A stretch of DNA of 64,000 bases from a virus (taxonomy: Duplodnaviria; Caudoviricetes): IMG/VR virus record IMGVR_UViG_3300042914_002678, one strand, 5' to 3'. Below, piece by piece: positions 1 to 64,000 of this stretch; the stretch's first letter is position 1, and the number at the start of each line of letters is the position of its first letter. The position numbers and the translations under genes were made by a program. The notes below the pieces were generated by a model. That model made no database searches and had not been told where the DNA came from. It saw only the letters and a program-made list of their open reading frames with translations.

Positions 1-815
1 TTTTTCCATCCCAATCCACCACCACCAGCACCTGATGCAGAATTTGAGTTTGAAGCACTTCCACCACCACCACCAATACATACCGAAGAAACTTCATATA
101 CATTTTCTGGACAAGTCCAAGTGCGTGTTTGTGGAAATGTATTTAATGTGTATCCACTGTTGGATTCTGGTGTAAACGCTTTAAATAAGGAATCTCTATC
201 ATAAAAACCAGAAACACCAGATCTTATTGTGTTTATATGAAGATCTATTCTACTTGGATTTGTTGAAGAACCACCTTCATAAAAAGTAATTGACCAAACT
301 AATGGATTTACCCTGTTAGATTGCCATCCGGCATATATTATGGTTGTTGTTCTATTTGGACTTGTCCCTGAAGTTATTTTTACTGGTCCATTATATCCAT
401 ATGTTACTATGCTATCCGAACTGTTATATGAATTATTTGCAGTATTTGCACATATAAAAATTTTATCATATGGAATTTCTCCTGGATTACTAAAGTTAGG
501 ACTGGTATCATGAGTGTAAGAACCAGGATAAAATACAATATAACTGTCTACACCTATAATAACGTTGCTATATTGAGTTCCATTAAACCAAACATTAAAT
601 CCAAGATTTATAGTCGCAGCAAATGAACTGTCAGTTATATAACCATTAGTAGAACTGCTGACATATAAATTTGAGTTATTTCCAGTTGGAATACTTACTT
701 TTGGAATCTTAGTGATTTCTAAGTCATCAACTTTAAAAAGTTGTTGACCAGTTTCTGTTGTGTTGGAAGTTTGTGTGCTATTGTCGAGCGTAAGAAAACT
801 TTGAATGACGGTCAT
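1..815 (-). CDS. Glycine-rich virion/tail-associated protein, partial (runs off the left edge)
   Basis: Manual translation from ATG at 815 (MTVIQSFLTLDNS...) stays open to base 1 and ends ...YEVSSVCIGGGGGSASNSNSASGAGGGGLGWK, the start of a phage Gly-rich domain; not in the ORF track. Confidence 0.75.
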   Translation of the reverse strand, partial: MTVIQSFLTLDNSTQTSNTTETGQQLFKVDDLEITKIPKVSIPTGNNSNLYVSSSTNGYITDSSFAATINLGFNVWFNGTQYSNVIIGVDSYIVFYPGSYTHDTSPNFSNPGEIPYDKIFICANTANNSYNSSDSIVTYGYNGPVKITSGTSPNRTTTIIYAGWQSNRVNPLVWSITFYEGGSSTNPSRIDLHINTIRSGVSGFYDRDSLFKAFTPESNSGYTLNTFPQTRTWTCPENVYEVSSVCIGGGGGSASNSNSASGAGGGGLGWK

Positions 816-819
816 ATTT

Positions 820-1317
820 TTAAGTTAAACTTAGACCAGAACCAGCGATTACGAAAGTAGGTGTAGAACCACCCACAATACAAAGTAATGTGCAAAGACC
901 TCTTTGTGCTAATGTTCTACTTGTTGAGTTTGAAGAAGTTCCCGCCAAGTACATTGTGATATTTGCTTCTTGATCAGATTCTTTAGATATTGTTATGTCT
1001 AATGCAGAATTATTATAAATTGTAATCGTGTCTCCGGGAGAAAATACTGAAACTGGAACAATTACTGTGGAATTTGTAGACACATGCTTTCCTACATCCG
1101 ATGCCAATAACGTATATGAAGTAGTTTTAGAATTTTGTGGGACATTACCTAAAATTGCTCCTTGAGTTCCTTGAAGTCCTTGAGTTCCTTGGAGACCTTG
1201 ATTTCCTTGAAGTCCTTGTAGTCCCTGAACACCTTGAAGACCTTGAGTACCTTGAAGACCTTGAGCACCTTGAAGACCAATAAAACTACTTCCTAATAAA
1301 CCAGATAATGTAGGCAT
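820..1317 (-). CDS. Short Gly-X-Gln collagen-like fibre-associated protein
   Basis: (GLQ/GTQ/GNQ)n repeat followed by VPQNSKTTSYTLLASDVGKHV domain typical of phage fibre proteins. Confidence 0.75.
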   Translation of the reverse strand: MPTLSGLLGSSFIGLQGAQGLQGTQGLQGVQGLQGLQGNQGLQGTQGLQGTQGAILGNVPQNSKTTSYTLLASDVGKHVSTNSTVIVPVSVFSPGDTITIYNNSALDITISKESDQEANITMYLAGTSSNSTSRTLAQRGLCTLLCIVGGSTPTFVIAGSGLSLT

Positions 1318-1358
1318 TATATTTTTTTTAACTTCTTAATTTTATTTATTTCAGATAC

Positions 1359-1387
1359 TTGACAAATCCTAAATAAAAACTTAATAT
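1359..1387 (+). promoter_or_regulatory. sigma70-type promoter for the lysozyme leader
   Basis: TTGACA(1359)-17 nt-TAATAT(1382). Confidence 0.6.
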
Positions 1388-1392
1388 GGAAA

Positions 1393-1511
1393 ATCCCCTT
1401 ACAGGGATTACATCATGAGTCTGTGATGTGACAATTAGAGCCGTGGAAGGTGCCCTTCGAGAGAGGTGGTGTACCCCCCTTCTATACGGATGTAGAGTTC
1501 AATTAATTTTA
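1393..1511 (+). ncRNA. Unassigned structured 5' leader upstream of lysozyme gene
   Basis: Hairpins ATCCC/GGGAT, ACATCAT/GTGATGT and a multibranch stem CCGT..GAAGG / CCTTC..ACGG. Confidence 0.45.
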
Positions 1512-2165
1512 ATGCTAAACTTCTTTACTGTAACCGTTCCTCTTGTAGCGATGGTTACAACCAGTACGGCAACACTGCCATTCTCTAGTTATAAACTGCA
1601 AGGTCCGCCTCCCCCAGTGGATGTAAAACCTTACACTATTATTAAAGAGTTTGAACCAGAGACGACAGCAATCCGCGAGGTTGCAATTCCAAAGTTAAAA
1701 GAGAAAAGGTTAATTTGTAAAGGGTGTTCAGAACATGAACAACTTGCTCTGGATTATTTCCAAGATCAAGGAATTAAAGACAGAAACGCCCTTGCTACTA
1801 TCATGGGCAATATTAAGCAAGAATCTATGTTCGTGCCTAATATTTGTGAAGGTGGTAGCAGGACTCAGTACCATCACTGCGGTCGCGGTTATGGTCTGAT
1901 CCAATGGACATCTGCCGATCGTTATTATGGATTGGGTGATTTCGCTAAGAAGTTTGGTGGTTCTCCATCAGCACTTCCAACGCAACTTCGTTATCTAACG
2001 ACTGAGGTTCAGTGGAAACGAATTGAAGATAGGATGAAAACTCCTGGAAAATCTATCAATCGTTACATGGACTATGCGTATAGTTGGATTGGTTGGGGCA
2101 TTCATGGTGCCCGCACATCATATGCACATGAATATGCTTCCAAACTGATCACGGTAGAAGTTTGA
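1512..2165 (+). CDS. Phage tail lysozyme-like (Phage_lysozyme2-type) cell wall hydrolase with N-terminal hydrophobic segment
   Basis: ALATIMGNIKQES and GYGLIQWT motifs; ATG at 1512 preferred over track start 1428, which lies in the structured leader. Confidence 0.75.
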   Translation: MLNFFTVTVPLVAMVTTSTATLPFSSYKLQGPPPPVDVKPYTIIKEFEPETTAIREVAIPKLKEKRLICKGCSEHEQLALDYFQDQGIKDRNALATIMGNIKQESMFVPNICEGGSRTQYHHCGRGYGLIQWTSADRYYGLGDFAKKFGGSPSALPTQLRYLTTEVQWKRIEDRMKTPGKSINRYMDYAYSWIGWGIHGARTSYAHEYASKLITVEV

Positions 2166-2248
2166 TATAATAGAATAAAGTTGGGGAGAATTATTATCTC
2201 TCCCCTTCTTGTATACATATAGAAGTAAATTTTTTATTGGAGATTATT

Positions 2249-2437
2249 ATGTCCGTATCAGAAGAACTACTTAATGCTGTTGAAGCTTGGAAAGTAGAAG
2301 ACGAAAAGTTTGTTGGCGGAAATAACGCCGCAGGAACTCGTGCTCGCAAGGCACTTCAGGAAATTTCTAAACTTGTCAAGACACGTAGAACAGAAATTAC
2401 TGAAGAGAAAAACGCTCGTAAGGCAGTAAAGGCTTGA
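2249..2437 (+). CDS. Histone H1-like (Hc1-family) small basic protein
   Basis: GNNAAGTRARKALQEISKLVKTRR motif; GGAG RBS before ATG 2249. Confidence 0.6.
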   Translation: MSVSEELLNAVEAWKVEDEKFVGGNNAAGTRARKALQEISKLVKTRRTEITEEKNARKAVKA

Positions 2438-2548
2438 CGGGTTGGGTTTAATACCCTATAATACTCTCATGGGCAGGCGAGGTTCCAACCCTCCTTTAAG
2501 ACCCGCCCCTTCCATGCCTATCATAGAAGCACAAACAGGAAGGGTTAT

Positions 2549-2620
2549 GGGACTGTCGCCTATTGGTTAAGGCCCACTGCTTATAACGGTGTGAACGGAG
2601 TTCAATTCTCCGCAGTCCTA
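2549..2620 (+). tRNA. tRNA-Ile(TAT)
   Basis: Acceptor GGGACTG/CAGTCCT, anticodon arm CACTG-cTTATAa-CGGTG, T loop GTTCAATT. Confidence 0.9.
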
Positions 2621-2728
2621 TTGACAATCTAAGTTAAATACTTTATGATTGTCTCGTGAGTAACAGAGGGTCTAAACCTTGTGTAATCCTCACACACCTC
2701 CTCTAAGAGAACTTATAGGAGGTCTTAT

Positions 2729-2803
2729 GGGCACGTAACTCAGCCTGGACAGAGTATCCGACTTCTAATCGGTTAGCCGTAGGTTCAAATCCTACCGTGC
2801 CTG
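2729..2803 (+). tRNA. tRNA-Arg(TCT)
   Basis: Acceptor GGGCACG/CGTGCCT, anticodon loop cTTCTAa, T loop GTTCAAAT. Confidence 0.93.
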
Positions 2804-2857
2804 TTTTGAATAAAACAACTTAAAAACATAAATAATAATGTAATATCCATTAATAAT

Positions 2858-3316
2858 ATGGAATGTGTAACCTGCGGAAAACAACATAATAATCCAAAAT
2901 TTTGTAGTAGAAGTTGTGCCGCTAAATGGACTAATGTTCAACACCCTAAAAGGAAAAAAATTAATTTTCCAAATAAATGCGAAATGTGTGGTGTAGAAAT
3001 TGATTATAGAAGTAAAAGATGTATAAAATGTTGTGGTTCTTTGGGTGATATGACATTAAAAGAAGCAATTTATGAAAAACATCACAAGTCTTCTGCTTTT
3101 GCTTTAATTAGGACAAGAGCAAGAGCAGAAGGAAAAAAACTTGGATTTACCAAATGTTGCAAATGTGGGTATGATAAACATATAGAAGTTGCCCACATTA
3201 AACCAATTTCTTCTTTTAGTGAAGAGGTTATGATAAGTATTATTAATTCCAAAGAAAACATAATGCCTTTGTGCCCAAATTGCCACTGGGAATACGACCA
3301 TAACCTTTGGACTTGA
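2858..3316 (+). CDS. Free-standing HNH homing endonuclease within tRNA cluster
   Basis: Several CxxC Zn motifs plus EVAHIKPIS...NIMPLCPNCHWEYD HNH core; CATAAATA late-promoter-like motif at 2827. Confidence 0.85.
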   Translation: MECVTCGKQHNNPKFCSRSCAAKWTNVQHPKRKKINFPNKCEMCGVEIDYRSKRCIKCCGSLGDMTLKEAIYEKHHKSSAFALIRTRARAEGKKLGFTKCCKCGYDKHIEVAHIKPISSFSEEVMISIINSKENIMPLCPNCHWEYDHNLWT

Positions 3317-3347
3317 CATAATCTCAGAACTAGTGTAATATATAAAC

Positions 3348-3490
3348 TGATAGAGGGTAAGTCACTGTTATATCCTTATGAGGTATATCACACTTACTCC
3401 ATCAAATGTAGGAAGTGCAACACCTCTCGCTGGTTTAGACTGGATGATGTGAAAGGTGATTCTGTCCGCACATAGAAATCCCTCCTACCA
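3348..3490 (+). ncRNA. Structured RNA, candidate manA RNA motif
   Basis: Follows promoter TTGACA(3313)-17-TAATAT(3336); stems GGTAAGT/ACTTACT, TATATC/GGTATA, GTAGGA/TCCTAC; directly precedes a tRNA as described for cyanophage manA RNAs; family assignment from memory only. Confidence 0.5.
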
Positions 3491-3494
3491 TTAT

Positions 3495-3567
3495 TCCCTT
3501 ATAGCTCAATTGGCAGAGCACGGAGCTGTTAACTCTGGGGTTCCTGGTTCGAGTCCAGGTGGGGGAG
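3495..3567 (+). tRNA. tRNA-Asn(GTT)
   Basis: Acceptor TCCCTTA/TGGGGGA, anticodon loop cTGTTAa, T loop GTTCGAGT. Confidence 0.92.
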
Positions 3568-3657
3568 TTGGAAGTGATCCTGCGATAACCTCAAGAGCAC
3601 TCCTTCCAACTAAAACCTAGAATATTTCTAGGTCAGGGGGATGGCCTCCCCTGTTTC

Positions 3658-3729
3658 GCCCTTGTAGCTCAGTGGTAGAGCAACGGTTTTGTAAACCGTT
3701 GGTCGCTGGTTCAAATCCAGTCGGGGGCT
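3658..3729 (+). tRNA. tRNA-Thr(TGT)
   Basis: Acceptor GCCCTTG/CGGGGGC, anticodon arm ACGGT-tTTGTAa-ACCGT. Confidence 0.93.
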
Positions 3730-3807
3730 TGACATAATACTCATTATGTCTTATACTTTTCCTATCCGTGTGAAGGAAATGTGCTGGGAGAGAAATCTCC
3801 CACTTTT

Positions 3808-3878
3808 GCGAATGTGGTGTAGCGGTAACATCCCATCCTTCCAAGTTGGTGTCACGGGTTCGATCCCCGTCATTCGCT
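3808..3878 (+). tRNA. tRNA-Gly(TCC)
   Basis: Acceptor GCGAATG/CATTCGC, anticodon loop cTTCCAa; promoter TTGACA(3729)-17-TATACT(3752). Confidence 0.93.
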
Positions 3879-4008
3879 TATAAACCGTAAAAACCGAAAA
3901 GGCTTGACTGATCCCAAAGGAACTGTTAAGATAAATACCGTGAAGTGATAGTGCCTCAACTACTCGCATAGTCACACATTATGTCCTATAGAACAAAAAC
4001 AAATTTTT

Positions 4009-5502
4009 ATGAAACTCAAACAACTGATGCTTGCACCTGTTGCTCTGGGAATGGTTGCTCCTGTTGCTGCGAATGCCGCAGACCTTAACATGGCAGCAGT
4101 CAACCAATACTCCACTGAGCAGGTTACAAGCGTTTCGCAACTTTCTGATGTGCAACCCACTGACTGGGCATATCAGGCACTCAGCAATCTTGTAGAGCGT
4201 TATGGTTGTGTTGCTGGTTATGCAAACGGCACCTTTGGTGGTGGTAAAGCAATGACCCGTTATGAAGCAGCAGCACTTCTGAATGCTTGCCTTGACCGTG
4301 TAACCGAAGTTACTGATGAACTCGGTCGTCTTGCAAATGAGTTCCGTGATGAACTGACTGTAATTCAAGGTAAAGTTGCAAGTCTGGAAACCAAAGTTGG
4401 TGCTCTGGAAGCAACTCAATTCTCTACCACAACTAAACTGAAAGGTGAAGCATCTTTCGTTCTTGGTGGTGTTGATAATGCTTGGGTTCCTGGTAAGGAT
4501 TCCAGTACCAATGTAGGCAATACTGCCTTCAACTACGATCTTCGTATCAATCTTGATACTTCTTTCACTGGAAAGGATCTTCTTCGTACTCGTCTTCGTT
4601 CTGGTAACTTCTCCAGTCAACCTTTTGGTTCCAGTTCTTCACTCTTTAAACTGGACAAAGCAGAAGGCACTTCTGATTCTGTAAAGATTGACCGTCTGTA
4701 CTACAGCTTCCCTGCTCTTGCTAAGGGTGTAACTCTGACTGCTGGTGCTCTGGTTCGTAATACTGAGATGACCTGGATTCCTTCTGCTTATAAGTCGGAT
4801 GTTCTGGACTTCTTCCAACTTGCTGGTGCTCCTGGTGTCTATAACAAGGCAACTGGTGCTGGTTTCGGTGCTCAGTGGTCACAAGGTAAGAAAGGTTTCG
4901 TTGCTGGTCTGAACTATGTTGCTCAGAGTGGTGCTGATTCTACCAAAGGTGAGTTTAATGAAAAGGGTGCTCTGAACACTCTTGCTCAGATTGGTTATCG
5001 TACTCCTCAGTGGGGTGCTGCTTTCGGTTATCGTTACGGTACTGAAGGCACCCGTGTTCGCACCTTTAATGGTGTTCTGGGTAGTTCTGGTGCTCTTGCT
5101 CCTGGACAAACCTCTAATGGTTATGCTCTGAGTGCTTACTGGCAACCTAAGAAGTCTGGTATTATTCCTTCTGTGAGTGGTGGATATGGTTGGAACACCG
5201 TAAGCTTGAATGCTGAAGGTGCAGCAACTCCTACTGGTGCTACCGATTCTCAAACTTGGTATGCTGGTCTTCAGTGGTCTGATGTATTCGCCAAGGGTAA
5301 TTCTGCTGGTTTCGCTATCGGTCAACCTGGAAATGCAGAAGGTCTTGAAAAGGATGCAACAATGTGGGAACTGTTCTATAAGTATCGTGTAAGCGATAAT
5401 ATTACTGTTACTCCTGCTGTGTTCTATGTGTCTAACAATCAAGCACTTGCAGATACTTCTTCCAACTATGGTGGTGTAATTCAGACGACTTTCCGTTTCT
5501 GA
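4009..5502 (+). CDS. Cyanobacterial outer-membrane porin (SLH domain + OprB-type barrel, Som family)
   Basis: Signal peptide, SLH motif SDVQPTDWAYQALSNLVERYGCVAGY...RYEAAALLNACL, coiled coil, TQFSTTTKLKGE, C-terminal TTFRF; promoter TTGACT(3904)-17-TAAGAT(3927). Confidence 0.93.
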   Translation: MKLKQLMLAPVALGMVAPVAANAADLNMAAVNQYSTEQVTSVSQLSDVQPTDWAYQALSNLVERYGCVAGYANGTFGGGKAMTRYEAAALLNACLDRVTEVTDELGRLANEFRDELTVIQGKVASLETKVGALEATQFSTTTKLKGEASFVLGGVDNAWVPGKDSSTNVGNTAFNYDLRINLDTSFTGKDLLRTRLRSGNFSSQPFGSSSSLFKLDKAEGTSDSVKIDRLYYSFPALAKGVTLTAGALVRNTEMTWIPSAYKSDVLDFFQLAGAPGVYNKATGAGFGAQWSQGKKGFVAGLNYVAQSGADSTKGEFNEKGALNTLAQIGYRTPQWGAAFGYRYGTEGTRVRTFNGVLGSSGALAPGQTSNGYALSAYWQPKKSGIIPSVSGGYGWNTVSLNAEGAATPTGATDSQTWYAGLQWSDVFAKGNSAGFAIGQPGNAEGLEKDATMWELFYKYRVSDNITVTPAVFYVSNNQALADTSSNYGGVIQTTFRF

Positions 5503-5523
5503 TAATAACTACATAGTGTAAAC

Positions 5524-5559
5524 TGGGGGGTTGACAAAACCCCCTTTTTAGTGTATTAT
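5524..5559 (+). terminator. Intrinsic terminator overlapped by sigma70 promoter
   Basis: GGGGG-TTGACAAAA-CCCCC + T run; TTGACA(5531)-17-TATTAT(5554). Confidence 0.7.
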
Positions 5560-5580
5560 AAGTAACAAGTTAAAAGTTTT

Positions 5581-5736
5581 ATGTCTCTTATTTCCCAACG
5601 CGATAGAGAAGTTGCTCTTGAAGCACTTGATTTTTATCTCTTCAATAAAAAATTTGATTTTACTGAAGAAAAAAGAATGGAACTAAATGCTTTGATTAAT
5701 TGGATCAAACTAGAATACACAAAGAATGAAAATTAA
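5581..5736 (+). CDS. Small hypothetical protein (51 aa)
   Basis: MSLISQRDREVALEALDFYLF...; follows promoter and overlaps next ORF; not in track. Confidence 0.6.
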   Translation: MSLISQRDREVALEALDFYLFNKKFDFTEEKRMELNALINWIKLEYTKNEN

Positions 5737-5890
5737 TCTATGGTTTTGTAAGGATATGAATCAGTGGCGTTGGACTTTGACTGATGATCACCGTCCAATC
5801 ATTAAACAAGAATCAGGTCAAAGAGAAAATCTACGTGATGCTATGAATGATGTAGCAAATACTGTAGAATATATGATGAGTCAATATTGA
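5726..5890 (+). CDS. Small hypothetical protein (54 aa)
   Basis: MKINLWFCKDMNQWRWTLTDDH...; fills the gap before tRNA-Val; not in track. Confidence 0.65.
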   Translation: MKINLWFCKDMNQWRWTLTDDHRPIIKQESGQRENLRDAMNDVANTVEYMMSQY

Positions 5891-5897
5891 CTTTATT

Positions 5898-5970
5898 GGG
5901 CGATTAACTCAGCGGTTAGAGTGTCTGCTTTACACGCAGAAAGTCCGCAGTTCGAATCTGCGATTGCCCA
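5898..5970 (+). tRNA. tRNA-Val(TAC)
   Basis: Acceptor GGGCGAT/ATTGCCC, anticodon arm TCTGC-tTTACAc-GCAGA. Confidence 0.93.
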
Positions 5971-6016
5971 TTATAAATATTCAAAAAAGATTGAAGAAGT
6001 ATAACTGATTATAACA

Positions 6017-6274
6017 ATGGAAAATTTAAGAATCAGATGTCGATCCTGTGGTAAGGAGTTAGAGGGACATTCTACGAAAACTATAACTTGTGGTTGTCCA
6101 AATATGGCAACAATTCGTGGAGGAGTTATTTCAGCTGTTGACTTATCCTCTGTTGTTATGCTAAACTTTGTAAATAATAAATCAAAGTCTGGTGTTCTCA
6201 CTAACGAAGACCTTGCCTTTCAAGAGGCAAGAAGACAACGTAAGGTAAGACGTTTAGATTTTGAAGTCCGCTGA
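6017..6274 (+). CDS. Zn-ribbon hypothetical protein
   Basis: CRSCG...CGCPN motif; TATAAATA at 5972. Confidence 0.7.
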   Translation: MENLRIRCRSCGKELEGHSTKTITCGCPNMATIRGGVISAVDLSSVVMLNFVNNKSKSGVLTNEDLAFQEARRQRKVRRLDFEVR

Positions 6275-6285
6275 GGACTTATTTT

Positions 6286-6372
6286 GGAAGCGTGGCAGAG
6301 TCCGGTTTATTGCGCTTGTCTTGAAAACAAGTGAGGGTAACACCTCCGTTAGTTCAAATCTAACCGCTTCCG
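6286..6372 (+). tRNA. tRNA-Ser(TGA)
   Basis: Acceptor GGAAGCG/CGCTTCC, anticodon loop cTTGAAa, long variable arm GAGG-GTAACA-CCTC. Confidence 0.92.
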
Positions 6373-6485
6373 TTACAAATATTACAAAATTTTAGATTTT
6401 TTTAATCTATATTTTTGTATCAACACAAACTTGACAAAGTAGAATTACTGACTAATATAATTAGTAATATTCAACCTAAAACCTT

Positions 6486-6635
6486 ATGGATCAGCACACC
6501 TATCTTAATTGGGTGAAGATCAAAGAAACTTTTGAAACGTCTGGTAATACAGATAATATGTTTTATAAGAGAGCAGTTGAAATCGTAAAAACACGAAAAG
6601 ACCCTCTTGCAAAGTTTCTTGGAGATGAAAAGTGA
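6486..6635 (+). CDS. Small hypothetical protein (49 aa)
   Basis: MDQHTYLNWVKIKETFETSG...; downstream of TTGACA at 6431; stop overlaps next ATG. Confidence 0.6.
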   Translation: MDQHTYLNWVKIKETFETSGNTDNMFYKRAVEIVKTRKDPLAKFLGDEK

Positions 6636-6838
6636 TGGAACCTTTTGATGTTGATTATGTAACTCGTACAGAAGTACAGGAGATGATTGATGCCGCTATC
6701 CGAAGGCATAATCGTAATGCTTCCATTATTAGTATGTGTGTTGGTTGGGTGGTTCTTGCTTTATTTGCTGAGGGACTTTTAAGACTTGTAGGGGTAATTC
6801 CTCCACTACTTCCATGGCTCAAAATTACTCTCCAATAA
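6635..6838 (+). CDS. Small membrane protein
   Basis: Hydrophobic SIISMCVGWVVLALFAEGLLRLVGVIPP segment. Confidence 0.7.
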   Translation: MEPFDVDYVTRTEVQEMIDAAIRRHNRNASIISMCVGWVVLALFAEGLLRLVGVIPPLLPWLKITLQ

Positions 6839-7104
6839 TATTTTTAGTTCCTTGGTTTGTGCTTATGGGTATTGCAATTTCTATGATTGCACAAGGTTGG
6901 ATGATTATGAACGCTCACCATGGATACTCAAAAAGTCCAAAAGTGAAGCACCCAGAAATGAACGATGTTAAGGTAGGAGATCCGTTACTAGTGGTGAGAT
7001 TTACAGACGAAGATATTGAACAACTTCAAAGAAGAGTTTTACAACAAAAAATAGAAGAACTATTTGAAGAACCATCAACTTACGAGGACGAGGAAGATGA
7101 TTAA
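6814..7104 (+). CDS. DUF2973-like membrane protein
   Basis: N-terminal TM helix then KHPEMND..GDPLLVVRF motif. Confidence 0.6.
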   Translation: MAQNYSPIIFLVPWFVLMGIAISMIAQGWMIMNAHHGYSKSPKVKHPEMNDVKVGDPLLVVRFTDEDIEQLQRRVLQQKIEELFEEPSTYEDEEDD

Positions 7105-7192
7105 AGCAATAATATCAACAATTATTCTTTTTTCTTCTATTGGACTTTTTATACATTGGGGACTTACACACGCATATCCAGAGGTTTTATGA
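7097..7192 (+). CDS. NdhQ-like single-TM peptide (31 aa)
   Basis: MIKAIISTIILFSSIGLFIHWGLTHAYPEVL; TM helix ending IxWxLxxAY as in cyanobacterial NdhQ (recalled ...LIWWALHTAYA); stop overlaps gnd ATG. Confidence 0.5.
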   Translation: MIKAIISTIILFSSIGLFIHWGLTHAYPEVL

Positions 7193-8223
7193 AAGTAGGA
7201 TTGATTGGATTAGGTAGAATGGGCGAAGGTATGTCTCGCCGCATGATGAAGGCAGGAATAGAAGTCTGGGGTTATCGGAGGAATTATGAAAAAGCAAACG
7301 AAGCATACGAAAGTGGGTATGTTAACGGCGTTACAACTACTATTGAAAATCTTGTTAAAGTAGTTAAGCAAAATAAAAATGGAGGAACACAACCAGGAAT
7401 CTTTCAGATGGTTGTACCTGCCGAAACCGTAGAGGAGACGATCAATGAGTTACTACGATATTGTGGTGAAGGAGATATTATTATTGATCATGGCAATAGC
7501 AATTTTAAAGACAGTCGGAAGAGAGCAGAACGCCTGGCAAAGTTGGGTATCCAATATATTGATTGTGGCACTAGCGGTGGTGTTTATGGTTTGGATCGTG
7601 GATACTGTCTTATGGTTGGTGGTGGAAATACTGCAGTCGCCACTTGTTCGCGCATTTTTGATGCCCTCGCTCCAGGAATCAACGCTGCCCCCAGGACTCA
7701 ATTTAACTCGGACGTAACTTCTGCAGAGTTTGGTTGGTTACATTGTGGTGGACCTGGTGCCGGACACTTTGTAAAAATGGTTCATAATGGTATTGAATAC
7801 GGTATAATGCAAGCATATGCTGAAGGTTTCGATATTTTAAAGAACGCTAACGCAGGTTCTCAGTATGTTAAAGAAGGAGATGCTGAGGTTGCTCCAATGG
7901 CAGACCCAGAAAGTTATTGTTATGATATTGACGTTGCTGAGGTTGCTGAGTTATGGCGTCGTGGTAGTGTGGTTGGGTCTTGGTTACTCGATCTTACTGC
8001 TGATGTGCTACGCAGGGATGGTAGCCTTAAACAGTTCTCTGGAGGCGTATCCGACAGTGGTGAGGGTCGTTGGACTGTTTCTGCCGCTGTGGATCTGGGG
8101 GTTCCCGCTCCTGTTATTACTACTGCCTTATTTGAAAGATTTAACTCACGCAATCTCGGATCATTTGGAGCAAAGATCTTAAATGGTATGCGTTATATGT
8201 TTGGGGGACATCATGTTAGGTAA
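7189..8223 (+). CDS. gnd: 6-phosphogluconate dehydrogenase (decarboxylating, short type)
   Basis: MKVGLIGLGRMG Rossmann motif, IDHGNS, DCGTSGG, GHFVKMVHNGIEYG, SDSGEGRW, RYMFGGH; ATG 7189 preferred. Confidence 0.97.
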   Translation: MKVGLIGLGRMGEGMSRRMMKAGIEVWGYRRNYEKANEAYESGYVNGVTTTIENLVKVVKQNKNGGTQPGIFQMVVPAETVEETINELLRYCGEGDIIIDHGNSNFKDSRKRAERLAKLGIQYIDCGTSGGVYGLDRGYCLMVGGGNTAVATCSRIFDALAPGINAAPRTQFNSDVTSAEFGWLHCGGPGAGHFVKMVHNGIEYGIMQAYAEGFDILKNANAGSQYVKEGDAEVAPMADPESYCYDIDVAEVAELWRRGSVVGSWLLDLTADVLRRDGSLKQFSGGVSDSGEGRWTVSAAVDLGVPAPVITTALFERFNSRNLGSFGAKILNGMRYMFGGHHVR

Positions 8224-8332
8224 AGCACTTATTTTTATTTCTATTCCTTTTGTACTGACTACACTGTATTTTGGAACACGAGGAGGATACTATGACTCCA
8301 AAGACTATAAGGGAAATGGAACCGCACATTAA
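8213..8332 (+). CDS. ndhP: NDH-1L subunit NdhP (39 aa)
   Basis: MLGKALIFISIPFVLTTLYFGTRGGYYDSKDYKGNGTAH; one TM helix plus FGTRxGxYDxxxYxGNGxAH C-terminus matching cyanobacterial NdhP; not in track. Confidence 0.85.
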   Translation: MLGKALIFISIPFVLTTLYFGTRGGYYDSKDYKGNGTAH

Positions 8333-8519
8333 GCAAAGATATAATTTTGCAATGTCTGCATTTTCAAGAATGCTTGGGATAAGATCCGCTTCTAATGACA
8401 TGCATATTAAGCAGTTCTGTATTGAATGGTCATACTGGGATGTGAGTGCTCCTTTGTCAGGTCTTAATGAGGTTGATCAGTATTTTTATTATGAATATAA
8501 GAATTGGAGAGGAAGATGA
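8316..8519 (+). CDS. Hypothetical protein
   Basis: In frame with track ORF 8271..8519; ATG 8316 chosen because the upstream part overlaps ndhP. Confidence 0.6.
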   Translation: MEPHIKQRYNFAMSAFSRMLGIRSASNDMHIKQFCIEWSYWDVSAPLSGLNEVDQYFYYEYKNWRGR

Positions 8520-8635
8520 TTTTTCACGTAGTAGAAACACTTGCAAATAGTCCAATTTGGTTAGGACTTTGTGGATTTGGAATAGTTGTGGTTCCTATTA
8601 TGGGAATTGCTTTTATACATAATAACATAAAGTAA
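8516..8635 (+). CDS. Small membrane peptide (39 aa)
   Basis: MIFHVVETLANSPIWLGLCGFGIVVVPIMGIAFIHNNIK; ATGA overlap; not in track. Confidence 0.55.
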   Translation: MIFHVVETLANSPIWLGLCGFGIVVVPIMGIAFIHNNIK

Positions 8636-8644
8636 AGTAAAGAT

Positions 8645-9079
8645 ATGGCGACAATTACGTTAGCAGTTACAGCACCTTCTATTGGTAGTGAATGGACTGT
8701 TCAATTTACTGCGGACTCTTCAACAACAATTAAAACTATAACTGGGTTTTCAATTAGTGCCACAACTCCTAGTTTACCAAGTTTATTTTCAGTGTCTTCT
8801 GTAAATGGATATGACGGAAGTGGAGTTCAGTATGTAACTTGGAGATCTACAAGTCCAGCTGGTCAGCATCCAACTTCTGGATGGAGTATGGACATTTGGA
8901 ATCAAGCTTTTTATGAAGACATTATTACTTATAATGGTAATGTTGGTAAAGTATGGTCTGATGTGAATGGAGTAACTTATAGTTTAAATCCTAATAAGTG
9001 GAGTTTAATTTATAATTATGGTAGTTTATATGCTCCAGTATTTACGAAAGGTGGCACATTGACAGTAACAGTTACTTGA
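8645..9079 (+). CDS. Hypothetical Ser/Thr-rich protein
   Basis: 144-aa ORF with no recognised motif. Confidence 0.6.
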   Translation: MATITLAVTAPSIGSEWTVQFTADSSTTIKTITGFSISATTPSLPSLFSVSSVNGYDGSGVQYVTWRSTSPAGQHPTSGWSMDIWNQAFYEDIITYNGNVGKVWSDVNGVTYSLNPNKWSLIYNYGSLYAPVFTKGGTLTVTVT

Positions 9080-9115
9080 CAAAATTTATTACTTATGTTA
9101 CTATATTATAAATTA

Positions 9116-9189
9116 CGGAATGTAGCTCAGTTTGGTAGAGCACTCGCTTTGGGAGCGAGATGTCGCAGGTTCGAATCCTGTCATTCCGA
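9116..9189 (+). tRNA. tRNA-Pro(TGG)
   Basis: Acceptor CGGAATG/CATTCCG, anticodon arm CTCGC-tTTGGGa-GCGAG. Confidence 0.94.
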
Positions 9190-9205
9190 TTATTAATCAC
9201 TAGTA

Positions 9206-9754
9206 ATGTTACACTTTTTCAATTCTCCATTTGTATTTTCACAGAAAGTTGAAAACCATACTCAAATAAAAAATCAATTATTGCCAAAAATAATTGAAGA
9301 ATACAATCATAATAAAAATAAAGAAGATTATCTTTGGAGTAAAACTTCCGAAACCAAAATGATAACTAGTTATCATAACACTTCACCTGATTTTTATGAC
9401 GATTTTTTTTATGAAAATGTAGTCTTTAAACCTTTTAATGATTTGGTTAATCAGATTAATTTAAAAGTAAGTTCGGAATGTTCATTAGAGCAAATATGGT
9501 GGAATGTATATCATAAAAATGATTATGCAGATGTTCATAATCATGGACCAGAAAAAGTATCAGGAGTTTATTTGTTAAATTTAAATGAAAAAAATACTAC
9601 AGTTTTTATGACTAAAAACGAGTGCGCTTTTCAAACACATGAATCTGATTATGCAAAAGAAGGAGAAGTTTTATTATTTCCTTCAAGTTTACTTCATTAT
9701 GTTCGTCCTTCTAAAACAAGAAGAGTAACTATTTCATTTAATATTTCTATATAA
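9206..9754 (+). CDS. Putative 2OG-Fe(II) oxygenase
   Basis: WWNVY...HNH..SGVYLL...EGEVLLFPSSLLHYV...RVTISFN. Confidence 0.8.
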   Translation: MLHFFNSPFVFSQKVENHTQIKNQLLPKIIEEYNHNKNKEDYLWSKTSETKMITSYHNTSPDFYDDFFYENVVFKPFNDLVNQINLKVSSECSLEQIWWNVYHKNDYADVHNHGPEKVSGVYLLNLNEKNTTVFMTKNECAFQTHESDYAKEGEVLLFPSSLLHYVRPSKTRRVTISFNISI

Positions 9755-9838
9755 TAAAAACTAATCTATTTGATCCTTTCAACCCATTGACAACCACAAT
9801 TCACCATGCTATAATTTTCCTGTAAACAAAGCAAAACA

Positions 9839-10054
9839 ATGTCTCTGATTCAAAAGTTCAAAAAAGATGTTAGCACTCTTCAACTTGCTGCTAACGGGGA
9901 AATCTACCTTGATGTAAAGAATCCGAAACTTTATAAAAAGGTTCGTCGCTTCTACGAAAATGAAGGAGTCGTATTTTCTGGTGACCCCCTTGATGACTAT
10001 GAAATGCTCATGGAGTATGTTGCTCAAGATCTTGAGTCTGTTGAAGTTGCTTAA
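9839..10054 (+). CDS. Cyanophage-type hypothetical protein
   Basis: 71-aa ORF behind TTGACA...TATAAT promoter (9787-9815). Confidence 0.7.
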   Translation: MSLIQKFKKDVSTLQLAANGEIYLDVKNPKLYKKVRRFYENEGVVFSGDPLDDYEMLMEYVAQDLESVEVA

Positions 10055-10098
10055 AATTAAATATTTTTTCTTTGAAAAAAAAAGAAAATTATCAAAAA

Positions 10099-10554
10099 AT
10101 GAGTTATTCACTTTCTATTGTAAATGACCTAACAAAATTAGAAATTCTAAGAATTATTAGAAATAAATGTAGAGAATACATGACTGGATATACTGGAGAG
10201 ATATCAAAAGATCAACAACAAAAATGGTTCTCTTCTTTAGATAAAAACAAAAATATTCCTTTTCTATTCATTAAAAATGATACTAAAACATCTGTAGGAT
10301 ATGGATTAATAAAGTGTGAACTTGATACATGCTATTTGAGTGCTGGATTATTGGAAGAATACAGAGGATTTGGTATAGGTAAATTTTTATTTGAAGCATT
10401 AATAAGTGAGTGTTATAAAATAAATTGTAAATCTATACAATTACAAGTTTTAAAAACTAATAAAAGAGCTTTTAATCTATATAATAAATTAAACTTTAAA
10501 GTTTTTTCTGAAGATAATAGTAAATATTTTATGGAATTGATTGATTTAAAATGA
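10099..10554 (+). CDS. GNAT family N-acetyltransferase
   Basis: EEYRGFGIGKFL acetyl-CoA motif, N..AFNLYNKLNF. Confidence 0.8.
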   Translation: MSYSLSIVNDLTKLEILRIIRNKCREYMTGYTGEISKDQQQKWFSSLDKNKNIPFLFIKNDTKTSVGYGLIKCELDTCYLSAGLLEEYRGFGIGKFLFEALISECYKINCKSIQLQVLKTNKRAFNLYNKLNFKVFSEDNSKYFMELIDLK

Positions 10555-11279
10555 AAATATTAATTCTTTGTTGCTATTATGATAGACCTAATATGGTCAG
10601 ATTTGCTTTAAATTCTATAAAAAATCAGTCATATGATAATTGGGAATTAATTTTTGTAGACGACTCAAGTAAATTTCCAGGAAAACCAATTGTAGAAGAA
10701 ATATTAGGAGATTATCTTAACAAAGTAAAATTTTATCATACAAATGATCCAGAAAAAAAAGAAGGTAATGGAGAAAGCATTTTTGGAAAATATTGGAATA
10801 TTGCTTCTTTAAATAGTGACTCTGATATTTCTATTATGCTTTGTGATGATGATGCATTAACACCAAATTATCTTCAAGAATTATCGAAGTGGTATGAAAA
10901 TAATCCAAATCAAAACTATTCTTATTGTCATTTAAGTACATTTAATCCTTATGAAGTAAGATCTTTAGATGAAATTAAAATTAATCTTAATTATGGTTTA
11001 AATCATAAAGTACCTATAAATCCATACTGTATGTTAGACGCCAGCCAAGTCTCTTGGAGAACAGATGCCGTCCGTATGAATAATGTAAGATTTCCTTTTC
11101 CACAAACTTCCAGTTTAGACGCTGATTTTTATAAACAATTATTTGAAATTTATGGAGAATGTTACTTTAATGGAATTGTTGGACAATATAAAGGAATTCA
11201 TTGTGATCAATTAGGCTTGAGATTATTTGAAGAAAATAAAGTTTATACTGTTAATGATTTATCTTTTATACCACTATGA
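10551..11279 (+). CDS. Glycosyltransferase family 2
   Basis: SIKNQSYDNWELIFVDDSS, LCDDD. Confidence 0.85.
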   Translation: MKILILCCYYDRPNMVRFALNSIKNQSYDNWELIFVDDSSKFPGKPIVEEILGDYLNKVKFYHTNDPEKKEGNGESIFGKYWNIASLNSDSDISIMLCDDDALTPNYLQELSKWYENNPNQNYSYCHLSTFNPYEVRSLDEIKINLNYGLNHKVPINPYCMLDASQVSWRTDAVRMNNVRFPFPQTSSLDADFYKQLFEIYGECYFNGIVGQYKGIHCDQLGLRLFEENKVYTVNDLSFIPL

Positions 11280-12361
11280 TACCATTGTTTAAAGTCAGAA
11301 TGTCAGATCAAGCTCCTTCTTTAGTTAAGGAAGTTCTTGAATCTGGATTTATTGGTCAAGGAAATAAAGTAGAAGAGTTTGAAAATCTTTTATGGAAGGA
11401 ATTAAAAACAAAAGTAAAACCAATTACTGTAAATTCTTGTACTAGTGCGATTGATTTAGCACTTCATCTTTGTGGTGTTGGACCTGGAGATGAGGTAATT
11501 TCAACTCCACAAACATGCTTTGCAAGTCAAGTTGGAATTATTCATAGACATGCAACTATTAGATGGGGAGATATTGATCCTCAAACTGGATTAATATCTC
11601 CTGATAGTGTGTCTAAATTAATTACAAATAAAACTAAAGCAATTATTGCTGTTAATTGGGCAGGAAAACCTTGTGATTATTTAAAACTTAAATCCTTTGG
11701 AGTTCCTGTAATTGAAGATGCCGCACACACTTGGGATTCATTTTTAGAGACTTCTAATGAAAGAGGTGACTATATTTGCTATAGTCTTCAAGCGATTAAA
11801 TTTCTTACATCTTCTGACGGTGGAATTTTGATTACTCCAAAGAATAAAGAAGAAGACGCTCGTTTGTTAAGATGGTATGGTTTAGATAGAACCAAAAATG
11901 AGTCTTTTAGATGTACTCAAAATATAAAAGAAGCTGGTTTTAAATATCATATGAATGATGTTTGTGCTGCTATTGGAATCTGTAATATTCCCGAAGCAAG
12001 AGACTCTGTATTCAAGCATAAAAATAATGCAAAATTTTATTCTGAAAATTTAAAAGAATGTTCTTTTGTAAGTGCTCCCGAATATGACAAATATTGTTCC
12101 TATTGGATTTATTCTCTTTTAGTGGAAAAAGGAACTAAAGAAGAGTTTATTGAGTATCTAAAAGAAAATGGAATCAGTTCAAGTCCAGTTCACCATAGAA
12201 ATGATATGTATGAATGCGTTACTCAATTTGAAGAAGGTGAACTTGAAGGTGTTAGTGAATTTTATAAAAAACAAGTTAGCATTCCTGTTGGTTGGTGGTT
12301 ATCTAATCGGGATCTAAACCACATTATAACTGCAATAAAAAATTACGATTCTTTTTTATAA
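11276..12361 (+). CDS. DegT/DnrJ/EryC1/StrS PLP-dependent sugar aminotransferase
   Basis: NSCTSAIDLAL, VIEDAAH, YSLQAIKFLTSSDGG (PLP Lys), GFKYHMND. Confidence 0.93.
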   Translation: MIPLFKVRMSDQAPSLVKEVLESGFIGQGNKVEEFENLLWKELKTKVKPITVNSCTSAIDLALHLCGVGPGDEVISTPQTCFASQVGIIHRHATIRWGDIDPQTGLISPDSVSKLITNKTKAIIAVNWAGKPCDYLKLKSFGVPVIEDAAHTWDSFLETSNERGDYICYSLQAIKFLTSSDGGILITPKNKEEDARLLRWYGLDRTKNESFRCTQNIKEAGFKYHMNDVCAAIGICNIPEARDSVFKHKNNAKFYSENLKECSFVSAPEYDKYCSYWIYSLLVEKGTKEEFIEYLKENGISSSPVHHRNDMYECVTQFEEGELEGVSEFYKKQVSIPVGWWLSNRDLNHIITAIKNYDSFL

Positions 12362-12412
12362 TTAAATAGTCACGGATGGACTTTAACAGCACTGGTCGGG
12401 AGCAAACCCCTT

Positions 12413-12649
12413 ATGTCTAAAACAAGTGTCCTGAGATATATCGGGAACTTTCTCCTTCTACTTGGTTATCAAATCATGTTATGGGGAGATTTTAAAAATG
12501 GTTTGATTATTAAGTTTATCGGGGGACTGCTTGGTATTCCTTTTGCTATCAAACTCAAACTTTGGGATGTGTTATTTTTAATTGCATTCTTTGGTATCAC
12601 CGAAATATCAAAGTTAACCCAACTTTCTCTTAGTCCTGGAATGACTTAA
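12413..12649 (+). CDS. Small multi-TM membrane protein
   Basis: Several hydrophobic segments. Confidence 0.65.
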   Translation: MSKTSVLRYIGNFLLLLGYQIMLWGDFKNGLIIKFIGGLLGIPFAIKLKLWDVLFLIAFFGITEISKLTQLSLSPGMT

Positions 12650-12714
12650 AACTTAAACTGGTGGAGTCAATATGACCCTATTGTTACACACAAACACACA
12701 TATGGAGATTAATT

Positions 12715-12927
12715 ATGTCCAAAACACCTTATGAACTTCGGTTTGAAATTTTCAAACAAGCATACAATATGCTTAATGATAATTTCTGTGTTGAATATGA
12801 CTTTGCAAGAGCATGGAATGAAAATTCTATGAATAGTGTAAAGATGGATCTTCCAGAATTTCCAACTCTAAAACAAGTTCTTCAGCAAGCACAAGTTATT
12901 AATGACTTTGTTTCTGAAACAAAATAG
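12715..12927 (+). CDS. Hypothetical protein
   Basis: GGAGA RBS; MSKTPYELRFEIFKQAY. Confidence 0.7.
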   Translation: MSKTPYELRFEIFKQAYNMLNDNFCVEYDFARAWNENSMNSVKMDLPEFPTLKQVLQQAQVINDFVSETK

Positions 12928-12979
12928 GTTTGTAATTAAAAAATATCCTATATAAATAAATATAGTTGTATGGGATATA

Positions 12980-13414
12980 ATGGCGACAAGAGAACAAAAG
13001 TTAGAAGCGAAAAGACGCTACTATCAAAAGCATAAAAACAGATTAAATGAGGAATCAAGAGAACTCAATACCAGATTGAGATATGAAAAGAAAAACTTTA
13101 TCATAGAAAATCTTGGATCCAAGTGTTGTAAGTGTGGAACTACTGATTGTCTAGAAATAGATCACATCAATCCTGGACTTAAAAAAGATCAAAGATGTCT
13201 TTATGTTTGTTCTTGGGATAGGATAAAAAGTGAAATGGATAATCTCCAACTTCTCTGTAGTTCCTGCCACCAAGAAAGATCTCAGTTGCAAAAAGATGCT
13301 TCATGGTTTTATTTTAAAAATCTTTCTTTAGAAGAACAAAATAATCTAATGGAGAAATTTAAAAGAGAAGGTTCTACTTTACCTTCTTGGTGCCCGCAAG
13401 ATAAGGCACAATAA
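12980..13414 (+). CDS. HNH endonuclease
   Basis: CCKCG..DCLEIDHINP...NLQLLCSSCH; TATAAATA at 12951. Confidence 0.85.
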   Translation: MATREQKLEAKRRYYQKHKNRLNEESRELNTRLRYEKKNFIIENLGSKCCKCGTTDCLEIDHINPGLKKDQRCLYVCSWDRIKSEMDNLQLLCSSCHQERSQLQKDASWFYFKNLSLEEQNNLMEKFKREGSTLPSWCPQDKAQ

Positions 13415-13420
13415 AAATTC

Positions 13421-13495
13421 TTGCTGGTGCGGATGGGGAATTCTTTCTCCGCCTGGTTTCTAATTTCCAGTCAAAGAATTGGTGGCGAGCCTGAG
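13421..13495 (+). ncRNA. wcaG RNA motif
   Basis: GGTGCGGATGGG..CCGCCTGGTTTC..CCAGTCAAAG..GTGGCGAGCCTG; stems GCGGA/TCCGC, CTGG/CCAG, CTAATT/AATTGG; close upstream of gmd-fcl(wcaG). Confidence 0.7.
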
Positions 13496-13500
13496 TTATA

Positions 13501-13537
13501 AAGGTGGGTTGCATAAACTCACCTTTTTTAGTATAAT
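13501..13537 (+). terminator. Intrinsic terminator overlapped by sigma70 promoter
   Basis: AAGGTGGGTT-GCATA-AACTCACCTT + T run; TTGCAT(13509)-17-TATAAT(13532). Confidence 0.65.
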
Positions 13538-13552
13538 ATTACTAGGTATTCT

Positions 13553-14221
13553 TTGGATATGAATATTAATAGATTTTATATAAACTGCTTTGACAATAAA
13601 ACAGATCTTTGTGAAATAGGAGCAAAATATGGTACTGACAAATCTCCATATAGTTATGTAAATGAAGATTATTATAGACATTCGTATACACCTTTTTATT
13701 CCATTTTATTGTCTAGATATAGACATCAAAAAATAAATTTTGGCGAAATTGGAATATTGCACAACTCTTCAATTAAAATGTGGAGAGAATATTTTCTAAA
13801 TGCAAATATATATGCCTGGGACGGACATCATGAACACATAGAAAATGCTAAGAAGTGTAAATTGCAAAATGTAGTTTATGATTATATGCATACTTCTTTT
13901 GAAGAATCCATAGAACAATCGCTTTCAAAGTGTAAAGTAAAGTTTGATATTTTAATTGATGATGCTAGTCATTTATTTTGGGATCAAATTAGGTTGATTC
14001 GTGGATGTGTAAAATACTTATTGCCTTCTTCAATTTTAATAATTGAAGATATTGATAAAGGCAATTTGGAAGAATCGTATATTAATGAAATAAAAAATTA
14101 TGGGTATGACAAATATTATGACGAAATTTCTTTTATTGAATTTAATCATAATAATAGAAATTTAATTGATTATGATAATGATAAAATAATATTAATGACT
14201 AGATCAAATTATAGTGATTGA
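13553..14221 (+). CDS. Class I SAM-dependent (sugar O-) methyltransferase
   Basis: [25 protein letters not shown]. Confidence 0.75.
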
Positions 14222-14241
14222 AATACTTTAATGTAAAAAAT

Positions 14242-15243
14242 ATGAAAACTGCATTGATAACTGGAATAACAGGACAAGATGGATCGTATCTTGCTGAACT
14301 CCTATTAGAGAAAGGATATGAAGTTCACGGCATAATTCGTCGTGCTTCATTAATCAATACTCATAGAATTGATCATATTTACGATCAGATTAAACTTCAC
14401 TATGGAGATCTTACAGACTCTACTAATCTTGTAAGAGTGATTCAGCAAGTTCAACCTGATGAGATTTACAATCTTGGTGCTCAAAGTCATGTAAAAGTGT
14501 CTTTTGAAGTACCAGAGTATACTGGTCAAACTGATGGATTGGGAACTCTTCGTATTCTTGAGGCAGTTCGTCTTCTGGGTATGGAGAATAAAACTAGAAT
14601 CTATCAGGCATCTACTTCAGAGATGTTTGGTAAGGTTCAAGAAATTCCACAGAAAGAAACAACACCATTTTACCCACGTTCACCTTATGGAGTTGCAAAA
14701 GTTTATGGATACTGGATCGTCAAAAATTACAGAGAGTCTTACGGATTACATGCAAGTTCTGGAATTCTTTTCAATCACGAATCCCCTAGAAGAGGAGAAA
14801 CTTTTGTCACAAGAAAAATCACTCGCGGATTATCATCTATTTCAACTGGGCAACAAGATGTATTATATCTCGGGAATCTGAATGCAAAGCGCGATTGGGG
14901 ACACGCTAAGGACTTTGTGGAGGCGATGTGGTTAATGCTGCAGCAAGATGAAGCAGATGACTATGTAATCGCCACAGGGGAGCAATACTCGGTGCGTGAG
15001 TTTGTTGAGGAGGCAGCACCTTATTTTGGAATGAAGATTGCTTGGGAAGGTGAAGGTCTTGATGAGGTTGGTATTGATAGACTTACCAAAAGAACTGTTA
15101 TTAAAGTAAGTCCTAAATATTTTAGACCTGCTGAAGTAGAAACCTTATTAGGTGATGCCACAAAGGCAAAAGAAAAATTAGGTTGGGAACCTAAAATTTC
15201 ATTTGAACAATTAGTTGAGGATATGTGCATTTATGGACAGTGA
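14242..15243 (+). CDS. gmd: GDP-mannose 4,6-dehydratase
   Basis: [52 protein letters not shown]. Confidence 0.98.
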
Positions 15244-16186
15244 TTCTAGAGTATTAGTTGCTGGTGCCAACGGGATGGTTGGATCAGCAATCGTGAGAAA
15301 CCTTGAGAGTAAAGGTTATAATAATATCATTAAAGGAACTCGTCAAGTTGTAGATTTCTCTTATGAGGAAGAAACTGAAAATTTCTTTAAAAAAAATAAA
15401 CCAGAATATGTTTTTGTTGCTGCCGCTAAGGTTGGTGGCATTATGGCAAACAATACTTACAAGGCAGATTTCCTAACTGAGAATCTTCGCATTCAGACTA
15501 ATATTATTGAGTCTGCTAATCGTTGGAATGTTAAAAAACTTTTGTTTCTTGGTTCTTCTTGCATCTATCCTAAGTTTGCCACTCAACCAATTGTGGAAGA
15601 TCAATTGATGACTGGTGCTTTGGAACCAACTAATGATGCCTATGCGATTGCTAAGATCGCTGGCATCATGTTGTGTCAGGCATATCGGCAACAGCATGGT
15701 TTTAATGCTATTTCATTGATGCCTACTAATCTTTACGGACCCAATGATAATTTTGATTTGGAGACATCTCACGTCCTTCCTGCAATGATTGCTAAGTTTC
15801 ATTATATGAAAGAGCATGGATATACTATTGATATGGGTGGTCCTTGGTACGGTAGTGTAAACCTATGGGGTGATGGTTCTGCAATGCGCGAGTTTTTGTA
15901 TGTTGATGATCTTGCAGAGGCGTGTTATATTTGTATGCAACACTATGACAGTTCTGAGCATATTAATGTTGGTACTGGTGAGGATATAACTATTAAGGAA
16001 CTTGCGGAAACTATTTCGAAAGTTGTTGGATTTATGGGTGAAATTGAGTGGGACATTACAAAACCAAATGGAACACCCCGTAAAGTGTTAAACGTAAACA
16101 AAATAAAAGAACTTGGTTGGGAACCAAAAATCGGTCTGTATGAAGGTATAGTAAAAACTTACGATTGGTATAAAGAAAATGTATGA
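15233..16186 (+). CDS. fcl: GDP-L-fucose synthase (WcaG/Fcl)
   Basis: [57 protein letters not shown]. Confidence 0.97.
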
Positions 16187-16523
16187 ATTAGTAAAAAAAC
16201 CATGGGGATCTTATACTAATATTTTAGAAGAAGATTATACCAAAGTAAAAAAAATAGTTATTAATCCTGGAGAATCACCAAGTTACCAGTATCACTTTAA
16301 AAGAAGTGAAGTTTGGGTGTTAGTTAAAGGCACTGCTAAAGTTAAAATAAATGATTTATTTTATGATTATAAGTCTGGTGATATTCTTTTTATACCCAAA
16401 GAAACAAAACATCAAATAACTAATAGCGGTTCTGAAGAATTAATTTTTATTGAGATTCAAATGGGTGAATATTTTGGAGAAGACGATATTGTAAGATTGG
16501 AGGATAATTATGGAAGAATTTAA
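16179..16523 (+). CDS. Mannose-6-phosphate isomerase type II-like cupin
   Basis: KPWGSY, SYQYHFKRSEVW, IEIQMGEYFGEDDIVRLEDNYGR. Confidence 0.88.
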   Translation: MYELVKKPWGSYTNILEEDYTKVKKIVINPGESPSYQYHFKRSEVWVLVKGTAKVKINDLFYDYKSGDILFIPKETKHQITNSGSEELIFIEIQMGEYFGEDDIVRLEDNYGRI

Positions 16524-18075
16524 AGTTTTAATACCAACGAGTGGGTTAGGATCTAGACTTGGCAATATTACAAAATACACAAATAAAAGTTTAGTTAGAA
16601 TTGGGGATATTCCTTCTATTTCTCATATTATAAATTTATATCCTTCAGACACTGAGTTTGTTATAACCTTGGGATACTATGGATCTCATGTTAAACAATA
16701 TCTATCTTTAGCACATCCAAATACTAAAATAGATTTTGTTGAAGTTGATAATTATATGGGAGAAGGTAGTAGTTTACTTTATTCCATATCTTTGTGTGAA
16801 GAATATTTGAACTGCCCATTTATTTTTCATGCATGTGATACTTTATTATCGAAAGATTACATATCAAAAATTGATTTTTCAACTAATTGGTCTGTTGGTG
16901 GAATAGGAACTAATAGTCAATCTTATAGAACTATTAATTCTATTAATGGTAAGATCATATCAATAAATGAAAAAGGAGAACAAAATTTTGATTATGTTTA
17001 TGTTGGAGTATCTGGAATACTTCAACATGAAATTTTTTGGAATGTTTGTAAATCAACATTACAAAAATCAAACAGTCAAGATTTAAGTGATTGTGATATT
17101 ATTAGAAAAATGTCTGATTTTTCTTTAATTAAAGTGGGTGAATGGTATGATATTGGAAATATTGATTCTCTAAAAATTGCGAGAGAAAATCATTTATCAT
17201 CTATTAATGTTTTGGACAAAGAAGATGAAAATATATTTTTATTAGATAATTTAGTAATTAAATTTTTCCATAATAAAAAAGTATGTTCAGATAGAGTTTT
17301 AAGATCTTCTAAATTGTTTGGTGTTGTCCCATCAATAATTAAATCAACTGAAAATTTTTATTCATATGAATATGTTCGAGGAAATTTATTTTCTGAAGCA
17401 TTAGATATTATTAAATTTAGAGAACTATTAAATTGGTCTGTTGATAATCTTTGGATTGAGAGTGAAGATTCTAATTATAAAAACAATGCTCTTTCATTTT
17501 ATAAAGATAAAACTTTAATAAGAATTAATAAATTTTTAGAAAAATATAACTTAGAAGATAAAATTGATAATATTAATGGAATAGAAATTCCTCCCATGAA
17601 AGAATTAATATCCGAGGTTAATTTTAATTCTATTATTGGAGAAACACCTACAAAATTTCATGGAGATTTTATTTTAGATAATATTATCTACAATAATGAA
17701 AAGTCTTTTACTCTTATTGATTGGAGGCAAGATTTTAATGGTAATTTGGAATGTGGAGATATGCATTATGATATTGCAAAATTAAACCATAGTTTGACTC
17801 TTAATCATAAAATTCTTTCGGATCAAATGTATATAATTAATATTGGTGATTCTGAAATATATTGTGATGTTTATATTAAAAAGACTTTTTCTGATTGTAG
17901 GAAATTGTTAAGACAATTTTGTATTATTAATGAGATTGATTATGAAAAAATTAAAATACTTACGTCATTAATATGGGTAAATATGGCACCACTTCATGAA
18001 CATCCTCTTGATATGTTTTTATATTATTTTGGTAAATACAATTTATTTTTAAATTTAAAAGGAGATGAAAAATGA
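16510..18075 (+). CDS. Nucleotidyltransferase-kinase (APH/choline-kinase-like) fusion
   Basis: N-term SGLGSRLGNIT..NKSLV; C-term FHGDFILDN..IDWRQ..GDMHYDIAKL. Confidence 0.8.
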   Translation: MEEFKVLIPTSGLGSRLGNITKYTNKSLVRIGDIPSISHIINLYPSDTEFVITLGYYGSHVKQYLSLAHPNTKIDFVEVDNYMGEGSSLLYSISLCEEYLNCPFIFHACDTLLSKDYISKIDFSTNWSVGGIGTNSQSYRTINSINGKIISINEKGEQNFDYVYVGVSGILQHEIFWNVCKSTLQKSNSQDLSDCDIIRKMSDFSLIKVGEWYDIGNIDSLKIARENHLSSINVLDKEDENIFLLDNLVIKFFHNKKVCSDRVLRSSKLFGVVPSIIKSTENFYSYEYVRGNLFSEALDIIKFRELLNWSVDNLWIESEDSNYKNNALSFYKDKTLIRINKFLEKYNLEDKIDNINGIEIPPMKELISEVNFNSIIGETPTKFHGDFILDNIIYNNEKSFTLIDWRQDFNGNLECGDMHYDIAKLNHSLTLNHKILSDQMYIINIGDSEIYCDVYIKKTFSDCRKLLRQFCIINEIDYEKIKILTSLIWVNMAPLHEHPLDMFLYYFGKYNLFLNLKGDEK

Positions 18076-18614
18076 TTAGTATTCAATATGCTTCAACTCT
18101 AGTTAATCCCGAATATAATCATGCCATTGAATTTGGTGTTGCTGAAGGAAGAACTATAAAAATGATGAGAGAATCATTGAATGAAAATTATAAAGTTTTT
18201 GGTTTTGATTCTTTCTTTGGATTACCTGAAGACTGGGTAGGAACTCATCAAGTTAAAGGAGATTTTAGTACAAATGGTGTGGTTCCAGAAATAGAAAATG
18301 TTAAATTTTTTAAAGGTTGGTTTGAAGATACAATTCCAGAGTATTTAAAAGAAGCTAGTACGATAGGACTTCTTCATGTTGATTGTGATCTTTATTCTTC
18401 TACTAAAACTATTTTTAAATATTTACATCCTTATATAAAATCTGGGACTATAATCGTTTTTGATGAATGGTGCTATAATTTTAATGAATCTTTCAATGAT
18501 CACGAGCAGAAAGCTTTTTATGAATATGTTGAAGAGCATGATGTAAAATATGAATTTATACCTTTTTCTGATCCAGAAAAAGGTTGTGAAAGAAGAATAG
18601 TTAAAATTTTATGA
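18072..18614 (+). CDS. TylF/MycF-like methyltransferase
   Basis: IEFGV..G, FGFDSFFGLPE, HVDCDLYSST, VFDE. Confidence 0.85.
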   Translation: MISIQYASTLVNPEYNHAIEFGVAEGRTIKMMRESLNENYKVFGFDSFFGLPEDWVGTHQVKGDFSTNGVVPEIENVKFFKGWFEDTIPEYLKEASTIGLLHVDCDLYSSTKTIFKYLHPYIKSGTIIVFDEWCYNFNESFNDHEQKAFYEYVEEHDVKYEFIPFSDPEKGCERRIVKIL

Positions 18615-19609
18615 ATTTTCCCAAGTATTATATTGGTCCAATGAGTAAAAATGTTGTTGACTGTGTAATTAAACACAGTCAAAAATATACTATTGGATTA
18701 ATACCCTCCAGAAGACAAGTTGATTTTTCTGGGGGATATGTAAATGGGTGGAATAGCAAAACTTTTTCCGAATATGTGAAAAATAAAAATTCAAATATTT
18801 TCCTTTGTAGAGATCATGGTGGAGCAAAACAAGGGCAACTGATTGATGACGGAATTGAGTCTTTTGAAAATGATGCCAAATATTTTGATTTAATTCACAT
18901 TGATCCTTTCAGAGATTCTGAATCAATAGAGCAATCTGCAGAAAAAACAAGATTAATGGTAGTAAAGATGTGGAATCAAAATCCACATATGATTTATGAA
19001 GTTGGGACTGAGGAAGCAATTTTTAAATATGAACCAGATGAACTTTTTTGGTTTCTAGAGTTTTTAAAATTATCTTTAACTGCTGAACAATTTGGTCAAA
19101 TTAAATATGCTGTTGTTCAATCTGGAACGAGATTAGATCTTTCTACTAGAACTAATATTGGTAACTTTAATAATAATAGATTAAAAAATTTTATTGAAGT
19201 AGTTAAAAGTTTTGATTTAATGAGTAAAGAACATAATGGAGATTATCTAACGGAGTCTTTTGATGTTGAAACTAGATTTCAATCGGGATTAGACGCTATT
19301 AATATTGCTCCAGAATATGGACAGATTGAATCTGAATTTTATCTTGATTCTTGTAAACAAGATTCTGGTTTATTTGAAATTCTATATCAAATATGTTATA
19401 ATTCTGGTAAGTGGAAAAAATGGATTGTTGATATTAATAGGATATCTAAAGAACAATTAATTATGACCTGTTGCCACTATGTACTCTCAGACAATGAATT
19501 TATAGAAAAAATTAAAGTTCATTTTCCCAATGCCGACAAAAAAATTCAAAAAAGAATTTCTTCTCAATTAAAATTATTACATGAGCAAACTAAAAACTAT
19601 TGCATTTGA
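18611..19609 (+). CDS. Tagatose-bisphosphate aldolase (KbaZ/GatZ)-like TIM-barrel protein
   Basis: CRDHGG, IHIDP, YEVGTEE, KEHNGDY, AINIAPEYG. Confidence 0.55.
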   Translation: MNFPKYYIGPMSKNVVDCVIKHSQKYTIGLIPSRRQVDFSGGYVNGWNSKTFSEYVKNKNSNIFLCRDHGGAKQGQLIDDGIESFENDAKYFDLIHIDPFRDSESIEQSAEKTRLMVVKMWNQNPHMIYEVGTEEAIFKYEPDELFWFLEFLKLSLTAEQFGQIKYAVVQSGTRLDLSTRTNIGNFNNNRLKNFIEVVKSFDLMSKEHNGDYLTESFDVETRFQSGLDAINIAPEYGQIESEFYLDSCKQDSGLFEILYQICYNSGKWKKWIVDINRISKEQLIMTCCHYVLSDNEFIEKIKVHFPNADKKIQKRISSQLKLLHEQTKNYCI

Positions 19610-19958
19610 TTTGGATGATGTCATTTGTTCTCGTTCTAATAGATATGAGAATTTAGGTCCAAACAAATATAACTATTGTGAACCAGATCAATCTATAATT
19701 GATCTGGTTAATTTTCTATATGAGCAGGGTAATAAAATAGTTATATATACTGCAAGAGGAATGTCTCAATATAAAGGAAATGTATCTCTTATCTATAGTG
19801 AGTTATATTCCAAAACAATTCAACAATTAAATGATTGGGGTTTGAAGTACGATCAACTTGTAATGGGAAAAATTCATTATGATTTATTGGTCGATGATAA
19901 AGCATTAAATTCTTCTAACATTACAAAAGAAACTATTATAAAATTTTTATATGAATAA
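19581..19958 (+). CDS. HAD-superfamily capsule-biosynthesis phosphatase
   Basis: FDLDDVIC, IYTARGM, YDQLVMGK..DLLVDDKA. Confidence 0.8.
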   Translation: MSKLKTIAFDLDDVICSRSNRYENLGPNKYNYCEPDQSIIDLVNFLYEQGNKIVIYTARGMSQYKGNVSLIYSELYSKTIQQLNDWGLKYDQLVMGKIHYDLLVDDKALNSSNITKETIIKFLYE

Positions 19959-21321
19959 GTTAGTAATTTTTGATCTCGATGGAGTTCTTATTGATAGTAG
20001 AGAAATGCATTATGAAGCACTTAATCGTGCTTTAGGAAATGTTTCTTGGGATTATGTGATTAGTAGAGAAGAACATTTAAGTCTTTATGATGGTCTTCCT
20101 ACTTCAAGAAAACTTGCGATTCTTACTGAGAAGAAAGGACTTCCAACAGATAAACAACAAAAAATATGGGAAGATAAACAAAAAGAAACTCTTGAAATCT
20201 TTTCCGATTTAGAGTATGATTATGAATTAATGCATTACTTCCAACAACTTAAGCAACGAGGATATCAAGTTGCGGTTGCTAGTAATAGTATTCGTAATAC
20301 TGTTAAACTTGTTCTACTTAAGTTGGGAGTATTAGAGTTTGTTGATTATTATGTAAGTAATGAAGATGTTACTCGCAATAAACCATTTCCAGAGATGTAT
20401 TGGAAGTGTATGATTGCCTGCAATGCACTTCCAAAAGATACTGTAATTTTTGAAGATAGTCACATTGGTAGACAAGGTGCTTTAGACAGTAAATCGCATT
20501 TGATTGCTATTGAAAATAGAGATGATTTAAACCAAGAAAAAATTAATAAAGTATTTGAAATATTTGCATCTAAAAAACACACTATTGTACCTTGGAAATC
20601 TGATAAAATGAATGTTCTTATTCCTATGGCAGGTGCTGGTAGTAGATTCGCCAGTGCTGGATATACGTTTCCCAAACCATTAATTGAAGTTAATGGCAAA
20701 CCTATGATTCAAGTAGTGGTTGAGAACTTGAATATTGAAGCAAATTATATTTTTATTGTTCAGAAAGAACACTATGAAAAGTATAGTCTTCAATATTTAC
20801 TTAATCTAATTGCTCCTAACTGCAATATTGTTCAGGTAGATGGAATTACAGAAGGTGCTGCTTGTACCACTCTCCTTGCCAAAGAATTAATCAATAATGA
20901 CCATCCATTAGTAATGGCAAACTCTGATCAGTTTGTTGAATGGAATAGTAACGAGTGCCTTTACGCCTTTAATGCTGATGGTATTGATGGTGGTATCGTT
21001 AGTTTCGAGGCAACTCATCCTAAATGGTCTTATGCTAAAGTTGGTGAGGATGGTTTTGTATCTGAGGTTGCCGAAAAGAAACCAATTAGTAACAATGCAA
21101 CAGTCGGTATCTATTTCTGGAAGAAGGGTTCTGATTATGTAAAGTATGCCGAGCAAATGATTGAGAAGGACATCAGGACTAATAATGAGTTCTATGTCTG
21201 CCCAGTCTTCAATGAGGCAATCCAAGATGGTAAGAAAGTTCGGATCAAAGATATTGATAAAATGTGGGGAATTGGTACACCAGAAGATTTAAACTATTTC
21301 TTGGAGCACTATAAAGGATGA
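19951..21321 (+). CDS. HAD phosphatase - nucleotidyltransferase fusion
   Basis: FDLDGVLID, KPFPEMY, IFEDS; then PMAGAGSRF..PKPLI, MWGIGTPEDL. Confidence 0.88.
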   Translation: MNKLVIFDLDGVLIDSREMHYEALNRALGNVSWDYVISREEHLSLYDGLPTSRKLAILTEKKGLPTDKQQKIWEDKQKETLEIFSDLEYDYELMHYFQQLKQRGYQVAVASNSIRNTVKLVLLKLGVLEFVDYYVSNEDVTRNKPFPEMYWKCMIACNALPKDTVIFEDSHIGRQGALDSKSHLIAIENRDDLNQEKINKVFEIFASKKHTIVPWKSDKMNVLIPMAGAGSRFASAGYTFPKPLIEVNGKPMIQVVVENLNIEANYIFIVQKEHYEKYSLQYLLNLIAPNCNIVQVDGITEGAACTTLLAKELINNDHPLVMANSDQFVEWNSNECLYAFNADGIDGGIVSFEATHPKWSYAKVGEDGFVSEVAEKKPISNNATVGIYFWKKGSDYVKYAEQMIEKDIRTNNEFYVCPVFNEAIQDGKKVRIKDIDKMWGIGTPEDLNYFLEHYKG

Positions 21322-21797
21322 AACTGATCGCTCATCGTGGAAATATTGATGGACCAAATCCATTACAAGAAAATCGTCCAGAATATATTGAGGCAGCAAT
21401 TTCCGAAGGATATGATGTAGAGATTGATATTCGTTATGATACTTTTGATAATAATTTTTATCTTGGTCATGATGAACCTCAGTATATTGTTACTCCATAT
21501 TGGTTAGCACAACATATGGATAATTTATGGATTCATTGTAAAAATATTGATGCTCTCAATCATTTTGTAAGTAAAACTGGTGGTTATAATTATTTTTGGC
21601 ATCAAGAGGATGATTTTACTTTGACAAGTAAAAATTATATTTGGACTTATCCCGGAAAATCATATACACCCAGATCAGTAATTGTTATGCCAGAATGGAA
21701 TATGCCAGTTGAAACTTTTAGCGATTTGCGAGCATTTAATTGTCATGGTATTTGTAGTGATTATTCTTTTTATTTAAAATCTGAGGTATATGAATGA
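21318..21797 (+). CDS. Glycerophosphodiester phosphodiesterase-like protein
   Basis: IAHRGN, DVEIDI, LGHD, WIHCKN, GICSDY. Confidence 0.75.
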   Translation: MKLIAHRGNIDGPNPLQENRPEYIEAAISEGYDVEIDIRYDTFDNNFYLGHDEPQYIVTPYWLAQHMDNLWIHCKNIDALNHFVSKTGGYNYFWHQEDDFTLTSKNYIWTYPGKSYTPRSVIVMPEWNMPVETFSDLRAFNCHGICSDYSFYLKSEVYE

Positions 21798-22591
21798 ATA
21801 AAAATAAAGTTGCGGTTCTTTTAAGTGGGCATGTTAGATCTTATGAATCTCTTCAACAAGTTGTTGAAGGTATGGAGGAAAATTTAATAAAAATAAATCC
21901 TGAATATGATTTCAAGTTTTTTATGCACACTTGGAATTTTTTGGATTGGAATCATGATGGAACTGTTTATCATACTCATAATACAGAAAGTCAAAAAATA
22001 TTAGATATTATTAATTTAGAAAAATTATCTATTACTAAAAATAAAAATCCAATATTGGTCAATAATGATGATAGAACGCACGGACAATATACTTCTGTGA
22101 ATGAATGTAATAAATTAAAAAAAGAATTTGAAAATAAAAATTTTAGTTTTGATATTTCTATTAGAACTAGATGTGATCTGAAAATTTGCGAACCATTGGA
22201 TTTATCAATTATTGATACATCTTGCTTCAATATTACCAACGACGCATTTGGATTTGCGGATTGGTTTTGTATATCATCATCAAAACTTATTGATTATTAT
22301 TCTGATTTAATTTTAAATTTGGAATCTTTAGTTGATGAAAATTTAAAATATGGATGTTATGGAAAATATTCTGTAGACCAACATCATCTTTTATTATTGT
22401 ATCTTAAAAAAATTAAACATGGACTCAGTTTTGATGATTTTGTGGATTTGAAAATAAATCCTGAGTATAATGAATCTTACGAAAAAGATGCGAAAGAAAT
22501 AGAAAATTATGTTAAAAGGATTGATTTTTTATATTACTTAATAAGATCTGATGGACGCTCAAACGACACGTTTAAAAAAGGATATCGGTAA
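21794..22591 (+). CDS. Putative glycosyltransferase-like protein
   Basis: VAVLLSGHVR, FMHTW, IRTRCDL; island context. Confidence 0.55.
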   Translation: MNKNKVAVLLSGHVRSYESLQQVVEGMEENLIKINPEYDFKFFMHTWNFLDWNHDGTVYHTHNTESQKILDIINLEKLSITKNKNPILVNNDDRTHGQYTSVNECNKLKKEFENKNFSFDISIRTRCDLKICEPLDLSIIDTSCFNITNDAFGFADWFCISSSKLIDYYSDLILNLESLVDENLKYGCYGKYSVDQHHLLLLYLKKIKHGLSFDDFVDLKINPEYNESYEKDAKEIENYVKRIDFLYYLIRSDGRSNDTFKKGYR

Positions 22592-22596
22592 ATAAA

Positions 22597-23286
22597 ATGG
22601 AATTTACTTTTGGCATTATTACTTCTGGAACAGAGGATGAAAATATCAACATTATTATTGATAGTATTGAAAAGCAAAATATTCCTACTTATGAAATTAT
22701 AATAGTTGGAAATTCGAAAGTTTCTAGAAAAAAAACTAGAGTAGTTCAGTTTAATGATGAACATATTCCTAAATGGATTACCAGAAAGAAAAATATAATT
22801 ACAAATGTTGCTAAGTTTGAAAACGTTGTTTACCTTCATGATTATGTGGTTCTTACTGATGATTGGTATAAGTCATTTTTAGAATTTGGAAATGATTTTG
22901 ATTTGTGTATGAGTCGTATTACAAATCATGATGGAACTCGCTATCGTGATTGGTGCATTTGTATGTGGGATAATCCTACAATTATGCAAATTGTTGGTCC
23001 GGATAAAAAATGTATTCTTCCATATGATGAGAAAAGATTTAAAAAGCATATGTACTTTTCTGGAGCATACTGGGTAGCAAAGAAACAAGTTATGCTAAAA
23101 TATCCTTTAAATGAGCAACTTATTTGGGGTCAGGGTGAGGATGTATTGTGGTCATCTCAGGTTCGACATGAGTATGAATTTAAAATGAATGAAGATTCTG
23201 AAGTTAAATTACTTAGGCAAAAAGAAGTTGCTTATGGTATTGCTGATCAAGAAACAATTCAAAAATTGAGTATAGTTTTAACTTGA
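22597..23286 (+). CDS. Glycosyltransferase family 2-like
   Basis: YEIIIVG, WITRKKN, YLHDY, WGQGEDV. Confidence 0.75.
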   Translation: MEFTFGIITSGTEDENINIIIDSIEKQNIPTYEIIIVGNSKVSRKKTRVVQFNDEHIPKWITRKKNIITNVAKFENVVYLHDYVVLTDDWYKSFLEFGNDFDLCMSRITNHDGTRYRDWCICMWDNPTIMQIVGPDKKCILPYDEKRFKKHMYFSGAYWVAKKQVMLKYPLNEQLIWGQGEDVLWSSQVRHEYEFKMNEDSEVKLLRQKEVAYGIADQETIQKLSIVLT

Positions 23287-23287
23287 T

Positions 23288-23935
23288 ATGAAAAATATAA
23301 TTTATTTCCATATAGCAACAATTGGAGAATATCAAGAAATATTTGATGAGATCTATACTCAATTTGTAGAGTCAAATCTTATAGATAATGTGGAAACTAT
23401 TAATTTATGTATAGTTGGTCAAGGAGATTTGAACGTTCAACTAAATGATAAGATTAGAATTTATCAGGATTCGGATATAAATTCTGGTGAATTTTTTACA
23501 TTAGACAAAATAAAATTTTTTTCTGATTATTCTGAAGAAAATTATAAGATACTTTATATTCATACAAAGGGTGTTACGACCCCAGATAATCAATGTATTA
23601 TTGATTGGAGAAAGTATATGACTTACTTTAACGTCTGTCAATATCAAAAGTGTTTTGATTTATTAGATGAATATGATTCCTGCGGAGTAGATTTAGTAAA
23701 TGATCCAGCACTACATTATTCTGGAAATTTTTGGTGGGCAAATTCTTCTTATATTAAAAAACTTCCCACCATTAATGAAATTAAATTTCCCAAAACTCCT
23801 CCTATACTTTCTATACGTCACAACTGCGAATTTTGGATTGGAATGGGAAATGGGAAATTAAAAAGCCTTTGGAATTCCAATATAAATGTATATGAAAGAC
23901 ATTTACACAATTATTCTAAAGATAATTATATTTAA
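23288..23935 (+). CDS. Putative glycan-modifying protein
   Basis: LYIHTKGV, WRKYM, HYSGNFWWANS motifs typical of phage sugar islands. Confidence 0.5.
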   Translation: MKNIIYFHIATIGEYQEIFDEIYTQFVESNLIDNVETINLCIVGQGDLNVQLNDKIRIYQDSDINSGEFFTLDKIKFFSDYSEENYKILYIHTKGVTTPDNQCIIDWRKYMTYFNVCQYQKCFDLLDEYDSCGVDLVNDPALHYSGNFWWANSSYIKKLPTINEIKFPKTPPILSIRHNCEFWIGMGNGKLKSLWNSNINVYERHLHNYSKDNYI

Positions 23936-23937
23936 CC

Positions 23938-24720
23938 ATGAAATCAAAAACACCTTTGCTAATCTATACACATTCTGATTGTGATTTTATTTGGCCAGCA
24001 TTAATAGGTCAAGTTCAAAAATATGTAGTGGATGTGGAAGTTCATTTTGGATACAATGATACTTTGGTTGATATAACAAATTACAATATTCCAAGTGACT
24101 GGATTCTTCATACTTATGATGATAATTTGATTTGGACAGAAAAAGTTAATCAACTTTTAAAACAATTTGAAAGTAAGTATGTTCTTTTTATTCATGAAGA
24201 TTGGTTGCCAACTAATTACGTATATGGTAATATCATTGACGATATGACTGAATTTATGGATGAAGTTAACTGTGGATTTCTCTTAAGTTATATCAATTCT
24301 GATCATACCAGAGTGACTAGGAGACTCTATGACACAACTAACCCAAAAGAATTTGGAATAGAAAGTAAATACGAAGGATTTTACTTTTATAGAGAAGATA
24401 GTCATATATTTCAACCTGCTATATGGAATAAAAAAGTTTTTGAAGAATTTACTGAGAAACTGAAAAAAAGAAAAAATCAAAATGAAGACGTTGATTGCTT
24501 AGAATTTATGAGACGTAAAAATGCATATAGTATTCAAGGTGAAAAAGATATTGTAAATAAAAGAACAACAACCTCATTATTTTTTCCTCATATGCACGCT
24601 CTTTCCGAAGGTCTTTGGAATTTTGGAAAGTATCCTACATTAAAAGAATTGTTGGATAGTTATGGAATTGATACTAATAGTAGAGGTATACATACATGGT
24701 GGGAACTTAATTGGCAATAA
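23938..24720 (+). CDS. Putative glycosyltransferase
   Basis: YVLFIHEDW GT-A-like motif; island context. Confidence 0.5.
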   Translation: MKSKTPLLIYTHSDCDFIWPALIGQVQKYVVDVEVHFGYNDTLVDITNYNIPSDWILHTYDDNLIWTEKVNQLLKQFESKYVLFIHEDWLPTNYVYGNIIDDMTEFMDEVNCGFLLSYINSDHTRVTRRLYDTTNPKEFGIESKYEGFYFYREDSHIFQPAIWNKKVFEEFTEKLKKRKNQNEDVDCLEFMRRKNAYSIQGEKDIVNKRTTTSLFFPHMHALSEGLWNFGKYPTLKELLDSYGIDTNSRGIHTWWELNWQ

Positions 24721-25061
24721 TTATGAATCTATGTCAAATTACAACTGAATATTTTAAAATTTTTTCTAATAAAGATATTAATAAACTTTCTCAATTATTT
24801 GATAATAATATAGTTTTAAAAGACTGGGATATTGAAAAGTTTGGAAAAGAAGAAGTCATTAAAGCAAATCAAAATATTTTTGATTCTGTAGATAAGATTA
24901 CCGTAACTCCAATTAAAATTTGTTCAGATGGAAATACAACAGCATCTGAAATTAATATAGAAGTAATTGTTAATGGTAAAATAGAACATCTTAATGTTGT
25001 AGACTTTATTGAATTTTCTGAAGAAAATAAAATTTTATCAATTACTGCATATAAGAGATGA
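24711..25061 (+). CDS. SnoaL/NTF2-like protein
   Basis: YFKIFSNKDINKLSQLF..DW..GKEEV..VVDFIEF..KILSITAY. Confidence 0.7.
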   Translation: MAIIMNLCQITTEYFKIFSNKDINKLSQLFDNNIVLKDWDIEKFGKEEVIKANQNIFDSVDKITVTPIKICSDGNTTASEINIEVIVNGKIEHLNVVDFIEFSEENKILSITAYKR

Positions 25062-25849
25062 ATAGGTGTTGCTTTATTATCTTTGCACATTCTTTAGTGC
25101 AAACTGTAGATGATTTAAATGATATGATTGAAAATATTAATTATTTTCATGATAATTGTGATTTTATTGTTAATCATCCAACTATTGATCATCTAAAGGT
25201 AAGAACTCGTCATATGCCTGGAGTTCTTAATCATTCTAGTTTTATTTTTGGTGCTTATGAACAAATTTTGAGATCATTGACAAATGAAGAAATTAATTCG
25301 TTTGATCATTTTTGTTTAGTATCTGCCAATCAATATTTTATTAATAAAATAGAATTTGAAAAGGGAGTTAATTATGTTACTTTCTATAATGTGGAAAATA
25401 ATTGGCATGAATTTTATAATGGATATAAATTTAGTAAAGATGTTATTGGATTCCCATTAAATCAATATCATGGAAGATGGGATAGAAATGATTTGTATAA
25501 ATTATATAATATTCAAATAACTCCTATGGCTTCTAATTGGGAGTGTCTTGCTTTGACAAATGAAGCAATGATACTTGCTAAAGAACATATTGATACATGT
25601 GTTAATTTATATCCAAATGAAGATATGATAAGTGTTTTTCCTGGATATATGGCTCTTCTTTCTGGTCAACCATGGGAATTTCCAAAACACTTTGGATCTT
25701 ATGATCCTTCAAATTATGAAAGAACTCATTTTCTTACTGAATCCCAAATTGATAAAAAATATAAAGATGGATATTATAGTGTAAAAAGAACTAACTATAG
25801 TAAAGATTGTCCGCTCAAAAATTATATTAGAAGAGAATACATGAAATGA
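25058..25849 (+). CDS. Hypothetical protein (sugar island)
   Basis: 263-aa ORF translationally coupled to neighbours. Confidence 0.6.
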   Translation: MNRCCFIIFAHSLVQTVDDLNDMIENINYFHDNCDFIVNHPTIDHLKVRTRHMPGVLNHSSFIFGAYEQILRSLTNEEINSFDHFCLVSANQYFINKIEFEKGVNYVTFYNVENNWHEFYNGYKFSKDVIGFPLNQYHGRWDRNDLYKLYNIQITPMASNWECLALTNEAMILAKEHIDTCVNLYPNEDMISVFPGYMALLSGQPWEFPKHFGSYDPSNYERTHFLTESQIDKKYKDGYYSVKRTNYSKDCPLKNYIRREYMK

Positions 25850-26805
25850 TTACTATCAATTATTTGTCTCATAATAGACCAATAGAATTTTGGAAAATAA
25901 CTGAATATTTTTTAAACAAAATTAAACCAGAAAATAAATATAAAATTAGAGTAAACATCCTTGCATCGGAGACTCCAGAATGGCAAGCATTAGATGATAT
26001 TGAAACTAATTTAATTTCATTTCCTCACGGAGGAATGAATTATATGGAAAAAATTAATTATGCAATATCTGAAGATACAAAATATTCTGTGAAACTTGAT
26101 GAAGATTGTTTTATCAATAATCATGTTTGGGATTATATTATTGAAAATATTGATATTCTTGACTCCGATGAAAACTTTGCTTTAGCACCTTTATTATCAA
26201 ATAATATTCCTTTAGTTGATCAATTTATTGATTCATTCATTGGTGATGAAGATGTTAAAGAAAAAATTTTTAAAGATTTTTTGGCAAGAAATATGCCTAA
26301 CGGTCTTTGGGGTGCAGATTATTCTTCTTTAAATGAGCATACAATTAATACTAACCTTTGGGATTCTGTGGCATTTTATAATGGCGTAGAAAAAATAAAT
26401 CACCACTACAAAGGAATTCATCCTATTAGAATTTGTGCAGATGCTCAGGTTATTTTAAATGATTATATAATGGATAATTTTGATAAAATGTTGAGCATAC
26501 AAGATTATTCTATCAAAGAATTTACTTGCCCATACTATACAAATAGTGTATTTTTTATTAAGACTAGTGATTGGAAAAAGGTTTTAGAAATGCCTGCATA
26601 TGATGCATTTGACGAAGTTCAATTTAATATGTTTAAAGAACAATTTAATAAAAAAACATTTTATGTAGATAATGGTTTCTCATTGCATTTAACTTATAAT
26701 ACAATACATAATATTAATCATAATGTGTGGGGAATTGGTATGCAGGATGGTAAAGATTATGAAATAAAACTCGTTGAAAAAATCTGTCAAAAGTTAGGAT
26801 TATGA
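25846..26805 (+). CDS. Putative glycosyltransferase
   Basis: YSVKLDEDCF DxD-like motif. Confidence 0.5.
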   Translation: MITINYLSHNRPIEFWKITEYFLNKIKPENKYKIRVNILASETPEWQALDDIETNLISFPHGGMNYMEKINYAISEDTKYSVKLDEDCFINNHVWDYIIENIDILDSDENFALAPLLSNNIPLVDQFIDSFIGDEDVKEKIFKDFLARNMPNGLWGADYSSLNEHTINTNLWDSVAFYNGVEKINHHYKGIHPIRICADAQVILNDYIMDNFDKMLSIQDYSIKEFTCPYYTNSVFFIKTSDWKKVLEMPAYDAFDEVQFNMFKEQFNKKTFYVDNGFSLHLTYNTIHNINHNVWGIGMQDGKDYEIKLVEKICQKLGL

Positions 26806-27620
26806 AAAAAAGATACAATATTGTAGGTGCATGTTGGAATCATTATGAAAATGGAGTTAAAAATTCATCTATCTTAAATAATGCGACAAAATATGTAGAA
26901 TGGGTTACTGACGGATCTGCTGAAGAAACATTTTATGTTGATCAAGCATTGTCTTTTGGAATTAATGATAAAAAAAGTTTAAAAAAATATGGATGGATAT
27001 ATGAACCAACTGAAATTTATCCAAATATTTTTCAAGATGTTAAAAACAATTATCTAAAATATGTAGAAAATTATGATGCAATTTTTACTTTTAATAAAGA
27101 ATTGTTAGAACTTCATGAAAAATTTAAATCTGTTTATCAATTTGGAACTTGGATAATTCAACCAAAAATATATCAAAAAACTAAATTAGTTTCTATGATT
27201 TCTTCCAATAAGATTATGTGTCAGGGGCATTTATATAGACTAAAATGGGTTGAAAAATTAAAGGATAAAGTTGATTTATATGGAATTGGATTTAATCAAA
27301 TTTCATATAAGGAAGATGGATTAAAAGATTACATGTTTTCTGTTGCTATTGAAAACTGTAGTTATGAAACTTATTTTTCAGAAAAAATACAAGATTGTTT
27401 TGCAACAGGAACAATACCAATTTATCATGGTGCTCCAGATATTGGAAAAATATTTAATTCGGATGGTATTATTACTTTGACTGATGATTTTGATATATCA
27501 ATCTTGACACCAGAGTTATATTATGATAAATTAGATGCAGTTAAAGAAAATTTTGAAATTATTAAAAATAGTAATATTATAGATGATTATCTATATCTTA
27601 CATATTTACATAAATATTAA
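26802..27620 (+). CDS. Glycosyltransferase family 10 (alpha-1,3/4-fucosyltransferase-like)
   Basis: YMFSVAIENC..YFSEKIQDCFATGTIPIYHG. Confidence 0.85.
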   Translation: MKKRYNIVGACWNHYENGVKNSSILNNATKYVEWVTDGSAEETFYVDQALSFGINDKKSLKKYGWIYEPTEIYPNIFQDVKNNYLKYVENYDAIFTFNKELLELHEKFKSVYQFGTWIIQPKIYQKTKLVSMISSNKIMCQGHLYRLKWVEKLKDKVDLYGIGFNQISYKEDGLKDYMFSVAIENCSYETYFSEKIQDCFATGTIPIYHGAPDIGKIFNSDGIITLTDDFDISILTPELYYDKLDAVKENFEIIKNSNIIDDYLYLTYLHKY

Positions 27621-27651
27621 AACAAAAAAGTAACTTATTTAGATTAAAAAA

Positions 27652-28233
27652 ATGAAGCATTTTTATGAAGGTCCTCAGTTTGGTGAAAACTGGTTTAATT
27701 ATGGTGAATTATATTCACAAATAGTTGAATATTTTCCATCTGGTAGTAAATTTGTTGAAGTCGGATCTTGGAAAGGAAGATCTTCAGCATATATGGCAGT
27801 CGAAATTGTTAATTCTGAAAAAAATATTGATTTTTATTGTGTAGATACATGGGAAGGTGGGGAAGATCATAAAAACAGTAAAATTTTTTCTAAAGAACTC
27901 GAAACTTTATATGAAGTATTTTTGCAAAATATTTCTCCAGTAAAGGATTATATTAAACCTATTAAATCTACATCAGTTGAAGCTTCAAAACAATTTGAAG
28001 ATAATTCTTTAGATTTTGTTTTTATTGATGCATCACATGAATATGAAGATGTTAAAAATGATATTAAAGTATGGCTTCCAAAAGTAAAACCTGGAGGAGT
28101 TTTTGCTGGTCATGATTATTTTTATGAGGGTGAAGATTATTTTCCTGGAGTTAAACGAGCAGTAAATGAAGCACTGACAGATTTTCAAACATGCTTTAAA
28201 AATTGTTTTGTCTATTCAAAACCAGAAATTTAA
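27652..28233 (+). CDS. Class I SAM-dependent methyltransferase
   Basis: VEVGSWKGRS, DFVFIDASHEYEDV, GGVFAGHDY. Confidence 0.87.
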   Translation: MKHFYEGPQFGENWFNYGELYSQIVEYFPSGSKFVEVGSWKGRSSAYMAVEIVNSEKNIDFYCVDTWEGGEDHKNSKIFSKELETLYEVFLQNISPVKDYIKPIKSTSVEASKQFEDNSLDFVFIDASHEYEDVKNDIKVWLPKVKPGGVFAGHDYFYEGEDYFPGVKRAVNEALTDFQTCFKNCFVYSKPEI

Positions 28234-28248
28234 TAGGATTGAAAAATT

Positions 28249-29091
28249 ATGATTGGTATGAACATATTGGGTCAAAATGGAAGACTTGGAAATCAAATGT
28301 TCCAATATTCTGCTTTGGTTGGAATATCAAAAAATATGGGATATGATTACTGTATTCCAAATCATTCAAATGCTATTAATTTTGGATCTGCTCTTTCTAC
28401 TCATCATCAATTACATCATTGTTTTGAAATGATTCATCATAACAATAGATTTGGGTATATTGATGGTGATGAAGTTGAATTGCATCAATATGAATTTTGT
28501 GAAGAACTTTTTAATGAATGTCCAGATAATGTAACACTTAAAGGATATTTTGAAACTGAAAAATATTTTCAAAATGCAGAAAAAGAAATTAGAAAAGATT
28601 TTACTTTTAAAACAACAATTATAGATGAAGTTAACGATATTTTTTCAGAGCATTTAAAAAAAGATCCTGTTTCTATCGTTGTTCGTAGATTTTCTGATAG
28701 TTATGACTATTATGGTGTAGAAAATAATCATTATAATTTACCTTTAGCATATTATGAAAAATCTATTAGTATGCTGGGAAAAGATAGAACTTATATAATT
28801 TGTTCTAATGATGTAGAATGGTGTAAAGAACAAACCATTTTTAAGAGAGATAATTTTATTATAAATGATTTTGATTCTAAAAATATTATGAAAGGGCATT
28901 TTGATCTTTGTTTAATATCAAGTTGTAAAGATCATATAATTGCGAATTCTTCTTTTAGTTGGTGGGGTGCTTGGTTAAGTAAAAATAAAAATAAAACTGT
29001 ATTTGCTCCTGAAGTTTGGTTTGGTAAAAATCAATCTTCTCTGAATACCAAAGATCTTATCCCTAATAATTGGAATAAAATAACTTTTTAA
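28249..29091 (+). CDS. Glycosyltransferase family 11 (alpha-1,2-fucosyltransferase-like)
   Basis: GRLGNQMFQY, GYFETEKYF, IIANSSFSWWGAWL. Confidence 0.9.
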   Translation: MIGMNILGQNGRLGNQMFQYSALVGISKNMGYDYCIPNHSNAINFGSALSTHHQLHHCFEMIHHNNRFGYIDGDEVELHQYEFCEELFNECPDNVTLKGYFETEKYFQNAEKEIRKDFTFKTTIIDEVNDIFSEHLKKDPVSIVVRRFSDSYDYYGVENNHYNLPLAYYEKSISMLGKDRTYIICSNDVEWCKEQTIFKRDNFIINDFDSKNIMKGHFDLCLISSCKDHIIANSSFSWWGAWLSKNKNKTVFAPEVWFGKNQSSLNTKDLIPNNWNKITF

Positions 29092-29103
29092 TTTATTAAT
29101 AAA

Positions 29104-29931
29104 ATGAAAAATTTAACTTTTTTGATGCCATGTAGAATAGAGTCTAATGATAGATTAAGGAATATAATCACATCAGTTTCTTATCTTTTATATAATTTTC
29201 CCGAGTCAAAAATAATAGTTTATGAATCTGATAAAAAATCTATATTTTCCGATAAAGTATTGCCATATTTAAAAAAACATTTTTATAATAATATTGACAA
29301 TCTTTCCCATATATTTAATTATGATGAAAATTTATTTTTTCATAAAACAAAAGTTTTAAATGAATTATTAATTAATTCAAAAACTGATATAGTATATAAT
29401 TATGATGTTGATATTGTATTTCCATTATCAAGTTATCATAAATCTTATGATATGATAGTAAATCAAAATTATGATGCTGTTTATACATATGGAGTTGGTG
29501 CATATCAGTTACACGTAAATTATACCGATGATTTGCGTGATAAATTTATAGAATCAAAATTTAATTTAGAAGTTTTAAATCAAAATTCTCATTTGGGAAT
29601 GTCCGTAATGGGATGGGGTCAAATGATTAAAAAACAATCTGAAATAGATTCTTATATGTGGAATGAAAATTTTATATCTTGGGGTCCCGAAGATTGTGAA
29701 TTTTTATATAGAATTCAAGTTATGGGACTTAATGTTGGTAGAATAAATGATTATGGTTATCACTTTGAACATTCTAGAACATTTAATTCGCATTATACTA
29801 ATCCTAAATGGCAAAATAATTATAACTTATGGAATACTATAAGAACATGGGATAAAGAAAGATTGACTAATTATTATGAGCAACAAACCTATGTAAAAAA
29901 GAGAAGGGGTCAATCAAATGCTGGCATTTAA
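29104..29931 (+). CDS. GT2/GT7 galactosyltransferase-like
   Basis: YNYDVD, NENFISWGPEDCE, HFEH. Confidence 0.75.
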   Translation: MKNLTFLMPCRIESNDRLRNIITSVSYLLYNFPESKIIVYESDKKSIFSDKVLPYLKKHFYNNIDNLSHIFNYDENLFFHKTKVLNELLINSKTDIVYNYDVDIVFPLSSYHKSYDMIVNQNYDAVYTYGVGAYQLHVNYTDDLRDKFIESKFNLEVLNQNSHLGMSVMGWGQMIKKQSEIDSYMWNENFISWGPEDCEFLYRIQVMGLNVGRINDYGYHFEHSRTFNSHYTNPKWQNNYNLWNTIRTWDKERLTNYYEQQTYVKKRRGQSNAGI

Positions 29932-30724
29932 TCATCTTGGAAAATTGGGACGTTTGGGAAATCAAATGTTTCAATATGCCTCATTGAGAGGTATTGCTCG
30001 AAATCGTGGATATGATTTTTGTATTCCAAATCATAATCAAGTAGTTAAAGATCCATATGGGTTTGATATGAAGATTGAACTCTTTTATCCATTTAAGATG
30101 GTTAATGTTCGTCCTCATAATATTAAACTTCTTGATCGTGGATATGCACCTGTAGCGGAAGAAAAATATTTTCATTTTGATGAAATACTTTTTAATATGT
30201 GTCCAGATGAGATTTCTCTTGCTGGATTTTTTCAGTCGGAAAAATATTTTAAGAATATTGAAAATGAAATCAGAGAAGACTTTACTTTTAAGAATGAGAT
30301 TTTAGATCCTTGTAAAGAAATGATAAAATCTGTAGGAGATGCAATTAGTTTGCACGTTAGACGAACTGATTATCTCCAAAATCCAAATCATACTCCTTTG
30401 GATTTGTATTATTATACCGAAGCACTTAATCGGATGGATTCTAATTTACCAGTAATTATCTTTACTGATGATGTTGAATGGTGTAAAAAACAAAAAATGT
30501 TTTCAGGAGAGCGTTTTATGATTTCCGAATCCAATGATCATTATGTTGATATGTGTTTGATGAGTTTATGTAAGCATCATATTATTGCTAATAGTTCTTT
30601 TAGTTGGTGGGGAGCATGGTTAGCAGAAAGCAAAAAAGTTGTATCTCCTTCTAAGTGGTTTGGACCTGATAATTCTGATAAAAATTTAAAGGATTTAATT
30701 CCAGAAACGTGGGAAGTTATTTGA
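29918..30724 (+). CDS. Glycosyltransferase family 11 (alpha-1,2-fucosyltransferase-like)
   Basis: GRLGNQMFQY, HVRRTDY, IIANSSFSWWGAWL. Confidence 0.93.
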   Translation: MLAFNHLGKLGRLGNQMFQYASLRGIARNRGYDFCIPNHNQVVKDPYGFDMKIELFYPFKMVNVRPHNIKLLDRGYAPVAEEKYFHFDEILFNMCPDEISLAGFFQSEKYFKNIENEIREDFTFKNEILDPCKEMIKSVGDAISLHVRRTDYLQNPNHTPLDLYYYTEALNRMDSNLPVIIFTDDVEWCKKQKMFSGERFMISESNDHYVDMCLMSLCKHHIIANSSFSWWGAWLAESKKVVSPSKWFGPDNSDKNLKDLIPETWEVI

Positions 30725-30725
30725 C

Positions 30726-31517
30726 ATGGACAAAAACAAATCATTATACAAACTTAAGAATATACCACCAATTTATTATTTGAATTTAGATGGTCAACCA
30801 GAAAGAGCACAATATATGGAAGACCAGTTTAAATACTGGGGGATTGAAAACTATACTCGCATTTCTGCATATGACGGTCGTTCAGACGATTTGAGTGATA
30901 TTATTAAAGGAAAATATCCAGATATGATGAATTCTGGTGAAGTTGGTTGTGTAACGACTCATTTAAAAACTCTCAAACATTTTGTTGAAGAAACTGATTA
31001 TCCTTACATTATAGTAATGGAAGATGATTGTGATTTATCTACTGTGTCTCATTGGGGATTTACTTGGAAAGACTTTTATTCAAAAGTTCCATATGACTAT
31101 GATGTAGTTCAACTTGCTATTATTAACCCTGCACAGGTTCATTTACAGATTCATCGTCGTTTTGTAAATGATTTTTCAACTGCATGTTATATGATCACTA
31201 GGCACCATGCACAAAAACTTGTCAATCTTCACTGTCGTGATGATAAGTATAAATTGGATAATGGTGTTAAACCAAGAGCTGTTGCTGACGATTTAATTTA
31301 TAACTCTGGTAATACTTTTTCTATTCCTTTATTTTTGTATAAAATCGAATTGGGATCTTCAATTCACGATATTCATATTGATGTGTTTCATCGCAGCAGT
31401 TATGAGGGATTGTGGCAATTTTGGAGAAATCAATCTGCAGACATTGAAAATTGGAATTCTTTATTTGAGTATGATCCATACTTTGGAAGACTTCCGCCTG
31501 GATGGGAAGGAAAATAA
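30726..31517 (+). CDS. Glycosyltransferase family 25
   Basis: YYLNLD..PERAQYM, RISAYDG, GEVGCVTTH, VMEDD, STACY. Confidence 0.85.
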   Translation: MDKNKSLYKLKNIPPIYYLNLDGQPERAQYMEDQFKYWGIENYTRISAYDGRSDDLSDIIKGKYPDMMNSGEVGCVTTHLKTLKHFVEETDYPYIIVMEDDCDLSTVSHWGFTWKDFYSKVPYDYDVVQLAIINPAQVHLQIHRRFVNDFSTACYMITRHHAQKLVNLHCRDDKYKLDNGVKPRAVADDLIYNSGNTFSIPLFLYKIELGSSIHDIHIDVFHRSSYEGLWQFWRNQSADIENWNSLFEYDPYFGRLPPGWEGK

Positions 31518-31551
31518 TAAGCATTTATACTCAAGTTATGATATCCGAACA

Positions 31552-31589
31552 AAGAGGGGCTTGACCCCTCTTTATTTTTGCTATATAAT
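31552..31589 (+). terminator. Intrinsic terminator overlapped by sigma70 promoter of hli operon
   Basis: AAGAGGGG-CTTGA-CCCCTCTT + T-rich; TTGACC(31561)-17-TATAAT(31584). Confidence 0.7.
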
Positions 31590-31616
31590 TCTGTAACAGT
31601 TCTTTACAAAACTACA

Positions 31617-31826
31617 ATGACTGTAACTAAAAATGAATTTGGGCAAATGAATATGTTTGCCAAAGAACCTACAATGTGGATGTCTGAGGAAGATATTGAG
31701 CGTTATGGATTCGAACCCTATGCTGAGAAAGCGGAGAAAGCAAATGGACGCTGGGCTATGGTCGGTATTGTTGCTGGGCTCATTTCTTATCTTAGCACTG
31801 GCAAACTCTTCTTCGGCATCTTCTGA
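31617..31826 (+). CDS. hli: High-light-inducible protein
   Basis: AEKANGRWAMVG chlorophyll-binding ExxNGRxAM motif plus TM helix. Confidence 0.92.
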   Translation: MTVTKNEFGQMNMFAKEPTMWMSEEDIERYGFEPYAEKAEKANGRWAMVGIVAGLISYLSTGKLFFGIF

Positions 31827-31839
31827 CAATTGATTGACA

Positions 31840-31926
31840 ATGACGGAACTTTTATTTACACTAACTTCAGTTGCCTTCTTCGTACTGTTGGCAGCATCTG
31901 TAGAAAAACTTTCAGAAACTTATTGA
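31840..31926 (+). CDS. Small TM peptide (28 aa)
   Basis: [28 protein letters not shown]; fills gap between hli and petF. Confidence 0.5.
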
Positions 31927-31927
31927 A

Positions 31928-32224
31928 ATGACATTTAACATTACTTTTCATTGGCCTAGTGGATCTAAAATTAGTCCCACTATTGAATGCTCTCCAGACC
32001 AATACATTCTTGAAGCAGCAGAAGAAGCAGGACTAGATCTTCCTTTTTCTTGTAAAGCAGGTGCTTGTTCTGCTTGTGCTGGTAAATTAATTAGCGGCAC
32101 TGTGGATAATGAGGATCAATCATTTCTTGATGATGACCAAATCGCTAATGGTTTTATCCTAACTTGTGTAGCATATCCCACCAGCGACTGTGTAATTCTG
32201 ACTGAGCAGGAAGAAAACCTGTGA
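31928..32224 (+). CDS. petF: Plant-type [2Fe-2S] ferredoxin
   Basis: [32 protein letters not shown]. Confidence 0.96.
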
Positions 32225-32496
32225 GTGCTGGAATGCTTGGACAACTTGCAGTTGCCCTCCAAGAACTGAACTGGGATTGTGATGATGAAATCTCAGTCGA
32301 AATTGGTGGTGTGGCAGTAACAGGAACTGCTACTCACCCAGATGCAAATCCAAAATGGGCAAAACCATTTGGAACAGTATCTTATCAAAACGATGCTTTT
32401 ATCGTGATTAAAAATAAGTCAAGGAACCCTGTTGTTCCTTCACAACCAAATCCTGAACTTAAACAACATCACTCTTATCAAGGAGAAACAAAATGA
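32221..32496 (+). CDS. Hypothetical protein
   Basis: GTG start overlapping petF stop. Confidence 0.65.
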
Positions 32497-32612
32497 AATT
32501 CGGATGGACCCCTGAGGCAGAGATCCTCAACGCTCGTTTGGCAATGCTTGGTTTTGTGATTGCCGTTGGCACTTATCTCACTACTGGGCAAATTATTCCC
32601 GGTGTATTTTGA
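32493..32612 (+). CDS. hli: High-light-inducible protein (39 aa)
   Basis: [39 protein letters not shown]; GGAG RBS; not in track. Confidence 0.9.
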   Translation: MKFGWTPEAEILNARLAMLGFVIAVGTYLTTGQIIPGVF

Positions 32613-33151
32613 TTGAGGTTAAAATACGTAAAGAACAATATCAAATTCCTCAAGTTGAATTTGTATTTCGTGAGTCTGGTGAGTTTGTAACTCGTACATC
32701 TGCAGAACTTTTCGATGGAAAGCGTGTGGTCCTGTTTAGTCTGCCTGGTGCTTTCACTCCTACTTGCAGTGCCTATCAGCTTCCTGGATTCGAAGAGAAA
32801 TACGACGACTTTATTGGTAGTGGCATCGACGATATTTACTGCCTCTCTGTTAATGATGGGTTTGTGATGAATGCCTGGGCACAGGACCAGAACATTGAGA
32901 AAGTCAAACTCATTCCAGACGGCAATGCTTACTTTACACGTTCTATGGGTATGCTCGTCAGCAAGTCTAACCTTGGTTTCGGAGATCGCTCTTGGCGTTA
33001 TGCTATGGTTGTGGATAACGGAATCATCAGTAAACTTTTCCTTGAAGAGGGTATGCGTGACAACGCCGATACGGATCCCTATCAAGCGTCTACTCCAGAA
33101 GTTGTTCTGGACTATCTGAAAACAACTGTGAAGGAAATCACACTAGTCTGA
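32609..33151 (+). CDS. Peroxiredoxin (Prx5/type II)
   Basis: LPGAFTPTCS, SVNDGFVMNAW, DGNAYF, RSWRYAMVVDNG. Confidence 0.93.
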   Translation: MIEVKIRKEQYQIPQVEFVFRESGEFVTRTSAELFDGKRVVLFSLPGAFTPTCSAYQLPGFEEKYDDFIGSGIDDIYCLSVNDGFVMNAWAQDQNIEKVKLIPDGNAYFTRSMGMLVSKSNLGFGDRSWRYAMVVDNGIISKLFLEEGMRDNADTDPYQASTPEVVLDYLKTTVKEITLV

Positions 33152-33210
33152 TACAATAAAATATAATATGAAACTCTGCTTCTAAATAAGGGGCAGAGTT
33201 TTTTTAGTAT

Positions 33211-33375
33211 ATGTCCAAAGGATATTTGAGTAAGGAAATTATAAAGTGTGAGGTTCTTAAAATAAAAAGAGACTTGGATAAAGAGTGGATGAATAAATCT
33301 GGTTATGATCCAAAGCATCTTGCTCACCAGTATCTCAACAAAGTCTTGGATAAGATTGAAGAGTACAGGGCTTGA
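33211..33375 (+). CDS. Small hypothetical protein (54 aa)
   Basis: MSKGYLSKEIIKCEVLKIK...; after terminator 33171-33205; not in track. Confidence 0.55.
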   Translation: MSKGYLSKEIIKCEVLKIKRDLDKEWMNKSGYDPKHLAHQYLNKVLDKIEEYRA

Positions 33376-33400
33376 CAGGAAAATCGGGTAGTGCTATGAT
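33372..33400 (+). promoter_or_regulatory. psbA sigma70 promoter
   Basis: TTGACA(33372)-17-TATGAT(33395). Confidence 0.7.
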
Positions 33401-33461
33401 AAATAGGTAAACAAATGTTACGAATCTCTAACAATTCGTAACAATGTTAAGCACCCGTTAA

Positions 33462-33556
33462 CCGAGACCTATGGGTGTATAAATTACGTCTCTCATACCC
33501 AGTCTGAGGGTGACTGGGGAATAGTAACTCCACCATTTCCCTGATGGTCTTACTAC
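33462..33556 (+). ncRNA. PhotoRC-II RNA motif (psbA leader)
   Basis: GAGAC/GTCTC, CCCAGTC/GACTGGG, ACCAT/ATGGT stems directly upstream of phage psbA. Confidence 0.75.
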
Positions 33557-33569
33557 TCTTTTAAAACAA

Positions 33570-34580
33570 ATGACTGCTTCAATCGCTTCACGCCGTTCTG
33601 GCGAAAACCTCTGGGAACAATTTTGCCAGTGGGTAACTTCAACTGATAATCGTCTTTATGTCGGCTGGTTCGGAGTCCTCATGATTCCTTGCCTTCTTGC
33701 TGCTACGACTTGTTTCATCATCGCATTCATCGGTGCTCCCCCTGTGGACATTGATGGTATCCGTGAACCCGTTGCTGGTTCACTCATGTACGGAAACAAC
33801 ATCATCTCTGGTGCTGTGATTCCTTCGTCCAACGCAATTGGACTGCACTTTTATCCAATCTGGGAAGCTGCTTCCCTAGATGAGTGGCTGTACAACGGTG
33901 GTCCTTTCCAACTGGTTGTCTTCCACTTCCTGATTGGTATCTACGCTTATATGGGTCGTGAGTGGGAACTTTCTTACCGTCTAGGTATGCGTCCTTGGAT
34001 CTGCGTTGCATATTCTGCACCTGTTGCTGCTGCTTCTGCCGTATTCCTGGTCTATCCTTTCGGTCAAGGTTCTTTCTCTGACGCTATGCCTCTTGGCATC
34101 TCTGGTACTTTCAACTACATGCTTGTGTTCCAGGCAGAGCACAACATCCTGATGCACCCCTTCCACATGCTTGGTGTGGCTGGTGTGTTCGGCGGCAGCC
34201 TGTTCTCCGCCATGCACGGCTCGCTAGTGACCTCCTCCCTGGTGCGTGAAACCACCGAGAGCGAGTCCCAGAACTACGGCTACAAGTTCGGTCAAGAAGA
34301 AGAGACTTATAACATCGTTGCTGCTCATGGTTATTTCGGACGCCTTATTTTCCAATATGCCTCGTTCAACAACTCTCGTTCACTTCACTTCTTCCTTGCT
34401 GCTTGGCCTGTAGTTGGTATCTGGTTCACTGCTCTTGGTGTTAGCACCATGGCATTCAACCTCAACGGTTTCAACTTCAACCAGTCCATTATCGACTCAC
34501 AAGGTCGTGTGCTCAACACTTGGGCTGATGTTCTGAACCGTGCTGGACTCGGATTAGAGGTGATGCACGAACGCAACGCT
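33570..34580 (+). CDS. psbA: Photosystem II D1, exon 1 (337 codons)
   Basis: Full D1 sequence up to ...VMHERNA; track ORF reads on into the intron. Confidence 0.97.
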
Positions 34581-34789
34581 CGATTTGTGGGCGCCCTTGC
34601 CTGAAAAGACAAGGTAAACTTCGGATGAATTGCTGGAAACCCTAACGGGCAATCAGCAGCCAAGCCCTAGACGCTTCTAGGGAAGGTTCAGAGACTAGGT
34701 GGTTTCCCAAGCGTGGGATGTAATACACCAATAGCGTCCGACACCTAACCTCATAAAGAGTATGGTGAAGATATAGTCCAAACTGGAAG
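34581..34789 (+). mobile_element. Group I intron in psbA (209 nt, no internal ORF)
   Basis: 5' exon ends in T (AACGCT), intron ends in G; IGS GGCG pairs exon CGCT; P AATTGCTGGAAA, Q AATCAGCAGCC, R TCAGAGACTA, S AAGATATAGTCC; splicing restores HERNA|HNFPLDLA. Confidence 0.93.
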
Positions 34790-34861
34790 CACAACTTCCC
34801 ACTTGACCTTGCAGCAGCAGAAGCAACCCCAGTTGCTCTTACTGCTCCCGCAATCGGTTAA
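34790..34861 (+). CDS. psbA: Photosystem II D1, exon 2
   Basis: HNFPLDLAAAEATPVALTAPAIG-stop. Confidence 0.95.
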   Translation, partial: HNFPLDLAAAEATPVALTAPAIG

Positions 34862-34868
34862 TAAAATT

Positions 34869-34894
34869 AGAGACCCTCACGGGTCTCTTTTTTT
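34869..34894 (+). terminator. Intrinsic terminator after psbA
   Basis: AGAGACCC-TCAC-GGGTCTCT + T run. Confidence 0.85.
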
Positions 34895-34939
34895 ATGCTA
34901 TAATGTATAAATAATGTAGTAGAGACAGCAGCAGTAAGA

Positions 34940-35515
34940 ATGAAACATAAACATCATATTGTTCCAAGACATATGGGTGGAACTGACGACCCATCAAATC
35001 TTATTGAACTGACTGTGGAAGAACACGCAGAGGCACACAGAAAGTTATGGGAGCAATATGGTAATATCAAAGATTATTGTGCTTGGAAAGGTTTAGAAGG
35101 AACCATTGGTAAAGAAGAAATCGTAAGGTTGCTGATGGACCCAACTGGAAGAGTTCATACAGAAGAAACCAAACAAAAAATTAGTCAATCACATAAAGGT
35201 AAATTGAAGCATACAGAAGAGAGTAAAGAAAAGTTGAGACAGTTTAGAACTGGTATGAAGTTGAGTGAAGAGCATAAGGCAAAAATATCAAAGAGTTTAG
35301 AAGGTAATACTTATATGGTTGGTAAAAAATTGAGTGATGAGACGAAGAAGAAAATAAGTGAGGCAGGTAAAGGTAATAAGAGAGCATCTGGTCCGCATAA
35401 TATTAGCGAAGAGGCAAAAAGAAATAGAAGTGAAGCAACAAAGGAAAGATGGAGACAATATAGAATATCAAAAGGACTTGACCCAGATAAAACTATTGAT
35501 GCACGATATAGATGA
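34940..35515 (+). CDS. Free-standing HNH homing endonuclease with NUMOD3 repeats
   Basis: HKHHIVPRHMGGTDDPSNLIELTVEEHAEAH; repeats HTEETKQKIS, HTEESKEKLR, LSEEHKAKIS, LSDETKKKIS; TATAAATA at 34906. Confidence 0.9.
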   Translation: MKHKHHIVPRHMGGTDDPSNLIELTVEEHAEAHRKLWEQYGNIKDYCAWKGLEGTIGKEEIVRLLMDPTGRVHTEETKQKISQSHKGKLKHTEESKEKLRQFRTGMKLSEEHKAKISKSLEGNTYMVGKKLSDETKKKISEAGKGNKRASGPHNISEEAKRNRSEATKERWRQYRISKGLDPDKTIDARYR

Positions 35516-35528
35516 GTAGAAATTCCTA

Positions 35529-35557
35529 TTGACCTATTTTGTAAAGTATTGTAAACT
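35529..35557 (+). promoter_or_regulatory. psbD promoter with embedded HLR1 (RpaB) site
   Basis: TTGACC(35529)-17-TAAACT(35552); reverse strand of 35538-35555 reads TTTACAAT-AC-TTTACAAA. Confidence 0.65.
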
Positions 35558-35583
35558 AAATATGAGAAACGATAATGGAGGTT

Positions 35584-36645
35584 ATGACTTCTTCTACTCT
35601 TTCACTGCCGAACCAACAAAAAGGTTGGTTTGATTTACTTGATGATTGGTTGAAGCGTGATAGGTTTGTGTTCGTTGGATGGAGTGGTTTATTGCTCTTT
35701 CCTTGTGCCTATCTTGCTCTTGGTGGATGGTTAACTGGAACGACATTTGTTACAAGTTGGTATACACACGGTATTGCTTCCAGTTATTTGGAAGGTTGCA
35801 ATTTTTTAACGTCTGCGGTAAGCACCCCAGCAGACGCTATGGGTCATTCTCTTCTTCTTCTCTGGGGTCCTGAAGCTCAGGGGGATATCGTCAGGTGGTT
35901 CCAACTTGGGGGACTCTGGCCTTTTGTGGCACTCCACGGGGCTTTCGCTCTAATCGGATTCATGCTTCGTCAGTTTGAGATTGCTCGTTTGGTAGGTATC
36001 CGTCCTTACAACGCAATCGCATTCTCTGGTCCTATTGCCGTATTTGTTTCAGTATTTCTAATGTATCCACTGGGTCAATCCAGCTGGTTCTTTGCTCCCT
36101 CCTTTGGTGTCGCAGCAATCTTCAGGTTCCTTCTGTTTCTTCAGGGTTTCCATAACTGGACTCTCAACCCCTTCCATATGATGGGAGTTGCTGGTATACT
36201 GGGAGGAGCACTACTCTGTGCGATTCACGGAGCAACTGTAGAAAACACACTTTATGAAGACAGTGATCAATCAAACACTTTCAAAGCATTTGAACCTACA
36301 CAGGAAGAAGAAACGTATTCAATGGTTACTGCAAACCGATTCTGGTCACAGATATTTGGTATTGCTTTTAGTAACAAGCGTTGGTTGCATTTCTTCATGC
36401 TATTTGTTCCTGTCATGGGTCTTTGGACTTCCAGCATTGGTATCATTGGTCTTGCCCTTAATCTACGTGCTTACGATTTTGTAAGTCAGGAGATTCGTGC
36501 TGCTGAAGACCCGGAATTTGAGACATTTTACACAAAAAATATACTTCTTAATGAGGGGTTAAGAGCGTGGATGGCACCTGTTGATCAGCCAGGGGAACGA
36601 TTTGTCTTTCCCGAGGAAGTTCTACCGAGAGGCAACGCACTCTAA
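35584..36645 (+). CDS. psbD: Photosystem II D2
   Basis: [21 protein letters not shown]...[10 protein letters not shown]; GGAGG RBS before ATG 35584. Confidence 0.98.
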
Positions 36646-36653
36646 AATAAATA

Positions 36654-36681
36654 AGGGAGTTCTACAAGAACTCCTTTTTTT
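36654..36681 (+). terminator. Intrinsic terminator after psbD
   Basis: GGAGTTCT-ACA-AGAACTCC + T run. Confidence 0.8.
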
Positions 36682-36787
36682 ATGTCATTTCTTTTAATTC
36701 TTTTTCTATTTCAACTCTTTGGTATCATTATGTTTATATTGTCCATTACACAAGATCTCTAATACATAAAACAGTTATTTCTTACTA

Positions 36788-36949
36788 ATGAAAAACCTAG
36801 AACTTTCAGAAGAACAAATTAAACTTCTTGCAGATGCATTATGGATGAGACAAAGATGTTTCGTCGCAGGAGATAGAAGATTTAAAGAATATGGATCAAT
36901 GTTAGATACACTTCTAGAAGGAATGGAATATACTCCCAAAAGATTTTGA
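36788..36949 (+). CDS. Small hypothetical protein (53 aa)
   Basis: MKNLELSEEQIKLLADALWMRQRCF...; not in track. Confidence 0.55.
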   Translation: MKNLELSEEQIKLLADALWMRQRCFVAGDRRFKEYGSMLDTLLEGMEYTPKRF

Positions 36950-36951
36950 TT

Positions 36952-37656
36952 ATGACTTACGATACAGTTTTCATTTCTGATATACATTTAGGAACACCTA
37001 GATGTAATAGTGAAAAGTTTCTGAAGTTTCTGAAAGAACTCAAAACTAAAAAGTTAGTGATGGTAGGTGATATTATAGACATCTACTGTATGGAAAAATA
37101 TAATACTCGTTGGGCAAAAGAACATACAGAATGCGTTCATCAGATTCTAAACCTTGCAAAGAAGGGGACAGAAATCGTTTATATACTTGGAAATCATGAA
37201 GGACAGATTCGTCGTTACACGAACTTTGAGCACGAGAACTTTCAAATGGTAGATGAGTATACACATAAAGACTCAAAGGGAAATAAGTTTCTTTGTATTC
37301 ACGGAGATAAGTATTCTGAGTATTCTTCTGGGTCTTGGAAACAACTCATTTTCAACAAAGGATATGAGATTATTACACCCCTGAGTTTGTGGTTGGAAAG
37401 ATTCTTCCGATTCTCTTTGGTGTATTTCTTAAAGAATAGTGTGCGTGGTAAGAATTATATCAATCAGTATGAGACTGATATTGCTTCTTATTGTGCTCAA
37501 AGAGATAAGAAGTATGATGGTGTAATATGTGGTCATATTCATTCGGCAAATATACGGTATTTTAATAAAATTCTGTATATGTGCTGTGGAGATTTTGTGG
37601 ATACTTGCTCTGCGATTGTGGAGAAAAATGGAATGTATGCATTGGAAAAATACTGA
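36952..37656 (+). CDS. LpxH-like calcineurin-family metallophosphoesterase
   Basis: FISDIHLG, VGDIID, LGNHE, IHGD, ICGHIH, CGDFV. Confidence 0.85.
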   Translation: MTYDTVFISDIHLGTPRCNSEKFLKFLKELKTKKLVMVGDIIDIYCMEKYNTRWAKEHTECVHQILNLAKKGTEIVYILGNHEGQIRRYTNFEHENFQMVDEYTHKDSKGNKFLCIHGDKYSEYSSGSWKQLIFNKGYEIITPLSLWLERFFRFSLVYFLKNSVRGKNYINQYETDIASYCAQRDKKYDGVICGHIHSANIRYFNKILYMCCGDFVDTCSAIVEKNGMYALEKY

Positions 37657-37697
37657 CCAAGATCTATGAAATAAATATTCATAAGTTGCAAGTACTT

Positions 37698-38069
37698 ATG
37701 AATATTCTCCAGTCGCCTCAAGACTACTTGTTCAATTTACAGACAACAAGTTCATCTGAAGCAAAACGATTATGGAGAAAGCAGATAAAAGAAAGTTGGA
37801 GTCATAAATGTGCTTACTGTAACTCCGAAGAAAATTTAACATTAGATCACGTTGTTCCACAATCAAAAGGTGGTTTAGATATTACAAGAAATGTAGTATG
37901 CTGTTGCCATTCTTGTAATCAATCTAAAGGTCATGAGTATTGGAAGTTATGGTATGTCCAACAAGACTTTTATAATGAAGATAGTTTGAATAAAATAGAA
38001 GACTGGATGAAACCTCCATTACCAACAAATCTTTACAGTTATCGTCCAAGAAGGAATAATGCTTCATGA
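37698..38069 (+). CDS. HNH endonuclease
   Basis: CAYC..LTLDHVVPQSKGG..NVVCCCHSCNQSKG; ATAAATA at 37671. Confidence 0.85.
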   Translation: MNILQSPQDYLFNLQTTSSSEAKRLWRKQIKESWSHKCAYCNSEENLTLDHVVPQSKGGLDITRNVVCCCHSCNQSKGHEYWKLWYVQQDFYNEDSLNKIEDWMKPPLPTNLYSYRPRRNNAS

Positions 38070-38174
38070 TAAATTCAACAACTCCATATAAACTGGCAGA
38101 AATCATTCGTGATACTTGGCCCAACCTTTACAGACCTGCCAAAGTATCTTATAATAAAGAAAAGGACTTAAATA

Positions 38175-38447
38175 ATGAACGAATATTGGAACGTAACAGA
38201 CAATAGAACTGGAAGAGTCATCGCACATTGTGGAGATATTAATGACGCACTTATGATGGTGAGTTTCGATCCGCATAATCGGTCTTACAGTCGTCATCGT
38301 TTTCTTATGGATCAGGTGATTGATATTTCTTCTACTACTGATAAGCAACTTCCTGGGCAGATTGGATTACCTGCTGGACAAGTAAATCAAATTAATCCAG
38401 AAAGAATTAGACTTAATGAAGGTTATGGTGAACCTGTAATTGTATGA
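38175..38447 (+). CDS. Hypothetical protein
   Basis: AGGA RBS; 90 aa. Confidence 0.65.
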   Translation: MNEYWNVTDNRTGRVIAHCGDINDALMMVSFDPHNRSYSRHRFLMDQVIDISSTTDKQLPGQIGLPAGQVNQINPERIRLNEGYGEPVIV

Positions 38448-39445
38448 ATCATATTGTAGAATATAAATTATCTATTTTGTTTTATGGAGTTGATTCTCCA
38501 GTAAATAATCATGAGTATATTCTAAATGATATTTTTGCAAATTATAAACATATTGATTGTGATTATATTTTAGTTGGTGGCGAAAATCAGTTAAATAAAG
38601 ACTATGATGTTCTTGTTTATAATTGTGCCGATCCAACACGATACAGTCATTTTGGATTTCCACCAACGTATGAACAAGTTAAAAATTTAGTTTTAAAGTG
38701 TAAACCAAAAATTATAATACAATTAGCAGATGAATGTTTTCATGAACATAATGAAATTCATAATTTATTGGCAAATTTTTGTAATTTATTTTTAAAACAG
38801 CATAGGCATGAAACTCAACTTTACTCTTACAGTGATAACTTATTTCCAATTCCTTTAGGATATGTAAATCAATTTTATGATCGTAAAAAAACTTTAAAAC
38901 CAATTTCAGAAAGAAAATATACTTGGTCTTGGGTTGGAGTTCTTAAAAATGATAGAAGGGAAATGATAAATTCTTTTTGGTCTATGTGGAAAAATATTGT
39001 AGTTTGTAATGCTTATATGCCAACAAGTGAGGTTTTTGATTTATACTCAGAATCAATATTTGTTCCTTGTGGGAGGGGAAATTTTTCTTTGGATTGTTTT
39101 AGAAATTATGAGGCTACAATATCTGGAGCAATTCCTGTTATTGTTGGTCCAGAAGAAGAAATTGATTGGACTTTTAATTTTTTTGAAGAAAAACCACCTT
39201 GGATTTATGCCCAAAGTTGGGAAGAAGCAACTCAAAAATGTCAGCAAGTTCAATTTCAATTTGATATTTTACAAAGTATGCAAGAAGAAAATATTTTTTG
39301 GTGGAAAAGAATGTTAAATAATATTCAAGTTAGGGTAAAAGAAGCACTACTTAACGAAGTAATTGCGTCTCCCAATATCATTGAAGAATTAAAAAATAAA
39401 GAAAATAATATTACTAAACCAATCTCTATAGTTTGCTACCAATAA
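38444..39445 (+). CDS. Exostosin (GT47)-like glycosyltransferase
   Basis: SIFVPCGRGNFSLDCFRNYEATISGAIPV. Confidence 0.7.
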   Translation: MNHIVEYKLSILFYGVDSPVNNHEYILNDIFANYKHIDCDYILVGGENQLNKDYDVLVYNCADPTRYSHFGFPPTYEQVKNLVLKCKPKIIIQLADECFHEHNEIHNLLANFCNLFLKQHRHETQLYSYSDNLFPIPLGYVNQFYDRKKTLKPISERKYTWSWVGVLKNDRREMINSFWSMWKNIVVCNAYMPTSEVFDLYSESIFVPCGRGNFSLDCFRNYEATISGAIPVIVGPEEEIDWTFNFFEEKPPWIYAQSWEEATQKCQQVQFQFDILQSMQEENIFWWKRMLNNIQVRVKEALLNEVIASPNIIEELKNKENNITKPISIVCYQ

Positions 39446-39448
39446 GTT

Positions 39449-39649
39449 TTGAATTACCGTAAACGAAAACAAGCAGAAAATCAAAAAAATAAAAAGATGT
39501 ATACTCCTGACGGATATATTTCAGATCCTCCCGATGCTGTTTGTCCTCATTGTGGAAAAAAACAAAAATCTTGTTCTTATGTAAATAGTTTAAGTCGTGC
39601 TTGGGCAAGAAATGCATGTTCTAAAAAACAAAATAAACAAAATAAATAA
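39449..39649 (+). CDS. Hypothetical Zn-finger-like small protein
   Basis: CPHCG..C...C. Confidence 0.5.
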   Translation: MNYRKRKQAENQKNKKMYTPDGYISDPPDAVCPHCGKKQKSCSYVNSLSRAWARNACSKKQNKQNK

Positions 39650-39676
39650 GACAAAAAATAGAGTATAAAATCACTT

Positions 39677-39684
39677 TATAAATA
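39677..39684 (+). promoter_or_regulatory. T4-type late promoter
   Basis: TATAAATA upstream of the fibre gene; another at 46866. Confidence 0.65.
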
Positions 39685-39742
39685 TAAAAAAGTAGATCTT
39701 TGATTAAGATCATTAAAGTTTTTTATATTTTAGAGGACTATA

Positions 39743-42700
39743 ATGTCTATTAGAGTTAGATTGGGAACTGGAGAAGGAGATAATACACGGATTAGATTAG
39801 AATCCGGAGAAGGAAATGGTATTAAGGTAGTATCTAGCATTTATGGATCACAAGGTACTCAAGGTCTTCAAGGTTTAAGTAATCAAGGTGTTCAAGGATC
39901 TTTAAGTAATTTTCAAGGATCTCAAGGACTTCAGGGCAATCAAGGACTTCAAGGACACCAGGGAACTCAAGGTGCTCAAGGTCTTCAAGGTAATCAAGGT
40001 CTTCAAGGCAATCAAGGAACACAAGGAACTCAAGGTCTTCAGGGATTAAGTAATCAAGGGGTTCAAGGTCTTCAGGGAGATCAAGGAACTCAAGGTCTTC
40101 AAGGAACACAAGGTCTTCAAGGTTTAAGTAACCAAGGTGTTCAAGGTTTACAGGGTGAAAGGGGTGCTCAAGGATTTCAAGGTCTTCAGGGTCTTCAGGG
40201 TAATCAAGGTTTAAGTAATCAAGGTGTTCAAGGCACTCAAGGATTACAAGGATTTGCTGGAAGTTCGGGAGCAGTAGGACTTCAGGGTGCTGAGGGGTCT
40301 TTTGGTGGAGCTTCTTTTGAGTATTTGTACTATAATACTAGTGTTATAGACGAAGACCCTGGAAGTGGGAATGTAGGATTTAATACTGTACAGTTAAATT
40401 CTGCTTCTTACCTTTATATTAGTAAGATAGATTCAAATTCAACTGATTTAACTACTTTTATTAGAACTATTGACGATTCTACTTCCAATATTAAAGGTCA
40501 TTTTAGTATAAAACCAGAAGGATCTAATTTATCTTCTTTATTCTCTATAGTTGGGTTAAGTACTGAATATAGCGAGTATTTCAGTGTCCCTATAACATAT
40601 TTAAGTGGATCTGTTTCTTCATTAAATAATGATGATCTTATAGTACTTACTTTTGCAAGAACTGGTGATATTGGTGATACTGGTCTTCAAGGTAATCAAG
40701 GTCTTCAAGGACACCAGGGAACGCAAGGTCTTCAAGGAAATCAAGGTCTCCAAGGACATCAAGGTACTCAAGGTCTTCAAGGCACACAAGGTCTTCAGGG
40801 ATTAAGTAATCAAGGTGTTCAAGGTCTTCAGGGAGATCAAGGAACTCAGGGAACACAAGGTCTTCAAGGTTTAAGTAATCAAGGAACACAAGGTACTCAA
40901 GGTCTTCAGGGAGATCAAGGTACTCAAGGAACACAAGGTCTTCAAGGAAATCAAGGTCTCCAAGGACATCAAGGTACTCAAGGAACACAAGGTCTTCAAG
41001 GTGATCAAGGTCTTCAGGGAGATCAAGGTACTCAAGGTCTTCAAGGAGATCAAGGAACTCAAGGTACTCAAGGTCTTCAAGGTTTAAGTAATCAAGGTGT
41101 TCAAGGACTTCAAGGAGATCAAGGCGCTCAAGGTCTTCAAGGTACTCAAGGTCTTCAGGGATTAAGTAATCAAGGGGTTCAAGGTCTTCAGGGAGATCAA
41201 GGTACTCAAGGAACGCAAGGTCTTCAAGGAAATCAAGGAACACAAGGTCTTCAAGGTTTAAGTAATCAAGGGGTTCAAGGTCTTCAGGGAGATCAAGGTA
41301 CTCAAGGAACACAAGGTCTTCAAGGTACTCAAGGAACACAAGGTCTTCAAGGTACTCAAGGTCTTCAGGGAGATCAAGGTACTCAAGGAACACAAGGTCT
41401 TCAAGGTTTAAGTAATCAAGGTGTTCAAGGACTTCAAGGAGATCAAGGCACTCAAGGTCTTCAAGGTACTCAAGGTCTTCAAGGTTTAAGTAATCAAGGA
41501 ACCCAAGGTCTTCAAGGCACTCAAGGTCTTCAAGGTACTCAAGGTCTTCAAGGTTTAAGTAATCAAGGAACCCAAGGTCTTCAAGGCACTCAAGGTCTTC
41601 AAGGTACTCAAGGTCTTCAAGGTTTAAGTAATCAAGGAACACAAGGTACTCAAGGAACTCAAGGACTTCAAGGTACTCAAGGTCTTCAGGGAGATCAAGG
41701 TACTCAAGGGGCAGATGGAATTCAAGGTATATTTGGATCTTACAGTTCTTCAGCATTCAGATACACTTTTGACCTATCAATTTCAGAAACTGAACCAGAT
41801 CCTGGTCATATTAAATTTAACAATTCTAATTTTAGTTTATGTACTAAATTAATAATTTCTAAGAGTGATTTTTATAATGTTGGATTATCTACTTTTCTTG
41901 AAACTATAGATGATTCAACTTCAGACCATAAAGGATATTTTTCAGTTAAAGATTTAAATAATTATCAACATTATGTAATTTTTTCTATTAGTCCAAGTGA
42001 ATCTGGGTCAATATATCCAAATTACATAATTTTTAATTGTAGTTATGTTTCCGGAATTACAACCTCTCAACCACCATCTGAAATTGGAGATCCAATTTCA
42101 GATGTAATTATATCTTTTTCGAGAACTGGTGATCTAGGAGATCAGGGAGTTCAAGGTCTTCAGGGTGGTGGATCTCAAGGATTTCAAGGTCTTCAAGGAA
42201 ATCAAGGAACACAAGGTCTTCAAGGTTTAAGTAATCAAGGGGTTCAAGGTCTTCAGGGAGATCAAGGTACTCAAGGAACACAAGGTCTTCAAGGTACTCA
42301 AGGAACACAAGGTCTTCAAGGAAATCAAGGTCTCCAAGGACATCAAGGTACTCAAGGAACACAAGGTCTTCAAGGTGATCAAGGTCTTCAAGGTGATCAA
42401 GGTCTTCAGGGAGATCAAGGTACTCAAGGTCTTCAAGGAGATCAAGGAACTCAAGGTACTCAAGGTCTTCAAGGTTTAAGTAATCAAGGGATTCAAGGTC
42501 TTCAAGGAAATCAAGGTCTTCAAGGTACTCAAGGTCTAACAGGCCCTATAGCAGGTTCTGCAAATCAAATTGTTTATAAAGACGGATCTAATAATCCAAC
42601 TGGTTCTGGAAACCTGACTTTTGACGGCACTAATCTTTATGTTGGTGGTAATGTAACAATTGGCGGTACTAGTGTTCTAATTGCCGCCACTACATTAGTG

Positions 42701-45700
42701 GTAAATGATAAAGATATCATTGTTGGTCTTGCTACGACTGCTGGTGGTATTGTTATTTCTAATGATAATACCGCAAATCACGGTGGTATTGCTGTTGCAT
42801 CAACTGAAGGAAGTCCATTATTTAATATTAGTGCTGGTCTTGGTACTGATGATATTCCATCCACATATAAGCAGATTATGTGGTTGAAGTCTGGTACTTT
42901 GACTGGACTCAATACTGATGCGTGGTTATTTAATTATGCTGTAGGTGTTGGTACTGACCAAGTTCCAAATGGTGTAAGACTTGCTGCAGGTGCTATCAAT
43001 GTCTTAGATAATAAACTAAATGTAGCAGGAGATATTGATTTTAGTGGAACATTCTATCAAAATGGAAGTCCATTTGTAGCATCAAGATGGTCTGCTGGGA
43101 CTGGAGATGATATTTACAGATTGAATGGTAATGTTGGCATAAAAACATCATCTCCACAATCAGCACTTGATGTTCGTGGAACAATCTCAATTGGTAGAAC
43201 TGATGCTTCTACTGTAAACACTATTTACTCTGTTGTTGATATTAACTCTTGGGAGTATGGTGGTATAAGTCTTGCAGTTGGTGGACAAGATACTGCACCA
43301 ACAGACATTTACTTCAAAGATGATGGAACCAAGATGTTTATTCTTGGTGATACTGGAAATGATGTAAATGAATATGCACTTTCTACTGCTTGGGAAGTAA
43401 ATACTGCAACATTTACAACTAACTTTGTTGTTGGGGGACAAGAAACTTTTCCAACAGGTTTATATTTTAAACCAGATGGAACCAGAATGTATATCTGTGG
43501 TCAAACTGGGGTTTCTCCAACTGGTGATAGAGTTTATTCTTATACATTAAGCAATCCTTGGTCTCTTGTTGGAGTTACTACCGATACTGTTGCTGGTGCT
43601 GGAACCACTGTTAAAAACTTTAATGTAGGAGCAAATGATACTGGACCACAAGGACTTTATTTTAAAGATGATGGAACTAAGATGTATGTGGTTGGTTCCA
43701 CTGGTGATGCGGTTTATGAATATACAGTTTCTACTGCCTGGGAAATTGATTCAACTGTAACTCTTAATCATACACTTTTGATTGGCGCGACAAATACTCA
43801 AAATCTTCCACTGACTCTGACTGCTCCAACGGGTATTGATTTTAATGATACTGGAATCAAGATGTATATTACGGATTCAGCCCGTGATTTAGTTGCAAGA
43901 TTTGATTTATCTACTCCTTGGGACTTAAGTACTGCAGTATTTTATGATAATGTTTATGTTGGTTTCCAAGATCTTACTCCAAATGGAATATTTTATCAAG
44001 AAGACCAATCAAAGGCATATGTAGTTGGTGATAGTAATAATACTGTTTATCAATACAATACTGATGTTCCTTCACTTGAATTTGCATCTTCTGGTATTTC
44101 CACAAGGTCTTCGGTCATCATTAATAATGAAGCAAGATTAAAAAATCGTCTTTATGTAACTGATACTGCTCATTTTAGCAGACCAGTTACAGTTAAGGAA
44201 TCACTCCAAATTGATGGTGCTGTTGCAACAAGTAGTAACCTTACAGTTTCTGGTGGAACAATAACTACAGGAAACGTTGCTGCGACACTTCTTAGTGGTA
44301 ATACTACTACCAACATCACTCTGGCAAGTGGACAAACTTCAGGAACATTAATTGTTGGTGGTGCTTCACAAACTGGAACTATAACAATAGACCAGTCTGC
44401 TTCTGGTCATATTTTAAATATTGCTACTGGTGCTAATGCTTCTGGAGTAGGAAAAACTGTTAATATTGCAACTGGTGGTGCTTCTGGTTCCAGAACTTTA
44501 ATCACTGTTGGTTCTGCTGTTGCTGGTGCTGCAAGTACAGTCTTCATTCCATCACCAACTAGTCTTGGTATTGGAATCACAAATCCAGGAGCAACTTTAA
44601 ATGTAGTTCCAACAACCACAAGTATTGCTGGATTGTTCTCTGGAACCACATCAAGTGATATGGTTCGCATTACTCAACTTGGTTCTGGTAATGCTCTGGT
44701 AGTTGAAGATTCTGCTAATCCCGATGCAACTCCTTTTGTTGTTAGTGCTGATGGTTCAGTTGGTATCGGAACCACAAATCCATTAGGACCTTTACATTTA
44801 CAAAGTAATACTCCAATTATAAGATTTGCAGAATCTGATGCATCCGCAAATAATAGAAATTGGAATGTTGGTGTTAATAACCAAGAGTTTTATTGGCAAG
44901 CACTAAGTGATGTTGGAAGTGGTGGTGGTAATTTATTTAAATTTACTAGAAGTGCTGAACAAATTCAAACTTTTGAAGGTTTGAATGGTGGAGTTACTTG
45001 GTTTGAAGTTGATAACAGTACTCAAAGAGTTGGTATCGGAACTTCAATTGCATCAGCAGTTCTTGATGTTCGTGGAACTCCTTGGTTCTCTCCAAATACC
45101 ACAGGTGTAAAGGCAACAGCATTAAGACTTGGAACACTTGTTGATGGTGTTAATGCTGCCTTTGATATTATTACCAATGATAATACTGGAGATGATATTG
45201 AAGTCCAAAGCAATCGTTTTACTGGAAAATTAAGATTCAGTAGAAGTTCTCCATCTGGTATTCAGACAACATTTATACTTGATTCTAACTATCTAACTGG
45301 AACAAGTATTTCAATTGCCGATACAACAGGAACCACAACAAAAATAAAAATTGACGAAGCAGGAAATACTTTCTTTAACAATAGTGGAGCAGTATTAGTC
45401 GGCACTGCTACATCAACAGGAACCGCATCACAAAGACTTCAAGTTACTGGTGGTGCTTATGTTTCTGGTAATACTGGAATAGGAACTACAAATCCATCAG
45501 ATCCTTTAGACGTAAATGGAAATATAAGAGTTCGTTCTGCCCTTAAAGATTATTATGGAAATGTAGGTGCTGCGGGATCTGTTTTAACTGTTGTTGGTGC
45601 TGGTATTGGAGTAAGTTGGACTCCTCCATTTGCGGCAGGACTTCAAGGTACACAAGGACTTCAGGGACTTCAAGGTACTCAAGGACTTCAAGGCAATCAA

Positions 45701-46870
45701 GGACTTCAAGGTACACAAGGACTTCAGGGACTTCAAGGTACTCAAGGTCTTCAAGGTACTCAAGGTCTTCAAGGTACTCAAGGACTGCAGGGTACTCAAG
45801 GACTCCAAGGTAATCAAGGACTCCAAGGTAATCAAGGACTTCAAGGTACTCAAGGTCTTCAAGGACTTCAAGGCAATCAAGGTCTTCAAGGACACCAGGG
45901 AACTCAAGGTCTTCAAGGTAATCAAGGCAATCAAGGACTTCAAGGTGCTCAAGGTCTTCAAGGTAATCAAGGACTTCAAGGTCTTCAAGGACTTCAGGGA
46001 GATCAAGGAACTCAGGGTACTCAAGGACTTCAGGGATTAAGTAATCAAGGGGTTCAAGGTCTTCAGGGAGATCAAGGAACTCAGGGTACTCAAGGACTTC
46101 AGGGAGATCAAGGAACTCAGGGTACTCAAGGACTTCAAGGTAATCAAGGACTTCAAGGTCTTCAAGGACTTCAGGGAGATCAAGGAACTCAAGGTACTCA
46201 AGGACTTCAAGGTAATCAAGGACTTCAAGGTCTTCAAGGACTTCAGGGAGATCAAGGAACTCAAGGTACTCAAGGTCTTCAGGGTACTCAAGGTGCTCAA
46301 GGACTTCAAGGTAATCAAGGATTGCAAGGCACTCAAGGACTTCAAGGTAATCAAGGATTGCAAGGCACTCAAGGACTTCAAGGTAATCAAGGAAGGCAAG
46401 GCACTCAAGGACTTCAAGGTAATCAAGGATTGCAAGGCACTCAAGGACTTCAAGGTAATCAAGGAAGGCAAGGACTTCAGGGACTTATTGGAACTCCTAT
46501 TCCATGGACAGTAAAAACTGCAAATTACACTGCTGTTGCAAAAGACCAAATACTCGCCAATACCTCTGGTGGATCTTTTACTATTACTTTACCAGCATCT
46601 CCATCTTCTGGTGATTATATTCGTATTGGTGATGACAACGATTGGTTTACTAATAATTTAACAGTCGCTAGAAATGGAAGTACAATTGAAGGATTGAGTG
46701 ATGATTTTGTATTAGATATTAAGGGAATTATAGTTGAGTTTGTTTATAATGGTTCTACATGGCAAGTTTATTCTTATGCTGGTCCAGCGGGCGCTCAAGG
46801 TACTACTGGATCTAGTACAAGTGGTGGTGGAACTGGTGATATTTTAGAGATTATGTTATTTGCACTATAA
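39743..46870 (+). CDS. Giant Gly-X-Gln collagen-like tail fibre/adhesin (2375 aa)
   Basis: Four GXQ blocks, two paralogous globular spacers (IDDSTS..KG.FS), five PxxxxFxxDGTKMY propeller-like repeats, VGIGTTNP fibre motifs, C-terminal ANTSGGSFTITLPASP domain. Confidence 0.88.
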   Translation: MSIRVRLGTGEGDNTRIRLESGEGNGIKVVSSIYGSQGTQGLQGLSNQGVQGSLSNFQGSQGLQGNQGLQGHQGTQGAQGLQGNQGLQGNQGTQGTQGLQGLSNQGVQGLQGDQGTQGLQGTQGLQGLSNQGVQGLQGERGAQGFQGLQGLQGNQGLSNQGVQGTQGLQGFAGSSGAVGLQGAEGSFGGASFEYLYYNTSVIDEDPGSGNVGFNTVQLNSASYLYISKIDSNSTDLTTFIRTIDDSTSNIKGHFSIKPEGSNLSSLFSIVGLSTEYSEYFSVPITYLSGSVSSLNNDDLIVLTFARTGDIGDTGLQGNQGLQGHQGTQGLQGNQGLQGHQGTQGLQGTQGLQGLSNQGVQGLQGDQGTQGTQGLQGLSNQGTQGTQGLQGDQGTQGTQGLQGNQGLQGHQGTQGTQGLQGDQGLQGDQGTQGLQGDQGTQGTQGLQGLSNQGVQGLQGDQGAQGLQGTQGLQGLSNQGVQGLQGDQGTQGTQGLQGNQGTQGLQGLSNQGVQGLQGDQGTQGTQGLQGTQGTQGLQGTQGLQGDQGTQGTQGLQGLSNQGVQGLQGDQGTQGLQGTQGLQGLSNQGTQGLQGTQGLQGTQGLQGLSNQGTQGLQGTQGLQGTQGLQGLSNQGTQGTQGTQGLQGTQGLQGDQGTQGADGIQGIFGSYSSSAFRYTFDLSISETEPDPGHIKFNNSNFSLCTKLIISKSDFYNVGLSTFLETIDDSTSDHKGYFSVKDLNNYQHYVIFSISPSESGSIYPNYIIFNCSYVSGITTSQPPSEIGDPISDVIISFSRTGDLGDQGVQGLQGGGSQGFQGLQGNQGTQGLQGLSNQGVQGLQGDQGTQGTQGLQGTQGTQGLQGNQGLQGHQGTQGTQGLQGDQGLQGDQGLQGDQGTQGLQGDQGTQGTQGLQGLSNQGIQGLQGNQGLQGTQGLTGPIAGSANQIVYKDGSNNPTGSGNLTFDGTNLYVGGNVTIGGTSVLIAATTLVVNDKDIIVGLATTAGGIVISNDNTANHGGIAVASTEGSPLFNISAGLGTDDIPSTYKQIMWLKSGTLTGLNTDAWLFNYAVGVGTDQVPNGVRLAAGAINVLDNKLNVAGDIDFSGTFYQNGSPFVASRWSAGTGDDIYRLNGNVGIKTSSPQSALDVRGTISIGRTDASTVNTIYSVVDINSWEYGGISLAVGGQDTAPTDIYFKDDGTKMFILGDTGNDVNEYALSTAWEVNTATFTTNFVVGGQETFPTGLYFKPDGTRMYICGQTGVSPTGDRVYSYTLSNPWSLVGVTTDTVAGAGTTVKNFNVGANDTGPQGLYFKDDGTKMYVVGSTGDAVYEYTVSTAWEIDSTVTLNHTLLIGATNTQNLPLTLTAPTGIDFNDTGIKMYITDSARDLVARFDLSTPWDLSTAVFYDNVYVGFQDLTPNGIFYQEDQSKAYVVGDSNNTVYQYNTDVPSLEFASSGISTRSSVIINNEARLKNRLYVTDTAHFSRPVTVKESLQIDGAVATSSNLTVSGGTITTGNVAATLLSGNTTTNITLASGQTSGTLIVGGASQTGTITIDQSASGHILNIATGANASGVGKTVNIATGGASGSRTLITVGSAVAGAASTVFIPSPTSLGIGITNPGATLNVVPTTTSIAGLFSGTTSSDMVRITQLGSGNALVVEDSANPDATPFVVSADGSVGIGTTNPLGPLHLQSNTPIIRFAESDASANNRNWNVGVNNQEFYWQALSDVGSGGGNLFKFTRSAEQIQTFEGLNGGVTWFEVDNSTQRVGIGTSIASAVLDVRGTPWFSPNTTGVKATALRLGTLVDGVNAAFDIITNDNTGDDIEVQSNRFTGKLRFSRSSPSGIQTTFILDSNYLTGTSISIADTTGTTTKIKIDEAGNTFFNNSGAVLVGTATSTGTASQRLQVTGGAYVSGNTGIGTTNPSDPLDVNGNIRVRSALKDYYGNVGAAGSVLTVVGAGIGVSWTPPFAAGLQGTQGLQGLQGTQGLQGNQGLQGTQGLQGLQGTQGLQGTQGLQGTQGLQGTQGLQGNQGLQGNQGLQGTQGLQGLQGNQGLQGHQGTQGLQGNQGNQGLQGAQGLQGNQGLQGLQGLQGDQGTQGTQGLQGLSNQGVQGLQGDQGTQGTQGLQGDQGTQGTQGLQGNQGLQGLQGLQGDQGTQGTQGLQGNQGLQGLQGLQGDQGTQGTQGLQGTQGAQGLQGNQGLQGTQGLQGNQGLQGTQGLQGNQGRQGTQGLQGNQGLQGTQGLQGNQGRQGLQGLIGTPIPWTVKTANYTAVAKDQILANTSGGSFTITLPASPSSGDYIRIGDDNDWFTNNLTVARNGSTIEGLSDDFVLDIKGIIVEFVYNGSTWQVYSYAGPAGAQGTTGSSTSGGGTGDILEIMLFAL
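39844..40296 (+). repeat. Collagen-like 9-nt repeat block 1
   Basis: Tandem GGN-NNN-CAR units with GGTTTAAGTAATCAA (GLSNQ) interruptions. Confidence 0.9.
40664..41731 (+). repeat. Collagen-like 9-nt repeat block 2
   Basis: Long GGTCTTCAA/GGTACTCAA/GGAGATCAA array with higher-order duplications. Confidence 0.92.
42129..42547 (+). repeat. Collagen-like 9-nt repeat block 3
   Basis: Same units; long stretches nearly identical to block 2. Confidence 0.9.
45638..46490 (+). repeat. Collagen-like 9-nt repeat block 4
   Basis: GXQ array enriched in GGACTTCAA units. Confidence 0.9.
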
Positions 46871-46894
46871 ATATTCAAAAACTATAGGGATATA

Positions 46895-47254
46895 ATGGCA
46901 CTTGCAAAGGTAGGATTAGGAACGGTCACAAGAGTTGCACTTGGAACTACTGCAACTGTTTTGACTGTAGGTTCTGCAAAAACTTGTTATATTCGTTCAA
47001 TAATCTGTCATAATATTGATACGATAAATTCAAGCACTATAAAAATTCATATTGTTCCTGTTTCTAGTGGTTCTCCTGGGACTGCAAGTTCTATTAATCA
47101 ACTTGCACAACTTTCTATTCAACCAACAGATACTTATTTCTTCGAACTTGCATATCCTATTACATTAGCAAGTGATAATGATACGGTTCAAGTTTATAAC
47201 TCAAGTACCACAGATGCAATCAATGTTTTAATTCTTGGCGATAAGGAGGCTTGA
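46895..47254 (+). CDS. Small beta-rich virion-associated protein
   Basis: 119 aa; positional and compositional counterpart of 51594..51965. Confidence 0.6.
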   Translation: MALAKVGLGTVTRVALGTTATVLTVGSAKTCYIRSIICHNIDTINSSTIKIHIVPVSSGSPGTASSINQLAQLSIQPTDTYFFELAYPITLASDNDTVQVYNSSTTDAINVLILGDKEA

Positions 47255-47257
47255 TAA

Positions 47258-49309
47258 ATGGCAGGTAAAAGTGTAAATTCTATTGGTTCAAAGAATTGGT
47301 CACCGGGACCACCAGCAACAAGATATAATGCAAGTGGTAAGAACCGCGAGTTTTATACTTTTGAAAATGCCCCCGGTTTAGGAAATTATGCAACTGGTGG
47401 AACCATTATTGACGGTGGTGATGGATACATTTATCATATCTTCACTGGTGATGGAACCTTTGCAGTTAATCGTCCTCCTGCGGTAATTGATAGTGTTGAT
47501 TATATGATTGTTGCAGGCGGCGGGGCGGGTGGTGCGGGATCTGGCGGCACTATTCCCGGCGGTGGAGGGGGTGCCGGTGGGATGTTATTTGGTAATATTG
47601 GTGTTTCTAATGCTCCAGGATCTTATTCAATTTCTATTGGTGGCGGTGGTGCATCTAATGGACCTAATAATCCATCGGCATCAAGACACGGAGTTAATTC
47701 CGCAGCATTTGGATTAACTGCCGAAGGAGGTGGGGGTGGTGGAGGTAATGGACCTTTCCCTCTAATAAGTTCGCAGGCGCTCGGGGATCCTGGAGGATCT
47801 GGTGGTGGAGCTTTCAGTGCCCCACCCACAGGTGGTAGATCTGGAGGAACAGGAAATACTCCTGAAACTATACCAAGACAGGGATATCCAGGCGCTCCAT
47901 CATCAATGCCCAACAGTAGCCCCCCGGCTATTGGTGGCGGTGGCGGTGGAGCAGGTGGTGCAGGTGGGCATGAAGCAAATGGTGATCCAGCTGGTCCACC
48001 TTTTGTTCCCAGAGGTTATGGTGGACCAGGAAGACTCGTTCCTCAATTTCCAATTCCTATTATTGGGAAAGCAATTCCATCAACAAATTATCCAGTTTGG
48101 TACAATGATGTAGCGGAAGGGAGCACTTATTCTGGAAATTCTGGAGGTGGATTATCTGCTGGAGGAAGAGCATGGCCTCCACCATCTAATTCTTCACCAC
48201 AACTTAATGCTACTGATAATACTGGTCATGGTGGAATTGGTCAAACAACATCTCCAGGATTTAATGGTGGTTCTGGAATTGTTTGCATAAGATACAAAAA
48301 AAATGCACCTTACACAAGAGCAACTGGTGGAACAGTAGAACCAAGTACTCATCCAGAACATCCTGGTGTATGGAGACATATTTTTACTTCTCCTGGAGAT
48401 TTTACTGTTACTGACCCAACACTTCAATGGATTGATTATCTTGCTGTTGGTGGTGGTGGAGGAGGCGGTTCTTATATTGGAGGTGGTGGTGGTGCCGGTG
48501 GTTTTGTGTCTTCCATTCATAATTCCACAACAACACCACTTGTAATTCCAGAGGCATATCCTTGGAACCCAGGTTATTCGGTAAGAGCAGGAGAACAATA
48601 TCCTGTGGGTGTTGCAACTTATCCAATTGGTATTGGAACTGGCGGTGCTGGCGGTAATAGTGCAAATCCTCTACCACAATCCGGATCTCCTGGTCAAAAT
48701 ACAACAATAGGAAATCCAGGAGCATTACAGATTATTGCATATGGTGGTGGAGGAGGTGGTGGATCCATTGTACATGTTAATCCATCCCCACCCGGAGCAA
48801 GAATTGCAGGTGGTGCTGGTGGATCTGGTGGAGGTGCTTGTGGGACTAACGGAGCACCTCCACCATTTTATACCGTTAATGGTGGAAGTGCTTCTCCAAG
48901 TCCACTAATTCAAGGAAATCCAGGAGCTTCTACGCCTGGTGCAGGGGCCCCCAACGGTGGACTTGGTGGTGGTGCTGCAAGCACCCCCTCAACCCCAACT
49001 AACGGAGGTTGGTATTCTGTTTTGTCTCCATCTGCTTATGGAACTCCAGGACCACTTACACCAACTGCAATATATAGATATTTTGCTGGAGGTGGAGGTG
49101 GTGGAGGTAATCCTGGAAACGGTACTTCAGGAGGAGCAGGTGGAGGAGGTAGGGGTGGAAGCATTCCAGGAGCTCCAGATGGTCATCCCGTTAATGGTGT
49201 AGATGGAACCACCAACACTGGTGGTGGTGGAGGTGGAGGTGCTGAAGAATCCACCGCAATAGGGGGATCTGGCGGTCCTGGCATTGTTATTATTCAATAT
49301 CCAGAATAA
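47258..49309 (+). CDS. Gly/Pro-rich virion protein with two Gly-rich domains
   Basis: Two units ATGGT..HIFT.G.F..DY..V.GGG...GG.GIV.I.Y. Confidence 0.8.
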   Translation: MAGKSVNSIGSKNWSPGPPATRYNASGKNREFYTFENAPGLGNYATGGTIIDGGDGYIYHIFTGDGTFAVNRPPAVIDSVDYMIVAGGGAGGAGSGGTIPGGGGGAGGMLFGNIGVSNAPGSYSISIGGGGASNGPNNPSASRHGVNSAAFGLTAEGGGGGGGNGPFPLISSQALGDPGGSGGGAFSAPPTGGRSGGTGNTPETIPRQGYPGAPSSMPNSSPPAIGGGGGGAGGAGGHEANGDPAGPPFVPRGYGGPGRLVPQFPIPIIGKAIPSTNYPVWYNDVAEGSTYSGNSGGGLSAGGRAWPPPSNSSPQLNATDNTGHGGIGQTTSPGFNGGSGIVCIRYKKNAPYTRATGGTVEPSTHPEHPGVWRHIFTSPGDFTVTDPTLQWIDYLAVGGGGGGGSYIGGGGGAGGFVSSIHNSTTTPLVIPEAYPWNPGYSVRAGEQYPVGVATYPIGIGTGGAGGNSANPLPQSGSPGQNTTIGNPGALQIIAYGGGGGGGSIVHVNPSPPGARIAGGAGGSGGGACGTNGAPPPFYTVNGGSASPSPLIQGNPGASTPGAGAPNGGLGGGAASTPSTPTNGGWYSVLSPSAYGTPGPLTPTAIYRYFAGGGGGGGNPGNGTSGGAGGGGRGGSIPGAPDGHPVNGVDGTTNTGGGGGGGAEESTAIGGSGGPGIVIIQYPE

Positions 49310-49323
49310 GGAGGTAAAATTAT

Positions 49324-49716
49324 ATGGCACACTTTGCACAGATTGGTTATGATAATAAAGTCTTAAGAGTATCCGTTGTAAGAAACGAAGATATTCTTGA
49401 CGAAAATGGAAATGAAAGTGAAGAAGTAGGAATACAGTTTCTCAAATCAGTTCACGGACCTTTAACAAATTGGTTACAAACTTCATATAACAGTAATTTT
49501 AGATGTCGTTATGCTGGTACTGGAATGGTTTATGATAATCAACACGATGTATTTTTACTTCCTCAACCCTATCCTTCTTGGTCTTTAAATACTGAAACTT
49601 ATGAATGGGAACCTCCAATACCTGAACCAGAACTTACAGAGGAACAAAGAGAATCTGGAAGTTATTATGAGTGGAATGAAGAAACTCAAGAATGGGAATT
49701 AAAGACTGCAACTTGA
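49324..49716 (+). CDS. Fibre-associated protein (MAHFA.. family)
   Basis: MAHFAQI..WLQTSYN.NFRCRYA..YD...DVF..PQPY.SW.L....WEPP. Confidence 0.7.
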   Translation: MAHFAQIGYDNKVLRVSVVRNEDILDENGNESEEVGIQFLKSVHGPLTNWLQTSYNSNFRCRYAGTGMVYDNQHDVFLLPQPYPSWSLNTETYEWEPPIPEPELTEEQRESGSYYEWNEETQEWELKTAT

Positions 49717-49772
49717 GGTTTTTATAAAAGTGATATATAATGGTGATGAATAAATTATAAGGAGATTGAAAT

Positions 49773-50393
49773 TTGGCATTCCAATCAATATGGTATCAAA
49801 CTGAGTTAAATCCAAAAATCATAGAAACAATTGAAGAAGACTTAACGGATAATTTTCAACAACAAATGGGAGACTCCAGACTAATGGGAGATGCTCTCAA
49901 TCGTGATAAAAGAAATTCAAAAAATGCCTGGGTTCCAACAACTCATTGGACTGCTGGATTTGTTTGGCATTATGTTGAAAGAGCAAATCGTGAGAATTTT
50001 TTATATGATATAAGAAATATTGATGGGGAGAGTATGCAATTCACTCAATATGGAGTTGGTGAGTTTTATGGTTGGCATAATGATGCCGGTATTGCCGGTC
50101 AATATAAACCAGTATCTGTTGGAAATCATCACGAAGGAAGAGCACAAGACTATCTAAATGAGAATCTAGAACTTGTAAGAAAACTTTCATTTGTGGTTCA
50201 ACTTTCAGATCCAGATGATTATGAGGGTGGAAATCTTCAACTTCTTGCAGAGGATGGTAAGTCTTATTTTGCTCCAAGAAAAAGAGGAACTGTAATTGTT
50301 TTTGACTCAAGAACTCAACATCGTGTTCTTAAAGTAACTAAAGGAACTCGTAAGAGTTTGGTCGGGTGGGTATGCGGTAAGAGGTGGTCCTGA
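49773..50393 (+). CDS. 2OG-Fe(II) oxygenase (prolyl-4-hydroxylase-like)
   Basis: QFTQY..GEFYGWHND, RKLSFVVQLSDPDDYEGG, FDSRTQHRV..VTKGTRKSLVGW. Confidence 0.88.
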   Translation: MAFQSIWYQTELNPKIIETIEEDLTDNFQQQMGDSRLMGDALNRDKRNSKNAWVPTTHWTAGFVWHYVERANRENFLYDIRNIDGESMQFTQYGVGEFYGWHNDAGIAGQYKPVSVGNHHEGRAQDYLNENLELVRKLSFVVQLSDPDDYEGGNLQLLAEDGKSYFAPRKRGTVIVFDSRTQHRVLKVTKGTRKSLVGWVCGKRWS

Positions 50394-50394
50394 A

Positions 50395-51114
50395 ATGGCA
50401 GAACAAATGACAGAAGAACAACTCTTCTACCAAGAAAGATTAAATACAGGAACTTCGAAGACCAATAATGAGTTCTTTGAAAAGAATGGATATTTGGTAA
50501 TTAAGAATCTGTGGGATTCAAAAGAACTTTATCGTCCAGTTCCAGAAGAAAGAGGACAGATTAATTATTGGGGTAAAAAATTAGATCAATTTACCTATCA
50601 CGAACTTGAAATGCAGGTAGAGGGATCTCTTGCTTGCTATTGGCACCCACAATATCGTTCAATTCATTCTGGTATTCGAATTAAATTAGAAAAAGAATTG
50701 GGAAGAAAACTTTATAATACTTATTATTATGATCGTTTTTATTTTCCAGGACAAGAACTAACAAGACACGCAGATCGTGATGCTTGTGAAATTTCTGTAA
50801 CAACTCATATTAGTACAAATCTTGAGGAACCTTGGCCCATTTGGATCAAAACTCCAGATACTTATGCGGATAAAAAGAAAACAATCATCTCAAAAAGAGG
50901 AGAAAATCGCTCAGTAATTCTAAATGCTGGTGATGGAATGGTCTATAAGGGATGTGAAAGACCTCATTGGCGAGATCCTATGCCTACTGAACATACAAGA
51001 ACTTGGTATGGTAAAAGAGTAGAAAAAGAAGGACTTTATTATCATCAAATCTTTTTTCATTATGTTCTTGCTGATGGACAAAGAGTGCAGTGTGCGAATG
51101 ATATGGCAAGGTAA
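50395..51114 (+). CDS. 2OG-Fe(II) oxygenase-like protein
   Basis: ELTRHADRDACEISVT, GDGMVYKGCERPHWR, QIFFHY. Confidence 0.75.
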   Translation: MAEQMTEEQLFYQERLNTGTSKTNNEFFEKNGYLVIKNLWDSKELYRPVPEERGQINYWGKKLDQFTYHELEMQVEGSLACYWHPQYRSIHSGIRIKLEKELGRKLYNTYYYDRFYFPGQELTRHADRDACEISVTTHISTNLEEPWPIWIKTPDTYADKKKTIISKRGENRSVILNAGDGMVYKGCERPHWRDPMPTEHTRTWYGKRVEKEGLYYHQIFFHYVLADGQRVQCANDMAR

Positions 51115-51139
51115 TAAATAGTAAAAAATGTGATATAAA

Positions 51140-51349
51140 ATGCCAACCAGTTTATCGTCATTTTTAGGAACTACTTATAATGGACTTCAAGGTGTTCAAG
51201 GAGCAATTGCTTCTCAGGGATCTCAAGGTCTTCAAGGAGGTCAGGGGATTCAAGGTGTTGGAGGATCATTTAGTACACAAGGTGTTCAGGGTCTTCAAGG
51301 TCGTTCTGAAATTGGACTTGCCATACTTTCTTACTTGTCTCCTTCTTAA
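51140..51349 (+). CDS. Mini collagen-like protein 1 (69 aa)
   Basis: MPTSLSSFLG + GXQ repeats + hydrophobic C-terminus LAILSYLSPS. Confidence 0.7.
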   Translation: MPTSLSSFLGTTYNGLQGVQGAIASQGSQGLQGGQGIQGVGGSFSTQGVQGLQGRSEIGLAILSYLSPS

Positions 51350-51355
51350 AATAAA

Positions 51356-51565
51356 ATGCCAACTTCATTAAGTACTTTTTTATCAACTCAAACTCAAGGG
51401 ACTCAAGGTGTTCAGGGGCGTAGTTTTCAAGGAACTCAGGGTGTTATTGGAAGTCACCAAGGTGCTCAAGGAATTACAGGTGAATTAGTGGGACAAGGAA
51501 CACAGGCAACACTTGCTAAAAATGCTAAAGGTCTTTCAATGCTTGCTTGGTTGACACCTGGATAA
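51356..51565 (+). CDS. Mini collagen-like protein 2 (69 aa)
   Basis: MPTSLSTFLS + GXQ repeats + LSMLAWLTPG. Confidence 0.7.
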   Translation: MPTSLSTFLSTQTQGTQGVQGRSFQGTQGVIGSHQGAQGITGELVGQGTQATLAKNAKGLSMLAWLTPG

Positions 51566-51593
51566 ATATAAATATCTGAAAAACTGAAAGTAA

Positions 51594-51965
51594 ATGGCAG
51601 CACCAAACATTGTTAATGTTTCTTCTATTGTAGGTATTACAACTTTTGTTGCTAATATTAGTACAGGTTGGTCTGTAATAATTTCTAATCCTGAGTCTAG
51701 TAATTCGGTATATAAGGTCAATACATTACTTGCTTCTAATACTACTGGAACTTCTGCAAATATTACTGTTGATTATTTTAGTCAAGCAGCAGGAGCAGGA
51801 ACTTCCGTTTCAATCGGGACTACAATTTCAGTTCCTGCTGGATCTACACTCGCATTAATTGGAAAAGATACACCTCTTTATATTGAAGAAAATAGATCAA
51901 TAGCAGCACAGGCAGGAACTGCAAATTCAATTGATATTCTTGCTTCTTATGAGACTATTAGTTAA
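51594..51965 (+). CDS. Small beta-rich virion-associated protein
   Basis: MAAPNIVNVSSIVG...YKVNTLLASN...LYIEENRSI. Confidence 0.7.
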   Translation: MAAPNIVNVSSIVGITTFVANISTGWSVIISNPESSNSVYKVNTLLASNTTGTSANITVDYFSQAAGAGTSVSIGTTISVPAGSTLALIGKDTPLYIEENRSIAAQAGTANSIDILASYETIS

Positions 51966-51970
51966 TAAAA

Positions 51971-52930
51971 ATGACTAGAAATATTGGAAACTTTATTGGA
52001 AAATCCCCAGATAATGGTGGATTTTTTAATAGTTTATCTCAGCAAGTTCTTATAAAAACAAATATTTGGAATAGAATTGATATAGAAGGAGGAACTCCCC
52101 ATATTCCAGGAAATGGATATAGATATCATGTTTTTACAAGCACTGGAACATTAACTGTAAATAGTGGTGGTTCTGTTCAGTATCTTGTAATTGCTGGTGG
52201 TGGAAGTGGATCTCCTGGTCCCAGTTTTGAAAGTGGAGGTGGAGGTGGAGCAGGAGGATTCGTAAGTACCACAACTACCATTGGACCAGGAAGATATACA
52301 ATTACCATTGGTGGTTCTGAATCTAATTCTTCTATTGTAGGACCTCCTCTATTTACTTCTATAACCTCTCAAAGAGGTGGTGGGGGGAGCGGTACTGGTA
52401 GTGGTTCTCCTGGTGGATCTGGTGGCGGCGGCGCTGGGAATGCACCAATAAATTACTCCGGCGGAGCAGGAAACTCCCCATCAATACCTGCACTACTTGG
52501 TGGTCCGCAAGGTAATCCTGGCGGGACCGGCGGTAGTGCGTTTAATCCAGAAGCGAATGCAGGTGGAGGAGGTGGAGGTGCCGGTTCTTCTGGATCGCCA
52601 GGTTTGGGAGCTGCACCTCCTGGTGCCGGTGGTGCAGGTGGTGCAGGGAAAACTGCTTTTAGTGGTGATACTGGATTACCTGGTGCCTATGGGATGCCTG
52701 GACCTACTGCTGGACGTTGGTTTGCCGGTGGAGGAGGTGGTGGTGGAGATGATGGTTATACTACTCCATCACTTGGTGGATCTGGTGGTGGTGGAAATGG
52801 AGGAGGAGCAGACGATTCTGGATCTCCTGGAAAAATTAATACTGGATCTGGAGGTGGTGGAGGAGAAGGTGGTGGATCTGGTGGATCGGGTGGTTCTGGA
52901 ATTGTAATTTTCAGATACTTATATTCTTAA
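51971..52930 (+). CDS. Gly-rich domain virion protein
   Basis: GG..HIPGNGYRYHVFTSTG...GGSGIVIFRY. Confidence 0.8.
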   Translation: MTRNIGNFIGKSPDNGGFFNSLSQQVLIKTNIWNRIDIEGGTPHIPGNGYRYHVFTSTGTLTVNSGGSVQYLVIAGGGSGSPGPSFESGGGGGAGGFVSTTTTIGPGRYTITIGGSESNSSIVGPPLFTSITSQRGGGGSGTGSGSPGGSGGGGAGNAPINYSGGAGNSPSIPALLGGPQGNPGGTGGSAFNPEANAGGGGGGAGSSGSPGLGAAPPGAGGAGGAGKTAFSGDTGLPGAYGMPGPTAGRWFAGGGGGGGDDGYTTPSLGGSGGGGNGGGADDSGSPGKINTGSGGGGGEGGGSGGSGGSGIVIFRYLYS

Positions 52931-52942
52931 TAGGTAAATTAT

Positions 52943-53935
52943 ATGTCAAAGCATCTTGGAAATAGAATCGGATTTGGTGTTAGTACATATTCTGACGGTG
53001 GATTTTTTAATCTATCTTCTCAATCTTTTTTACTTAGAAAAAATAAATGGGTAAGTAAAGCAGTTATTGCAGGTGGAACAGTATTAACACCTGGAAATGG
53101 ATATAAGTATAATATTTTTACTGCCACAGGACCACTTACGATTTCTAATGGTGAAATTTATGTAGATTATATGATTGTTGCTGGTGGTGCAGGGGGTGCT
53201 ACTGGAAATGGTTCATTTACTGACACAACTGGTGGTGGTGGTGGTGCTGGTGGAGTTTCTGAAGGAACTGTTTTACTTTCTCCTGGATCTTATACTATTT
53301 CTGTGGGTGGTGGTGGCGCACAATCTACAGACGGAACCCCATCTTCCATTTCAAACCAGCCAAATGTCAATGTTGTAATAGGTGGTGGAACTGGTGGAGT
53401 TTTTCCTGCCCCAAATTCTGGAAGACCTGGTGGTTCTGGTGGAGGTGGAGGAGGAGGAACCTCTTTATTTCATGGTGGAAATGGAACAGGGGATCAAGGA
53501 ACTCCTGGTGGATACTGTGCTATTTTTTCATTTGCATCAGGTGGTGGTGGGGGTGCTGGTGGTGCTGGTGGTTCTGGAACTTCACCTGGTCCTGGAAATC
53601 TTGCTGGTCCTGGTGGAGTTGGTAGAGCAGCATTTTTAGGAGATTCTGGTATTCCACCTTCTTACGGAACCCCTGGTCCTACCCCTGGTAGATTTTTTGG
53701 CGGTGGTGGTGGTGGTGGCGCTTCTCCAACTCCTGTTACAACGCCATCAACTGGTGGTGCTGGTGGAGGAGGTGCTGGTGGAAGATCAAGTGCAACTGCA
53801 GGGATTAGAAATGGAACTTCAGGAACAACCAACACTGGCGGCGGCGGTGGTGGTGGTGGTGCTTCTCCTACTGGTGGCACTGGCGGTTCTGGTGGATCTG
53901 GAATTGTTATACTTCGTTATAAAGCATATACATAA
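52943..53935 (+). CDS. Gly-rich domain virion protein
   Basis: GGTVLTPGNGYKYNIFTATG...GGSGIVILRY. Confidence 0.8.
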   Translation: MSKHLGNRIGFGVSTYSDGGFFNLSSQSFLLRKNKWVSKAVIAGGTVLTPGNGYKYNIFTATGPLTISNGEIYVDYMIVAGGAGGATGNGSFTDTTGGGGGAGGVSEGTVLLSPGSYTISVGGGGAQSTDGTPSSISNQPNVNVVIGGGTGGVFPAPNSGRPGGSGGGGGGGTSLFHGGNGTGDQGTPGGYCAIFSFASGGGGGAGGAGGSGTSPGPGNLAGPGGVGRAAFLGDSGIPPSYGTPGPTPGRFFGGGGGGGASPTPVTTPSTGGAGGGGAGGRSSATAGIRNGTSGTTNTGGGGGGGGASPTGGTGGSGGSGIVILRYKAYT

Positions 53936-53959
53936 TTAAAAAAATAATTTCATACAGTT

Positions 53960-54373
53960 ATGGCACATTTTTCTGAATTAGATGAAAACAATATCGTAAA
54001 ACAAACAATCGTAGTATCCAACCAAGATACTTCTGATTTAAATGGTGTGGAAGTAGAAGAAATTGGAATAGCATTTTGTAAAAAATTATTTGGGGCAAAT
54101 ACTAAATGGAAACAAACTTCATATAATAATAATTTTAGATGTCGTTATGCTAGTCCTGGAATGACTTATAATGAAGAATATGATGTATTTTTGAATCCAC
54201 AACCATACTCTTCTTGGATTTTAAATACCGATACATATGAATGGGAAGCACCAGTTTCTCAACCAGAAATTACAGAGGAACAAAAAGAAAATTTTTATTA
54301 TTATGAATGGAATGAAACTAATTTAAGTTGGGATTTTAAACAAAGAGAAAATCCCGCACAAAATATGGTATAA
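53960..54373 (+). CDS. Fibre-associated protein (MAHF.. family), paralog of 49324..49716
   Basis: Same motifs; shared DNA AATTTTAGATGTCGTTATGCT. Confidence 0.72.
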   Translation: MAHFSELDENNIVKQTIVVSNQDTSDLNGVEVEEIGIAFCKKLFGANTKWKQTSYNNNFRCRYASPGMTYNEEYDVFLNPQPYSSWILNTDTYEWEAPVSQPEITEEQKENFYYYEWNETNLSWDFKQRENPAQNMV

Positions 54374-54395
54374 TAATTTTAAAGTTGTAATAAGT

Positions 54396-55373
54396 ATGAG
54401 TAATTTTGTAAAACTTGCGTTGGAAAATGGGGGATCTATTCATCCACTTATTATTCCTTCAACAGATTTAAAGGGACCTGCAATAACAAATCCATCAATT
54501 TATAATGATAATGGTAAACTCATTGTCAATCTTAGAAATATCAATTACACACTTTATCATTCTGAGAAAAAAACATTTGAGCACCACTGGGGGCCACTAG
54601 TTTATATTCACCCAGAAAATGATATGCGTTTGCGTACATGGAATGTAATTGGTGAACTGGATGAAAATCTGAGACTTAAATGGCATACTCATATTGATAC
54701 TTCTAAACATCCCGATAAAGAACTTTGGGAGTTTGTTGGATTAGAAGATGCTCGTATTTTTAGATGGGAAGGTAAACTTTATACGTGTGGTGTGAGAAGG
54801 GATCTTGATACCATTGGCACGGGAAGAATGGAACTTTGTGAGATTGAAATTGTAGATGGCGTGGTTAAAGAACTAAGTCAACACCGTATTCCAACTCCAG
54901 GAGATAACAGTTCTTATTGTGAAAAGAATTGGATGCCAATTCTTGATATGCCATATCATTTTGTTAAATGGACGAATGGTACAGAAGTTGTTAAATATGA
55001 TATTCACACTGGTCAGACAACTCAGGTTGTTATAAAAGAATGGACAGATCTAGGGTGTATTGATCTTCGTGGAGGATCTCAGGTTATTCCTTTTGGTGAA
55101 TATCGTCTTGCTTTAAATCATGAAACTTTTCTCACCAGAAGTCCCGCAGGCAGAAAGGACGGTACTTACCGCCACAGATTTATTGTTTGGGATAAAGATT
55201 GGAATATTGTAAAAGTTTCAAGAAGGTTTTCTTTCTTAGAAGCAGAGATTGAATTTGCCGTTGGTATGTGCGAATATGGTGATGACTATCTAATTACATT
55301 TGGTTTCCAGGATAATGCTGCTTATCTTTTGAAAGTTAATAAAAAATTTGTTTCTAATTATATACTTGAATAA
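54396..55373 (+). CDS. Predicted beta-propeller glycoside hydrolase/phosphorylase-like protein
   Basis: TNPSI, GLEDARIF, CEKNWMP, RGGSQ, IEFAVG. Confidence 0.55.
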   Translation: MSNFVKLALENGGSIHPLIIPSTDLKGPAITNPSIYNDNGKLIVNLRNINYTLYHSEKKTFEHHWGPLVYIHPENDMRLRTWNVIGELDENLRLKWHTHIDTSKHPDKELWEFVGLEDARIFRWEGKLYTCGVRRDLDTIGTGRMELCEIEIVDGVVKELSQHRIPTPGDNSSYCEKNWMPILDMPYHFVKWTNGTEVVKYDIHTGQTTQVVIKEWTDLGCIDLRGGSQVIPFGEYRLALNHETFLTRSPAGRKDGTYRHRFIVWDKDWNIVKVSRRFSFLEAEIEFAVGMCEYGDDYLITFGFQDNAAYLLKVNKKFVSNYILE

Positions 55374-55375
55374 TT

Positions 55376-55942
55376 ATGGCATCACTAACATCTGAAATAG
55401 TAATCTCTTTTTTGAAAAATTTAACTGAAGATCAAAATGATTATGAAGTTTTTATAGAATCCGGAACTAAAGGAGGGACAACTATAATGAATTTGATTTC
55501 TTCTTTTAAAGTTCTCCATACAATTGAGTTGTCTGAAAATTATTATAACTTTTTTGACTCTATTAAAAAAGAACAAAACTACACTAATGTAGTAAATCAT
55601 TTGGGGGCTACTGAAAATTTATTGTCAGATATTTTACAAAGTCTAAATTCTAATGAACGTGTAGTTTTTTGGTTAGATGGTCACTGGTCTTCTTTTGATA
55701 CTGCCAGAGGTGAAAAAGATTGTCCACTACTTGACGAGTGTTCAATTATAGACAGTACATACAAATCAAATAAAGCTGTTATACTGATCGATGACTATAG
55801 ACTCTTTGGAACTAACATGGTAGAGGACTGGTCAGAAGTTACTCTGAAAAATGTAATATCATGTTTCAAAAACCATAGTCTTTTCTACTTTATTAGGGAT
55901 GATATTTTGGCTATTTTGATAGAAAAAAATGTTAACATTTAA
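55376..55942 (+). CDS. Putative SAM-dependent methyltransferase
   Basis: FIESGT..G, HTIELS, FWLDGH, ILIDDYR. Confidence 0.6.
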   Translation: MASLTSEIVISFLKNLTEDQNDYEVFIESGTKGGTTIMNLISSFKVLHTIELSENYYNFFDSIKKEQNYTNVVNHLGATENLLSDILQSLNSNERVVFWLDGHWSSFDTARGEKDCPLLDECSIIDSTYKSNKAVILIDDYRLFGTNMVEDWSEVTLKNVISCFKNHSLFYFIRDDILAILIEKNVNI

Positions 55943-56768
55943 TTATCTTGGACATTTAGGTAGACTTGGAAATCAAATGTTTCAATATGCTACTCTTTTA
56001 GGAATAGCAAATCACAATAATTATGATTACACACTTCCACCAAATTTAACAGATCATATAGAACTATATAAGTGTTTTGAATTGGACAATTTTAGTACAA
56101 AAATATCAGATTGGTCTTCATTTGAAAGAATATCTCCAAAGATTCATTCTTTTGATAAAAAATTTTTTGATCAATGTCCAGGAAATGTTGATATACTAGG
56201 ATTTTTTCAAACGGAAAAATATTTTACACATATAAAAGATACTATCAAAAAGCATTATACTTTTAAAAAAGATATTTTTAATACTTCAAGACAATGTTTT
56301 AATCAATTAAGTATTGATAATGAAGTTATTTCATTGCACATTAGAATGACAGACAGCACAGGTCATGACATTATGAAAAATCTTGATCTTGATTATTATA
56401 AAAAATCTTTATCTTGTTTTGATAGAGATTTACCAGTAATAATTTTTTCTGACGATGTTGAAACTTGTATGAGGCTAAGTATTTTTCACGGATCTAGATT
56501 TTCTTTTTCACAGTCTTCAAGTCATTTTGTAGATTTGTGTATGATGACCATGTGTAAATACCATATAATCTCAAACAGTACCTTTGCTTGGTGGGGCGCT
56601 TGGTTATCGGACAGTAACAAAGTTATTGCTCCAAAAAAATGGTATACTGATTATGTCCATAATACTAAAGAATGGCATGAAATATCGCAACTTACTTGGA
56701 ATCCATATGAAGATGGTACTGTTTGGGAATCAAAAGATGTTTGTCCTGATGAATGGATTTTAATATGA
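55929..56768 (+). CDS. Glycosyltransferase family 11 (third copy)
   Basis: GRLGNQMFQY, SLHIRMTD, IISNSTFAWWGAWL. Confidence 0.9.
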   Translation: MLTFNYLGHLGRLGNQMFQYATLLGIANHNNYDYTLPPNLTDHIELYKCFELDNFSTKISDWSSFERISPKIHSFDKKFFDQCPGNVDILGFFQTEKYFTHIKDTIKKHYTFKKDIFNTSRQCFNQLSIDNEVISLHIRMTDSTGHDIMKNLDLDYYKKSLSCFDRDLPVIIFSDDVETCMRLSIFHGSRFSFSQSSSHFVDLCMMTMCKYHIISNSTFAWWGAWLSDSNKVIAPKKWYTDYVHNTKEWHEISQLTWNPYEDGTVWESKDVCPDEWILI

Positions 56769-58885
56769 ATGTTTCACTAATTTGTGCATGTAAAAATAGA
56801 AATGCACCACTTAAAATTTCTCTTTCCTCTTGGTTGTTATTTAAAGAAATAACAGAGATTATTATTGTTGATTGGAGTTCTGACGAATCTCTTAGGGAAT
56901 TAACTGATTGGGACGAAAGAATTAAAGTCATTAATGTTCCTAATCAAACTTATTTTAATCAACCACAACCATTAAACCTTGCTGCCAATGTTGCAACTGG
57001 GGATTATATACTTAAGGTAGACACTGATTATATTTTAAATCCTTACTTTAATTTTTTTGAACATTACAAGATTGATAATGAATCTTTTTTGTGTGGACAG
57101 AATGATTATGAGCAAGTAGAAATTAATTCAAGTCCATATTTTAAATATTTAAGAGGTCTTCTTTACATTAGTAGAGAAAATTATTTAAAAGTAGGTGGTT
57201 TTAATGAAATTCATACTCAATATTATGCTTATGAGGATGACGAAATATCTCATCGTTTAGAACTTCTTGGATTAAAAAAACATAAAGTAGAATATAATCA
57301 TAATATTATTCATATTCCTCATCCTGATAAAAAAAGACTAGAAAATTTTGAAGCTTATCATACGGATAAGAACTTAGAAATGAATGTTCGCAATATGCTT
57401 TCTTCTTACTATAAAGGTGATGAACTTGAATGGCAAATTGAGTATGTTCTTGCTCAACAGCACATTGAAATAAATCGACAGAAATCTTTGTCCGAAATTG
57501 CAAGTTATTATTTTAAATCTGATATTGTTTGGAATTTAGAAAAAGTTACGGATCAATTTTATATTGCTTCAAAAAATTTAAATAATAAGTTAAATAAATT
57601 CCCCAAAGCATATTTTATGACTTTGGAGGAAAGTGCAGAAAGGCAAAAAAATATTAAAAATCAATTTTTAGAATATGGAATAAAGATTACTCCAGTAATT
57701 TCAAAAAGATTTTCAGAATCTAATGATACTGTTGTCGGAAAATATCTTTTCCAATTAAATTCTGGCACTGCAGGTTGTTGTGTTTCTCATTTGAAAGCAA
57801 TTAAAAAATGGTATGATGAAACTGAAGACGAATATGCATTTTTTTGTGAGGATGATCTTAGTTTAGAGACCGTTCAATACTGGGACTTTACTTGGGAAGA
57901 ATTTATAAAAAATCTCCCTAATGATTGGGATGTTGTTCAGTTGGTTACTATTCGGGAAGACTTTGGGAACTTTAAAGTAAGAGAAAGATATTGGGACGAT
58001 TGGAGTGCTACCGCCTATATCATAACAAGGGATTATGCTAAAAAAATAATAGACAATTATATTAAAGGTGATGTTTACTTTTTAGAGATACCTAATTCTA
58101 ATGTGATGCCTTTAATTGAAAATATATTATTTACTACTTTGGGTAAATGTTATACTGTTCCTCTTTTTGTAGAAGAAGTTGAATTAGAATCTACATTTAC
58201 AAAAGAACAAGATAATGACGTTAATGTCGGACAAAAAAGAAATCATTATCATGCAAGTAAATCTGTATTAGAATATTGGAAATCTAAAAACAAAATTAGT
58301 TCTCTTGCTGAAAAAACAGAACTTGAAAATCTTTTGGAAGCATATTCTTTAGATACAGAAAATCCAGATCATAATTTTAATCTTGGAGTTTGGTATGAAA
58401 ATCAAGGACACACTGCCCCAGCTCTCTCATATTTTCTAAGGTGCGCTGAAAGAGCAACAAACTCTGATCCTACTCTTGCATATGAGGCATTAATTCGTGC
58501 ATCTTATTGTTATGATAAACAAGGTACAAGAGACGGTAGTGCAAGATCATTATTATGGCAAGCACAAATGTTTTTACCAAGTCGCCCAGAAGCATATTTC
58601 TTACTGGCAAGATTTGCTCAAAAGCGTGAGTGGTGGCAAGATTGTTATTCAACTGCCGAACTTGCATTAATTCATTGTGATTTTAATCTTCCACCATTAA
58701 AAACCGATGTTGAATATCCTGGTAAACAGGGAATTTTATTTGCAAAGGGTGTTTCTGGATGGTGGTGGGGTAAAGTTGAAGAATCTAGATCTTTACTTCT
58801 AAATATTTTAAAAGAATATACAGTTTCCGAAAAAGATAAGGATATTCTGATCAATAATCTTGCTAAGATGGGTGTTGAGGTATGA
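56765..58885 (+). CDS. Multidomain GT2/GT7 - GT25 - TPR-like protein
   Basis: IIIVDWSS..KVDTD..GGFNE..YEDD; GCCVSH..FCEDD..SATAY; helical C-term (HNFNLGVWYE, AYFLLARF). Confidence 0.8.
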   Translation: MNVSLICACKNRNAPLKISLSSWLLFKEITEIIIVDWSSDESLRELTDWDERIKVINVPNQTYFNQPQPLNLAANVATGDYILKVDTDYILNPYFNFFEHYKIDNESFLCGQNDYEQVEINSSPYFKYLRGLLYISRENYLKVGGFNEIHTQYYAYEDDEISHRLELLGLKKHKVEYNHNIIHIPHPDKKRLENFEAYHTDKNLEMNVRNMLSSYYKGDELEWQIEYVLAQQHIEINRQKSLSEIASYYFKSDIVWNLEKVTDQFYIASKNLNNKLNKFPKAYFMTLEESAERQKNIKNQFLEYGIKITPVISKRFSESNDTVVGKYLFQLNSGTAGCCVSHLKAIKKWYDETEDEYAFFCEDDLSLETVQYWDFTWEEFIKNLPNDWDVVQLVTIREDFGNFKVRERYWDDWSATAYIITRDYAKKIIDNYIKGDVYFLEIPNSNVMPLIENILFTTLGKCYTVPLFVEEVELESTFTKEQDNDVNVGQKRNHYHASKSVLEYWKSKNKISSLAEKTELENLLEAYSLDTENPDHNFNLGVWYENQGHTAPALSYFLRCAERATNSDPTLAYEALIRASYCYDKQGTRDGSARSLLWQAQMFLPSRPEAYFLLARFAQKREWWQDCYSTAELALIHCDFNLPPLKTDVEYPGKQGILFAKGVSGWWWGKVEESRSLLLNILKEYTVSEKDKDILINNLAKMGVEV

Positions 58886-59637
58886 TACCAGTTATTGGTG
58901 TTCCTATTGTTAATGGAGTTTATCTCCTTGAAAAATTGATTGAAAGTATTGATTATCCTGTAAATCATTTGTTTATTATTAACAATAATGGTAGAGGAGA
59001 AATTGATCAAGAATTAGATGAAATATCTAAAAAAAGTCACAAATATATAAACAAGATAAAAGTTTCTCATTTACCTTCAAATCTTGGTTGTTCTGGATCT
59101 TGGAATTTAATCATAAAATGTTATATGACATGTCCATATTGGATTATTTGTTCTCATGATATTTCTTTTTCTCCAGGACTTCTTATGGAGGTCTTTGAAA
59201 AAATGCAAGATCCTAATATTAAATTTTTAAATTATGAAAAAAGTTGGGAGTGGTTTGCAATCAGAGATACTCTTATCCAAGAGTGTGGTTTATTTGACGA
59301 AAATTTTTATCCTGCTTACTGTGAAGATGTTGATTATTTTTTTAGATTAAAAAGTAAAAAAATTCCAATCTCTAAAGTTAAAATAGGACACAATAGAATT
59401 AATAATGAAGGAAGTCAAACTTGGAGGAAAGAAAGGTCTTTAGAAAAAAGACTTTCATATTCAAATGAATCTAATATGTATTATATTGTTAATAAATGGG
59501 GATATAATCCAGATATTGACGATTCTCCATGGCATATTAGTAACCCATATAAGTTTCCATTTAATAATCCCAATGTTTCGATTTCTGATACTTCATATGA
59601 TTTAAAATTTATTCGTAGAAAACATTTAGGATTTTAA
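58882..59637 (+). CDS. Glycosyltransferase family 2
   Basis: NLGCSGSWN, ICSHDI, GLFDENFYPAYCEDVDY. Confidence 0.82.
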   Translation: MIPVIGVPIVNGVYLLEKLIESIDYPVNHLFIINNNGRGEIDQELDEISKKSHKYINKIKVSHLPSNLGCSGSWNLIIKCYMTCPYWIICSHDISFSPGLLMEVFEKMQDPNIKFLNYEKSWEWFAIRDTLIQECGLFDENFYPAYCEDVDYFFRLKSKKIPISKVKIGHNRINNEGSQTWRKERSLEKRLSYSNESNMYYIVNKWGYNPDIDDSPWHISNPYKFPFNNPNVSISDTSYDLKFIRRKHLGF

Positions 59638-59642
59638 CAATT

Positions 59643-59885
59643 ATGAATTTTACAATTTATTCAAAACAAGGCTGCCCATATTGCGATAAAGTTAAAAACG
59701 TGTTAGAATTGACAAAACAAAAATACGTTACTTATACTCTTGACGAAGATTTTAGTAGAGAAGAATTTTACGCAGAATTTGGAGAGGGATCTACGTTTCC
59801 ACAAGTTGTTTGTAACGATAAAAAAATAGGAGGATCAGTTGACACAATCAAATTCCTCAAGGAACAACAAATCATTAAATCATAA
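59643..59885 (+). CDS. Glutaredoxin
   Basis: CPYC, TFPQV, IGG. Confidence 0.92.
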   Translation: MNFTIYSKQGCPYCDKVKNVLELTKQKYVTYTLDEDFSREEFYAEFGEGSTFPQVVCNDKKIGGSVDTIKFLKEQQIIKS

Positions 59886-60090
59886 CCTAAATAAAAAAGA
59901 AAACCACAGAAACCGTGGTGTTGAATTTATTCTTAATGGAGGTAAAAGAAAGCAAACTCAACCATTTCATATTATTTTTGAAAAAATGGTTTGCTTTCTC
60001 AATCGGGAAGTAACCGTTTATTTTGAATTTTCCTTTAAATCTAGGAAAAGAAAAGTAGTTTCCCGAGGTAAAAAAAATGTTAGCAGTTAG
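59839..60090 (+). CDS. Hypothetical protein (start uncertain)
   Basis: Fills gap between grx and next gene; overlaps grx. Confidence 0.4.
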   Translation: MTQSNSSRNNKSLNHNLNKKENHRNRGVEFILNGGKRKQTQPFHIIFEKMVCFLNREVTVYFEFSFKSRKRKVVSRGKKNVSS

Positions 60091-60304
60091 TTTAGTTTTC
60101 GGTTCATTTCTAACAGTTTTATTTTTTATAGTGGGCATTATAAGTGGTTGGGTAGCAAGGGAATATATGATGAACTATCGGGAAATTCCTAGACCTCATC
60201 CCGAAATGTTTGATTCGCAAGGTAATTTAATACCTGACGAGGTAATTGCATTTAATTTTGAGAACTATTATGACAACGACGACGCAACAGAAGACGAAGA
60301 ATAA
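60077..60304 (+). CDS. Membrane protein with PHPEMFD motif
   Basis: N-terminal TM helix; HPEM motif shared with 6814..7104. Confidence 0.7.
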   Translation: MLAVSLVFGSFLTVLFFIVGIISGWVAREYMMNYREIPRPHPEMFDSQGNLIPDEVIAFNFENYYDNDDATEDEE

Positions 60305-60863
60305 CACAACAAAAACAGTTGAATCTCAACTACAAAATCTACCAGCAAATCCTTTTTTGTTTGAAATTTTTAACTTAATTTCGAAACAAAGATCAAATGC
60401 AAAAAAATTAGAAATTTTGAAAAAGTATGAGCACCCTTCAATAAAGGCTGTTTTTATTTGGAATTTTGATGATACTATTATTTCAGTACTTCCTCCTGGA
60501 GAGGTTCCATATTCGAGTGTAGGTGAGCAAAATTCATTTAGTGGAACATTAAGTGAAAAAATTAATGATGCTGTATCTAAAATGAATGAACTTGGCAGCT
60601 CATCTTTAGGAGCAACAGATCAAGGATATTCTACAATACGTAAAGAATATAAAATGTTTTATAATTTTATTAAGGGTGGAAATGATACTTTAAGTTCTCT
60701 TCGTAGAGAAACTATGTTTATTAATATCCTTCAAGGACTTCATCCTCTTGAATCGGAAATTCTTTGTCTTGTAAAAGATAAAAAACTTCAAAATAAATAT
60801 AAAATAACTAAAGAACTTGTCTCTGAAGCTTATCCCGACATTAAATGGGGTGGGCGTTCGTGA
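60270..60863 (+). CDS. T4-like phage hypothetical protein
   Basis: LPPGEVPY...RRETMFINILQGLHPLESEIL. Confidence 0.7.
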   Translation: MTTTTQQKTKNNTTKTVESQLQNLPANPFLFEIFNLISKQRSNAKKLEILKKYEHPSIKAVFIWNFDDTIISVLPPGEVPYSSVGEQNSFSGTLSEKINDAVSKMNELGSSSLGATDQGYSTIRKEYKMFYNFIKGGNDTLSSLRRETMFINILQGLHPLESEILCLVKDKKLQNKYKITKELVSEAYPDIKWGGRS

Positions 60864-61219
60864 ATAAATTGGAGAATGTAATTAAATCTGCTCAAATGGG
60901 AGGAACTGAAATATCCATGGAATGGACTCCAGAAGAAAAACAAAATTTACCTCCCAGATATGGTTGTCAAATTTTATTAGAAAAAACTACAATTGAACAA
61001 GCAAAAGATTCTTCTTTTCCTAATGACGCATACTTAATTTGGTATATGGTTGATAGTAAAGAATATTTGGATCTTTGTAGAGGAACAAGATCCAAAATTT
61101 TTGATCTTTATTATGATAAATTTGGTCCTAGTGTAATTCAAAAAATCGATTTTGGTTATGGTAGGACAAACCCAAAAATTTGGGGATACCGAGCGCCAGA
61201 GAAGAAAAAAAGAAAATAG
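60860..61219 (+). CDS. Hypothetical protein
   Basis: GTG start overlapping upstream stop. Confidence 0.6.
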   Translation: MNKLENVIKSAQMGGTEISMEWTPEEKQNLPPRYGCQILLEKTTIEQAKDSSFPNDAYLIWYMVDSKEYLDLCRGTRSKIFDLYYDKFGPSVIQKIDFGYGRTNPKIWGYRAPEKKKRK

Positions 61220-61220
61220 A

Positions 61221-61547
61221 ATGGGTAAGCATTATCTTCTTAATCTTTATGAATGCTCATTCGTTCATTTAAACGATGAGCATTTTCTTATTGATCTATT
61301 AGAAAACGCTGCGATTGCCAGTGGAGCAACTGTTTGTCAAACTATTTTTAAGAAGTTTGATCCCCAAGGTGTAACGGTAATTTGTTTATTGTCCGAGAGT
61401 CACATTAGTATTCATACCTGGCCAGAAGAAGGTAAAGCTGCTTGTGATGTGTATACCTGTGGAGATTGCAATCCTAAAATTGGATGTGATATTATTATTG
61501 AACAACTTAACTCTTCACGTCACACTTTAAGTTATATTGAACGTTAA
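61221..61547 (+). CDS. speD: S-adenosylmethionine decarboxylase proenzyme
   Basis: GKHYLL..L, PQGVT..LLSESHISIHTWPE, DVYTCG. Confidence 0.95.
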   Translation: MGKHYLLNLYECSFVHLNDEHFLIDLLENAAIASGATVCQTIFKKFDPQGVTVICLLSESHISIHTWPEEGKAACDVYTCGDCNPKIGCDIIIEQLNSSRHTLSYIER

Positions 61548-61626
61548 AACAAAATTCACTTTTAGTTTTCCGGATAGGGGGAAAAATTTTCGGCAAAAAT
61601 TTCAATCCCCTAAGATTTTATAAAAT

Positions 61627-61642
61627 TGTAACAAATATTACA
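61627..61642. promoter_or_regulatory. NtcA-type box
   Basis: TGTA-ACAAATAT-TACA = tGTA-N8-TACa, 8 nt upstream of the -35 of TTGCTA(61651)-17-TATAAT(61674). Confidence 0.55.
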
Positions 61643-61684
61643 ATTAAACCTTGCTATATAAATGCAATAGGTCTATAATGACCT

Positions 61685-61783
61685 TACGTTCATCTGGAAA
61701 TCAGACGGAAGTAAGCCGACGCGGAACGGATCGTTCATTCGCTATTTGCAAATAGCGAACGCAAACGCCGACTGAAGGAACGC
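61685..61783 (+). ncRNA. Glutamine riboswitch (glnA RNA motif)
   Basis: P1 CGTTC/GAACG, P2 TCTG-GAAAT-CAGA, CGGAAGTAAG...TGAAG E-loop strands; expanded P3 with GAACG/CGTTC and TTCGCTATTT/AAATAGCGAA hairpins. Confidence 0.85.
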
Positions 61784-61814
61784 TCTTTAACCTAAACCAT
61801 TAAGGAGAACCCTA

Positions 61815-61946
61815 ATGTCAAAAGTAGTATATCGTGGTGTTGAATATGACACCGAAGTGCGTAAGCAAGAGCAAGCGCAGCAACAACCTCAACAATACAA
61901 CGAAACCTATCGCGGTGTTAAGTTTGTAAAGGAGGGGCACAAATGA
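61815..61946 (+). CDS. DUF4278 micro-protein (43 aa)
   Basis: MSKVVYRGVEYD...TYRGVKF double YRGV motif; AAGGAG RBS; not in track. Confidence 0.8.
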   Translation: MSKVVYRGVEYDTEVRKQEQAQQQPQQYNETYRGVKFVKEGHK

Positions 61947-62044
61947 ACACTTACTTCGTTCGTTACTTAAAGAAAAAAGCAAAGAAGGAAACCCTTCTCA
62001 AAATTGCACAACTGAATATGGCAAAGCAACCTCAAGTTGCTTGA
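61943..62044 (+). CDS. Basic micro-protein (33 aa)
   Basis: MNTYFVRYLKKKAKKETLLKIAQLNMAKQPQVA; ATGA overlap and GGAGG RBS; terminator 62048-62074 follows. Confidence 0.6.
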   Translation: MNTYFVRYLKKKAKKETLLKIAQLNMAKQPQVA

Positions 62045-62101
62045 TATAAAGGAGGGTTGATTCCCTCCTTTTTTCATAAATATCTAAAAAGATCAAGAAT
62101 A

Positions 62102-62785
62102 ATGAGGACCTATAAAGAATTTGTTTATATTTTAGAGCAACAGACTGGTGCTAATTTAATGTTTACTAAAAGACTCGGAAGTAGTGGACTTCCAGGATCT
62201 ACAGCAGTTACTGGTTCTGTTCAAGGTGGAAGACCTGGAGGGACTCAGGTTTCTGCAACAGGAACTTTGGGTAGGGGGACTGTATCTGGTCAAGGCGATA
62301 AAATAAATCAAGGTATAACTAAAGCTATAGAAAATCCTGGACAAGCAGCAAGTACTTCAACAATTAGAAAAGGTGCTTTTGGATCATTAAGTGCTAATGT
62401 AAGTGGTGGTGGAGCACCGAAACCAGCACCAAAACCAGTACCAAAACCACCTACACAACCAATAAAACCACAATCAGGACAAAAAATACAACCTCCAACA
62501 AAACCAACTCCACCAGTCGTAGAGAAACCATCACAGAAACCAACAGTTCCTAGTCTGACTGCTAGAGGATATACTGACGATAGAAATAATCCTTATCCTG
62601 GTTCTATTGAACGTGCAGGTCAACTAGCATCAGATTCACCTGACCCAGCAATTAGAGCACAAGCTGGACAAGACTATCAAGCAATGAGATCTCTTCAAAC
62701 ACAATTTAAAAATGAAAGACTTACTCAAAGCACTGGCGTTAAACCAGTAGTTAAACGATCTGATGGCACCTACGGAGTTCAATAG
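62102..62785 (+). CDS. Low-complexity (Gly/Pro/Thr/Gln) protein with capsid-targeting-like N-terminus
   Basis: MRTYKEFVYILE; CATAAATA at 62075. Confidence 0.65.
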   Translation: MRTYKEFVYILEQQTGANLMFTKRLGSSGLPGSTAVTGSVQGGRPGGTQVSATGTLGRGTVSGQGDKINQGITKAIENPGQAASTSTIRKGAFGSLSANVSGGGAPKPAPKPVPKPPTQPIKPQSGQKIQPPTKPTPPVVEKPSQKPTVPSLTARGYTDDRNNPYPGSIERAGQLASDSPDPAIRAQAGQDYQAMRSLQTQFKNERLTQSTGVKPVVKRSDGTYGVQ

Positions 62786-62791
62786 TATATT

Positions 62792-62828
62792 GGGGGGACT
62801 TGATCCCCTCATTTTTTTATGTTAAAAT
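62792..62828 (+). terminator. Intrinsic terminator overlapped by sigma70 promoter
   Basis: GGGGA-CTTGA-TCCCC + T-rich; TTGATC(62800)-17-TAAAAT(62823). Confidence 0.6.
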
Positions 62829-62849
62829 ACCTGAAGAGAATAATAACTT

Positions 62850-63026
62850 ATGGACAGAGACAAACTAAAACTGATTGTCCGTAATCTTGAACTCTTGGTT
62901 GATTCTCTCAAAGCAGAGGTTTATTCTGATAAAACTGTTTACAAATATACAGAACCAGAAGTAAGAAAAAGACCAATTTTAGATTACGACGAAATTTTTG
63001 AGGATTCTGATTTAGATGACCAATAG
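62850..63026 (+). CDS. Small hypothetical protein (58 aa)
   Basis: MDRDKLKLIVRNLELLVDSLKAEVYSD...; not in track. Confidence 0.65.
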   Translation: MDRDKLKLIVRNLELLVDSLKAEVYSDKTVYKYTEPEVRKRPILDYDEIFEDSDLDDQ

Positions 63027-63183
63027 AGCACAAGAACTAGTAAAGTTGCTTGAGAAATTAACCAAACAAGAGCACCTTTATTCTGCTGAGCAACTGATAG
63101 ATATGAAAAAACAATTGCGAGTGGTAAAGGAAGAACTTGCAGAACTTGAAGCAAAAACATCAAAAGGATTTGGAAAGAAATGA
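63016..63183 (+). CDS. Small coiled-coil protein (55 aa)
   Basis: MTNRAQELVKLLEKL...SKGFGKK; stop overlaps thyX ATG. Confidence 0.65.
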   Translation: MTNRAQELVKLLEKLTKQEHLYSAEQLIDMKKQLRVVKEELAELEAKTSKGFGKK

Positions 63184-63932
63184 AACCTATTAAAGCAAAA
63201 GATCTTCTTGAACTTGATAAAAATCTTGAAGTAGTAATGCTTCAATGTTATTCTGAACCTGAAAAGGTAATTTATCAGGCAGGTAAATGTGATTATTCAG
63301 AAACGCCAATTCATACGCAAACAACTCCTAATACAAATGAGTGTGGTGAATGGGTTGTAGAGCGTTTGTTAAGTAATGAGAAAGGGCACTGGGGACCGCT
63401 AGAACACCCTGCGATTACTTTTTCAGTTTCTGGGTACGTTCATAACGTTGCAATGCAAGCAAGGACTCATAGAGTAGGTGTAAGTTTTGATGTTCAATCG
63501 CAACGTTATACTGGAAAACGTGTGATCAAAGTGGCAAGTGGTGAATTGAAACCAGAAGATGTCTTCTTTGTTCGTCCTCCAGGTTTCTATACTAATCGTT
63601 ATGGTAAGAAGTATGATTGGACTCAGGAAGATTATCAAGACGAACTTAACTGGATTGTAGAGGGTTGTAAGCGTTATGCAACAAAATACGAAAAAGGAAT
63701 GTGTGAAGAGCACATTAGGGACTATCTTGCACAAGCAATTCGTCAGAACTTTGTGGTTTCTTTTAATTTACGCTCTGTTCTTCACATTATGGATTTGCGA
63801 GCAAAAATGGACGCACAACTAGAAATTCAAGCATTATGCGAACAGTTTGTTCCACACCTCCAAAATTGGGCACCAAATATTTGGAAGTATTATGAAGAGA
63901 AGCGTCTTCATAGAGCACGGTTGAGTCCCTGA
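63180..63932 (+). CDS. thyX: FAD-dependent thymidylate synthase
   Basis: GHWGPLEH, QARTHR..SFDVQSQRY, NLRSVLHIMDLR..AQLEI. Confidence 0.93.
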   Translation: MKPIKAKDLLELDKNLEVVMLQCYSEPEKVIYQAGKCDYSETPIHTQTTPNTNECGEWVVERLLSNEKGHWGPLEHPAITFSVSGYVHNVAMQARTHRVGVSFDVQSQRYTGKRVIKVASGELKPEDVFFVRPPGFYTNRYGKKYDWTQEDYQDELNWIVEGCKRYATKYEKGMCEEHIRDYLAQAIRQNFVVSFNLRSVLHIMDLRAKMDAQLEIQALCEQFVPHLQNWAPNIWKYYEEKRLHRARLSP

Positions 63933-63961
63933 TAAATAAATTATCTTGAATTTATAACTTT

Positions 63962-64000
63962 ATGCCTATATACCCCATAGTGAATACAAAAACTGGCGAA
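63962..64000 (+). CDS. Start of a hypothetical protein (partial)
   Basis: MPIYPIVNTKTGE after ATAAATA motif. Confidence 0.5.
   Translation, partial: MPIYPIVNTKTGE

Follow-up and report, generated by a model that had tools for sequence, protein, structure and literature searches.

The main primary producers of oceans and lakes are infected by phages with genes for photosystems, ferredoxin, plastocyanin, PTOX and the pentose-phosphate pathway. Their NDH-1L complex serves both cyclic and respiratory electron flow and tops up cyanobacterial ATP. The locus analyzed here raises the question of whether phages also encode small subunits of this complex, and what a gene for 6-phosphogluconate dehydrogenase is doing between them. 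The locus lies in a stretch of 64,000 nucleotides (the window; IMG/VR record IMGVR_UViG_3300042914_002678) and forms part of a variable region with auxiliary genes in a T4-like freshwater cyanophage; here gnd (7189..8223, + strand) is overlapped at both ends by micro-ORFs, at the coordinates described in the initial annotation.

A coupled gene chain around gnd

The two micro-ORFs and gnd belong to a chain of co-oriented genes with overlapping starts and stops (6486..8635), which has a sigma-70-like promoter in front of it and no convincing terminator within it. The features of the locus are as follows, together with petF, which was found elsewhere in the window as the initial annotation had it:

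6285..6373: tRNA-Ser, upstream of the chain
6372..6413, + strand: NtcA-like site GTT-N8-TAC, N22, TATATT; function doubtful
6431..6458, + strand: sigma-70-like promoter TTGACA-16-TAATAT (consensus scan, 10/12 matches)
6486..6635, + strand: orf49, first ORF of the chain (from the ORF list)
6635..6838, + strand: orf67, phage-specific transmembrane (TM) protein (phrog_1096, 4e-38)
6814..7104, + strand: orf96, TM protein with an acidic tail (phrog_275, 1.2e-9)
7097..7192, + strand: ndhQ-like micro-gene, 31 aa, one TM helix; MIKAIISTIILFSSIGLFIHWGLTHAYPEVL
7189..8223, + strand: gnd, short-type 6-phosphogluconate dehydrogenase, 344 aa
8213..8332, + strand: ndhP micro-gene, 39 aa, one TM helix and an FGTRGGYYDS.DY.GNGTAH tail; MLGKALIFISIPFVLTTLYFGTRGGYYDSKDYKGNGTAH
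8292..8519, + strand: orf75 (phrog_593, 2.9e-19), fixed neighbor downstream of ndhP
8516..8635, + strand: orf39, small TM protein (phrog_1184, 1.1e-5), last gene of the coupled chain
31928..32224: petF, 24 kb from the ndhQ-like/ndhP locus

By its domains and family matches, the product of gnd is identified as a 6-phosphogluconate dehydrogenase of the short (gnd_rel) type, with a Rossmann domain (Pfam NAD_binding_2, PF03446, 4.9e-34) and a 6PGD C-terminal domain (PF00393, 1.3e-22). It scored 376.5 bits against NCBIfam NF007161 (cut-off 271) and 336 bits against TIGR00872 (cut-off 297), matched phrog_1319 at 2e-179, and the gene shares ~79% DNA identity with gnd of S-RSM4 and S-H9-1. The genes zwf, ptoX, petE and talC are absent from the window.

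The putative promoter at 6431..6458 is likely the start of the chain, and is stronger than the NtcA-like site that precedes it. A near-NtcA box had been proposed at 6372, and a box is indeed present there (GTTACAAATATTACA, 6372..6386, beginning in the last 2 nt of tRNA-Ser); judged against the NtcA promoter criterion of GTA-N8-TAC ~22 nt upstream of a TAN3T -10 box, the full site has one mismatch to GTA. It does not stand out from chance, as the relaxed full promoter pattern has four occurrences in the window where 1.56 are expected, a count reached by 7 of 100 shuffles. The spacing of the site is altered on a relative's contig.

The small TM ORFs starting at 6635, 6814 and 8516, which had been drawn into the same proposed module, are present and fall into PHROG families that are phage-only, but no link to NDH was detected for orf67 or orf96. 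Neither has a general host counterpart, each being found in just one of 41 host genomes. The product of orf96 is weakly DUF2973-like (19.7 bits, below the Pfam cut-off of 22.2), and its stop overlaps the start of the ndhQ-like gene. Orf49 had no match in Pfam, NCBIfam or PHROG, and orf39 matched only a PHROG of function-less annotation, with synteny shared with S-SRM01 and IMG/VR loci. Downstream of ndhP, with which it overlaps by 41 nt, orf75 keeps its position across phage and IMG/VR loci.

The downstream micro-gene is ndhP

The ORF at 8213..8332, which overlaps the gnd stop by 11 nt, is clearly assignable to NdhP, as initially proposed. It matched the NdhP chains of solved structures (6khi_P, E 4.5e-8; 6hum_P, 4.2e-7), with the alignment to 6khi_P spanning residues 6-39 up to the C-terminus, and it matched phrog_2173 at 1.1e-20. 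The single TM helix is followed by the C-terminal motif FGTR[NG]G[FY]YD..Y.GNG[ST]AH, in agreement with host NdhP, sequences of which are available (PMC12038448). The T. elongatus chain reads FGTRNGFYDTDQYHGNGSAH, and the host sequence given in the initial annotation was correct.

That phage ndhP might already have been reported was also right: it has been published (PMC6596454, PMC10452541, PMC12801897), P-TIM68 and S-SCSM2R carry it (PMC12801897), and PMC10452541 and PMC6596454 cite Nowaczyk 2011 and Schwarz 2013 for cyanophage ndhP. The copy described here resembles these in length, C-terminal motif and place at the 3' end of gnd, and differs in nothing essential, except that zwf does not come next. 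By tblastn, NdhP is encoded in 382 phage records (isolates), mostly unannotated and usually at the gnd/zwf junction, so phage ndhP is far commoner than PMC12801897 states.

The upstream micro-gene encodes a homolog of NdhQ

Upstream of gnd, the TGA stop of the 31-aa ORF (7190..7192) overlaps the gnd start codon (7189) in an ATGA arrangement, and a Shine-Dalgarno sequence (GAGGA/AGGAAG) lies directly upstream of the ORF. NdhQ was reportedly described by Nowaczyk et al. in 2011 as a small single-helix subunit of NDH-1L, and it is chain Q in cryo-EM structures of the T. elongatus complex, among them 6HUM and 6KHI. The NdhQ tail given in the initial annotation was exact, since T. vestitus NdhQ ends in LIWWALHTAYA (PMC12038448, supplement).

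With an HMM built from 60 canonical NdhQ sequences, the 31-aa ORF ranked top among the 1,753 six-frame ORFs of the window (21.5 bits, E 1.3e-5; runner-up 6.8 bits), and the homologous micro-ORF was the top match in seven other phage loci (12.9-25.3 bits). Profile-profile alignment of the phage family with NdhQ (hhalign) gave 95.6% probability, E 1.1e-8 and a score of 36.1, compared with a maximum of 22.7 from 300 column shuffles and 13.3 for the reversed alignment. Reciprocally, the phage-family HMM matched 42 of the 60 canonical sequences at E<=0.01, where the best decoy reached 8.8 bits. A single-sequence phmmer search of the PDB, run to E<=10, missed the solved NdhQ of T. elongatus, and the ORF had no match in Pfam, NCBIfam or PHROG.

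Numbered on the T. elongatus-like first row of the alignment, canonical NdhQ has the helix invariants S24, L35, W38, A43 and Y44. In an ungapped alignment, four of these five positions are identical in the phage peptide (S7, W21, A26, Y27); the near-invariant I32 and L40 are retained, and L35 is replaced by phenylalanine (F18) in every phage copy. The peptide starts at about canonical position 18, and the N-terminal arm invariants R7, G8, I9, M10, K11, F12, A15 and D16 are absent. Taken together, these comparisons leave little doubt that 7097..7192 is homologous to NdhQ.

The ORF very probably represents a real translated gene. Relatives are encoded at 440 or more IMG/VR loci, the best 80 of which hold 36 distinct variants of 28-31 aa. 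The variants are under purifying selection, with a pN/pS of 0.31 (0.18 in the C-terminal half), and stop codons kept the other two frames from being scored for any sequence pair. Changes in a strain variant are synonymous or conservative. Metatranscriptome contigs with the locus come from relatives only and could contain DNA, providing weak evidence for RNA. Homologs of both micro-ORFs are unannotated or called hypothetical in public phage records, roughly 90 of which hold the ndhQ-like gene compared to the 382 for ndhP. Two micro-genes below the usual ORF cut-offs are widespread and mostly unannotated.

Host picocyanobacteria carry a shortened NdhQ

The initial annotation had seen an NdhQ-like peptide that lacked its N-terminal extension. 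The homology was borne out by the HMM and hhalign comparisons, whereas most of the truncation is not the phage's own, as the NdhQ of the host clade has itself lost NRGIMKF while keeping G-x-D-S-P. As the arm is missing here and the host clade is likewise without NRGIMKF, the phage gene belongs to a short picocyanobacterial sub-type and not to the canonical one. The phage-family profile found matches, mostly in single copy, in 133 of the 151 genomes searched from the host family (Cyanobiaceae, with Synechococcus, Cyanobium and Prochlorococcus). In each of two Cyanobiaceae genomes, the canonical profile found exactly one short ORF and nothing else, covering model positions 14/16-43 only. Host ORFs were extracted from a set of these loci; all 32 have a WGL[TAS][HN]AYP end and match both HMMs. 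One host ndhQ presumably sits between ribF-like and thiE-like ORFs, judged by reading translations only.

Across the helix, phage and short host NdhQ share ~54% identity (own alignment), and the FI.WGLTHAYP tail of the phage copy is identical to that of the Synechococcus/Cyanobium type. The shortened picocyanobacterial NdhQ ending in WGLTHAYP is identified from sequence as the direct source of the phage gene. NRGIMKF is missing from both; the phage copy additionally lacks the host's first ~8 residues (M-E-x-G-G-S-D-S), and all 36 phage variants begin right at the helix where host copies keep M-x-x-G-x-S-D-S-P. Host ndhQ is a solitary chromosomal gene, whereas the phage gene is one link of a chain with translational coupling.

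The short form is itself poorly recognized, given that NdhQ is entered as not found for WH8102, WH5701 and CCMP1375 in a survey from 2025 (PMC12038448). UniRef labels a 39-aa Prochlorococcus MIT 9303 member "NADH dehydrogenase subunit NdhQ," a name that rests on similarity. The survey leaves a gap in the NDH-1 literature: it has NdhQ missing from marine Synechococcus and Prochlorococcus, yet most of the family genomes searched here carry the short form.

A changing slot between two linked genes

The association of gnd with NdhQ and NdhP, initially proposed as a single arrangement, held for the pairing and not for gnd as a member. Among the best 80 IMG/VR loci, 57 show the order ndhQ-like, cargo, ndhP, and the slot between the two genes contains gnd, gnd with ptoX, ptoX, talC, small unknown ORFs or nothing. 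As this cargo changes between loci, gnd is no fixed or obligate partner. The ndhQ-like gene and ndhP are recurrently linked and not obligately paired: S-SRM01, DSL-LC03, ACG-2014j and ACG-2014i have an ndhQ-like gene but lack ndhP. What varies least is the series orf67, orf96, ndhQ-like, which is more constant than the link to ndhP, and orf67 lies upstream of the ndhQ-like gene in most of the best 80 IMG/VR loci. In isolates, the ndhQ-like gene is located in the variable region between the structural genes g16 and g17.

Predicted packing on host NdhD1

Complex prediction of the phage peptide with host NdhD1 gave an ipSAE of 0.63 in three runs against 0.00 for the best of three controls, a pass that shows likeness rather than binding, since the model may remember solved NDH-1L structures. 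Partner pLDDT was at least 80 and the runs shared at least 89% of contacts; 51 of 78 solved complexes attained this ipSAE mark, compared with 2 of 108 mismatched pairs. The predicted contacts fall on the conserved residues I15, F18, G22, A26 and Y27, which supports, in silico only, a model in which the conserved face of the phage peptide packs on host NdhD1.

A possible role in NDH-1L during infection

NdhP and NdhQ are single-helix subunits particular to NDH-1L among the forms of cyanobacterial complex I, and their roles in it have been described previously (PMC6992706, PMC7021789, PMC11794437). In the solved complex, they lie at opposite sides of NdhD1 and, with lipids and carotenoids, hold NdhD1/NdhF1 on NDH-1M. 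The best overall explanation of the locus is probably that a phage NdhQ and a phage NdhP bracket gnd and keep NDH-1L assembled, though for the stabilizing role itself we would put the chances at roughly even. During infection, the phage peptides would enter the thylakoid membrane next to NdhD1, one on each side of it, and keep NDH-1L assembled as the host makes less and less protein. Electron flow from ferredoxin, both cyclic and respiratory, could then continue together with proton pumping and yield ATP, while phage gnd (and ptoX or talC in relatives) would meanwhile reshape reductant flow. Against this reading stand the lost N-terminal arm, the phenylalanine at L35, the phages that have the ndhQ-like gene but no ndhP, the 24 kb between petF and the locus, and the lack of zwf, ptoX, petE and talC in the window. 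More tentatively, we propose a two-gene "clamp," in which phage ndhQ and ndhP form the fixed ends of a slot where gnd, ptoX and talC are swapped, with NDH-1L held or set independently of the host. If true, electron flow through the pentose-phosphate route or PTOX would be coupled to the ATP supply for replication, and the phage copies would point to the short Prochlorococcus/Synechococcus NdhQ as a genuine NDH-1L subunit.

Chance resemblance of a generic hydrophobic micro-ORF, perhaps untranslated, is very improbable. The peptide is indeed only 31 aa long and hydrophobic, and family databases and the single-sequence search passed it over, but this reading is already contradicted by its outlier score among the 1,753 ORFs, by the failure of any of the 300 shuffles to reach the profile-profile score, by the positive reciprocal HMM test, by a near-universal single-copy host homolog with an identical WGLTHAYP tail, and by the pN/pS, the stops in the other two frames and the 440 viral loci. 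An unlikely but more substantial alternative is that the peptides are true homologs that antagonize or re-tune the complex, with phage NdhQ displacing the host subunit and weakening or altering the NdhD1/NdhF1 module, for example through a shift from NDH-1L to NDH-1M or altered coupling, sending electrons to PTOX or away from the CO2-uptake forms. The start at the helix in all phage variants, the consistent phenylalanine at L35 and the frequent presence of ptoX in the slot would fit such a role. Against it, the predicted NdhD1-contact residues are those conserved with the host, the further loss of arm is small because the host had already shed most of it, phage NdhP retains its full conserved tail, and the photosynthesis genes known from cyanophages mostly replace or sustain functions of the host.

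Less likely again is that an NdhQ-derived helix was co-opted for orf67, orf96 or PTOX and no longer serves NDH-1. The constancy of the series orf67, orf96, ndhQ-like and the phages that have the ndhQ-like gene but no ndhP are in its favor, but conservation is strongest in the NdhQ signature shared with hosts (W21, G22, A26, Y27, I15), the NdhD1 complex model passes its controls, and orf67 and orf96 have no host counterpart suggesting a known complex. That the pair keeps NDH-1L assembled is the reading we prefer; a second NDH-1L-specific subunit in phages, paired with the first, would mean that phages act on NDH-1L stability, beyond the photosystems.

Comparison with known systems

The NdhQ-like partner had been put forward as new, and we found no paper linking NdhQ to phages in the searchable literature. 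Compared to canonical NdhQ, the phage peptide aligns without gaps to the signature I-S-x(4)-L-x(2)-I-x(2)-[LF]-[IV]-x-W-[AG]-L-x-x-A-Y and has one TM helix, but it lacks the invariant arm N-R-G-I-M-K-F-x-G-A-D-x-P, carries F in place of L35, is 31 aa long instead of 45-47 aa, and is virus-encoded. Like psbA, psbD, hli, petE, petF, ptoX, ndhI and ndhD, it is a host-derived gene of a variable region, presumed to sustain host energy conversion. In contrast to those auxiliary genes, phage NdhQ would be a micro-protein assembly or stability factor and not a catalytic or cofactor-binding subunit, and it has a partner of the same kind for that sub-complex.

A chain of eight co-oriented ORFs in a cyanophage

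In the ORF list of the window, 6486..8635 is occupied by eight ORFs in the same orientation, each abutting or overlapping its neighbours:

6486..6635 (+), orf49
6635..6838 (+), orf67
6814..7104 (+), orf96
7097..7192 (+), 31-aa ORF (ndhQ-like gene)
7189..8223 (+), gnd (NF007161)
8213..8332 (+), 39-aa ORF (ndhP)
8292..8519 (+), orf75
8516..8635 (+), orf39

The 31-aa ORF stops, and gnd starts, within one shared ATGA, the 39-aa ORF starts 11 nt ahead of the gnd stop, and a Shine-Dalgarno sequence (GAGGA/AGGAAG) lies 5' of the 31-aa ORF. A sigma-70-like promoter (TTGACA-16-TAATAT) is located at 6431..6458, and no convincing terminator was found within the chain. The near-NtcA box that had been proposed upstream does exist (6372..6386) and is followed 22 nt later by a TAN3T box, but GTT replaces GTA, the site begins within the final 2 nt of tRNA-Ser, and the pattern is not enriched in the window above chance (4 seen vs 1.56 expected). 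The 3' end of this tRNA gene, at 6373, lies a short way upstream of the chain, and eight tRNA genes are found nearby within 2548..9189 (Ile-tat, Arg-tct, Asn-gtt, Thr-tgt, Gly-tcc, Val-tac, Ser-tga and Pro-tgg), the last followed by a 2OG-Fe(II) oxygenase (PF13759) at 9206..9754.

The gnd product is a short-type 6-phosphogluconate dehydrogenase (NF007161, 376 bits vs a cut-off of 271), and T4-like phages of Synechococcus (Kyanoviridae) supply the top DNA matches, their gnd genes being 74-79% identical. In the DNA search, the whole stretch was covered by no isolate phage, and lake-water metagenomes contain near-identical DNA; the virus is an uncultured freshwater cyanomyovirus. It also encodes a 497-aa outer-membrane porin of cyanobacterial type with SLH and OprB domains at 4009..5502 (+), whose nearest genome-collection relatives (64-74% identical) lie on MAG contigs assigned to Microbacteriaceae and Gammaproteobacteria; these contigs probably represent DNA of phages or cyanobacteria binned in error. 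Ferredoxin is the electron donor of NDH-1L, a form of cyanobacterial complex I. The plant-type ferredoxin gene petF, correctly noted before as lying elsewhere in the window, is found at 31928..32224 (PF00111, E 9e-22), 24 kb downstream, and zwf, ptoX, petE and talC were all absent from the window.

The 31-aa ORF as a relative of NdhQ

The initial annotation compared the 31-aa ORF with an NdhQ tail, which agrees with the published T. vestitus protein ending in LIWWALHTAYA (PMC12038448). Starting from authentic NdhQ sequences in that study, we collected 65 relatives and aligned 60 (alignment A1), in which the invariant positions comprise an N-terminal arm (R7, G8, I9, M10, K11, F12, A15, D16) and a helix (S24, L35, W38, A43, Y44). 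We ran the A1 HMM unfiltered against every stop-to-stop ORF of at least 20 aa in the six frames of the window (1,753 in total), and it ranked first the ORF holding 7097..7189 (21.5 bits, E 1.3e-5), with the second at 6.8 bits, bearing out the suggested likeness. The 31-aa ORF aligns without gaps across model positions 20-43, retaining the S, W, A and Y of the NdhQ helix together with the near-invariant I32 and L40, and the same model ranked a homologous micro-ORF first in seven further phage loci (12.9-25.3 bits). An alignment of 10 phage and metagenome copies (A2; invariant F18, W21, G22, A26, Y27) matched A1 over 25 columns in hhalign (95.6% probability, E 1.1e-8), scoring 36.1 against a mean of 8.8 and a maximum of 22.7 for 300 column shuffles of A2, and 13.3 for the reversed alignment. 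Reciprocally, the phage HMM recovered 42 of the 60 canonical NdhQ at E<=0.01 amid 3,116 decoy ORFs, the top decoy reaching 8.8 bits.

Scans of the 31-aa ORF against Pfam, NCBIfam and PHROG returned chance-level matches only (e.g., a zinc-finger model at E 0.048), and a single-sequence PDB search fell short of NdhQ at E<=10; finding the link took profiles. An exhaustive search of 1.84 billion representatives yielded only two true short relatives and two repetitive false matches, since micro-ORFs are seldom called. From the profile comparisons we conclude that this ORF is related to NdhQ.

A short NdhQ in picocyanobacterial hosts

NdhQ was previously not found for Synechococcus WH8102 and WH5701 or Prochlorococcus CCMP1375 (PMC12038448). 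In two genomes of the picocyanobacterial family Cyanobiaceae, the canonical profile detected exactly one ORF each, matching model positions 14/16-43 only (...MDQGSPMLVLISGILLLGGIATFIGWGLTHAYPAA and MAGEPGNPNRGNTDSPMLVLISG...WGLTHAYPGS). The A2 profile matched 133 of 151 Cyanobiaceae genomes, almost always in single copy and with a length of 38-45 aa, and all 32 host ORFs extracted (loci L014-L045) scored 31-42 bits with the phage HMM and 19-43 bits with that of canonical NdhQ; the UniRef name of the Prochlorococcus MIT 9303 member is 'NADH dehydrogenase subunit NdhQ'. These matches indicate that picocyanobacteria possess a shortened NdhQ that has lost NRGIMKF and kept G-x-D-S-P and the helix, a finding that touches on the seeming lack of NdhQ in marine picocyanobacteria.

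By sequence, the phage carries a copy of the Synechococcus/Cyanobium-type short NdhQ: the FI.WGLTHAYP tail is identical, and the phage version begins about 8 residues later. The N-terminal extension described as missing from the phage peptide is indeed absent, but as the host clade itself lacks NRGIMKF, this is mostly a host-clade trait. All phage copies found were of the Synechococcus/Cyanobium type, and Prochlorococcus-type NdhQ gave no tblastn match among isolate phages. Synteny was uninformative as proof of orthology: the neighbourhood of canonical ndhQ is not conserved between Thermosynechococcus and Geminocystis, and the picocyanobacterial locus differs again.

Selection, distribution and a variable slot

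Among 593 IMG/VR pattern matches, 440 encoded relatives, and the best 80 of these 440 loci held 36 distinct peptides, every one of 28-31 aa and starting right before the helix. Across 39 distinct DNA versions, pS was 0.53 and pN 0.17 (ratio 0.31; 0.18 in the C-terminal half), and stop codons left no scorable pair in the other two frames. A diverged lake-metagenome strain differs by K>R, A>T, T>A and I>L within the N-terminal half, and every change in its C-terminal half is synonymous. The gene occurs in the isolates S-SRM01, S-CAM9, ACG-2014h/j/e/i/f, S-CAM4, S-RIM12, DSL-LC03 and S-SCSM2R, none of whose records annotates it as NdhQ.

The order in the 80 loci is orf67, orf96, ndhQ-like gene, cargo, ndhP, orf75, orf39; as these loci are the nearest relatives of the window, their frequencies are no census.

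Content of the flank downstream of the ndhQ-like gene in the best 80 of 440 loci
gnd, then ndhP: 34/80
gnd, no ndhP in flank: 6/80
gnd and ptoX, then ndhP: 9/80
ptoX, then ndhP: 5/80
ptoX, no ndhP in flank: 1/80
talC: 1/80
ndhP after 185 or 403 nt of sequence not assigned: 9/80
no gnd, ptoX, talC or ndhP: 15/80

The proposed flanking of gnd by ndhP and an NdhQ-like gene therefore stands as a recurrent pairing, with ndhP downstream in 57/80 loci, but the pair is not obligate and gnd is one cargo of several. Small ORFs take the place of gnd/ptoX where the slot is 185 or 403 nt long (L099, L104, L107-L111, L134, L135). Among culturable carriers, whose ndhQ-like products would be 26-34 aa long, S-CAM9, ACG-2014h and S-SCSM2R carry both genes. 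S-SRM01 has the same cassette without gnd or ndhP, and ndhP is absent altogether from S-SRM01 and DSL-LC03, which have other Synechococcus hosts, and from ACG-2014j and ACG-2014i, which were isolated on Synechococcus WH7803. In S-CAM9 the ndhQ-like gene follows gnd and ndhP at a distance of ~460 nt, and in S-SCSM2R it adjoins talC. Metatranscriptomes gave only contigs from relatives 90-97% similar, chiefly covering gnd, and none proves transcription of the micro-ORF. In one RNA-library contig (run X20), from a relative lacking gnd, 7105 is linked to 8330 through 81 nt of different sequence, and several DNA contigs also run from ~7100-7105 to 8261-8475, with different sequence in place of gnd and ndhP; viruses of this kind that lack gnd co-exist in nature.

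As a control, orf67 and orf96, which constantly precede the ndhQ-like gene, were searched in host genomes and had counterparts in 1/41 genomes each, which rules them out as host-derived subunits. Two matches below threshold were not used: that of orf67 to the N-terminal domain of OpcA, a G6PDH assembly protein (E 0.056), and that of orf96 to DUF2973, a cyanobacterial family (19.7 bits, close to the cut-off of 22.2).

Phage ndhP

The ORF downstream of gnd was rightly read as NdhP: the 39 aa it encodes match NdhP in the T. elongatus NDH-1L structures (6khi_P, E 4.5e-8, alignment reaching the C-terminus) and phrog_2173 (1e-20), and the tail LYFGTRGGYYDSKDYKGNGTAH corresponds to the one in host NdhP (host sequences from the PMC12038448 supplement). 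Phage ndhP had, as suspected, been published already (PMC6596454, PMC10452541, PMC12801897). It was described as rare, with P-TIM68 the sole known carrier before S-SCSM2R (PMC12801897); this is contradicted by our tblastn search of public records, which found ndhP in 382 isolate-phage records, usually overlapping the gnd/zwf junction and unannotated or labelled hypothetical.

Possible roles at NDH-1L

In the solved NDH-1L, the single-helix subunits NdhP and NdhQ flank NdhD1, one on either side, and contact NdhF1, lipids and two carotenoids (PMC6992706, PMC7021789). Host NdhD1 was found in a Cyanobiaceae genome (817 bits vs 6HUM chain D), and its predicted complex with the phage peptide reached an ipSAE of 0.63 in three runs against 0.00 for the best of three controls, a pass that may stem from the model's knowledge of the solved NDH-1L structure and that shows likeness, not binding. 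The mark is reached by 51/78 solved complexes and 2/108 mismatched pairs. Partner pLDDT was at least 80, contact agreement between runs was at least 89%, and the predicted contacts on the peptide (residues 15, 18-19, 22-23 and 25-28) form its conserved face. On the NdhD1 side (L050), contacts are predicted at residues 277-290, 409-417 and 506.

Deleting NdhP or NdhQ causes about half of NDH-1L to fall to NDH-1M, and deleting both, nearly all (PMC11794437). Most simply, the phage would provide both small and probably short-lived clamps, whereby NDH-1L would stay assembled and proton pumping would continue while carbon and reductant flow is altered by phage gnd, or by ptoX/talC in relatives. It seems unlikely that the phage NdhQ and NdhP instead antagonise or re-tune the complex, and we give still less credence to the co-option of the NdhQ-like helix, whose conserved face is predicted to meet NdhD1, for some other partner.

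Phage ndhP was thus already known, whereas the impression that its NdhQ-like partner is new holds for the literature searched, in which no link between phages and NdhQ was found; Nowaczyk 2011 and Schwarz 2013 lay outside that scope and may mention one. We class the ndhQ-like gene among the auxiliary electron-transport genes that cyanophages have taken from their hosts.

Follow-up and report, generated by a model that had tools for sequence, protein, structure and literature searches.

The tail-fibre region of a lake cyanophage, lying in an analysed stretch of 64,000 nucleotides (the window), is made up of three separable units and not of a single pathway: fibre cassettes, a pair of 2OG/Fe(II) oxygenases, and a glycan island (Table 1). 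Because the oxygenases sit among glycine-rich fibre-tip genes, a linkage that many unrelated phages share, they probably modify the tail fibres. That they do so by hydroxylating fibre prolines is plausible, at slightly less than an even chance. A sequence-only reading of the region had described one system in which fibre proteins are hydroxylated and then glycosylated. Its tie between oxygenases and fibres stood, through the constant pairing of the two genes, their recurrence across phages and proline enrichment in the fibres; its glycosylation step and its analogy with Mimivirus collagen did not. We regard the complete account, comprising fibre-hydroxylating oxygenases and an independently inherited glycosyltransferase (GT) island, as evenly balanced between right and wrong. 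Comparisons drew on sets of related loci anchored on the oxygenases (n = 83), on the GT fusion gene (n = 42), and on phrog_7759 (n = 80 for the GT search; n = 78 for fibre and oxygenase counts).

Table 1. Features of the fibre, oxygenase and glycan units and of related sugar genes, in window coordinates
Feature	Position	Strand	Evidence or remark
gmd	14218-15243		518.7 bits
fcl-like epimerase/reductase	15215-16186		
Possible GT-B/exostosin-like glycosyltransferase, 333 aa	38444-39445	+	Sub-threshold Pfam: RXYLT1_C E 0.008
T4-type late promoter motif TATAAATA	39677-39684	+	65 nt upstream of giant fibre gene
Giant collagen-like fibre, Gly-X-Gln repeats, 2375 aa	39743-46870	+	Pfam Collagen 378.8 bits; tail-fibre PHROGs
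Late promoter motif TATAAATA	46866-46873	+	Precedes fibre cassette 1
Small Thr/Ser-rich cassette protein, 119 aa, phrog_20100	46895-47254	+	Homologues in 38/83 oxygenase-anchored loci
Gly/Pro-rich fibre protein, 683 aa, two Gly_rich_2 domains	47258-49309	+	PF21722 110.4 bits, two stretches; phrog_2295
phrog_7759 protein, 130 aa, probable fibre assembly partner	49324-49716	+	phrog_7759 E 1e-42
Sigma-70-type promoter of oxygenase unit	49713-49741	+	TTGAGG-17-TATAAT within TATATAAT
First 2OG/Fe(II) oxygenase, 206 aa, PHD/PKHD-like	49773-50393	+	PF13640; T4-GC 412; phrog_61
Second 2OG/Fe(II) oxygenase, 239 aa	50395-51114	+	AF2 fold; T4-GC 615; phrog_2954; database label 'ferrochelatase'
Late promoter variant AATAAATA	51113-51120	+	26 nt 5' of first mini-collagen
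Mini-collagen, 69 aa, Gly-X-Gln triplets	51140-51349	+	Homologues in 6 related loci
Mini-collagen paralogue, 69 aa	51356-51565	+	Paralogue of 51140-51349
Late promoter motif TATAAATA	51567-51574	+	Precedes fibre cassette 2
Small cassette protein, 123 aa	51594-51965	+	DSL-LC04 homologue annotated 'putative lectin'
Pam3-gp24-like glycine-rich tail fibre protein, 319 aa	51971-52930	+	PF21722 30 bits; G 33.5%, P 7.2%
Pam3-gp24-like tail fibre protein, 330 aa	52943-53935	+	PF21722; G 32%, P 6%; AF2 model
phrog_7759 paralogue, 137 aa	53960-54373	+	57% identical to 49324-49716
Extended -10 element TGGTATAAT	54366-54374	+	Precedes glycan island
GH130/beta-mannosyltransferase-like protein, 325 aa, first gene of island	54396-55373	+	Language-model neighbours (Atlas)
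188-aa protein	55376-55942	+	'Methyltransferase' of the sequence-only reading
GT11-family (fucosyltransferase-type) glycosyltransferase	55929-56768	+	PF01531 70.9 bits; phrog_2644
GT2/GT7C + GT25 + TPR-like tail fusion, 710 aa	56753-58885	+	PF00535 31.1, PF02709 25.7, PF01755 24.9 bits
GT2-family glycosyltransferase	58882-59637	+	PF00535 28.7 bits; phrog_29879
Glutaredoxin (grx), conserved anchor 3' of variable slot	59643-59885	+	PF00462

Fibre cassettes and their promoters

Each cassette appears to run from a small Thr/Ser-rich protein, through one or two Pam3-gp24-like glycine-rich receptor-binding fibres, to a phrog_7759 protein, and cassette proteins are Thr- and Ser-rich in composition. 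The oxygenases do lie between cassettes and beside Gly/Pro-rich proteins, as had been claimed, with PF21722 detected at 47258, 51971 and 52943; the first of these products is 27.4% glycine and 11.1% proline. Of the three Gly/Pro-rich fibre proteins, the 330-aa one was modelled (AF2, pLDDT 86.3): a helix at the N terminus is followed by a TNF-like sandwich and a glycine-rich receptor-binding domain. The model matches the Pam3 fibre 7ypx_A (28% identity; VIA Z 14.8, rmsd 2.5 Å over 180 residues) and 9d93_Q, the tail tip of Bxb1 (Z 13.9), with the glycine-rich domains of ALK next at about Z 7. Pam3 gp24 (PDB 7ypx/7yfw; PMC9608196) shares this three-part layout. Unlike Pam3, the window carries several paralogous fibres and a two-domain, 683-aa version. 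No oxygenase is mentioned in the text of the Pam3 paper.

The small phrog_7759 gene lies 3' of the fibre gene, as does that of the Pam3 chaperone gp25, a likeness of position. The phage records with a homologue of the 137-aa paralogue number 37 and span several host groups, and a glycine-rich ORF ends no more than 300 bp upstream of the phrog_7759 gene in 44 of 63 independent loci. We infer that this protein is probably an assembly partner of the fibre, with a chaperone role. The 123-aa protein that opens cassette 2 is 45% identical to the product of a DSL-LC04 gene immediately 5' of a glycine-rich fibre gene. A point against the fibre reading is that the proteome table of S-SM1 does not mark T4-GC 351, the sericin-like glycine-rich proteins, as virion proteins; they contain few Lys and Arg residues and would consequently escape tryptic mass spectrometry.

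Late promoter motifs of a type known from cyanomyoviruses (PMC2984593) distinguish the fibre genes from their neighbours. In the 37-61 kb interval, copies of NATAAATA on the + strand stand 26-101 nt 5' of the giant fibre gene, the 119-aa gene, the first mini-collagen and the 123-aa gene. The only two other copies (37671 and 60793) are outside the cassettes, and none precedes an oxygenase or GT gene in this interval. The giant collagen-like fibre and the two mini-collagens belong with the late-promoter cassettes. The giant fibre contains 22 G-X-Y runs totalling 912 aa, with Gln at the Y position in 267 of 304 triplets. Those triplets hold 3 Pro and 0 Lys (repeats we term proline-free), so that the collagen repeats offer no X-Pro-Gly or X-Lys-Gly sites.

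The oxygenase pair and its link to fibres

Both predicted oxygenases proved to be what the sequence-only reading had called them. The first scores 57.7 bits against PF13640 (cut-off 27), retains H102, D104, H183 and R193 as invariant residues, and has profile matches to the PKHD hydroxylases 3dkq (5.8e-5) and PiuC. The second gene has no Pfam match. Its AF2 model (pLDDT 82.8) has a prolyl-hydroxylase-like 2OG-oxygenase fold, closest to the Pseudomonas putida P4H 4j25 (VIA Z 14.9), with PHD2, PiuC and SnoN tied, and H125, D127 and H191 are invariant. Judging from this model and its His-Asp-His triad, the 'ferrochelatase' label in databases appears to be wrong. Of solved folds, PPHD, PHD2/EGLN and PKHD/PiuC come closest to the second enzyme (Z 13.6-14.9); the closest profile matches of the first also fall in this group, and Phold assigns EGLN3-like folds to phrog_61 oxygenases across marine phages. 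Identity to these enzymes is nonetheless 12-16%, no counterpart of their EF-Tu or HIF substrates is indicated, and small-molecule enzymes (SnoN, halogenases) are structural neighbours of the second oxygenase at Z values equal to those of prolyl hydroxylases. Neither oxygenase matches a lysyl hydroxylase in profile or structure comparisons.

In 83/83 related loci the two genes are neighbours, separated by a median of 15 bp. They are the same gene pair as cyanophage T4-GC 412/615 (PMC3037559), which lies within dioxygenase arrays of S-RSM4, S-PM2 and HTVC008M, and as the '2OG-Fe(II) oxygenase plus ferrochelatase' accessory partners of HTVC023P-type pelagiphages, in which, as in these 83 loci, every 'ferrochelatase' has an adjacent oxygenase (PMC9599517). 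In contrast to the latter description, the pair is read here in the context of phrog_7759 and a tandem row of four glycine-rich fibre genes, not of iron or haem metabolism.

This neighbourhood recurs widely. Over the 3 kb upstream of the pair, 26-38% of bases fall within glycine-rich ORFs, as do 20-33% at 2-4 kb downstream; elsewhere the share is 15% or less. Of the 42 loci whose flanks are long enough, 35 have such an ORF near the pair. The trio of fibre, phrog_7759 and oxygenase is also found in S-RSM4, P-RSM4, the pelagimyophage HTVC008M, the pelagipodophage HTVC023P and the gammaproteobacterial phage DSL-LC04. In the freshwater DSL-LC04 the trio genes overlap, with the oxygenase between the fibre and phrog_7759 genes inside a structural operon. 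When 78 loci were chosen by phrog_7759 alone, 15/41 had a 2OG oxygenase within 2 kb; oxygenase density was 1.11 per 10 kb near phrog_7759 and 0.25 farther off, a 4.4-fold enrichment within 2.5 kb. These neighbours (n = 47) include 24 of PF13640 and 22 of PF13759, suggesting that two families were recruited independently. Co-occurrence across cyanophages, pelagiphages and DSL-LC04 thus links oxygenases to fibre cassettes, as anticipated.

Fibres beside oxygenases are also richer in proline (5.2% versus 2.8%, p 3.5e-4; 5.75 versus 2.77 at the level of 60% identity clusters, p 1.7e-4), a correlation corrected in part for relatedness by this clustering and uncorrected for host and base composition. 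The roughly twofold enrichment, with PG dipeptides doubled, is confined to the PF13640-type arrangement, as in this window. We infer that the pair would serve the glycine-rich fibre/phrog_7759 cassette, most likely by hydroxylating Pro at X-Pro-Gly-type sites of the glycine-rich fibres, either ahead of assembly or while it proceeds. The collagen repeats, which have no such sites, would not be the target. Many glycine-rich fibre/phrog_7759 cassettes have no oxygenase (CRP-207, for example, and 26 loci with enough flank), so any modification would be optional.

There is some precedent for such a partnership. Bacterial operons for the modification of collagen-like or phage tail-collar proteins by dioxygenases plus sulfotransferases were predicted by Iyer, Abhiman, de Souza and Aravind (2010; PMC2938197). 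These likewise place a hydroxylase beside a glycine-rich or fibre-like substrate, and the cyanophage dioxygenase families of that paper are the ones found here, yet the partner here is a Pam3-type glycine-rich fibre with phrog_7759, and there is no sulfotransferase. The same authors interpreted cyanophage dioxygenase arrays, including the tandem arrays of Syn9, as secondary-metabolite enzymes and not as fibre modifiers.

The glycan island

On comparative sequence grounds, the GT island is inherited separately from the fibre and oxygenase units. With its own predicted sigma-70-type promoter, it occupies a variable slot upstream of grx; TGn-TATAAT-like elements similar to the one in Table 1 occur 5' of the homologue of the 325-aa gene in most related loci. 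The GT fusion or island lies upstream of grx in 41/42 loci; an oxygenase is nearby in 5/42 and glycine-rich ORFs in about 5/42. GT genes occur in about 6 of the 83 oxygenase-anchored loci. Among 80 phrog_7759-anchored fibre loci, the 325-aa gene appears in one and the three island transferases in none. Close relatives without cassette 2 and the island have grx directly after the oxygenase pair, and these GT families are represented by a second set beside photosynthesis genes, 25 kb upstream at 26.8-31.5 kb.

Most genes named in the sequence-only reading are real, and several of its labels are weak. The gmd and fcl genes were confirmed, as were the transferase domains of the GT11, fusion and GT2 genes; in the fusion, GT2, GT7C and GT25 all exceed their cut-offs, GT25 barely (24.9 versus 24), and the TPR part is sub-threshold (TPR_6 E 4e-4). 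For the 'propeller glycosidase-like' 325-aa product, present in 30 of 42 GT-fusion loci, there is a lead: no Pfam match was found, its Atlas neighbours are PF04041/PF12141 (GH130/BMT), and relatives are annotated beta-mannosyltransferase or MGP. The 188-aa 'methyltransferase' gained no confirmation: searches of Pfam, PHROGs, NCBIfam and PDB gave no significant match, and the protein does not resemble the methyltransferases encoded in the same window. The 'GT47-like' gene at 38444 likewise has only sub-threshold Pfam matches (Exostosin_GT47 14.3 bits, cut-off 33.4); its homologue falls within the GT island in two related loci. Together with gmd/fcl and the set at 26.8-31.5 kb, the island probably builds a fucose-containing glycan, which might be placed on the host envelope or on the virion.

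Competing readings

The main challenge to fibre modification is that the pair might be an early host-takeover accessory unit unrelated to fibres, placed beside them by a favoured insertion site. It could then hydroxylate a host protein such as EF-Tu or a ribosomal protein, influence the NtcA response to nitrogen by consuming 2-oxoglutarate, or modify a small metabolite. Upstream of the first oxygenase gene, 55/70 distinct relatives share a host-type (early-type) promoter, TTGNNN-N16-18-TANNNT (mostly TTGACA-N17-TATATAAT); none of the relatives (0/70) has a late motif there, and early cyanomyovirus genes are thought to be transcribed by unmodified host polymerase (PMC2984593). This counts against the fibre reading, whose proposed substrates are late proteins, although transcription might read through from the late promoter at 46866. 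Among solved structures the top match is PPHD, a prolyl hydroxylase of EF-Tu with which PHD2 and PiuC tie, and the literature treats such genes as 2OG/nitrogen, DNA-repair, secondary-metabolite or iron-linked accessories. Further, phages of marine and fresh waters commonly carry 2OG oxygenases as accessory genes (background 0.25-0.47 per 10 kb), and many fibre cassettes lack them; the region downstream of tail-fibre genes is a usual accessory-gene site, so the linkage could be partly positional. Against this stand the enrichment near phrog_7759, the recruitment of two oxygenase families by the same cassette, the overlapping frames of the DSL-LC04-type oxygenase, the proline-enriched neighbouring fibres, and linkage in myoviruses, podoviruses and other phages of differing genome plan. 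On balance, we consider an unrelated accessory unit rather unlikely.

Far less credible is a single Mimivirus-like pathway, in which GT25, GT11 and GT2 enzymes would build a fucose-capped glycan on newly hydroxylated fibre Pro or Lys; we rate it very improbable. The genes are close together on one strand, no predicted terminator separates cassette 2 from the GT genes, and the GH130-like gene directly follows a fibre cassette or oxygenases in five related loci. A GT25 domain, gmd/fcl and fucosyltransferase-type GTs are present, and the TPR-like tail could bind protein. In Mimivirus, L230 is a lysyl hydroxylase/glucosyltransferase accompanying viral collagen (PMC5802723, PMC9546862), and there, in chlorovirus PBCV-1 and here, a viral 2OG oxygenase adjoins the virus's own repetitive structural proteins. 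The hydroxylase and transferases here, however, are neither fused nor co-inherited, and the oxygenases, known from sequence and models, are PHD/PKHD-like and not PLOD-like, with a weak profile match to the PBCV-1 prolyl 4-hydroxylase (PDB 5c5t, E 0.075). The collagen-like repeats offer no Pro or Lys sites, and the anchoring of the island to grx, its scarcity beside oxygenases and phrog_7759 fibres, and the distant GT set leave coupled hydroxylation and glycosylation unsupported. Alternatively, this island and one at 10-31 kb might decorate capsid, tail or fibres directly on Ser/Thr/Asn, as mycobacteriophages and chloroviruses do with their own glycosyltransferases. The window's GT10, three GT11, two GT25 and several GT2 genes, its nucleotide-sugar enzymes, the TPR-like tail and the Thr/Ser-rich cassette proteins would suit this, and the glycosylation of mycobacteriophage virions by phage-encoded enzymes (Freeman et al. 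2023, cited in PMC12801897) provides precedent with the same enzyme families. No late promoter precedes the island, its conserved linkage is to grx and to no structural gene, and the cyanophage literature prefers host-surface or DNA modification, all of which make direct decoration unlikely. The large cyanomyoviruses P-SSM2, S-SCSM1 and S-SCSM2R (PMC12801897) carry GT2, GT10, GT11, GT25, epimerases and an MGP/GH130-like gene in clusters of cell-wall/LPS type; unlike theirs, part of the set here lies between the fibre cassettes and grx. The 325-aa gene product is 55% identical to the S-SCSM2R 'MGP'.

The tail-fibre region and its oxygenase pair

The tail-fibre region of this T4-like cyanomyovirus is best read as three modules: fibre cassettes, a fibre-linked and probably proline-directed pair of 2OG-Fe(II) oxygenases, and an independent glycan island. 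The chances of this reading being right as a whole are about evenly balanced, and the anatomy of the modules is firmer than that overall judgement. The virus carries psbA, psbD, ferredoxin, thyX and glutaredoxin genes, its tail-fibre PHROGs fit the same type, and all cassette, oxygenase and glycosyltransferase (GT) island genes lie on the plus strand. A megablast search of the region against the phage collection returned only two short matches.

The sequence-only reading had proposed a Mimivirus-like pathway, in which virion fibres are hydroxylated, then glycosylated and capped with fucose. Its anatomy was largely right: the two oxygenases, the Gly/Pro-rich proteins, GT11, the GT2/GT7C-GT25 fusion, GT2 and gmd/fcl all stood, while the GT47-like gene and the TPR part of the fusion fell below threshold. 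As for the pathway, comparative evidence supports oxygenases that serve the fibres, but not subsequent glycosylation, as the two enzyme sets are inherited separately.

Features of the fibre region and glycan islands (cut-offs in brackets after bit scores)
Feature	Position	Strand	Description
Third 2OG oxygenase	9206-9754		PF13759; far from the fibre cassettes
Glycan/nucleotide-sugar island, ~21 kb	10072-31517		GNAT, GT2, DegT aminotransferase, gmd, fcl-like, 2 nucleotidyltransferase fusions, TylF- and Methyltransf_24-type methyltransferases, GT10, 2 GT11, GT7C-like, GT25; ~10 ORFs without family
GT47-like gene	38444-39445		Exostosin_GT47 14.3 bits (33.4); RXYLT1_C 16 bits (27)
Fibre, 683 aa (cassette 1)	47258	+	Gly_rich_2 (PF21722) 110.4 bits (24.3)
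Leader of first oxygenase gene	49742-49772	+	~30 nt between promoter and start codon
First oxygenase, 206 aa	49773-50393	+	2OG-FeII_Oxy_3 (PF13640) 57.7 bits (27); phrog_61, E 3.9e-40
Second oxygenase, 239 aa	50395-51114	+	Database label 'ferrochelatase' (phrog_2954, T4-GC 615)
Tandem mini-collagens	51140-51349, 51356-51565	+	Between oxygenases and cassette 2; MPTSLS N-terminus, few Gly-X-Gln triplets, hydrophobic tail
123-aa gene (cassette 2)	51594-51965	+	
Fibre, 319 aa (cassette 2)	51971	+	PF21722 30 bits (24.3)
Fibre, 330 aa (cassette 2)	52943	+	PF21722 49.1 bits (24.3)
Extended -10 element	54366-54374		Before first GT-island gene
GH130-like gene, 325 aa	54396-55373	+	
188-aa gene	55376-55942	+	
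GT11	55929-56768	+	Glyco_transf_11 70.9 bits (23.9); paralogues at 28249 and 29918
GT2/GT7C+GT25 fusion, 710 aa	56753-58885	+	Glyco_transf_25 24.9 bits (24), residues 285-436; phrog_2835, E 5.6e-52

The first oxygenase is nearest to the PKHD/PiuC hydroxylases in sequence profiles. Residues H102, D104, H183 and R193 are invariant across 26 sequences, their iron and 2OG roles being assigned by position and not from a structure. An EGLN3-like fold is given for phrog_61 proteins in the Phold paper. The second gene has no Pfam match, ferrochelatase included. Its AlphaFold model, built from 25 homologues (pLDDT 82.8), has only 2OG oxygenases among its top Foldseek and VIA matches. The best is the P. 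putida prolyl hydroxylase 4j25 (Z 14.9, rmsd 3.2 Å over 160 residues), tied with PHD2, PiuC, a PKHD protein and SnoN. The triad H125, D127 and H191 is invariant in 25 sequences. Fold and triad together establish that the second oxygenase is real and its label wrong; neither the fold nor Pfam bears out a ferrochelatase. Judging from the model, the label also looks wrong for the whole phrog_2954, phrog_3531 and T4-GC 615 family in GenBank, PHROGs and papers, and a widespread annotation would thus be corrected.

The kinship of the two oxygenases is one of fold only, because hhalign of their alignments found no relationship. The profile of the second oxygenase returned nothing meaningful from PDB sequences. 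Complex prediction for the two proteins scored 0.00, which is no answer and speaks neither for nor against binding. No PLOD/L230-type lysyl hydroxylase chain is among the listed sequence or fold matches, a listing that does not exclude one. A separate stretch of the phrog_3531 profile aligns with the first oxygenase as well, and given this double match fused two-domain forms may exist. The family of the third oxygenase in the window is the one that lies between fibre and phrog_7759 genes in phages of the DSL-LC04 type.

Fibre cassettes and collagen-like proteins

Each cassette consists of a small leading gene, one or two fibre genes and a terminal phrog_7759 gene. The Pro/Gly-rich proteins that had been noticed beside the oxygenases are well founded: the three fibres contain 27-34% Gly and 6-11% Pro, and all belong to PF21722. 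The model of the 330-aa protein (pLDDT 86.3) matches Pam3 gp24 (7ypx_A; Z 14.8, rmsd 2.5 Å over 180 residues, 28% identity) and a tail-tip chain of mycobacteriophage Bxb1 (9d93_Q; Z 13.9), and the next matches, glycine-rich domains of ALK/LTK, reach only about Z 7. Pam3 gp24 is composed of an N-terminal helix, a TNF-like domain and a glycine-rich receptor-binding domain, and depends on a chaperone encoded directly downstream (PMC9608196). The same three parts are present in our model, and the position of the chaperone is taken by the small phrog_7759 protein, which, from gene position, may be a fibre chaperone or assembly partner. The two phrog_7759 copies are 57% identical, and neither Pfam nor Atlas provides a family for them. 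A tblastn search with the 330-aa protein found nothing, probably through the low-complexity filter, and T4-GC 351 relatives of the glycine-rich fibres carry no virion flag in the S-SM1 table.

Several smaller likenesses extend across phages. The 123-aa protein is 45% identical to a 'putative lectin' of DSL-LC04 (locus L129, 2959-3336), whose gene lies directly 5' of a glycine-rich fibre gene; between the 119-aa and 123-aa proteins, which hold the same position in cassettes 1 and 2, similarity is undetectable. The four tandem glycine-rich fibre paralogues of HTVC023P (locus L130, 253-5949) end in a common tail, GGSG-(I/V)-V-(I/V)-IRYKFQ, which is nearly identical to that of S-RSM4 gene 144 (GGGG-IVIVRYKFQ). 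From these sequences, a C-terminal RYKFQ-type strand may be a docking element common to the fibre family.

The window also encodes a 2375-aa giant, a collagen-like fibre with 304 Gly-X-Y triplets. Gln occupies the Y position in 267 of these and Pro in one, Pro occupies X in two, and Lys is absent from all of them. The two 69-aa mini-collagens, which have homologues in a few related loci, are of the same kind, with Gly-X-Y runs that lack Pro and Lys. In contrast, the collagen system of animals and Mimivirus needs Pro or Lys at Y. The collagen repeats are disfavoured as a substrate because there is nothing in them to hydroxylate; the proline-bearing tips of the glycine-rich fibres would be the more likely target.

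Linkage of oxygenases to fibres and their possible role

Homologues of the first oxygenase were compared in 80 metagenomic viral loci and three annotated phages. In all 83 the oxygenase genes are direct neighbours, separated by a median of 15 bp. ORFs of 24% Gly or more account for 26-38% of the bases over the 3 kb upstream of the pair, for 20-33% at 2-4 kb downstream and for at most 15% elsewhere, and a glycine-rich ORF is nearby in 35 of the 42 loci having enough flank. Because these loci are mutually related, a wider range of phages was surveyed. In S-RSM4 a glycine-rich protein is followed by phrog_7759 and three oxygenases, and in pelagimyophage HTVC008M by phrog_7759 and five dioxygenases; pelagipodophage HTVC023P has its four glycine-rich proteins, phrog_7759, two oxygenases and one 'ferrochelatase'. 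In DSL-LC04, a freshwater gammaproteobacterial phage, the tail-fibre operon runs from a homologue of the 123-aa protein through a glycine-rich protein to an oxygenase and phrog_7759 in overlapping frames. Roseophage CRP-207 has fibre and phrog_7759 without an oxygenase.

A second survey, anchored on phrog_7759 alone, covered 78 distinct loci. In 44 of 63, the end of a glycine-rich ORF is no more than 300 bp upstream of phrog_7759, and 15 of the 41 loci with both flanks have a 2OG oxygenase at a distance of up to 2 kb. Within 2.5 kb of phrog_7759 there are 1.11 oxygenases per 10 kb, compared with 0.25 at greater distances. The 47 neighbouring oxygenases include 24 of PF13640 and 22 of PF13759, indicating that two oxygenase families have been recruited to the same cassette. 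Further, fibres beside an oxygenase contain more Pro than those without (5.2% vs 2.8%, p 3.5e-4), also after clustering at 60% identity (5.75 vs 2.77, p 1.7e-4). This enrichment is confined to the arrangement seen in the window, of fibre, phrog_7759 and then a PF13640-type pair. It is a correlation, expected if the pair are prolyl hydroxylases acting on the fibre. A motif with two X-Pro-Gly sites in the fibre alignment was rejected as a general recognition site, being absent from more distant phrog_7759-anchored fibres.

Transcription signals separate the enzymes from the fibres. The late motif of cyanomyoviruses, NATAAATA (PMC2984593), has eight plus-strand copies in the 37-61 kb interval. 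Six stand 26-101 nt ahead of the genes for the giant fibre, the 119-aa protein, the first mini-collagen and the 123-aa protein, two (37671 and 60793) lie outside the cassettes, and none precedes the oxygenases or transferases. The late motif before the first mini-collagen reads AATAAATA. The first oxygenase gene is instead preceded by a sigma-70-type promoter. In 55 of 70 distinct relatives a promoter of that type is kept, in most cases TTGACA-N17-TATATAAT, with the late motif in none of those. The promoter/leader motif occurs once in the window. The leader is conserved in the first-oxygenase loci L004-L083 (for example TGAATACATTAT, then a purine-rich stretch) and may be a translation or stability element. 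Elements comparable to the extended -10 before the first GT-island gene are found in most relatives. This pattern makes the oxygenases and the transferases their own host-type transcription units among late genes, into which read-through from late promoters is possible.

Few accessory genes are as widespread in marine and freshwater phages as those for 2OG/Fe(II) oxygenases. The explanations offered since 2005-2010 (nitrogen signalling, DNA repair, secondary metabolites or iron) have been no more than guesses, and the literature so far reads the genes considered here along the same lines, as accessory genes linked to 2OG/nitrogen, DNA repair, secondary metabolites or iron. The main rival to a role in fibre modification is an early role directed at the host or at metabolism, which is favoured by the host-type promoter and by how common such genes are in aquatic phages generally. 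On the side of the fibres stand the recurrent gene order, the oxygenase density around phrog_7759 and the Pro content of the neighbouring fibres. Weighing these together, we consider hydroxylation of the fibres by the pair plausible, at slightly under an even chance. The pair is tied to a structurally understood fibre family of the Pam3 gp24 type, and consequently there is a concrete, testable candidate substrate.

More speculatively, and with somewhat less confidence again, aquatic phages, abundant cyanophages and SAR11 phages among them, might in many cases edit their own receptor-binding proteins chemically. A prolyl-hydroxylase-like pair, or a PF13759 oxygenase in other lineages, would hydroxylate the glycine-rich fibre tips, with phrog_7759 as assembly partner. 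If so, 2OG oxygenases long unexplained as 'auxiliary metabolic genes' would acquire a role in structure, with effects on the stability of fibres or on recognition of the host, and fibre hydroxylation would represent a novel form of post-translational tuning of how phages recognise their hosts. We found no paper linking these oxygenases to glycine-rich tail fibres; a literature search on prolyl hydroxylases and phage tail fibres returned only the Phold paper, and one on PiuC function returned nothing. One paper predicts hydroxylation of collagen-like and tail-collar proteins in bacteria. In cyanophage S-SCSM2R, an Ofd1-like 2OG oxygenase (ORF269) was detected by MS in CsCl-purified virions (PMC12801897).

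An independent glycan island

Most of the sugar-transferase genes are as originally described. The GT2, GT7C and GT25 domains of the 710-aa fusion and the separate GT2 gene exceed Pfam cut-offs, the TPR tail is sub-threshold, and the presence of gmd and an fcl-like reductase at 14-16 kb is borne out. The GT47-like gene is a matter of resemblance only. The supposed methyltransferase (188 aa) has no match in Pfam (E up to 5), NCBIfam, PHROGs or PDB, and no similarity to the Methyltransf_24/TylF genes of the window. The supposed propeller glycosidase has no Pfam or PDB sequence match; among the members of its Atlas clusters at 0.93-0.96, 32-37% carry PF04041 and 17% carry PF12141. A GH130/propeller identity is a lead provided by language-model neighbours and the annotations of other groups.

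There is no support for the second step of the proposed pathway, in which sugars would be added to the newly formed hydroxyls, since oxygenases and transferases are inherited separately and probably transcribed separately as well. The 710-aa fusion has homologues in 42 loci, upstream of glutaredoxin and DUF6433 in 41 and with the GH130-like gene in 30. Only five of these 42 contain the first oxygenase and about five any glycine-rich ORF, a scarcity that persists where 7-10 kb of upstream sequence is present. Conversely, GT genes occur in about six of the 83 oxygenase loci, and in close relatives the pair is directly followed by glutaredoxin. Among 80 phrog_7759-anchored loci, the GH130-like gene is found once and other transferases never. 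In a collagen system of the animal or Mimivirus type, hydroxylase and glycosyltransferase would be fused or co-inherited. It would therefore be a mistake to take the neighbouring sugar-transferase genes for the latter half of a pathway like that of Mimivirus.

A foreign origin of the GT island, suggested by low G+C, was dropped: third-position G+C is uniform (11-23%) across all genes of the region, and the G+C differences thus come from glycine codons. In relatives, GT-island genes are intermixed with genes found in the 10-31 kb glycan island of the window. Part of that island, at 26.8-31.5 kb, lies beside photosynthesis genes and holds GT10, Methyltransf_24, two GT11, the GT7C-like gene and GT25. 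The sugar toolkit of the whole island is unusually large for a phage.

Follow-up and report, generated by a model that had tools for sequence, protein, structure and literature searches.

A conserved cassette of cyanomyoviruses, examined here in a 64,000-nt stretch of DNA (the window) from a freshwater T4-like cyanophage, carries a leader RNA whose topology is shown by sequence comparison to be that of one nested double aptamer, with a permuted core lying inside helix P3 of an outer glutamine-I core. The cassette as a whole is best explained as a self-contained, conserved cyanophage transcription unit through which the output of two small peptides would follow the nitrogen state of the host during infection; a probability of roughly 70% is attached to this explanation in its entirety.

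Anatomy and distribution of the cassette

The window contains phage-type genes, including PhotoRC-II, wcaG, a group I intron and eight tRNAs, and its nearest records are cyanomyoviruses. The cassette is located between speD and thyX, and runs from a GTA-N8-TAC box through a sigma70-type promoter, a leader of ~100 nt, ORF1 and ORF2 to a terminator. A sequence-only reading of the window had proposed this anatomy (box, promoter, glutamine aptamer, two coupled micro-ORFs and terminator), and each element was found in its place:

61221–61547, + strand: speD (S-adenosylmethionine decarboxylase; PF02675, 117 bits), outside the cassette and forming its 5′ boundary
61628–61641, + strand: NtcA-type palindromic box GTA-N8-TAC, with flanking T and A (tGTA-N8-TACa, 61627–61642)
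61651–61679, + strand: sigma70-type promoter, with −35 TTGCTA (61651–61656), a 17-nt spacer and −10 TATAAT (61674–61679)
61687–61782, + strand: nested double glutamine aptamer, outer core (RF01739 half-matches and covariation)
61783–61807, + strand: expression platform, in which the anti-SD CUCUUUAA (61783–61790) pairs with UUAAGGAG (61800–61807)
61815–61946, + strand: ORF1, 43 aa, double YRG motif, DUF4278-family (PF14105 below its threshold, phrog_5049)
61943–62044, + strand: ORF2, 33 aa, strongly basic helix-type peptide, with an ATGA overlap with ORF1 and a Shine-Dalgarno sequence (SD) GGAGG at 61931–61935
62048–62074, + strand: intrinsic terminator, stem 62051–62056 with 62063–62068, extended by A/U pairs, and a U-run at 62069–62074

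The terminator hairpin (62051–62068) and its U-run fold with an energy of −15.9 kcal/mol (z = −3.78), and an equivalent hairpin and U-run are found 3′ of the cassette in S-PM2, S-SRM01, S-CREM1 and P-TIM68. The synteny of S-PM2 also matches that of the window, with speD, the leader, two small ORFs and thymidylate synthase. In total, the cassette was found at 86 loci; it recurs in more than 80 viral contigs, and at least seven isolated cyanophages carry it, namely S-PM2, S-CREM1, S-SRM01, P-TIM68, S-CAM7, S-SSM4 and S-T4. These include phages of WH7803 (S-PM2 and S-T4), CB0101 (S-CREM1) and MIT9515 (P-TIM68), and the habitats represented are lakes, estuaries and oceans. Close-relative contigs from freshwater RNA libraries, which may include DNA, extend over the leader and ORF1 and into the first part of ORF2, and count as weak evidence for the cassette; they give no cover over 61524–61647 or past ~62020, a gap to which no weight is given, and cannot show where transcription starts.

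A permuted aptamer core inside P3

A whole-window Rfam scan at the gathering score returned no glutamine riboswitch match. A permissive scan with RF01739 gave two adjacent matches, at 61730–61786 (33.8 bits, threshold 35) and 61687–61728 (21.4 bits), along with a weak Glutamine-II match at 61729–61770 (15.7 bits). The glnA search that had been suggested as a check therefore came back empty at gathering, and was upheld only through the two sub-threshold matches. RF01739 remains below its threshold because the model cannot span a 44-nt insert in P3, and comparative analysis shows its two matches to be halves of one nested structure, with the following elements:

61687–61691 with 61778–61782, + strand: outer P1
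61693–61697 with 61701–61705, + strand: outer P2a
61705–61708, + strand: outer junction ACGG
61708, + strand: outer linchpin G61708, pairing with C61783 and equivalent to G23 of the solved Gln-I structure
61709–61713 with 61774–61777, + strand: outer loop E (AAGUA with GAAG)
61714–61721 with 61766–61773, + strand: outer P3
61722–61765, + strand: inner core, circularly permuted, at the tip of P3 and lacking loop E
61724–61728 with 61732–61736, + strand: inner P1′ (GAACG with CGUUC), closed by a 3-nt linker (61729–61731)
61729, + strand: inner linchpin G61729, the first base after the middle GAACG, pairing with C61762
61738–61746 with 61751–61759, + strand: inner P2b
61759–61765, + strand: inner junction ACGCAAA

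Transcription probably begins with the first nucleotide of the leader, which folds as one nested double unit and would serve as a glutamine sensor. Its outer unit forms a glutamine-I three-way junction of P1, P2a, loop E and P3, and all of the Gln-I features are present: the CGUUC/GAACG P1, the P2 hairpin, the junction ACGGAAGUA, the 3′ GAAG of loop E, and P3. At its distal end P3 opens into a second three-way junction, formed from P3, P1′ and P2b, in which the ligand-binding core recurs in circularly permuted order; loop E is absent there, and the long-range linchpin is a separate one. P3 had previously been described as expanded into a multi-hairpin domain; that description was correct, and the domain encloses this second core.

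The assignment of topology rests on two single long-range pairs and on P3. In the alignment P2a and P3 covary, P3 being represented by 20 distinct strand combinations and having two conserved mismatches (C.A and A.C), while P1 and P1′ are invariant and so provide no covariation signal, the invariance of P1′ being partly built into the search pattern. Across the pairs of the nested model, 94.0% of cells are paired, and the covariation of 0.250, compared with 0.076 in shuffles, was reached by none of 500 shuffles. Both linchpins are paired in all 22 sequences of alignment A1, the outer (pair 27–106) as CG in 13 and GC in nine, and the inner (pair 49–85) as GC in 20 and CG in two; in a larger set they are paired at 81/81 and 79/81 loci, respectively. 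In the inner junction, the ACG and the A residues never vary, though they lie outside the search pattern. A single-sequence fold of 61680–61815 has a non-native minimum free energy structure (z = −2.08) and does not settle the topology, and the covariance model R1 scores the window at 117.7 bits, which, as the window is in its training set, shows only that a single copy is present there.

In solved structures of Gln-I, and equally of Gln-II, which has no loop E, the glutamine pocket is built from the linchpin, C1:G59 and a G2:C58-G22 triple (PMC6698751), and the role of the long-range G23-C60 linchpin in Gln-I has been described (PMC6698751, PMC6212724). All of these pocket positions are kept in both phage cores, and ligand binding by the leader is predicted on the basis of sequence.

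The two adjacent RF01739 matches could instead represent two ordinary, side-by-side (pseudo-cooperative) glutamine-I riboswitches, each binding ligand and acting independently. Glutamine aptamers in tandem have been described (Weinberg 2010, PMC2864571), a 2022 review of tandem riboswitches includes 157 glutamine ‘doublets’ (PMC9481103), and one cellular genome (L219) has a genuine side-by-side pair. These resemble the phage leader in having two glutamine-aptamer cores; however, the known tandems are described as independent, complete units, whereas the phage cores are nested and permuted, with a common P3 and loop E and one platform. Unit 1 has neither a separate P3 nor the 3′ strand of loop E, the 5′ strand of loop E is missing from unit 2, P3 forms between the units and covaries, and the linker is only 3–6 nt. 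A side-by-side arrangement allows both linchpins to pair in only 13 of the 22 aligned sequences, against 22/22 when nested, and each linchpin at 60/81 loci of the larger set, failing in every informative case (all 21 such loci in that set); its nearest-neighbour energy is −15.4 kcal/mol, compared with −20.2 kcal/mol for the nested fold. Independent side-by-side action is hence considered very improbable. A pair of complete tandem aptamers would need a P3, a loop E and a linchpin apiece, and was likewise rejected, as P3 and loop E are common to both units.

A further alternative, unlikely though far from negligible, is that the leader contains a single glutamine-I aptamer, with the inner hairpins serving as P3 decoration or as a protein-binding platform, and with no second glutamine. 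The inner unit has AAA/CG in place of the AAGUA/GAAG of loop E and, lacking this element, may be unable to bind ligand; roughly half of the relatives conserve the P2b sequence as a palindrome, which is a hint of a protein or tertiary contact and not of a free helix; and in many relatives P2b encloses a whole ORF, while some are missing the outer 5′ half. Weighing against this, the inner junction keeps the exact pocket nucleotides (the CG of CGUUC, the ACG, and the CG of GAACG), its linchpin covaries, and Gln-II is able to bind glutamine without loop E (PMC6698751). A mere spacer would also not be expected to keep the P1-core sequence, a point biased by the search pattern. The reading proposed here, held tentatively and at a little under even odds, is that the leader is a natural two-site glutamine sensor with a new architecture, its pockets mechanically coupled through the shared helix and acting on a single platform, that controls a phage-specific two-peptide module directed at host nitrogen assimilation by way of some target distinct from the IF7-type interaction with glutamine synthetase (GS).

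The nested junction was not found in 401 cyanobacterial genomes, and the nested layout was not found in the riboswitch literature searched, a search that did not extend to Ames & Breaker 2011 and Ren et al. 2015. A scan of cellular genomes with CGTTCA-N6-30-ACGSAAGTA returned 120 stretches, nearly all of them chance occurrences, with six true aptamers among them.

The NtcA-type box and promoter

The promoter matches consensus at 10 of 12 positions and would, as a near-consensus sigma70 promoter, be read by host RNA polymerase, with transcription inferred to start near A61686. Relatives keep the 17-nt spacing between −35 and −10, with a −35 that is mostly TTGACT. A perfect tGTA-N8-TACa box had been reported upstream of this promoter and is indeed present, its centre ~51.5 nt upstream of the predicted start. 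By itself the motif shows no enrichment across the window, where it occurs 16 times for an expectation of 10.3, a count that 6 of 100 shuffles reach. Only one of these 16 sites, that at 61628–61641, precedes a sigma70-like promoter, and only the cassette's promoter, among eight strong sigma70-like promoters in the window, has a box. Among 63 distinct promoter regions of relatives, 36 have a perfect box at a distance of 57–61 nt 5′ of the first CGTTCA, with GTA and TAC kept and the N8 variable.

In class II NtcA-activated promoters, the box is found near −41.5, ~22 nt upstream of a −10 of the form TAN3T, and takes the place of the −35. The phage box does not have this geometry, as 32 nt separate its TAC from the −10 and a −35 is present as well; the observation in the sequence-only reading that the spacing departs from the canonical N22 was accurate. 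Nor does the box have the gifA/gifB-type repressor geometry, as it lies upstream of the −35 and overlaps neither the −10 nor the start. Its offset from the class II position is 10 bp, or one helical turn further upstream.

From the motif and its conservation, it is proposed that host NtcA binds the box and that NtcA/2-oxoglutarate would modulate transcription of the cassette, with either sign. With a box in neither of the geometries known for NtcA, and a −35 already in place, NtcA may be irrelevant to this promoter. The GTA-N8-TAC motif might be bound by another CRP-family or a phage-encoded dimeric regulator, or be a promoter-upstream element unrelated to nitrogen; the non-canonical geometry, the presence of a good −35 and −10, and the lack of enrichment of the bare motif all point in this direction. 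The box is, however, an exact NtcA consensus down to the T and A on either side, its N8 varies in the way typical of sites bound by dimers, its displacement amounts to a full helical turn, it is specific to the cassette promoter within the window, and, as in host loci, it is found together with a glutamine riboswitch and a DUF4278 gene. That the box is not an NtcA site is judged the less probable explanation, albeit one of appreciable weight. Intergenic GTA-N8-TAC sites have likewise been found in marine T4-like cyanophages by Sullivan et al. 2010, who proposed that cyanophages exploit host 2-oxoglutarate/NtcA signalling (PMC3037559). No site in that survey was linked to a riboswitch or DUF4278, whereas the one examined here belongs to a single conserved cassette, in which its distance is fixed and departs from the canonical ones.

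Expression platform and switching

The anti-SD sequence begins at the linchpin C61783 and forms a predicted 8-base-pair hairpin with UUAAGGAG, which holds the ORF1 Shine-Dalgarno sequence. A similar anti-SD platform is present in the cellular gifB leaders L126, L139 and L142, and the same anti-SD logic has been proposed for Synechocystis gifB (PMC6212724). By analogy with the latter, glutamine binding would capture C61783, weaken the anti-SD hairpin and turn ORF1 translation on, and we infer that the leader behaves as an ON switch. ORF2 would be coupled to ORF1 through the stop-codon overlap, yet it has a strong SD of its own, so that its control by the riboswitch may be partial. In relatives with a C-G type linchpin, the sequence 3′ of the aptamer is not an obvious anti-SD, and the switching mechanism may thus differ between subgroups.

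The two peptides and glutamine synthetase

ORF1 alone scores 21.2 bits against PF14105 (cut-off 25.3) and 53 bits against phrog_5049. At the family level, PF14105 is matched by 26 of 27 members (best E-value 1.8e-13), which supports the earlier DUF4278 assignment for the family. There are 327 homologues in metagenomes, the neighbours of ORF1 in the Atlas are DUF4278 clusters, and the ORF1-family profile aligns to the N-terminus of real IF17 with 83% probability. ORF2 has no match in Pfam, NCBIfam, PHROGs or the ESM Atlas. Compared with the relative L024, it has 10 synonymous and three non-synonymous codon changes, with differences at the three codon positions of 3/2/12. For both ORFs the differences among relatives fall mostly at third codon positions, and this comparison therefore shows them to be real coding genes under purifying selection. 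In relatives, the ORF2-type module is found as a separate ORF, or as an N-terminal or C-terminal fusion to DUF4278, and as the two are encoded fused in either order, the peptides probably act together; the natural fusions include an S-CREM1 type and an ‘MNTL’ type. A complex prediction for the ORF1 and ORF2 families gave a score of 0.00, which counts neither for nor against binding. The most likely role of the peptides is in host nitrogen assimilation.

Klahn et al. 2018 located the glnA aptamer 5′ of DUF4278 genes in 25 of 28 cyanobacterial genomes, and DUF4278 forms part of IF17 (PMC6212724). The sequence-only reading had likened the cassette to gifB and suggested that the peptides may tune GS. 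The likeness to gifB is retained in the box, the glutamine riboswitch and DUF4278, and fails in the position of the box, which has neither the gifB-type nor the activator geometry; the effect on GS lacks sequence support, as neither ORF resembles the IF7-like moiety.

The peptides could nonetheless be phage versions of IF7/IF17, made at high glutamine to shut down host GS. The gifB-like arrangement of an NtcA-type box and glutamine riboswitch upstream of a DUF4278 gene, the alignment of the ORF1 family to the IF17 N-terminus, the small size and very basic, IF-like character of ORF2, and the proposal of Sullivan 2010 that cyanophages manipulate 2-oxoglutarate/NtcA (PMC3037559) are all in keeping with this. 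In IF17, though, DUF4278 forms the N-terminal moiety, which is dispensable for GS inactivation, and it is the IF7-like C-terminal moiety, with its three arginines, that binds GS (PMC6316151). An IF7-like GS-binding region was not detected in ORF1, which covers only the N-terminal YRG part, and hhalign comparison of the phage helix module and the ORF2 family with real IF7-like regions gave probabilities of 0.09% and 0.15%. Picocyanobacterial DUF4278-only proteins are also without demonstrated GS activity (PMC6212724, PMC6316151), and GS-IF pairs are species-specific (PMC6316151). This explanation is accordingly thought distinctly unlikely, and inhibition of GS by the peptides is a guess. A resemblance of ORF2 to IF7 seen by eye (basic, Q/K/R-rich and ending in VG) was not upheld by the profile comparison.

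Comparison with known systems

A close cellular counterpart is gifB of Synechocystis sp. PCC 6803. Like the phage cassette, it combines an NtcA-type box with a 5′ UTR that holds a glutamine-I aptamer and an anti-SD starting at the linchpin C, and the gene that follows opens with a DUF4278 (YRG) module (PMC6212724); the cellular examples compared were those of Leptolyngbya (L142) and Halothece (L126). It is distinct in several respects. Cellular leaders of the gifB type have one aptamer with a simple P3 hairpin, whereas the phage P3 holds a second, permuted core; the box of L126 and L142 overlaps the −10, indicative of repression, while that of the phage is upstream of the −35; and IF17 is a protein of ~150 aa with an IF7-like GS-binding C-terminus, in contrast to the 43-aa DUF4278 peptide and separate, unrelated basic helix of the phage. 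Loci of the yfr6/PMM1846 type in Prochlorococcus MED4 also have a short DUF4278-only peptide, a glutamine riboswitch and a nearby NtcA motif (PMC6212724, PMC6316151), but their element is a single pseudoknotted Gln-II aptamer, their NtcA site overlaps the transcription start, and a partner helix peptide is absent. The inner phage core resembles Gln-II in its C-G linchpin and lack of loop E. The tandem glycine riboswitch is a functional analogy only, in having two coupled ligand-binding cores and one expression platform; glycine aptamers have another ligand and fold, and lie side by side with tertiary docking, whereas the phage cores are nested through a shared helix.

Riboswitches in phages are thought to be rare. 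A survey in 2017 found only two, both of them cyanophage glutamine aptamers (McCown 2017, PMC5473149), which represent the same element as the leader described here. The glnA riboswitch annotated in S-CREM1 (99 nt, 44 bits; PMC9964418) is also the same element, homologous to 61685–61786 of the window. Both papers list a single glnA motif, and the topology, the promoter box and the peptides are not described in them.

Implications

The cyanophage glutamine aptamer, formerly known from few examples, now becomes part of a widely conserved cyanomyovirus cassette, whose nested layout family scans split or miss. If the two-site reading is true, the leader would achieve cooperative, switch-like sensing as in the glycine riboswitch, by means of nesting; such a layout would be a compact cooperative sensor and a direct test case for rearrangeable aptamer cores. 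The cassette suggests that cyanophages read both of the host's nitrogen signals, 2-oxoglutarate via NtcA and glutamine via RNA, to time the production of two peptides.

The cassette and its phage

The window is from a T4-like cyanomyovirus, whose closest database relatives at the cassette locus are Synechococcus and Prochlorococcus myoviruses (best S-SRM01, at 83.7% identity with 70% of the query covered). In each of 14 lake-water runs, half or more of the sampled window words were present, and because its DNA recurs across many such metagenomes the phage is taken to be a freshwater cyanophage. An Rfam scan of the whole window returned PhotoRC-II, wcaG RNA, a group I intron and eight tRNAs, with no match to the glutamine aptamer, which fell below threshold.

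Features of the window
between 2549 and 9189: eight tRNA genes
13388-13496: wcaG RNA, 73 bits
33439-33532: PhotoRC-II, 86 bits
34571-34801: group I intron, 81 bits
61627-61642: box, tGTA-N8-TACa
61651-61679: promoter, TTGCTA, 17-nt spacer, TATAAT
61815-61946: ORF1
61943-62044: ORF2, ATGA overlap with ORF1
62051-62068: terminator hairpin then U-run, -15.9 kcal/mol, z = -3.78

Every element listed in the sequence-only reading (box, promoter, riboswitch, two ORFs and terminator) is present, and the cassette is confirmed, far beyond chance. It is flanked by speD (PF02675) on one side and, further downstream, thyX (PF02511); the gene order of S-PM2 matches (speD, leader, two small ORFs, thymidylate synthase), and in S-CREM1 the homologous position has already been annotated as a "glnA riboswitch". 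Directly 3' of the terminator is a 227-aa ORF (62102-62785), rich in G/S/T/P/K and with PKP repeats, for which Pfam and PHROGs gave no family match. A 58-aa acidic ORF (62850-63026; ..LKLIVRNLELLVDSLKAEVYSD..DYDEIFEDSD..) has a homologue immediately after the cassette in two related loci (L039, L055), so the downstream neighbourhood is partly syntenic too.

Scanning viral contigs with the junction pattern CGGAACG-N2-6-CGTTCAT gave at least 119 stretches. A glutamine-aptamer 5' core adjoins the junction in at least 86 loci (the pattern matches listed, the window and three isolates), 81 of which could be parsed completely. The junction also occurs in the isolates P-TIM68, S-CAM7, S-SSM4 and S-T4, retrieved by similarity rather than by pattern. 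Some phages are missing the outer 5' half, that is, the first CGUUCA and P2a (P-HM1 (L285, 440-480), L004, L009, L025, L038, L047, L066, L069, L077, L093); in these the upstream ORF extends to the ACGCAAGUA element, and in P-HM1 the 3' half-core alone is left, after ORF PHM1_180. These forms are reduced or rearranged cassettes.

A nested double-core leader

A permissive Rfam scan found two adjacent partial glnA matches, of 21.4 and 33.8 bits. Unit 1 is the 5' conserved half (CGUUCA, P2, ACGGAAGUA), with neither the 3' GAAG nor a P3 of its own; unit 2 is the 3' half, GAAGGAACG, with AAA where AAGUA is expected. The segment after the unit-1 AAGUA is complementary to that before the unit-2 GAAG and the two covary, with 20 distinct strand combinations (e.g. 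AGUCG/CGACU, GGACGG/CCGCCC and AGCCGACA/UGCCGACU); units 1 and 2 therefore jointly form P3 and loop E. Two conserved mismatches are kept in P3.

How the halves are arranged can be judged from the long-range linchpin pair which, in solved structures, builds the glutamine pocket together with C1:G59 and the G2:C58-G22 triple, and which is G23-C60 in glutamine-I and a reversed C19:G41 in glutamine-II (PMC6698751; PMC6212724). In the window the outer core has G at unit-1 position 23 and C right after the last GAACG, and the inner core has C at unit-2 position 23' and G right after the middle GAACG. Paired in this nested way, the outer linchpin forms in 81/81 parsed loci and the inner in 79/81. Two aptamers lying side by side, the disfavoured alternative, would pair each linchpin in 60/81 and fail in all 21 informative loci. 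On an alignment of 22 distinct leaders in which P2b is a hairpin (hairpin-class leaders), both linchpins pair in only 13 under the side-by-side structure and in all 22 under the nested one (outer CG 13 and GC 9; inner GC 20 and CG 2), where 94.0% of cells are paired and covariation is 0.250 against 0.076 in shuffles (0 of 500 as high). Folding energy also favours nesting (-20.2 versus -15.4 kcal/mol), and the unconstrained minimum-energy fold has the nested topology too.

Linchpin pairing across loci, pair counts and energies thus argue for the nested topology. The leader is built of two three-way junctions: an outer one of glutamine-I type and, where its P3 opens at the far end, a second made of P3, P1' and P2b. 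The second repeats the outer core in circularly permuted form, with a 3-nt linker closing P1' and no loop E. Its ACG and A residues are invariant among relatives, although outside the search pattern; P1 and P1' never vary, the invariance of P1' being partly built in by that pattern. P3 had been read as expanded into a multi-hairpin domain, rightly; that the expansion is itself an aptamer-like core goes beyond that reading. Judged from its sequence, the element is of glutamine-I kind, in a nested double-core variant that is probably new.

In about half of the hairpin-class relatives the P2b stem (61739-61758, UUCGCUAUU..AAUAGCGAA) is conserved in sequence, beyond pairing, and in some relatives (L035, L042, L054) the same palindrome is found in P2a instead, which hints at a possible protein-binding or tertiary-contact role.

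Comparison with known glutamine riboswitches

A 2022 review of tandem riboswitches describes 157 glutamine doublets as pseudo-cooperative, that is, independent units; the nested form is absent from it (PMC9481103). A true side-by-side pair of two complete aptamers is seen in the cellular locus L219, in contrast to the nested phage cores, and the cellular gifB leaders fetched (L126, L139, L142) each contain a single aptamer whose P3 is simple, where the phage has a second core. The junction pattern had 39 matches in a sample of 401 cyanobacterial genomes, approximately the rate of a reversed-pattern control, with aptamer features in 0 of the 39; the junction was therefore not found in the cells searched. 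In its logic the conserved phage cassette follows host gifB; in its geometry it departs from it.

Glutamine-I aptamers were also seen outside cyanobacteria, in a SAR86 single-cell contig (L188) and an uncultured gammaproteobacterium (L184), one with an 83-nt P3 insert upstream of a 53-aa triple-YRG protein and the other ahead of a 200-aa protein of secreted or porin-like type.

Box and promoter

The bare motif on its own is no proof: the window has 16 sites where 10.3 are expected, which is not an enrichment. Only one of the 16 sites fronts a sigma70-like promoter, and only one of eight strong sigma70-like promoters has a box: in both cases the cassette's. Among the matches listed, 36 of 63 distinct promoter regions of related phages have a perfect box at this position, with the first CGTTCA 57-61 nt and a conserved TTGACT 8-9 nt downstream of it; N8 is variable and GTA and TAC are kept. 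It is these two results that make the box significant.

Its spacing, as had been noted, is not the canonical N22: TAC to -10 is 32 nt, 10 more than at NtcA-activated promoters, and the promoter has a -35 of its own. The box of cellular gifB promoters lies over the -10, a repressor geometry (loci fetched; PMC6212724). The phage box fits neither arrangement, so the sequence gives no sign, activating or repressing, for a putative NtcA effect. NtcA sites were predicted earlier in cyanomyovirus genomes, with no tie to this cassette (Sullivan 2010, PMC3037559).

The -10 lies inside a short palindrome, GGTC-TATAAT-GACC (61670-61683), whose arms covary among relatives (e.g. GTGTTAGTATTAACAC, GGTATGCTAACATACC) while the -10 stays 17 nt from the -35. 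The palindrome would lie 5' of the predicted start; candidate roles are a DNA-level feature and, in read-through RNA, a hairpin. Upstream of the box is an A/T-run motif, GGGGGAAAAATTTTCGGCAAAAATTT (61570-61615), and the cassettes of several unrelated loci (L011, L035, L080, L084, L121) are preceded by a similar one, GGGAAAAATTCCCGGCAAAATTTTTG. The motif may terminate the gene upstream; its fold is no better than shuffles.

Expression platform

The strand CUCUUUAA (61783-61790) begins with the outer linchpin C61783 and in the fold pairs with UUAAGGAG (61800-61807), the ORF1 Shine-Dalgarno region, 7 nt before the AUG. Exactly such an arrangement was proposed for Synechocystis gifB, with glutamine turning translation on (Klahn et al., PMC6212724), and the fetched cellular leaders share it with the phage. 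By analogy, we infer that the phage leader is probably an ON switch. The sequence downstream of the aptamer differs in relatives with a C-G linchpin, so the switch may differ in detail from one subgroup to another. Four freshwater RNA libraries from three studies yielded contigs, stemming from relatives of this cassette, that at 90-99% identity cover the leader and ORF1 and reach into the beginning of ORF2, a weak hint of expression.

The two peptides

ORF1 has two YRG motifs and scores 21.2 bits against PF14105 (DUF4278), under the 25.3 threshold, and 53 bits against phrog_5049; 26 of 27 ORF1 relatives match PF14105, and with 83% probability the family profile aligns to real IF17 at its N-terminus. 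Metagenomes hold 327 ORF1 homologues, all unnamed. ORF2 is very basic, of 33 residues, with its own Shine-Dalgarno GGAGG at 61931-61935. Its module (..LN.LQLIKEQKQKE..R..AQL..) always stands alongside DUF4278, as a separate overlapping ORF (as here), an N-terminal fusion (23 loci; phrog_545) or a C-terminal fusion (S-CREM1, L085, L096, L113), and these fusions argue that ORF1 and ORF2 act together. Codon differences among relatives are mainly third-position in both. We infer from these sequences that the leader would control a DUF4278 peptide together with a helix peptide that is its partner. In many marine relatives (e.g. L022, L035, L041, L062, L093) a ~30-aa hydrophobic mini-ORF (e.g. M.ALQV.GI.SL..VAF..LIYGE..LL.K), absent from the window, follows the DUF4278 gene, replacing or trailing the basic-helix ORF.

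The peptides had been proposed to tune glutamine synthetase (GS). DUF4278 is the N-terminal moiety of IF17, a part that contributes to stability and is not needed to inactivate GS; GS is bound by the IF7-like C-terminal moiety with three arginines (PMC6316151). Phage helix-module profiles showed no similarity to real IF7-like regions (L142, L126, L139 and eight homologues), with probabilities of 0.09% and 0.15%, so GS inhibition is without sequence support. It could still occur, since picocyanobacterial DUF4278-only proteins are equally unexplained (PMC6212724, PMC6316151).

A gene within the riboswitch of relatives

A conserved ORF of ~50-68 codons, not in the window, takes the place of P2b in about 49 of 81 related leaders (S-SRM01 (L001) 1562-1729; also L012, L013, L019, L022, S-SSM4 (L284) and S-T4 (L286)). 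It begins right after CGUUCAUCC, reads through the 3' aptamer core and ends ..W-D-A-N-D-stop, and is therefore a gene within the riboswitch, translation of which would unfold the sensor.
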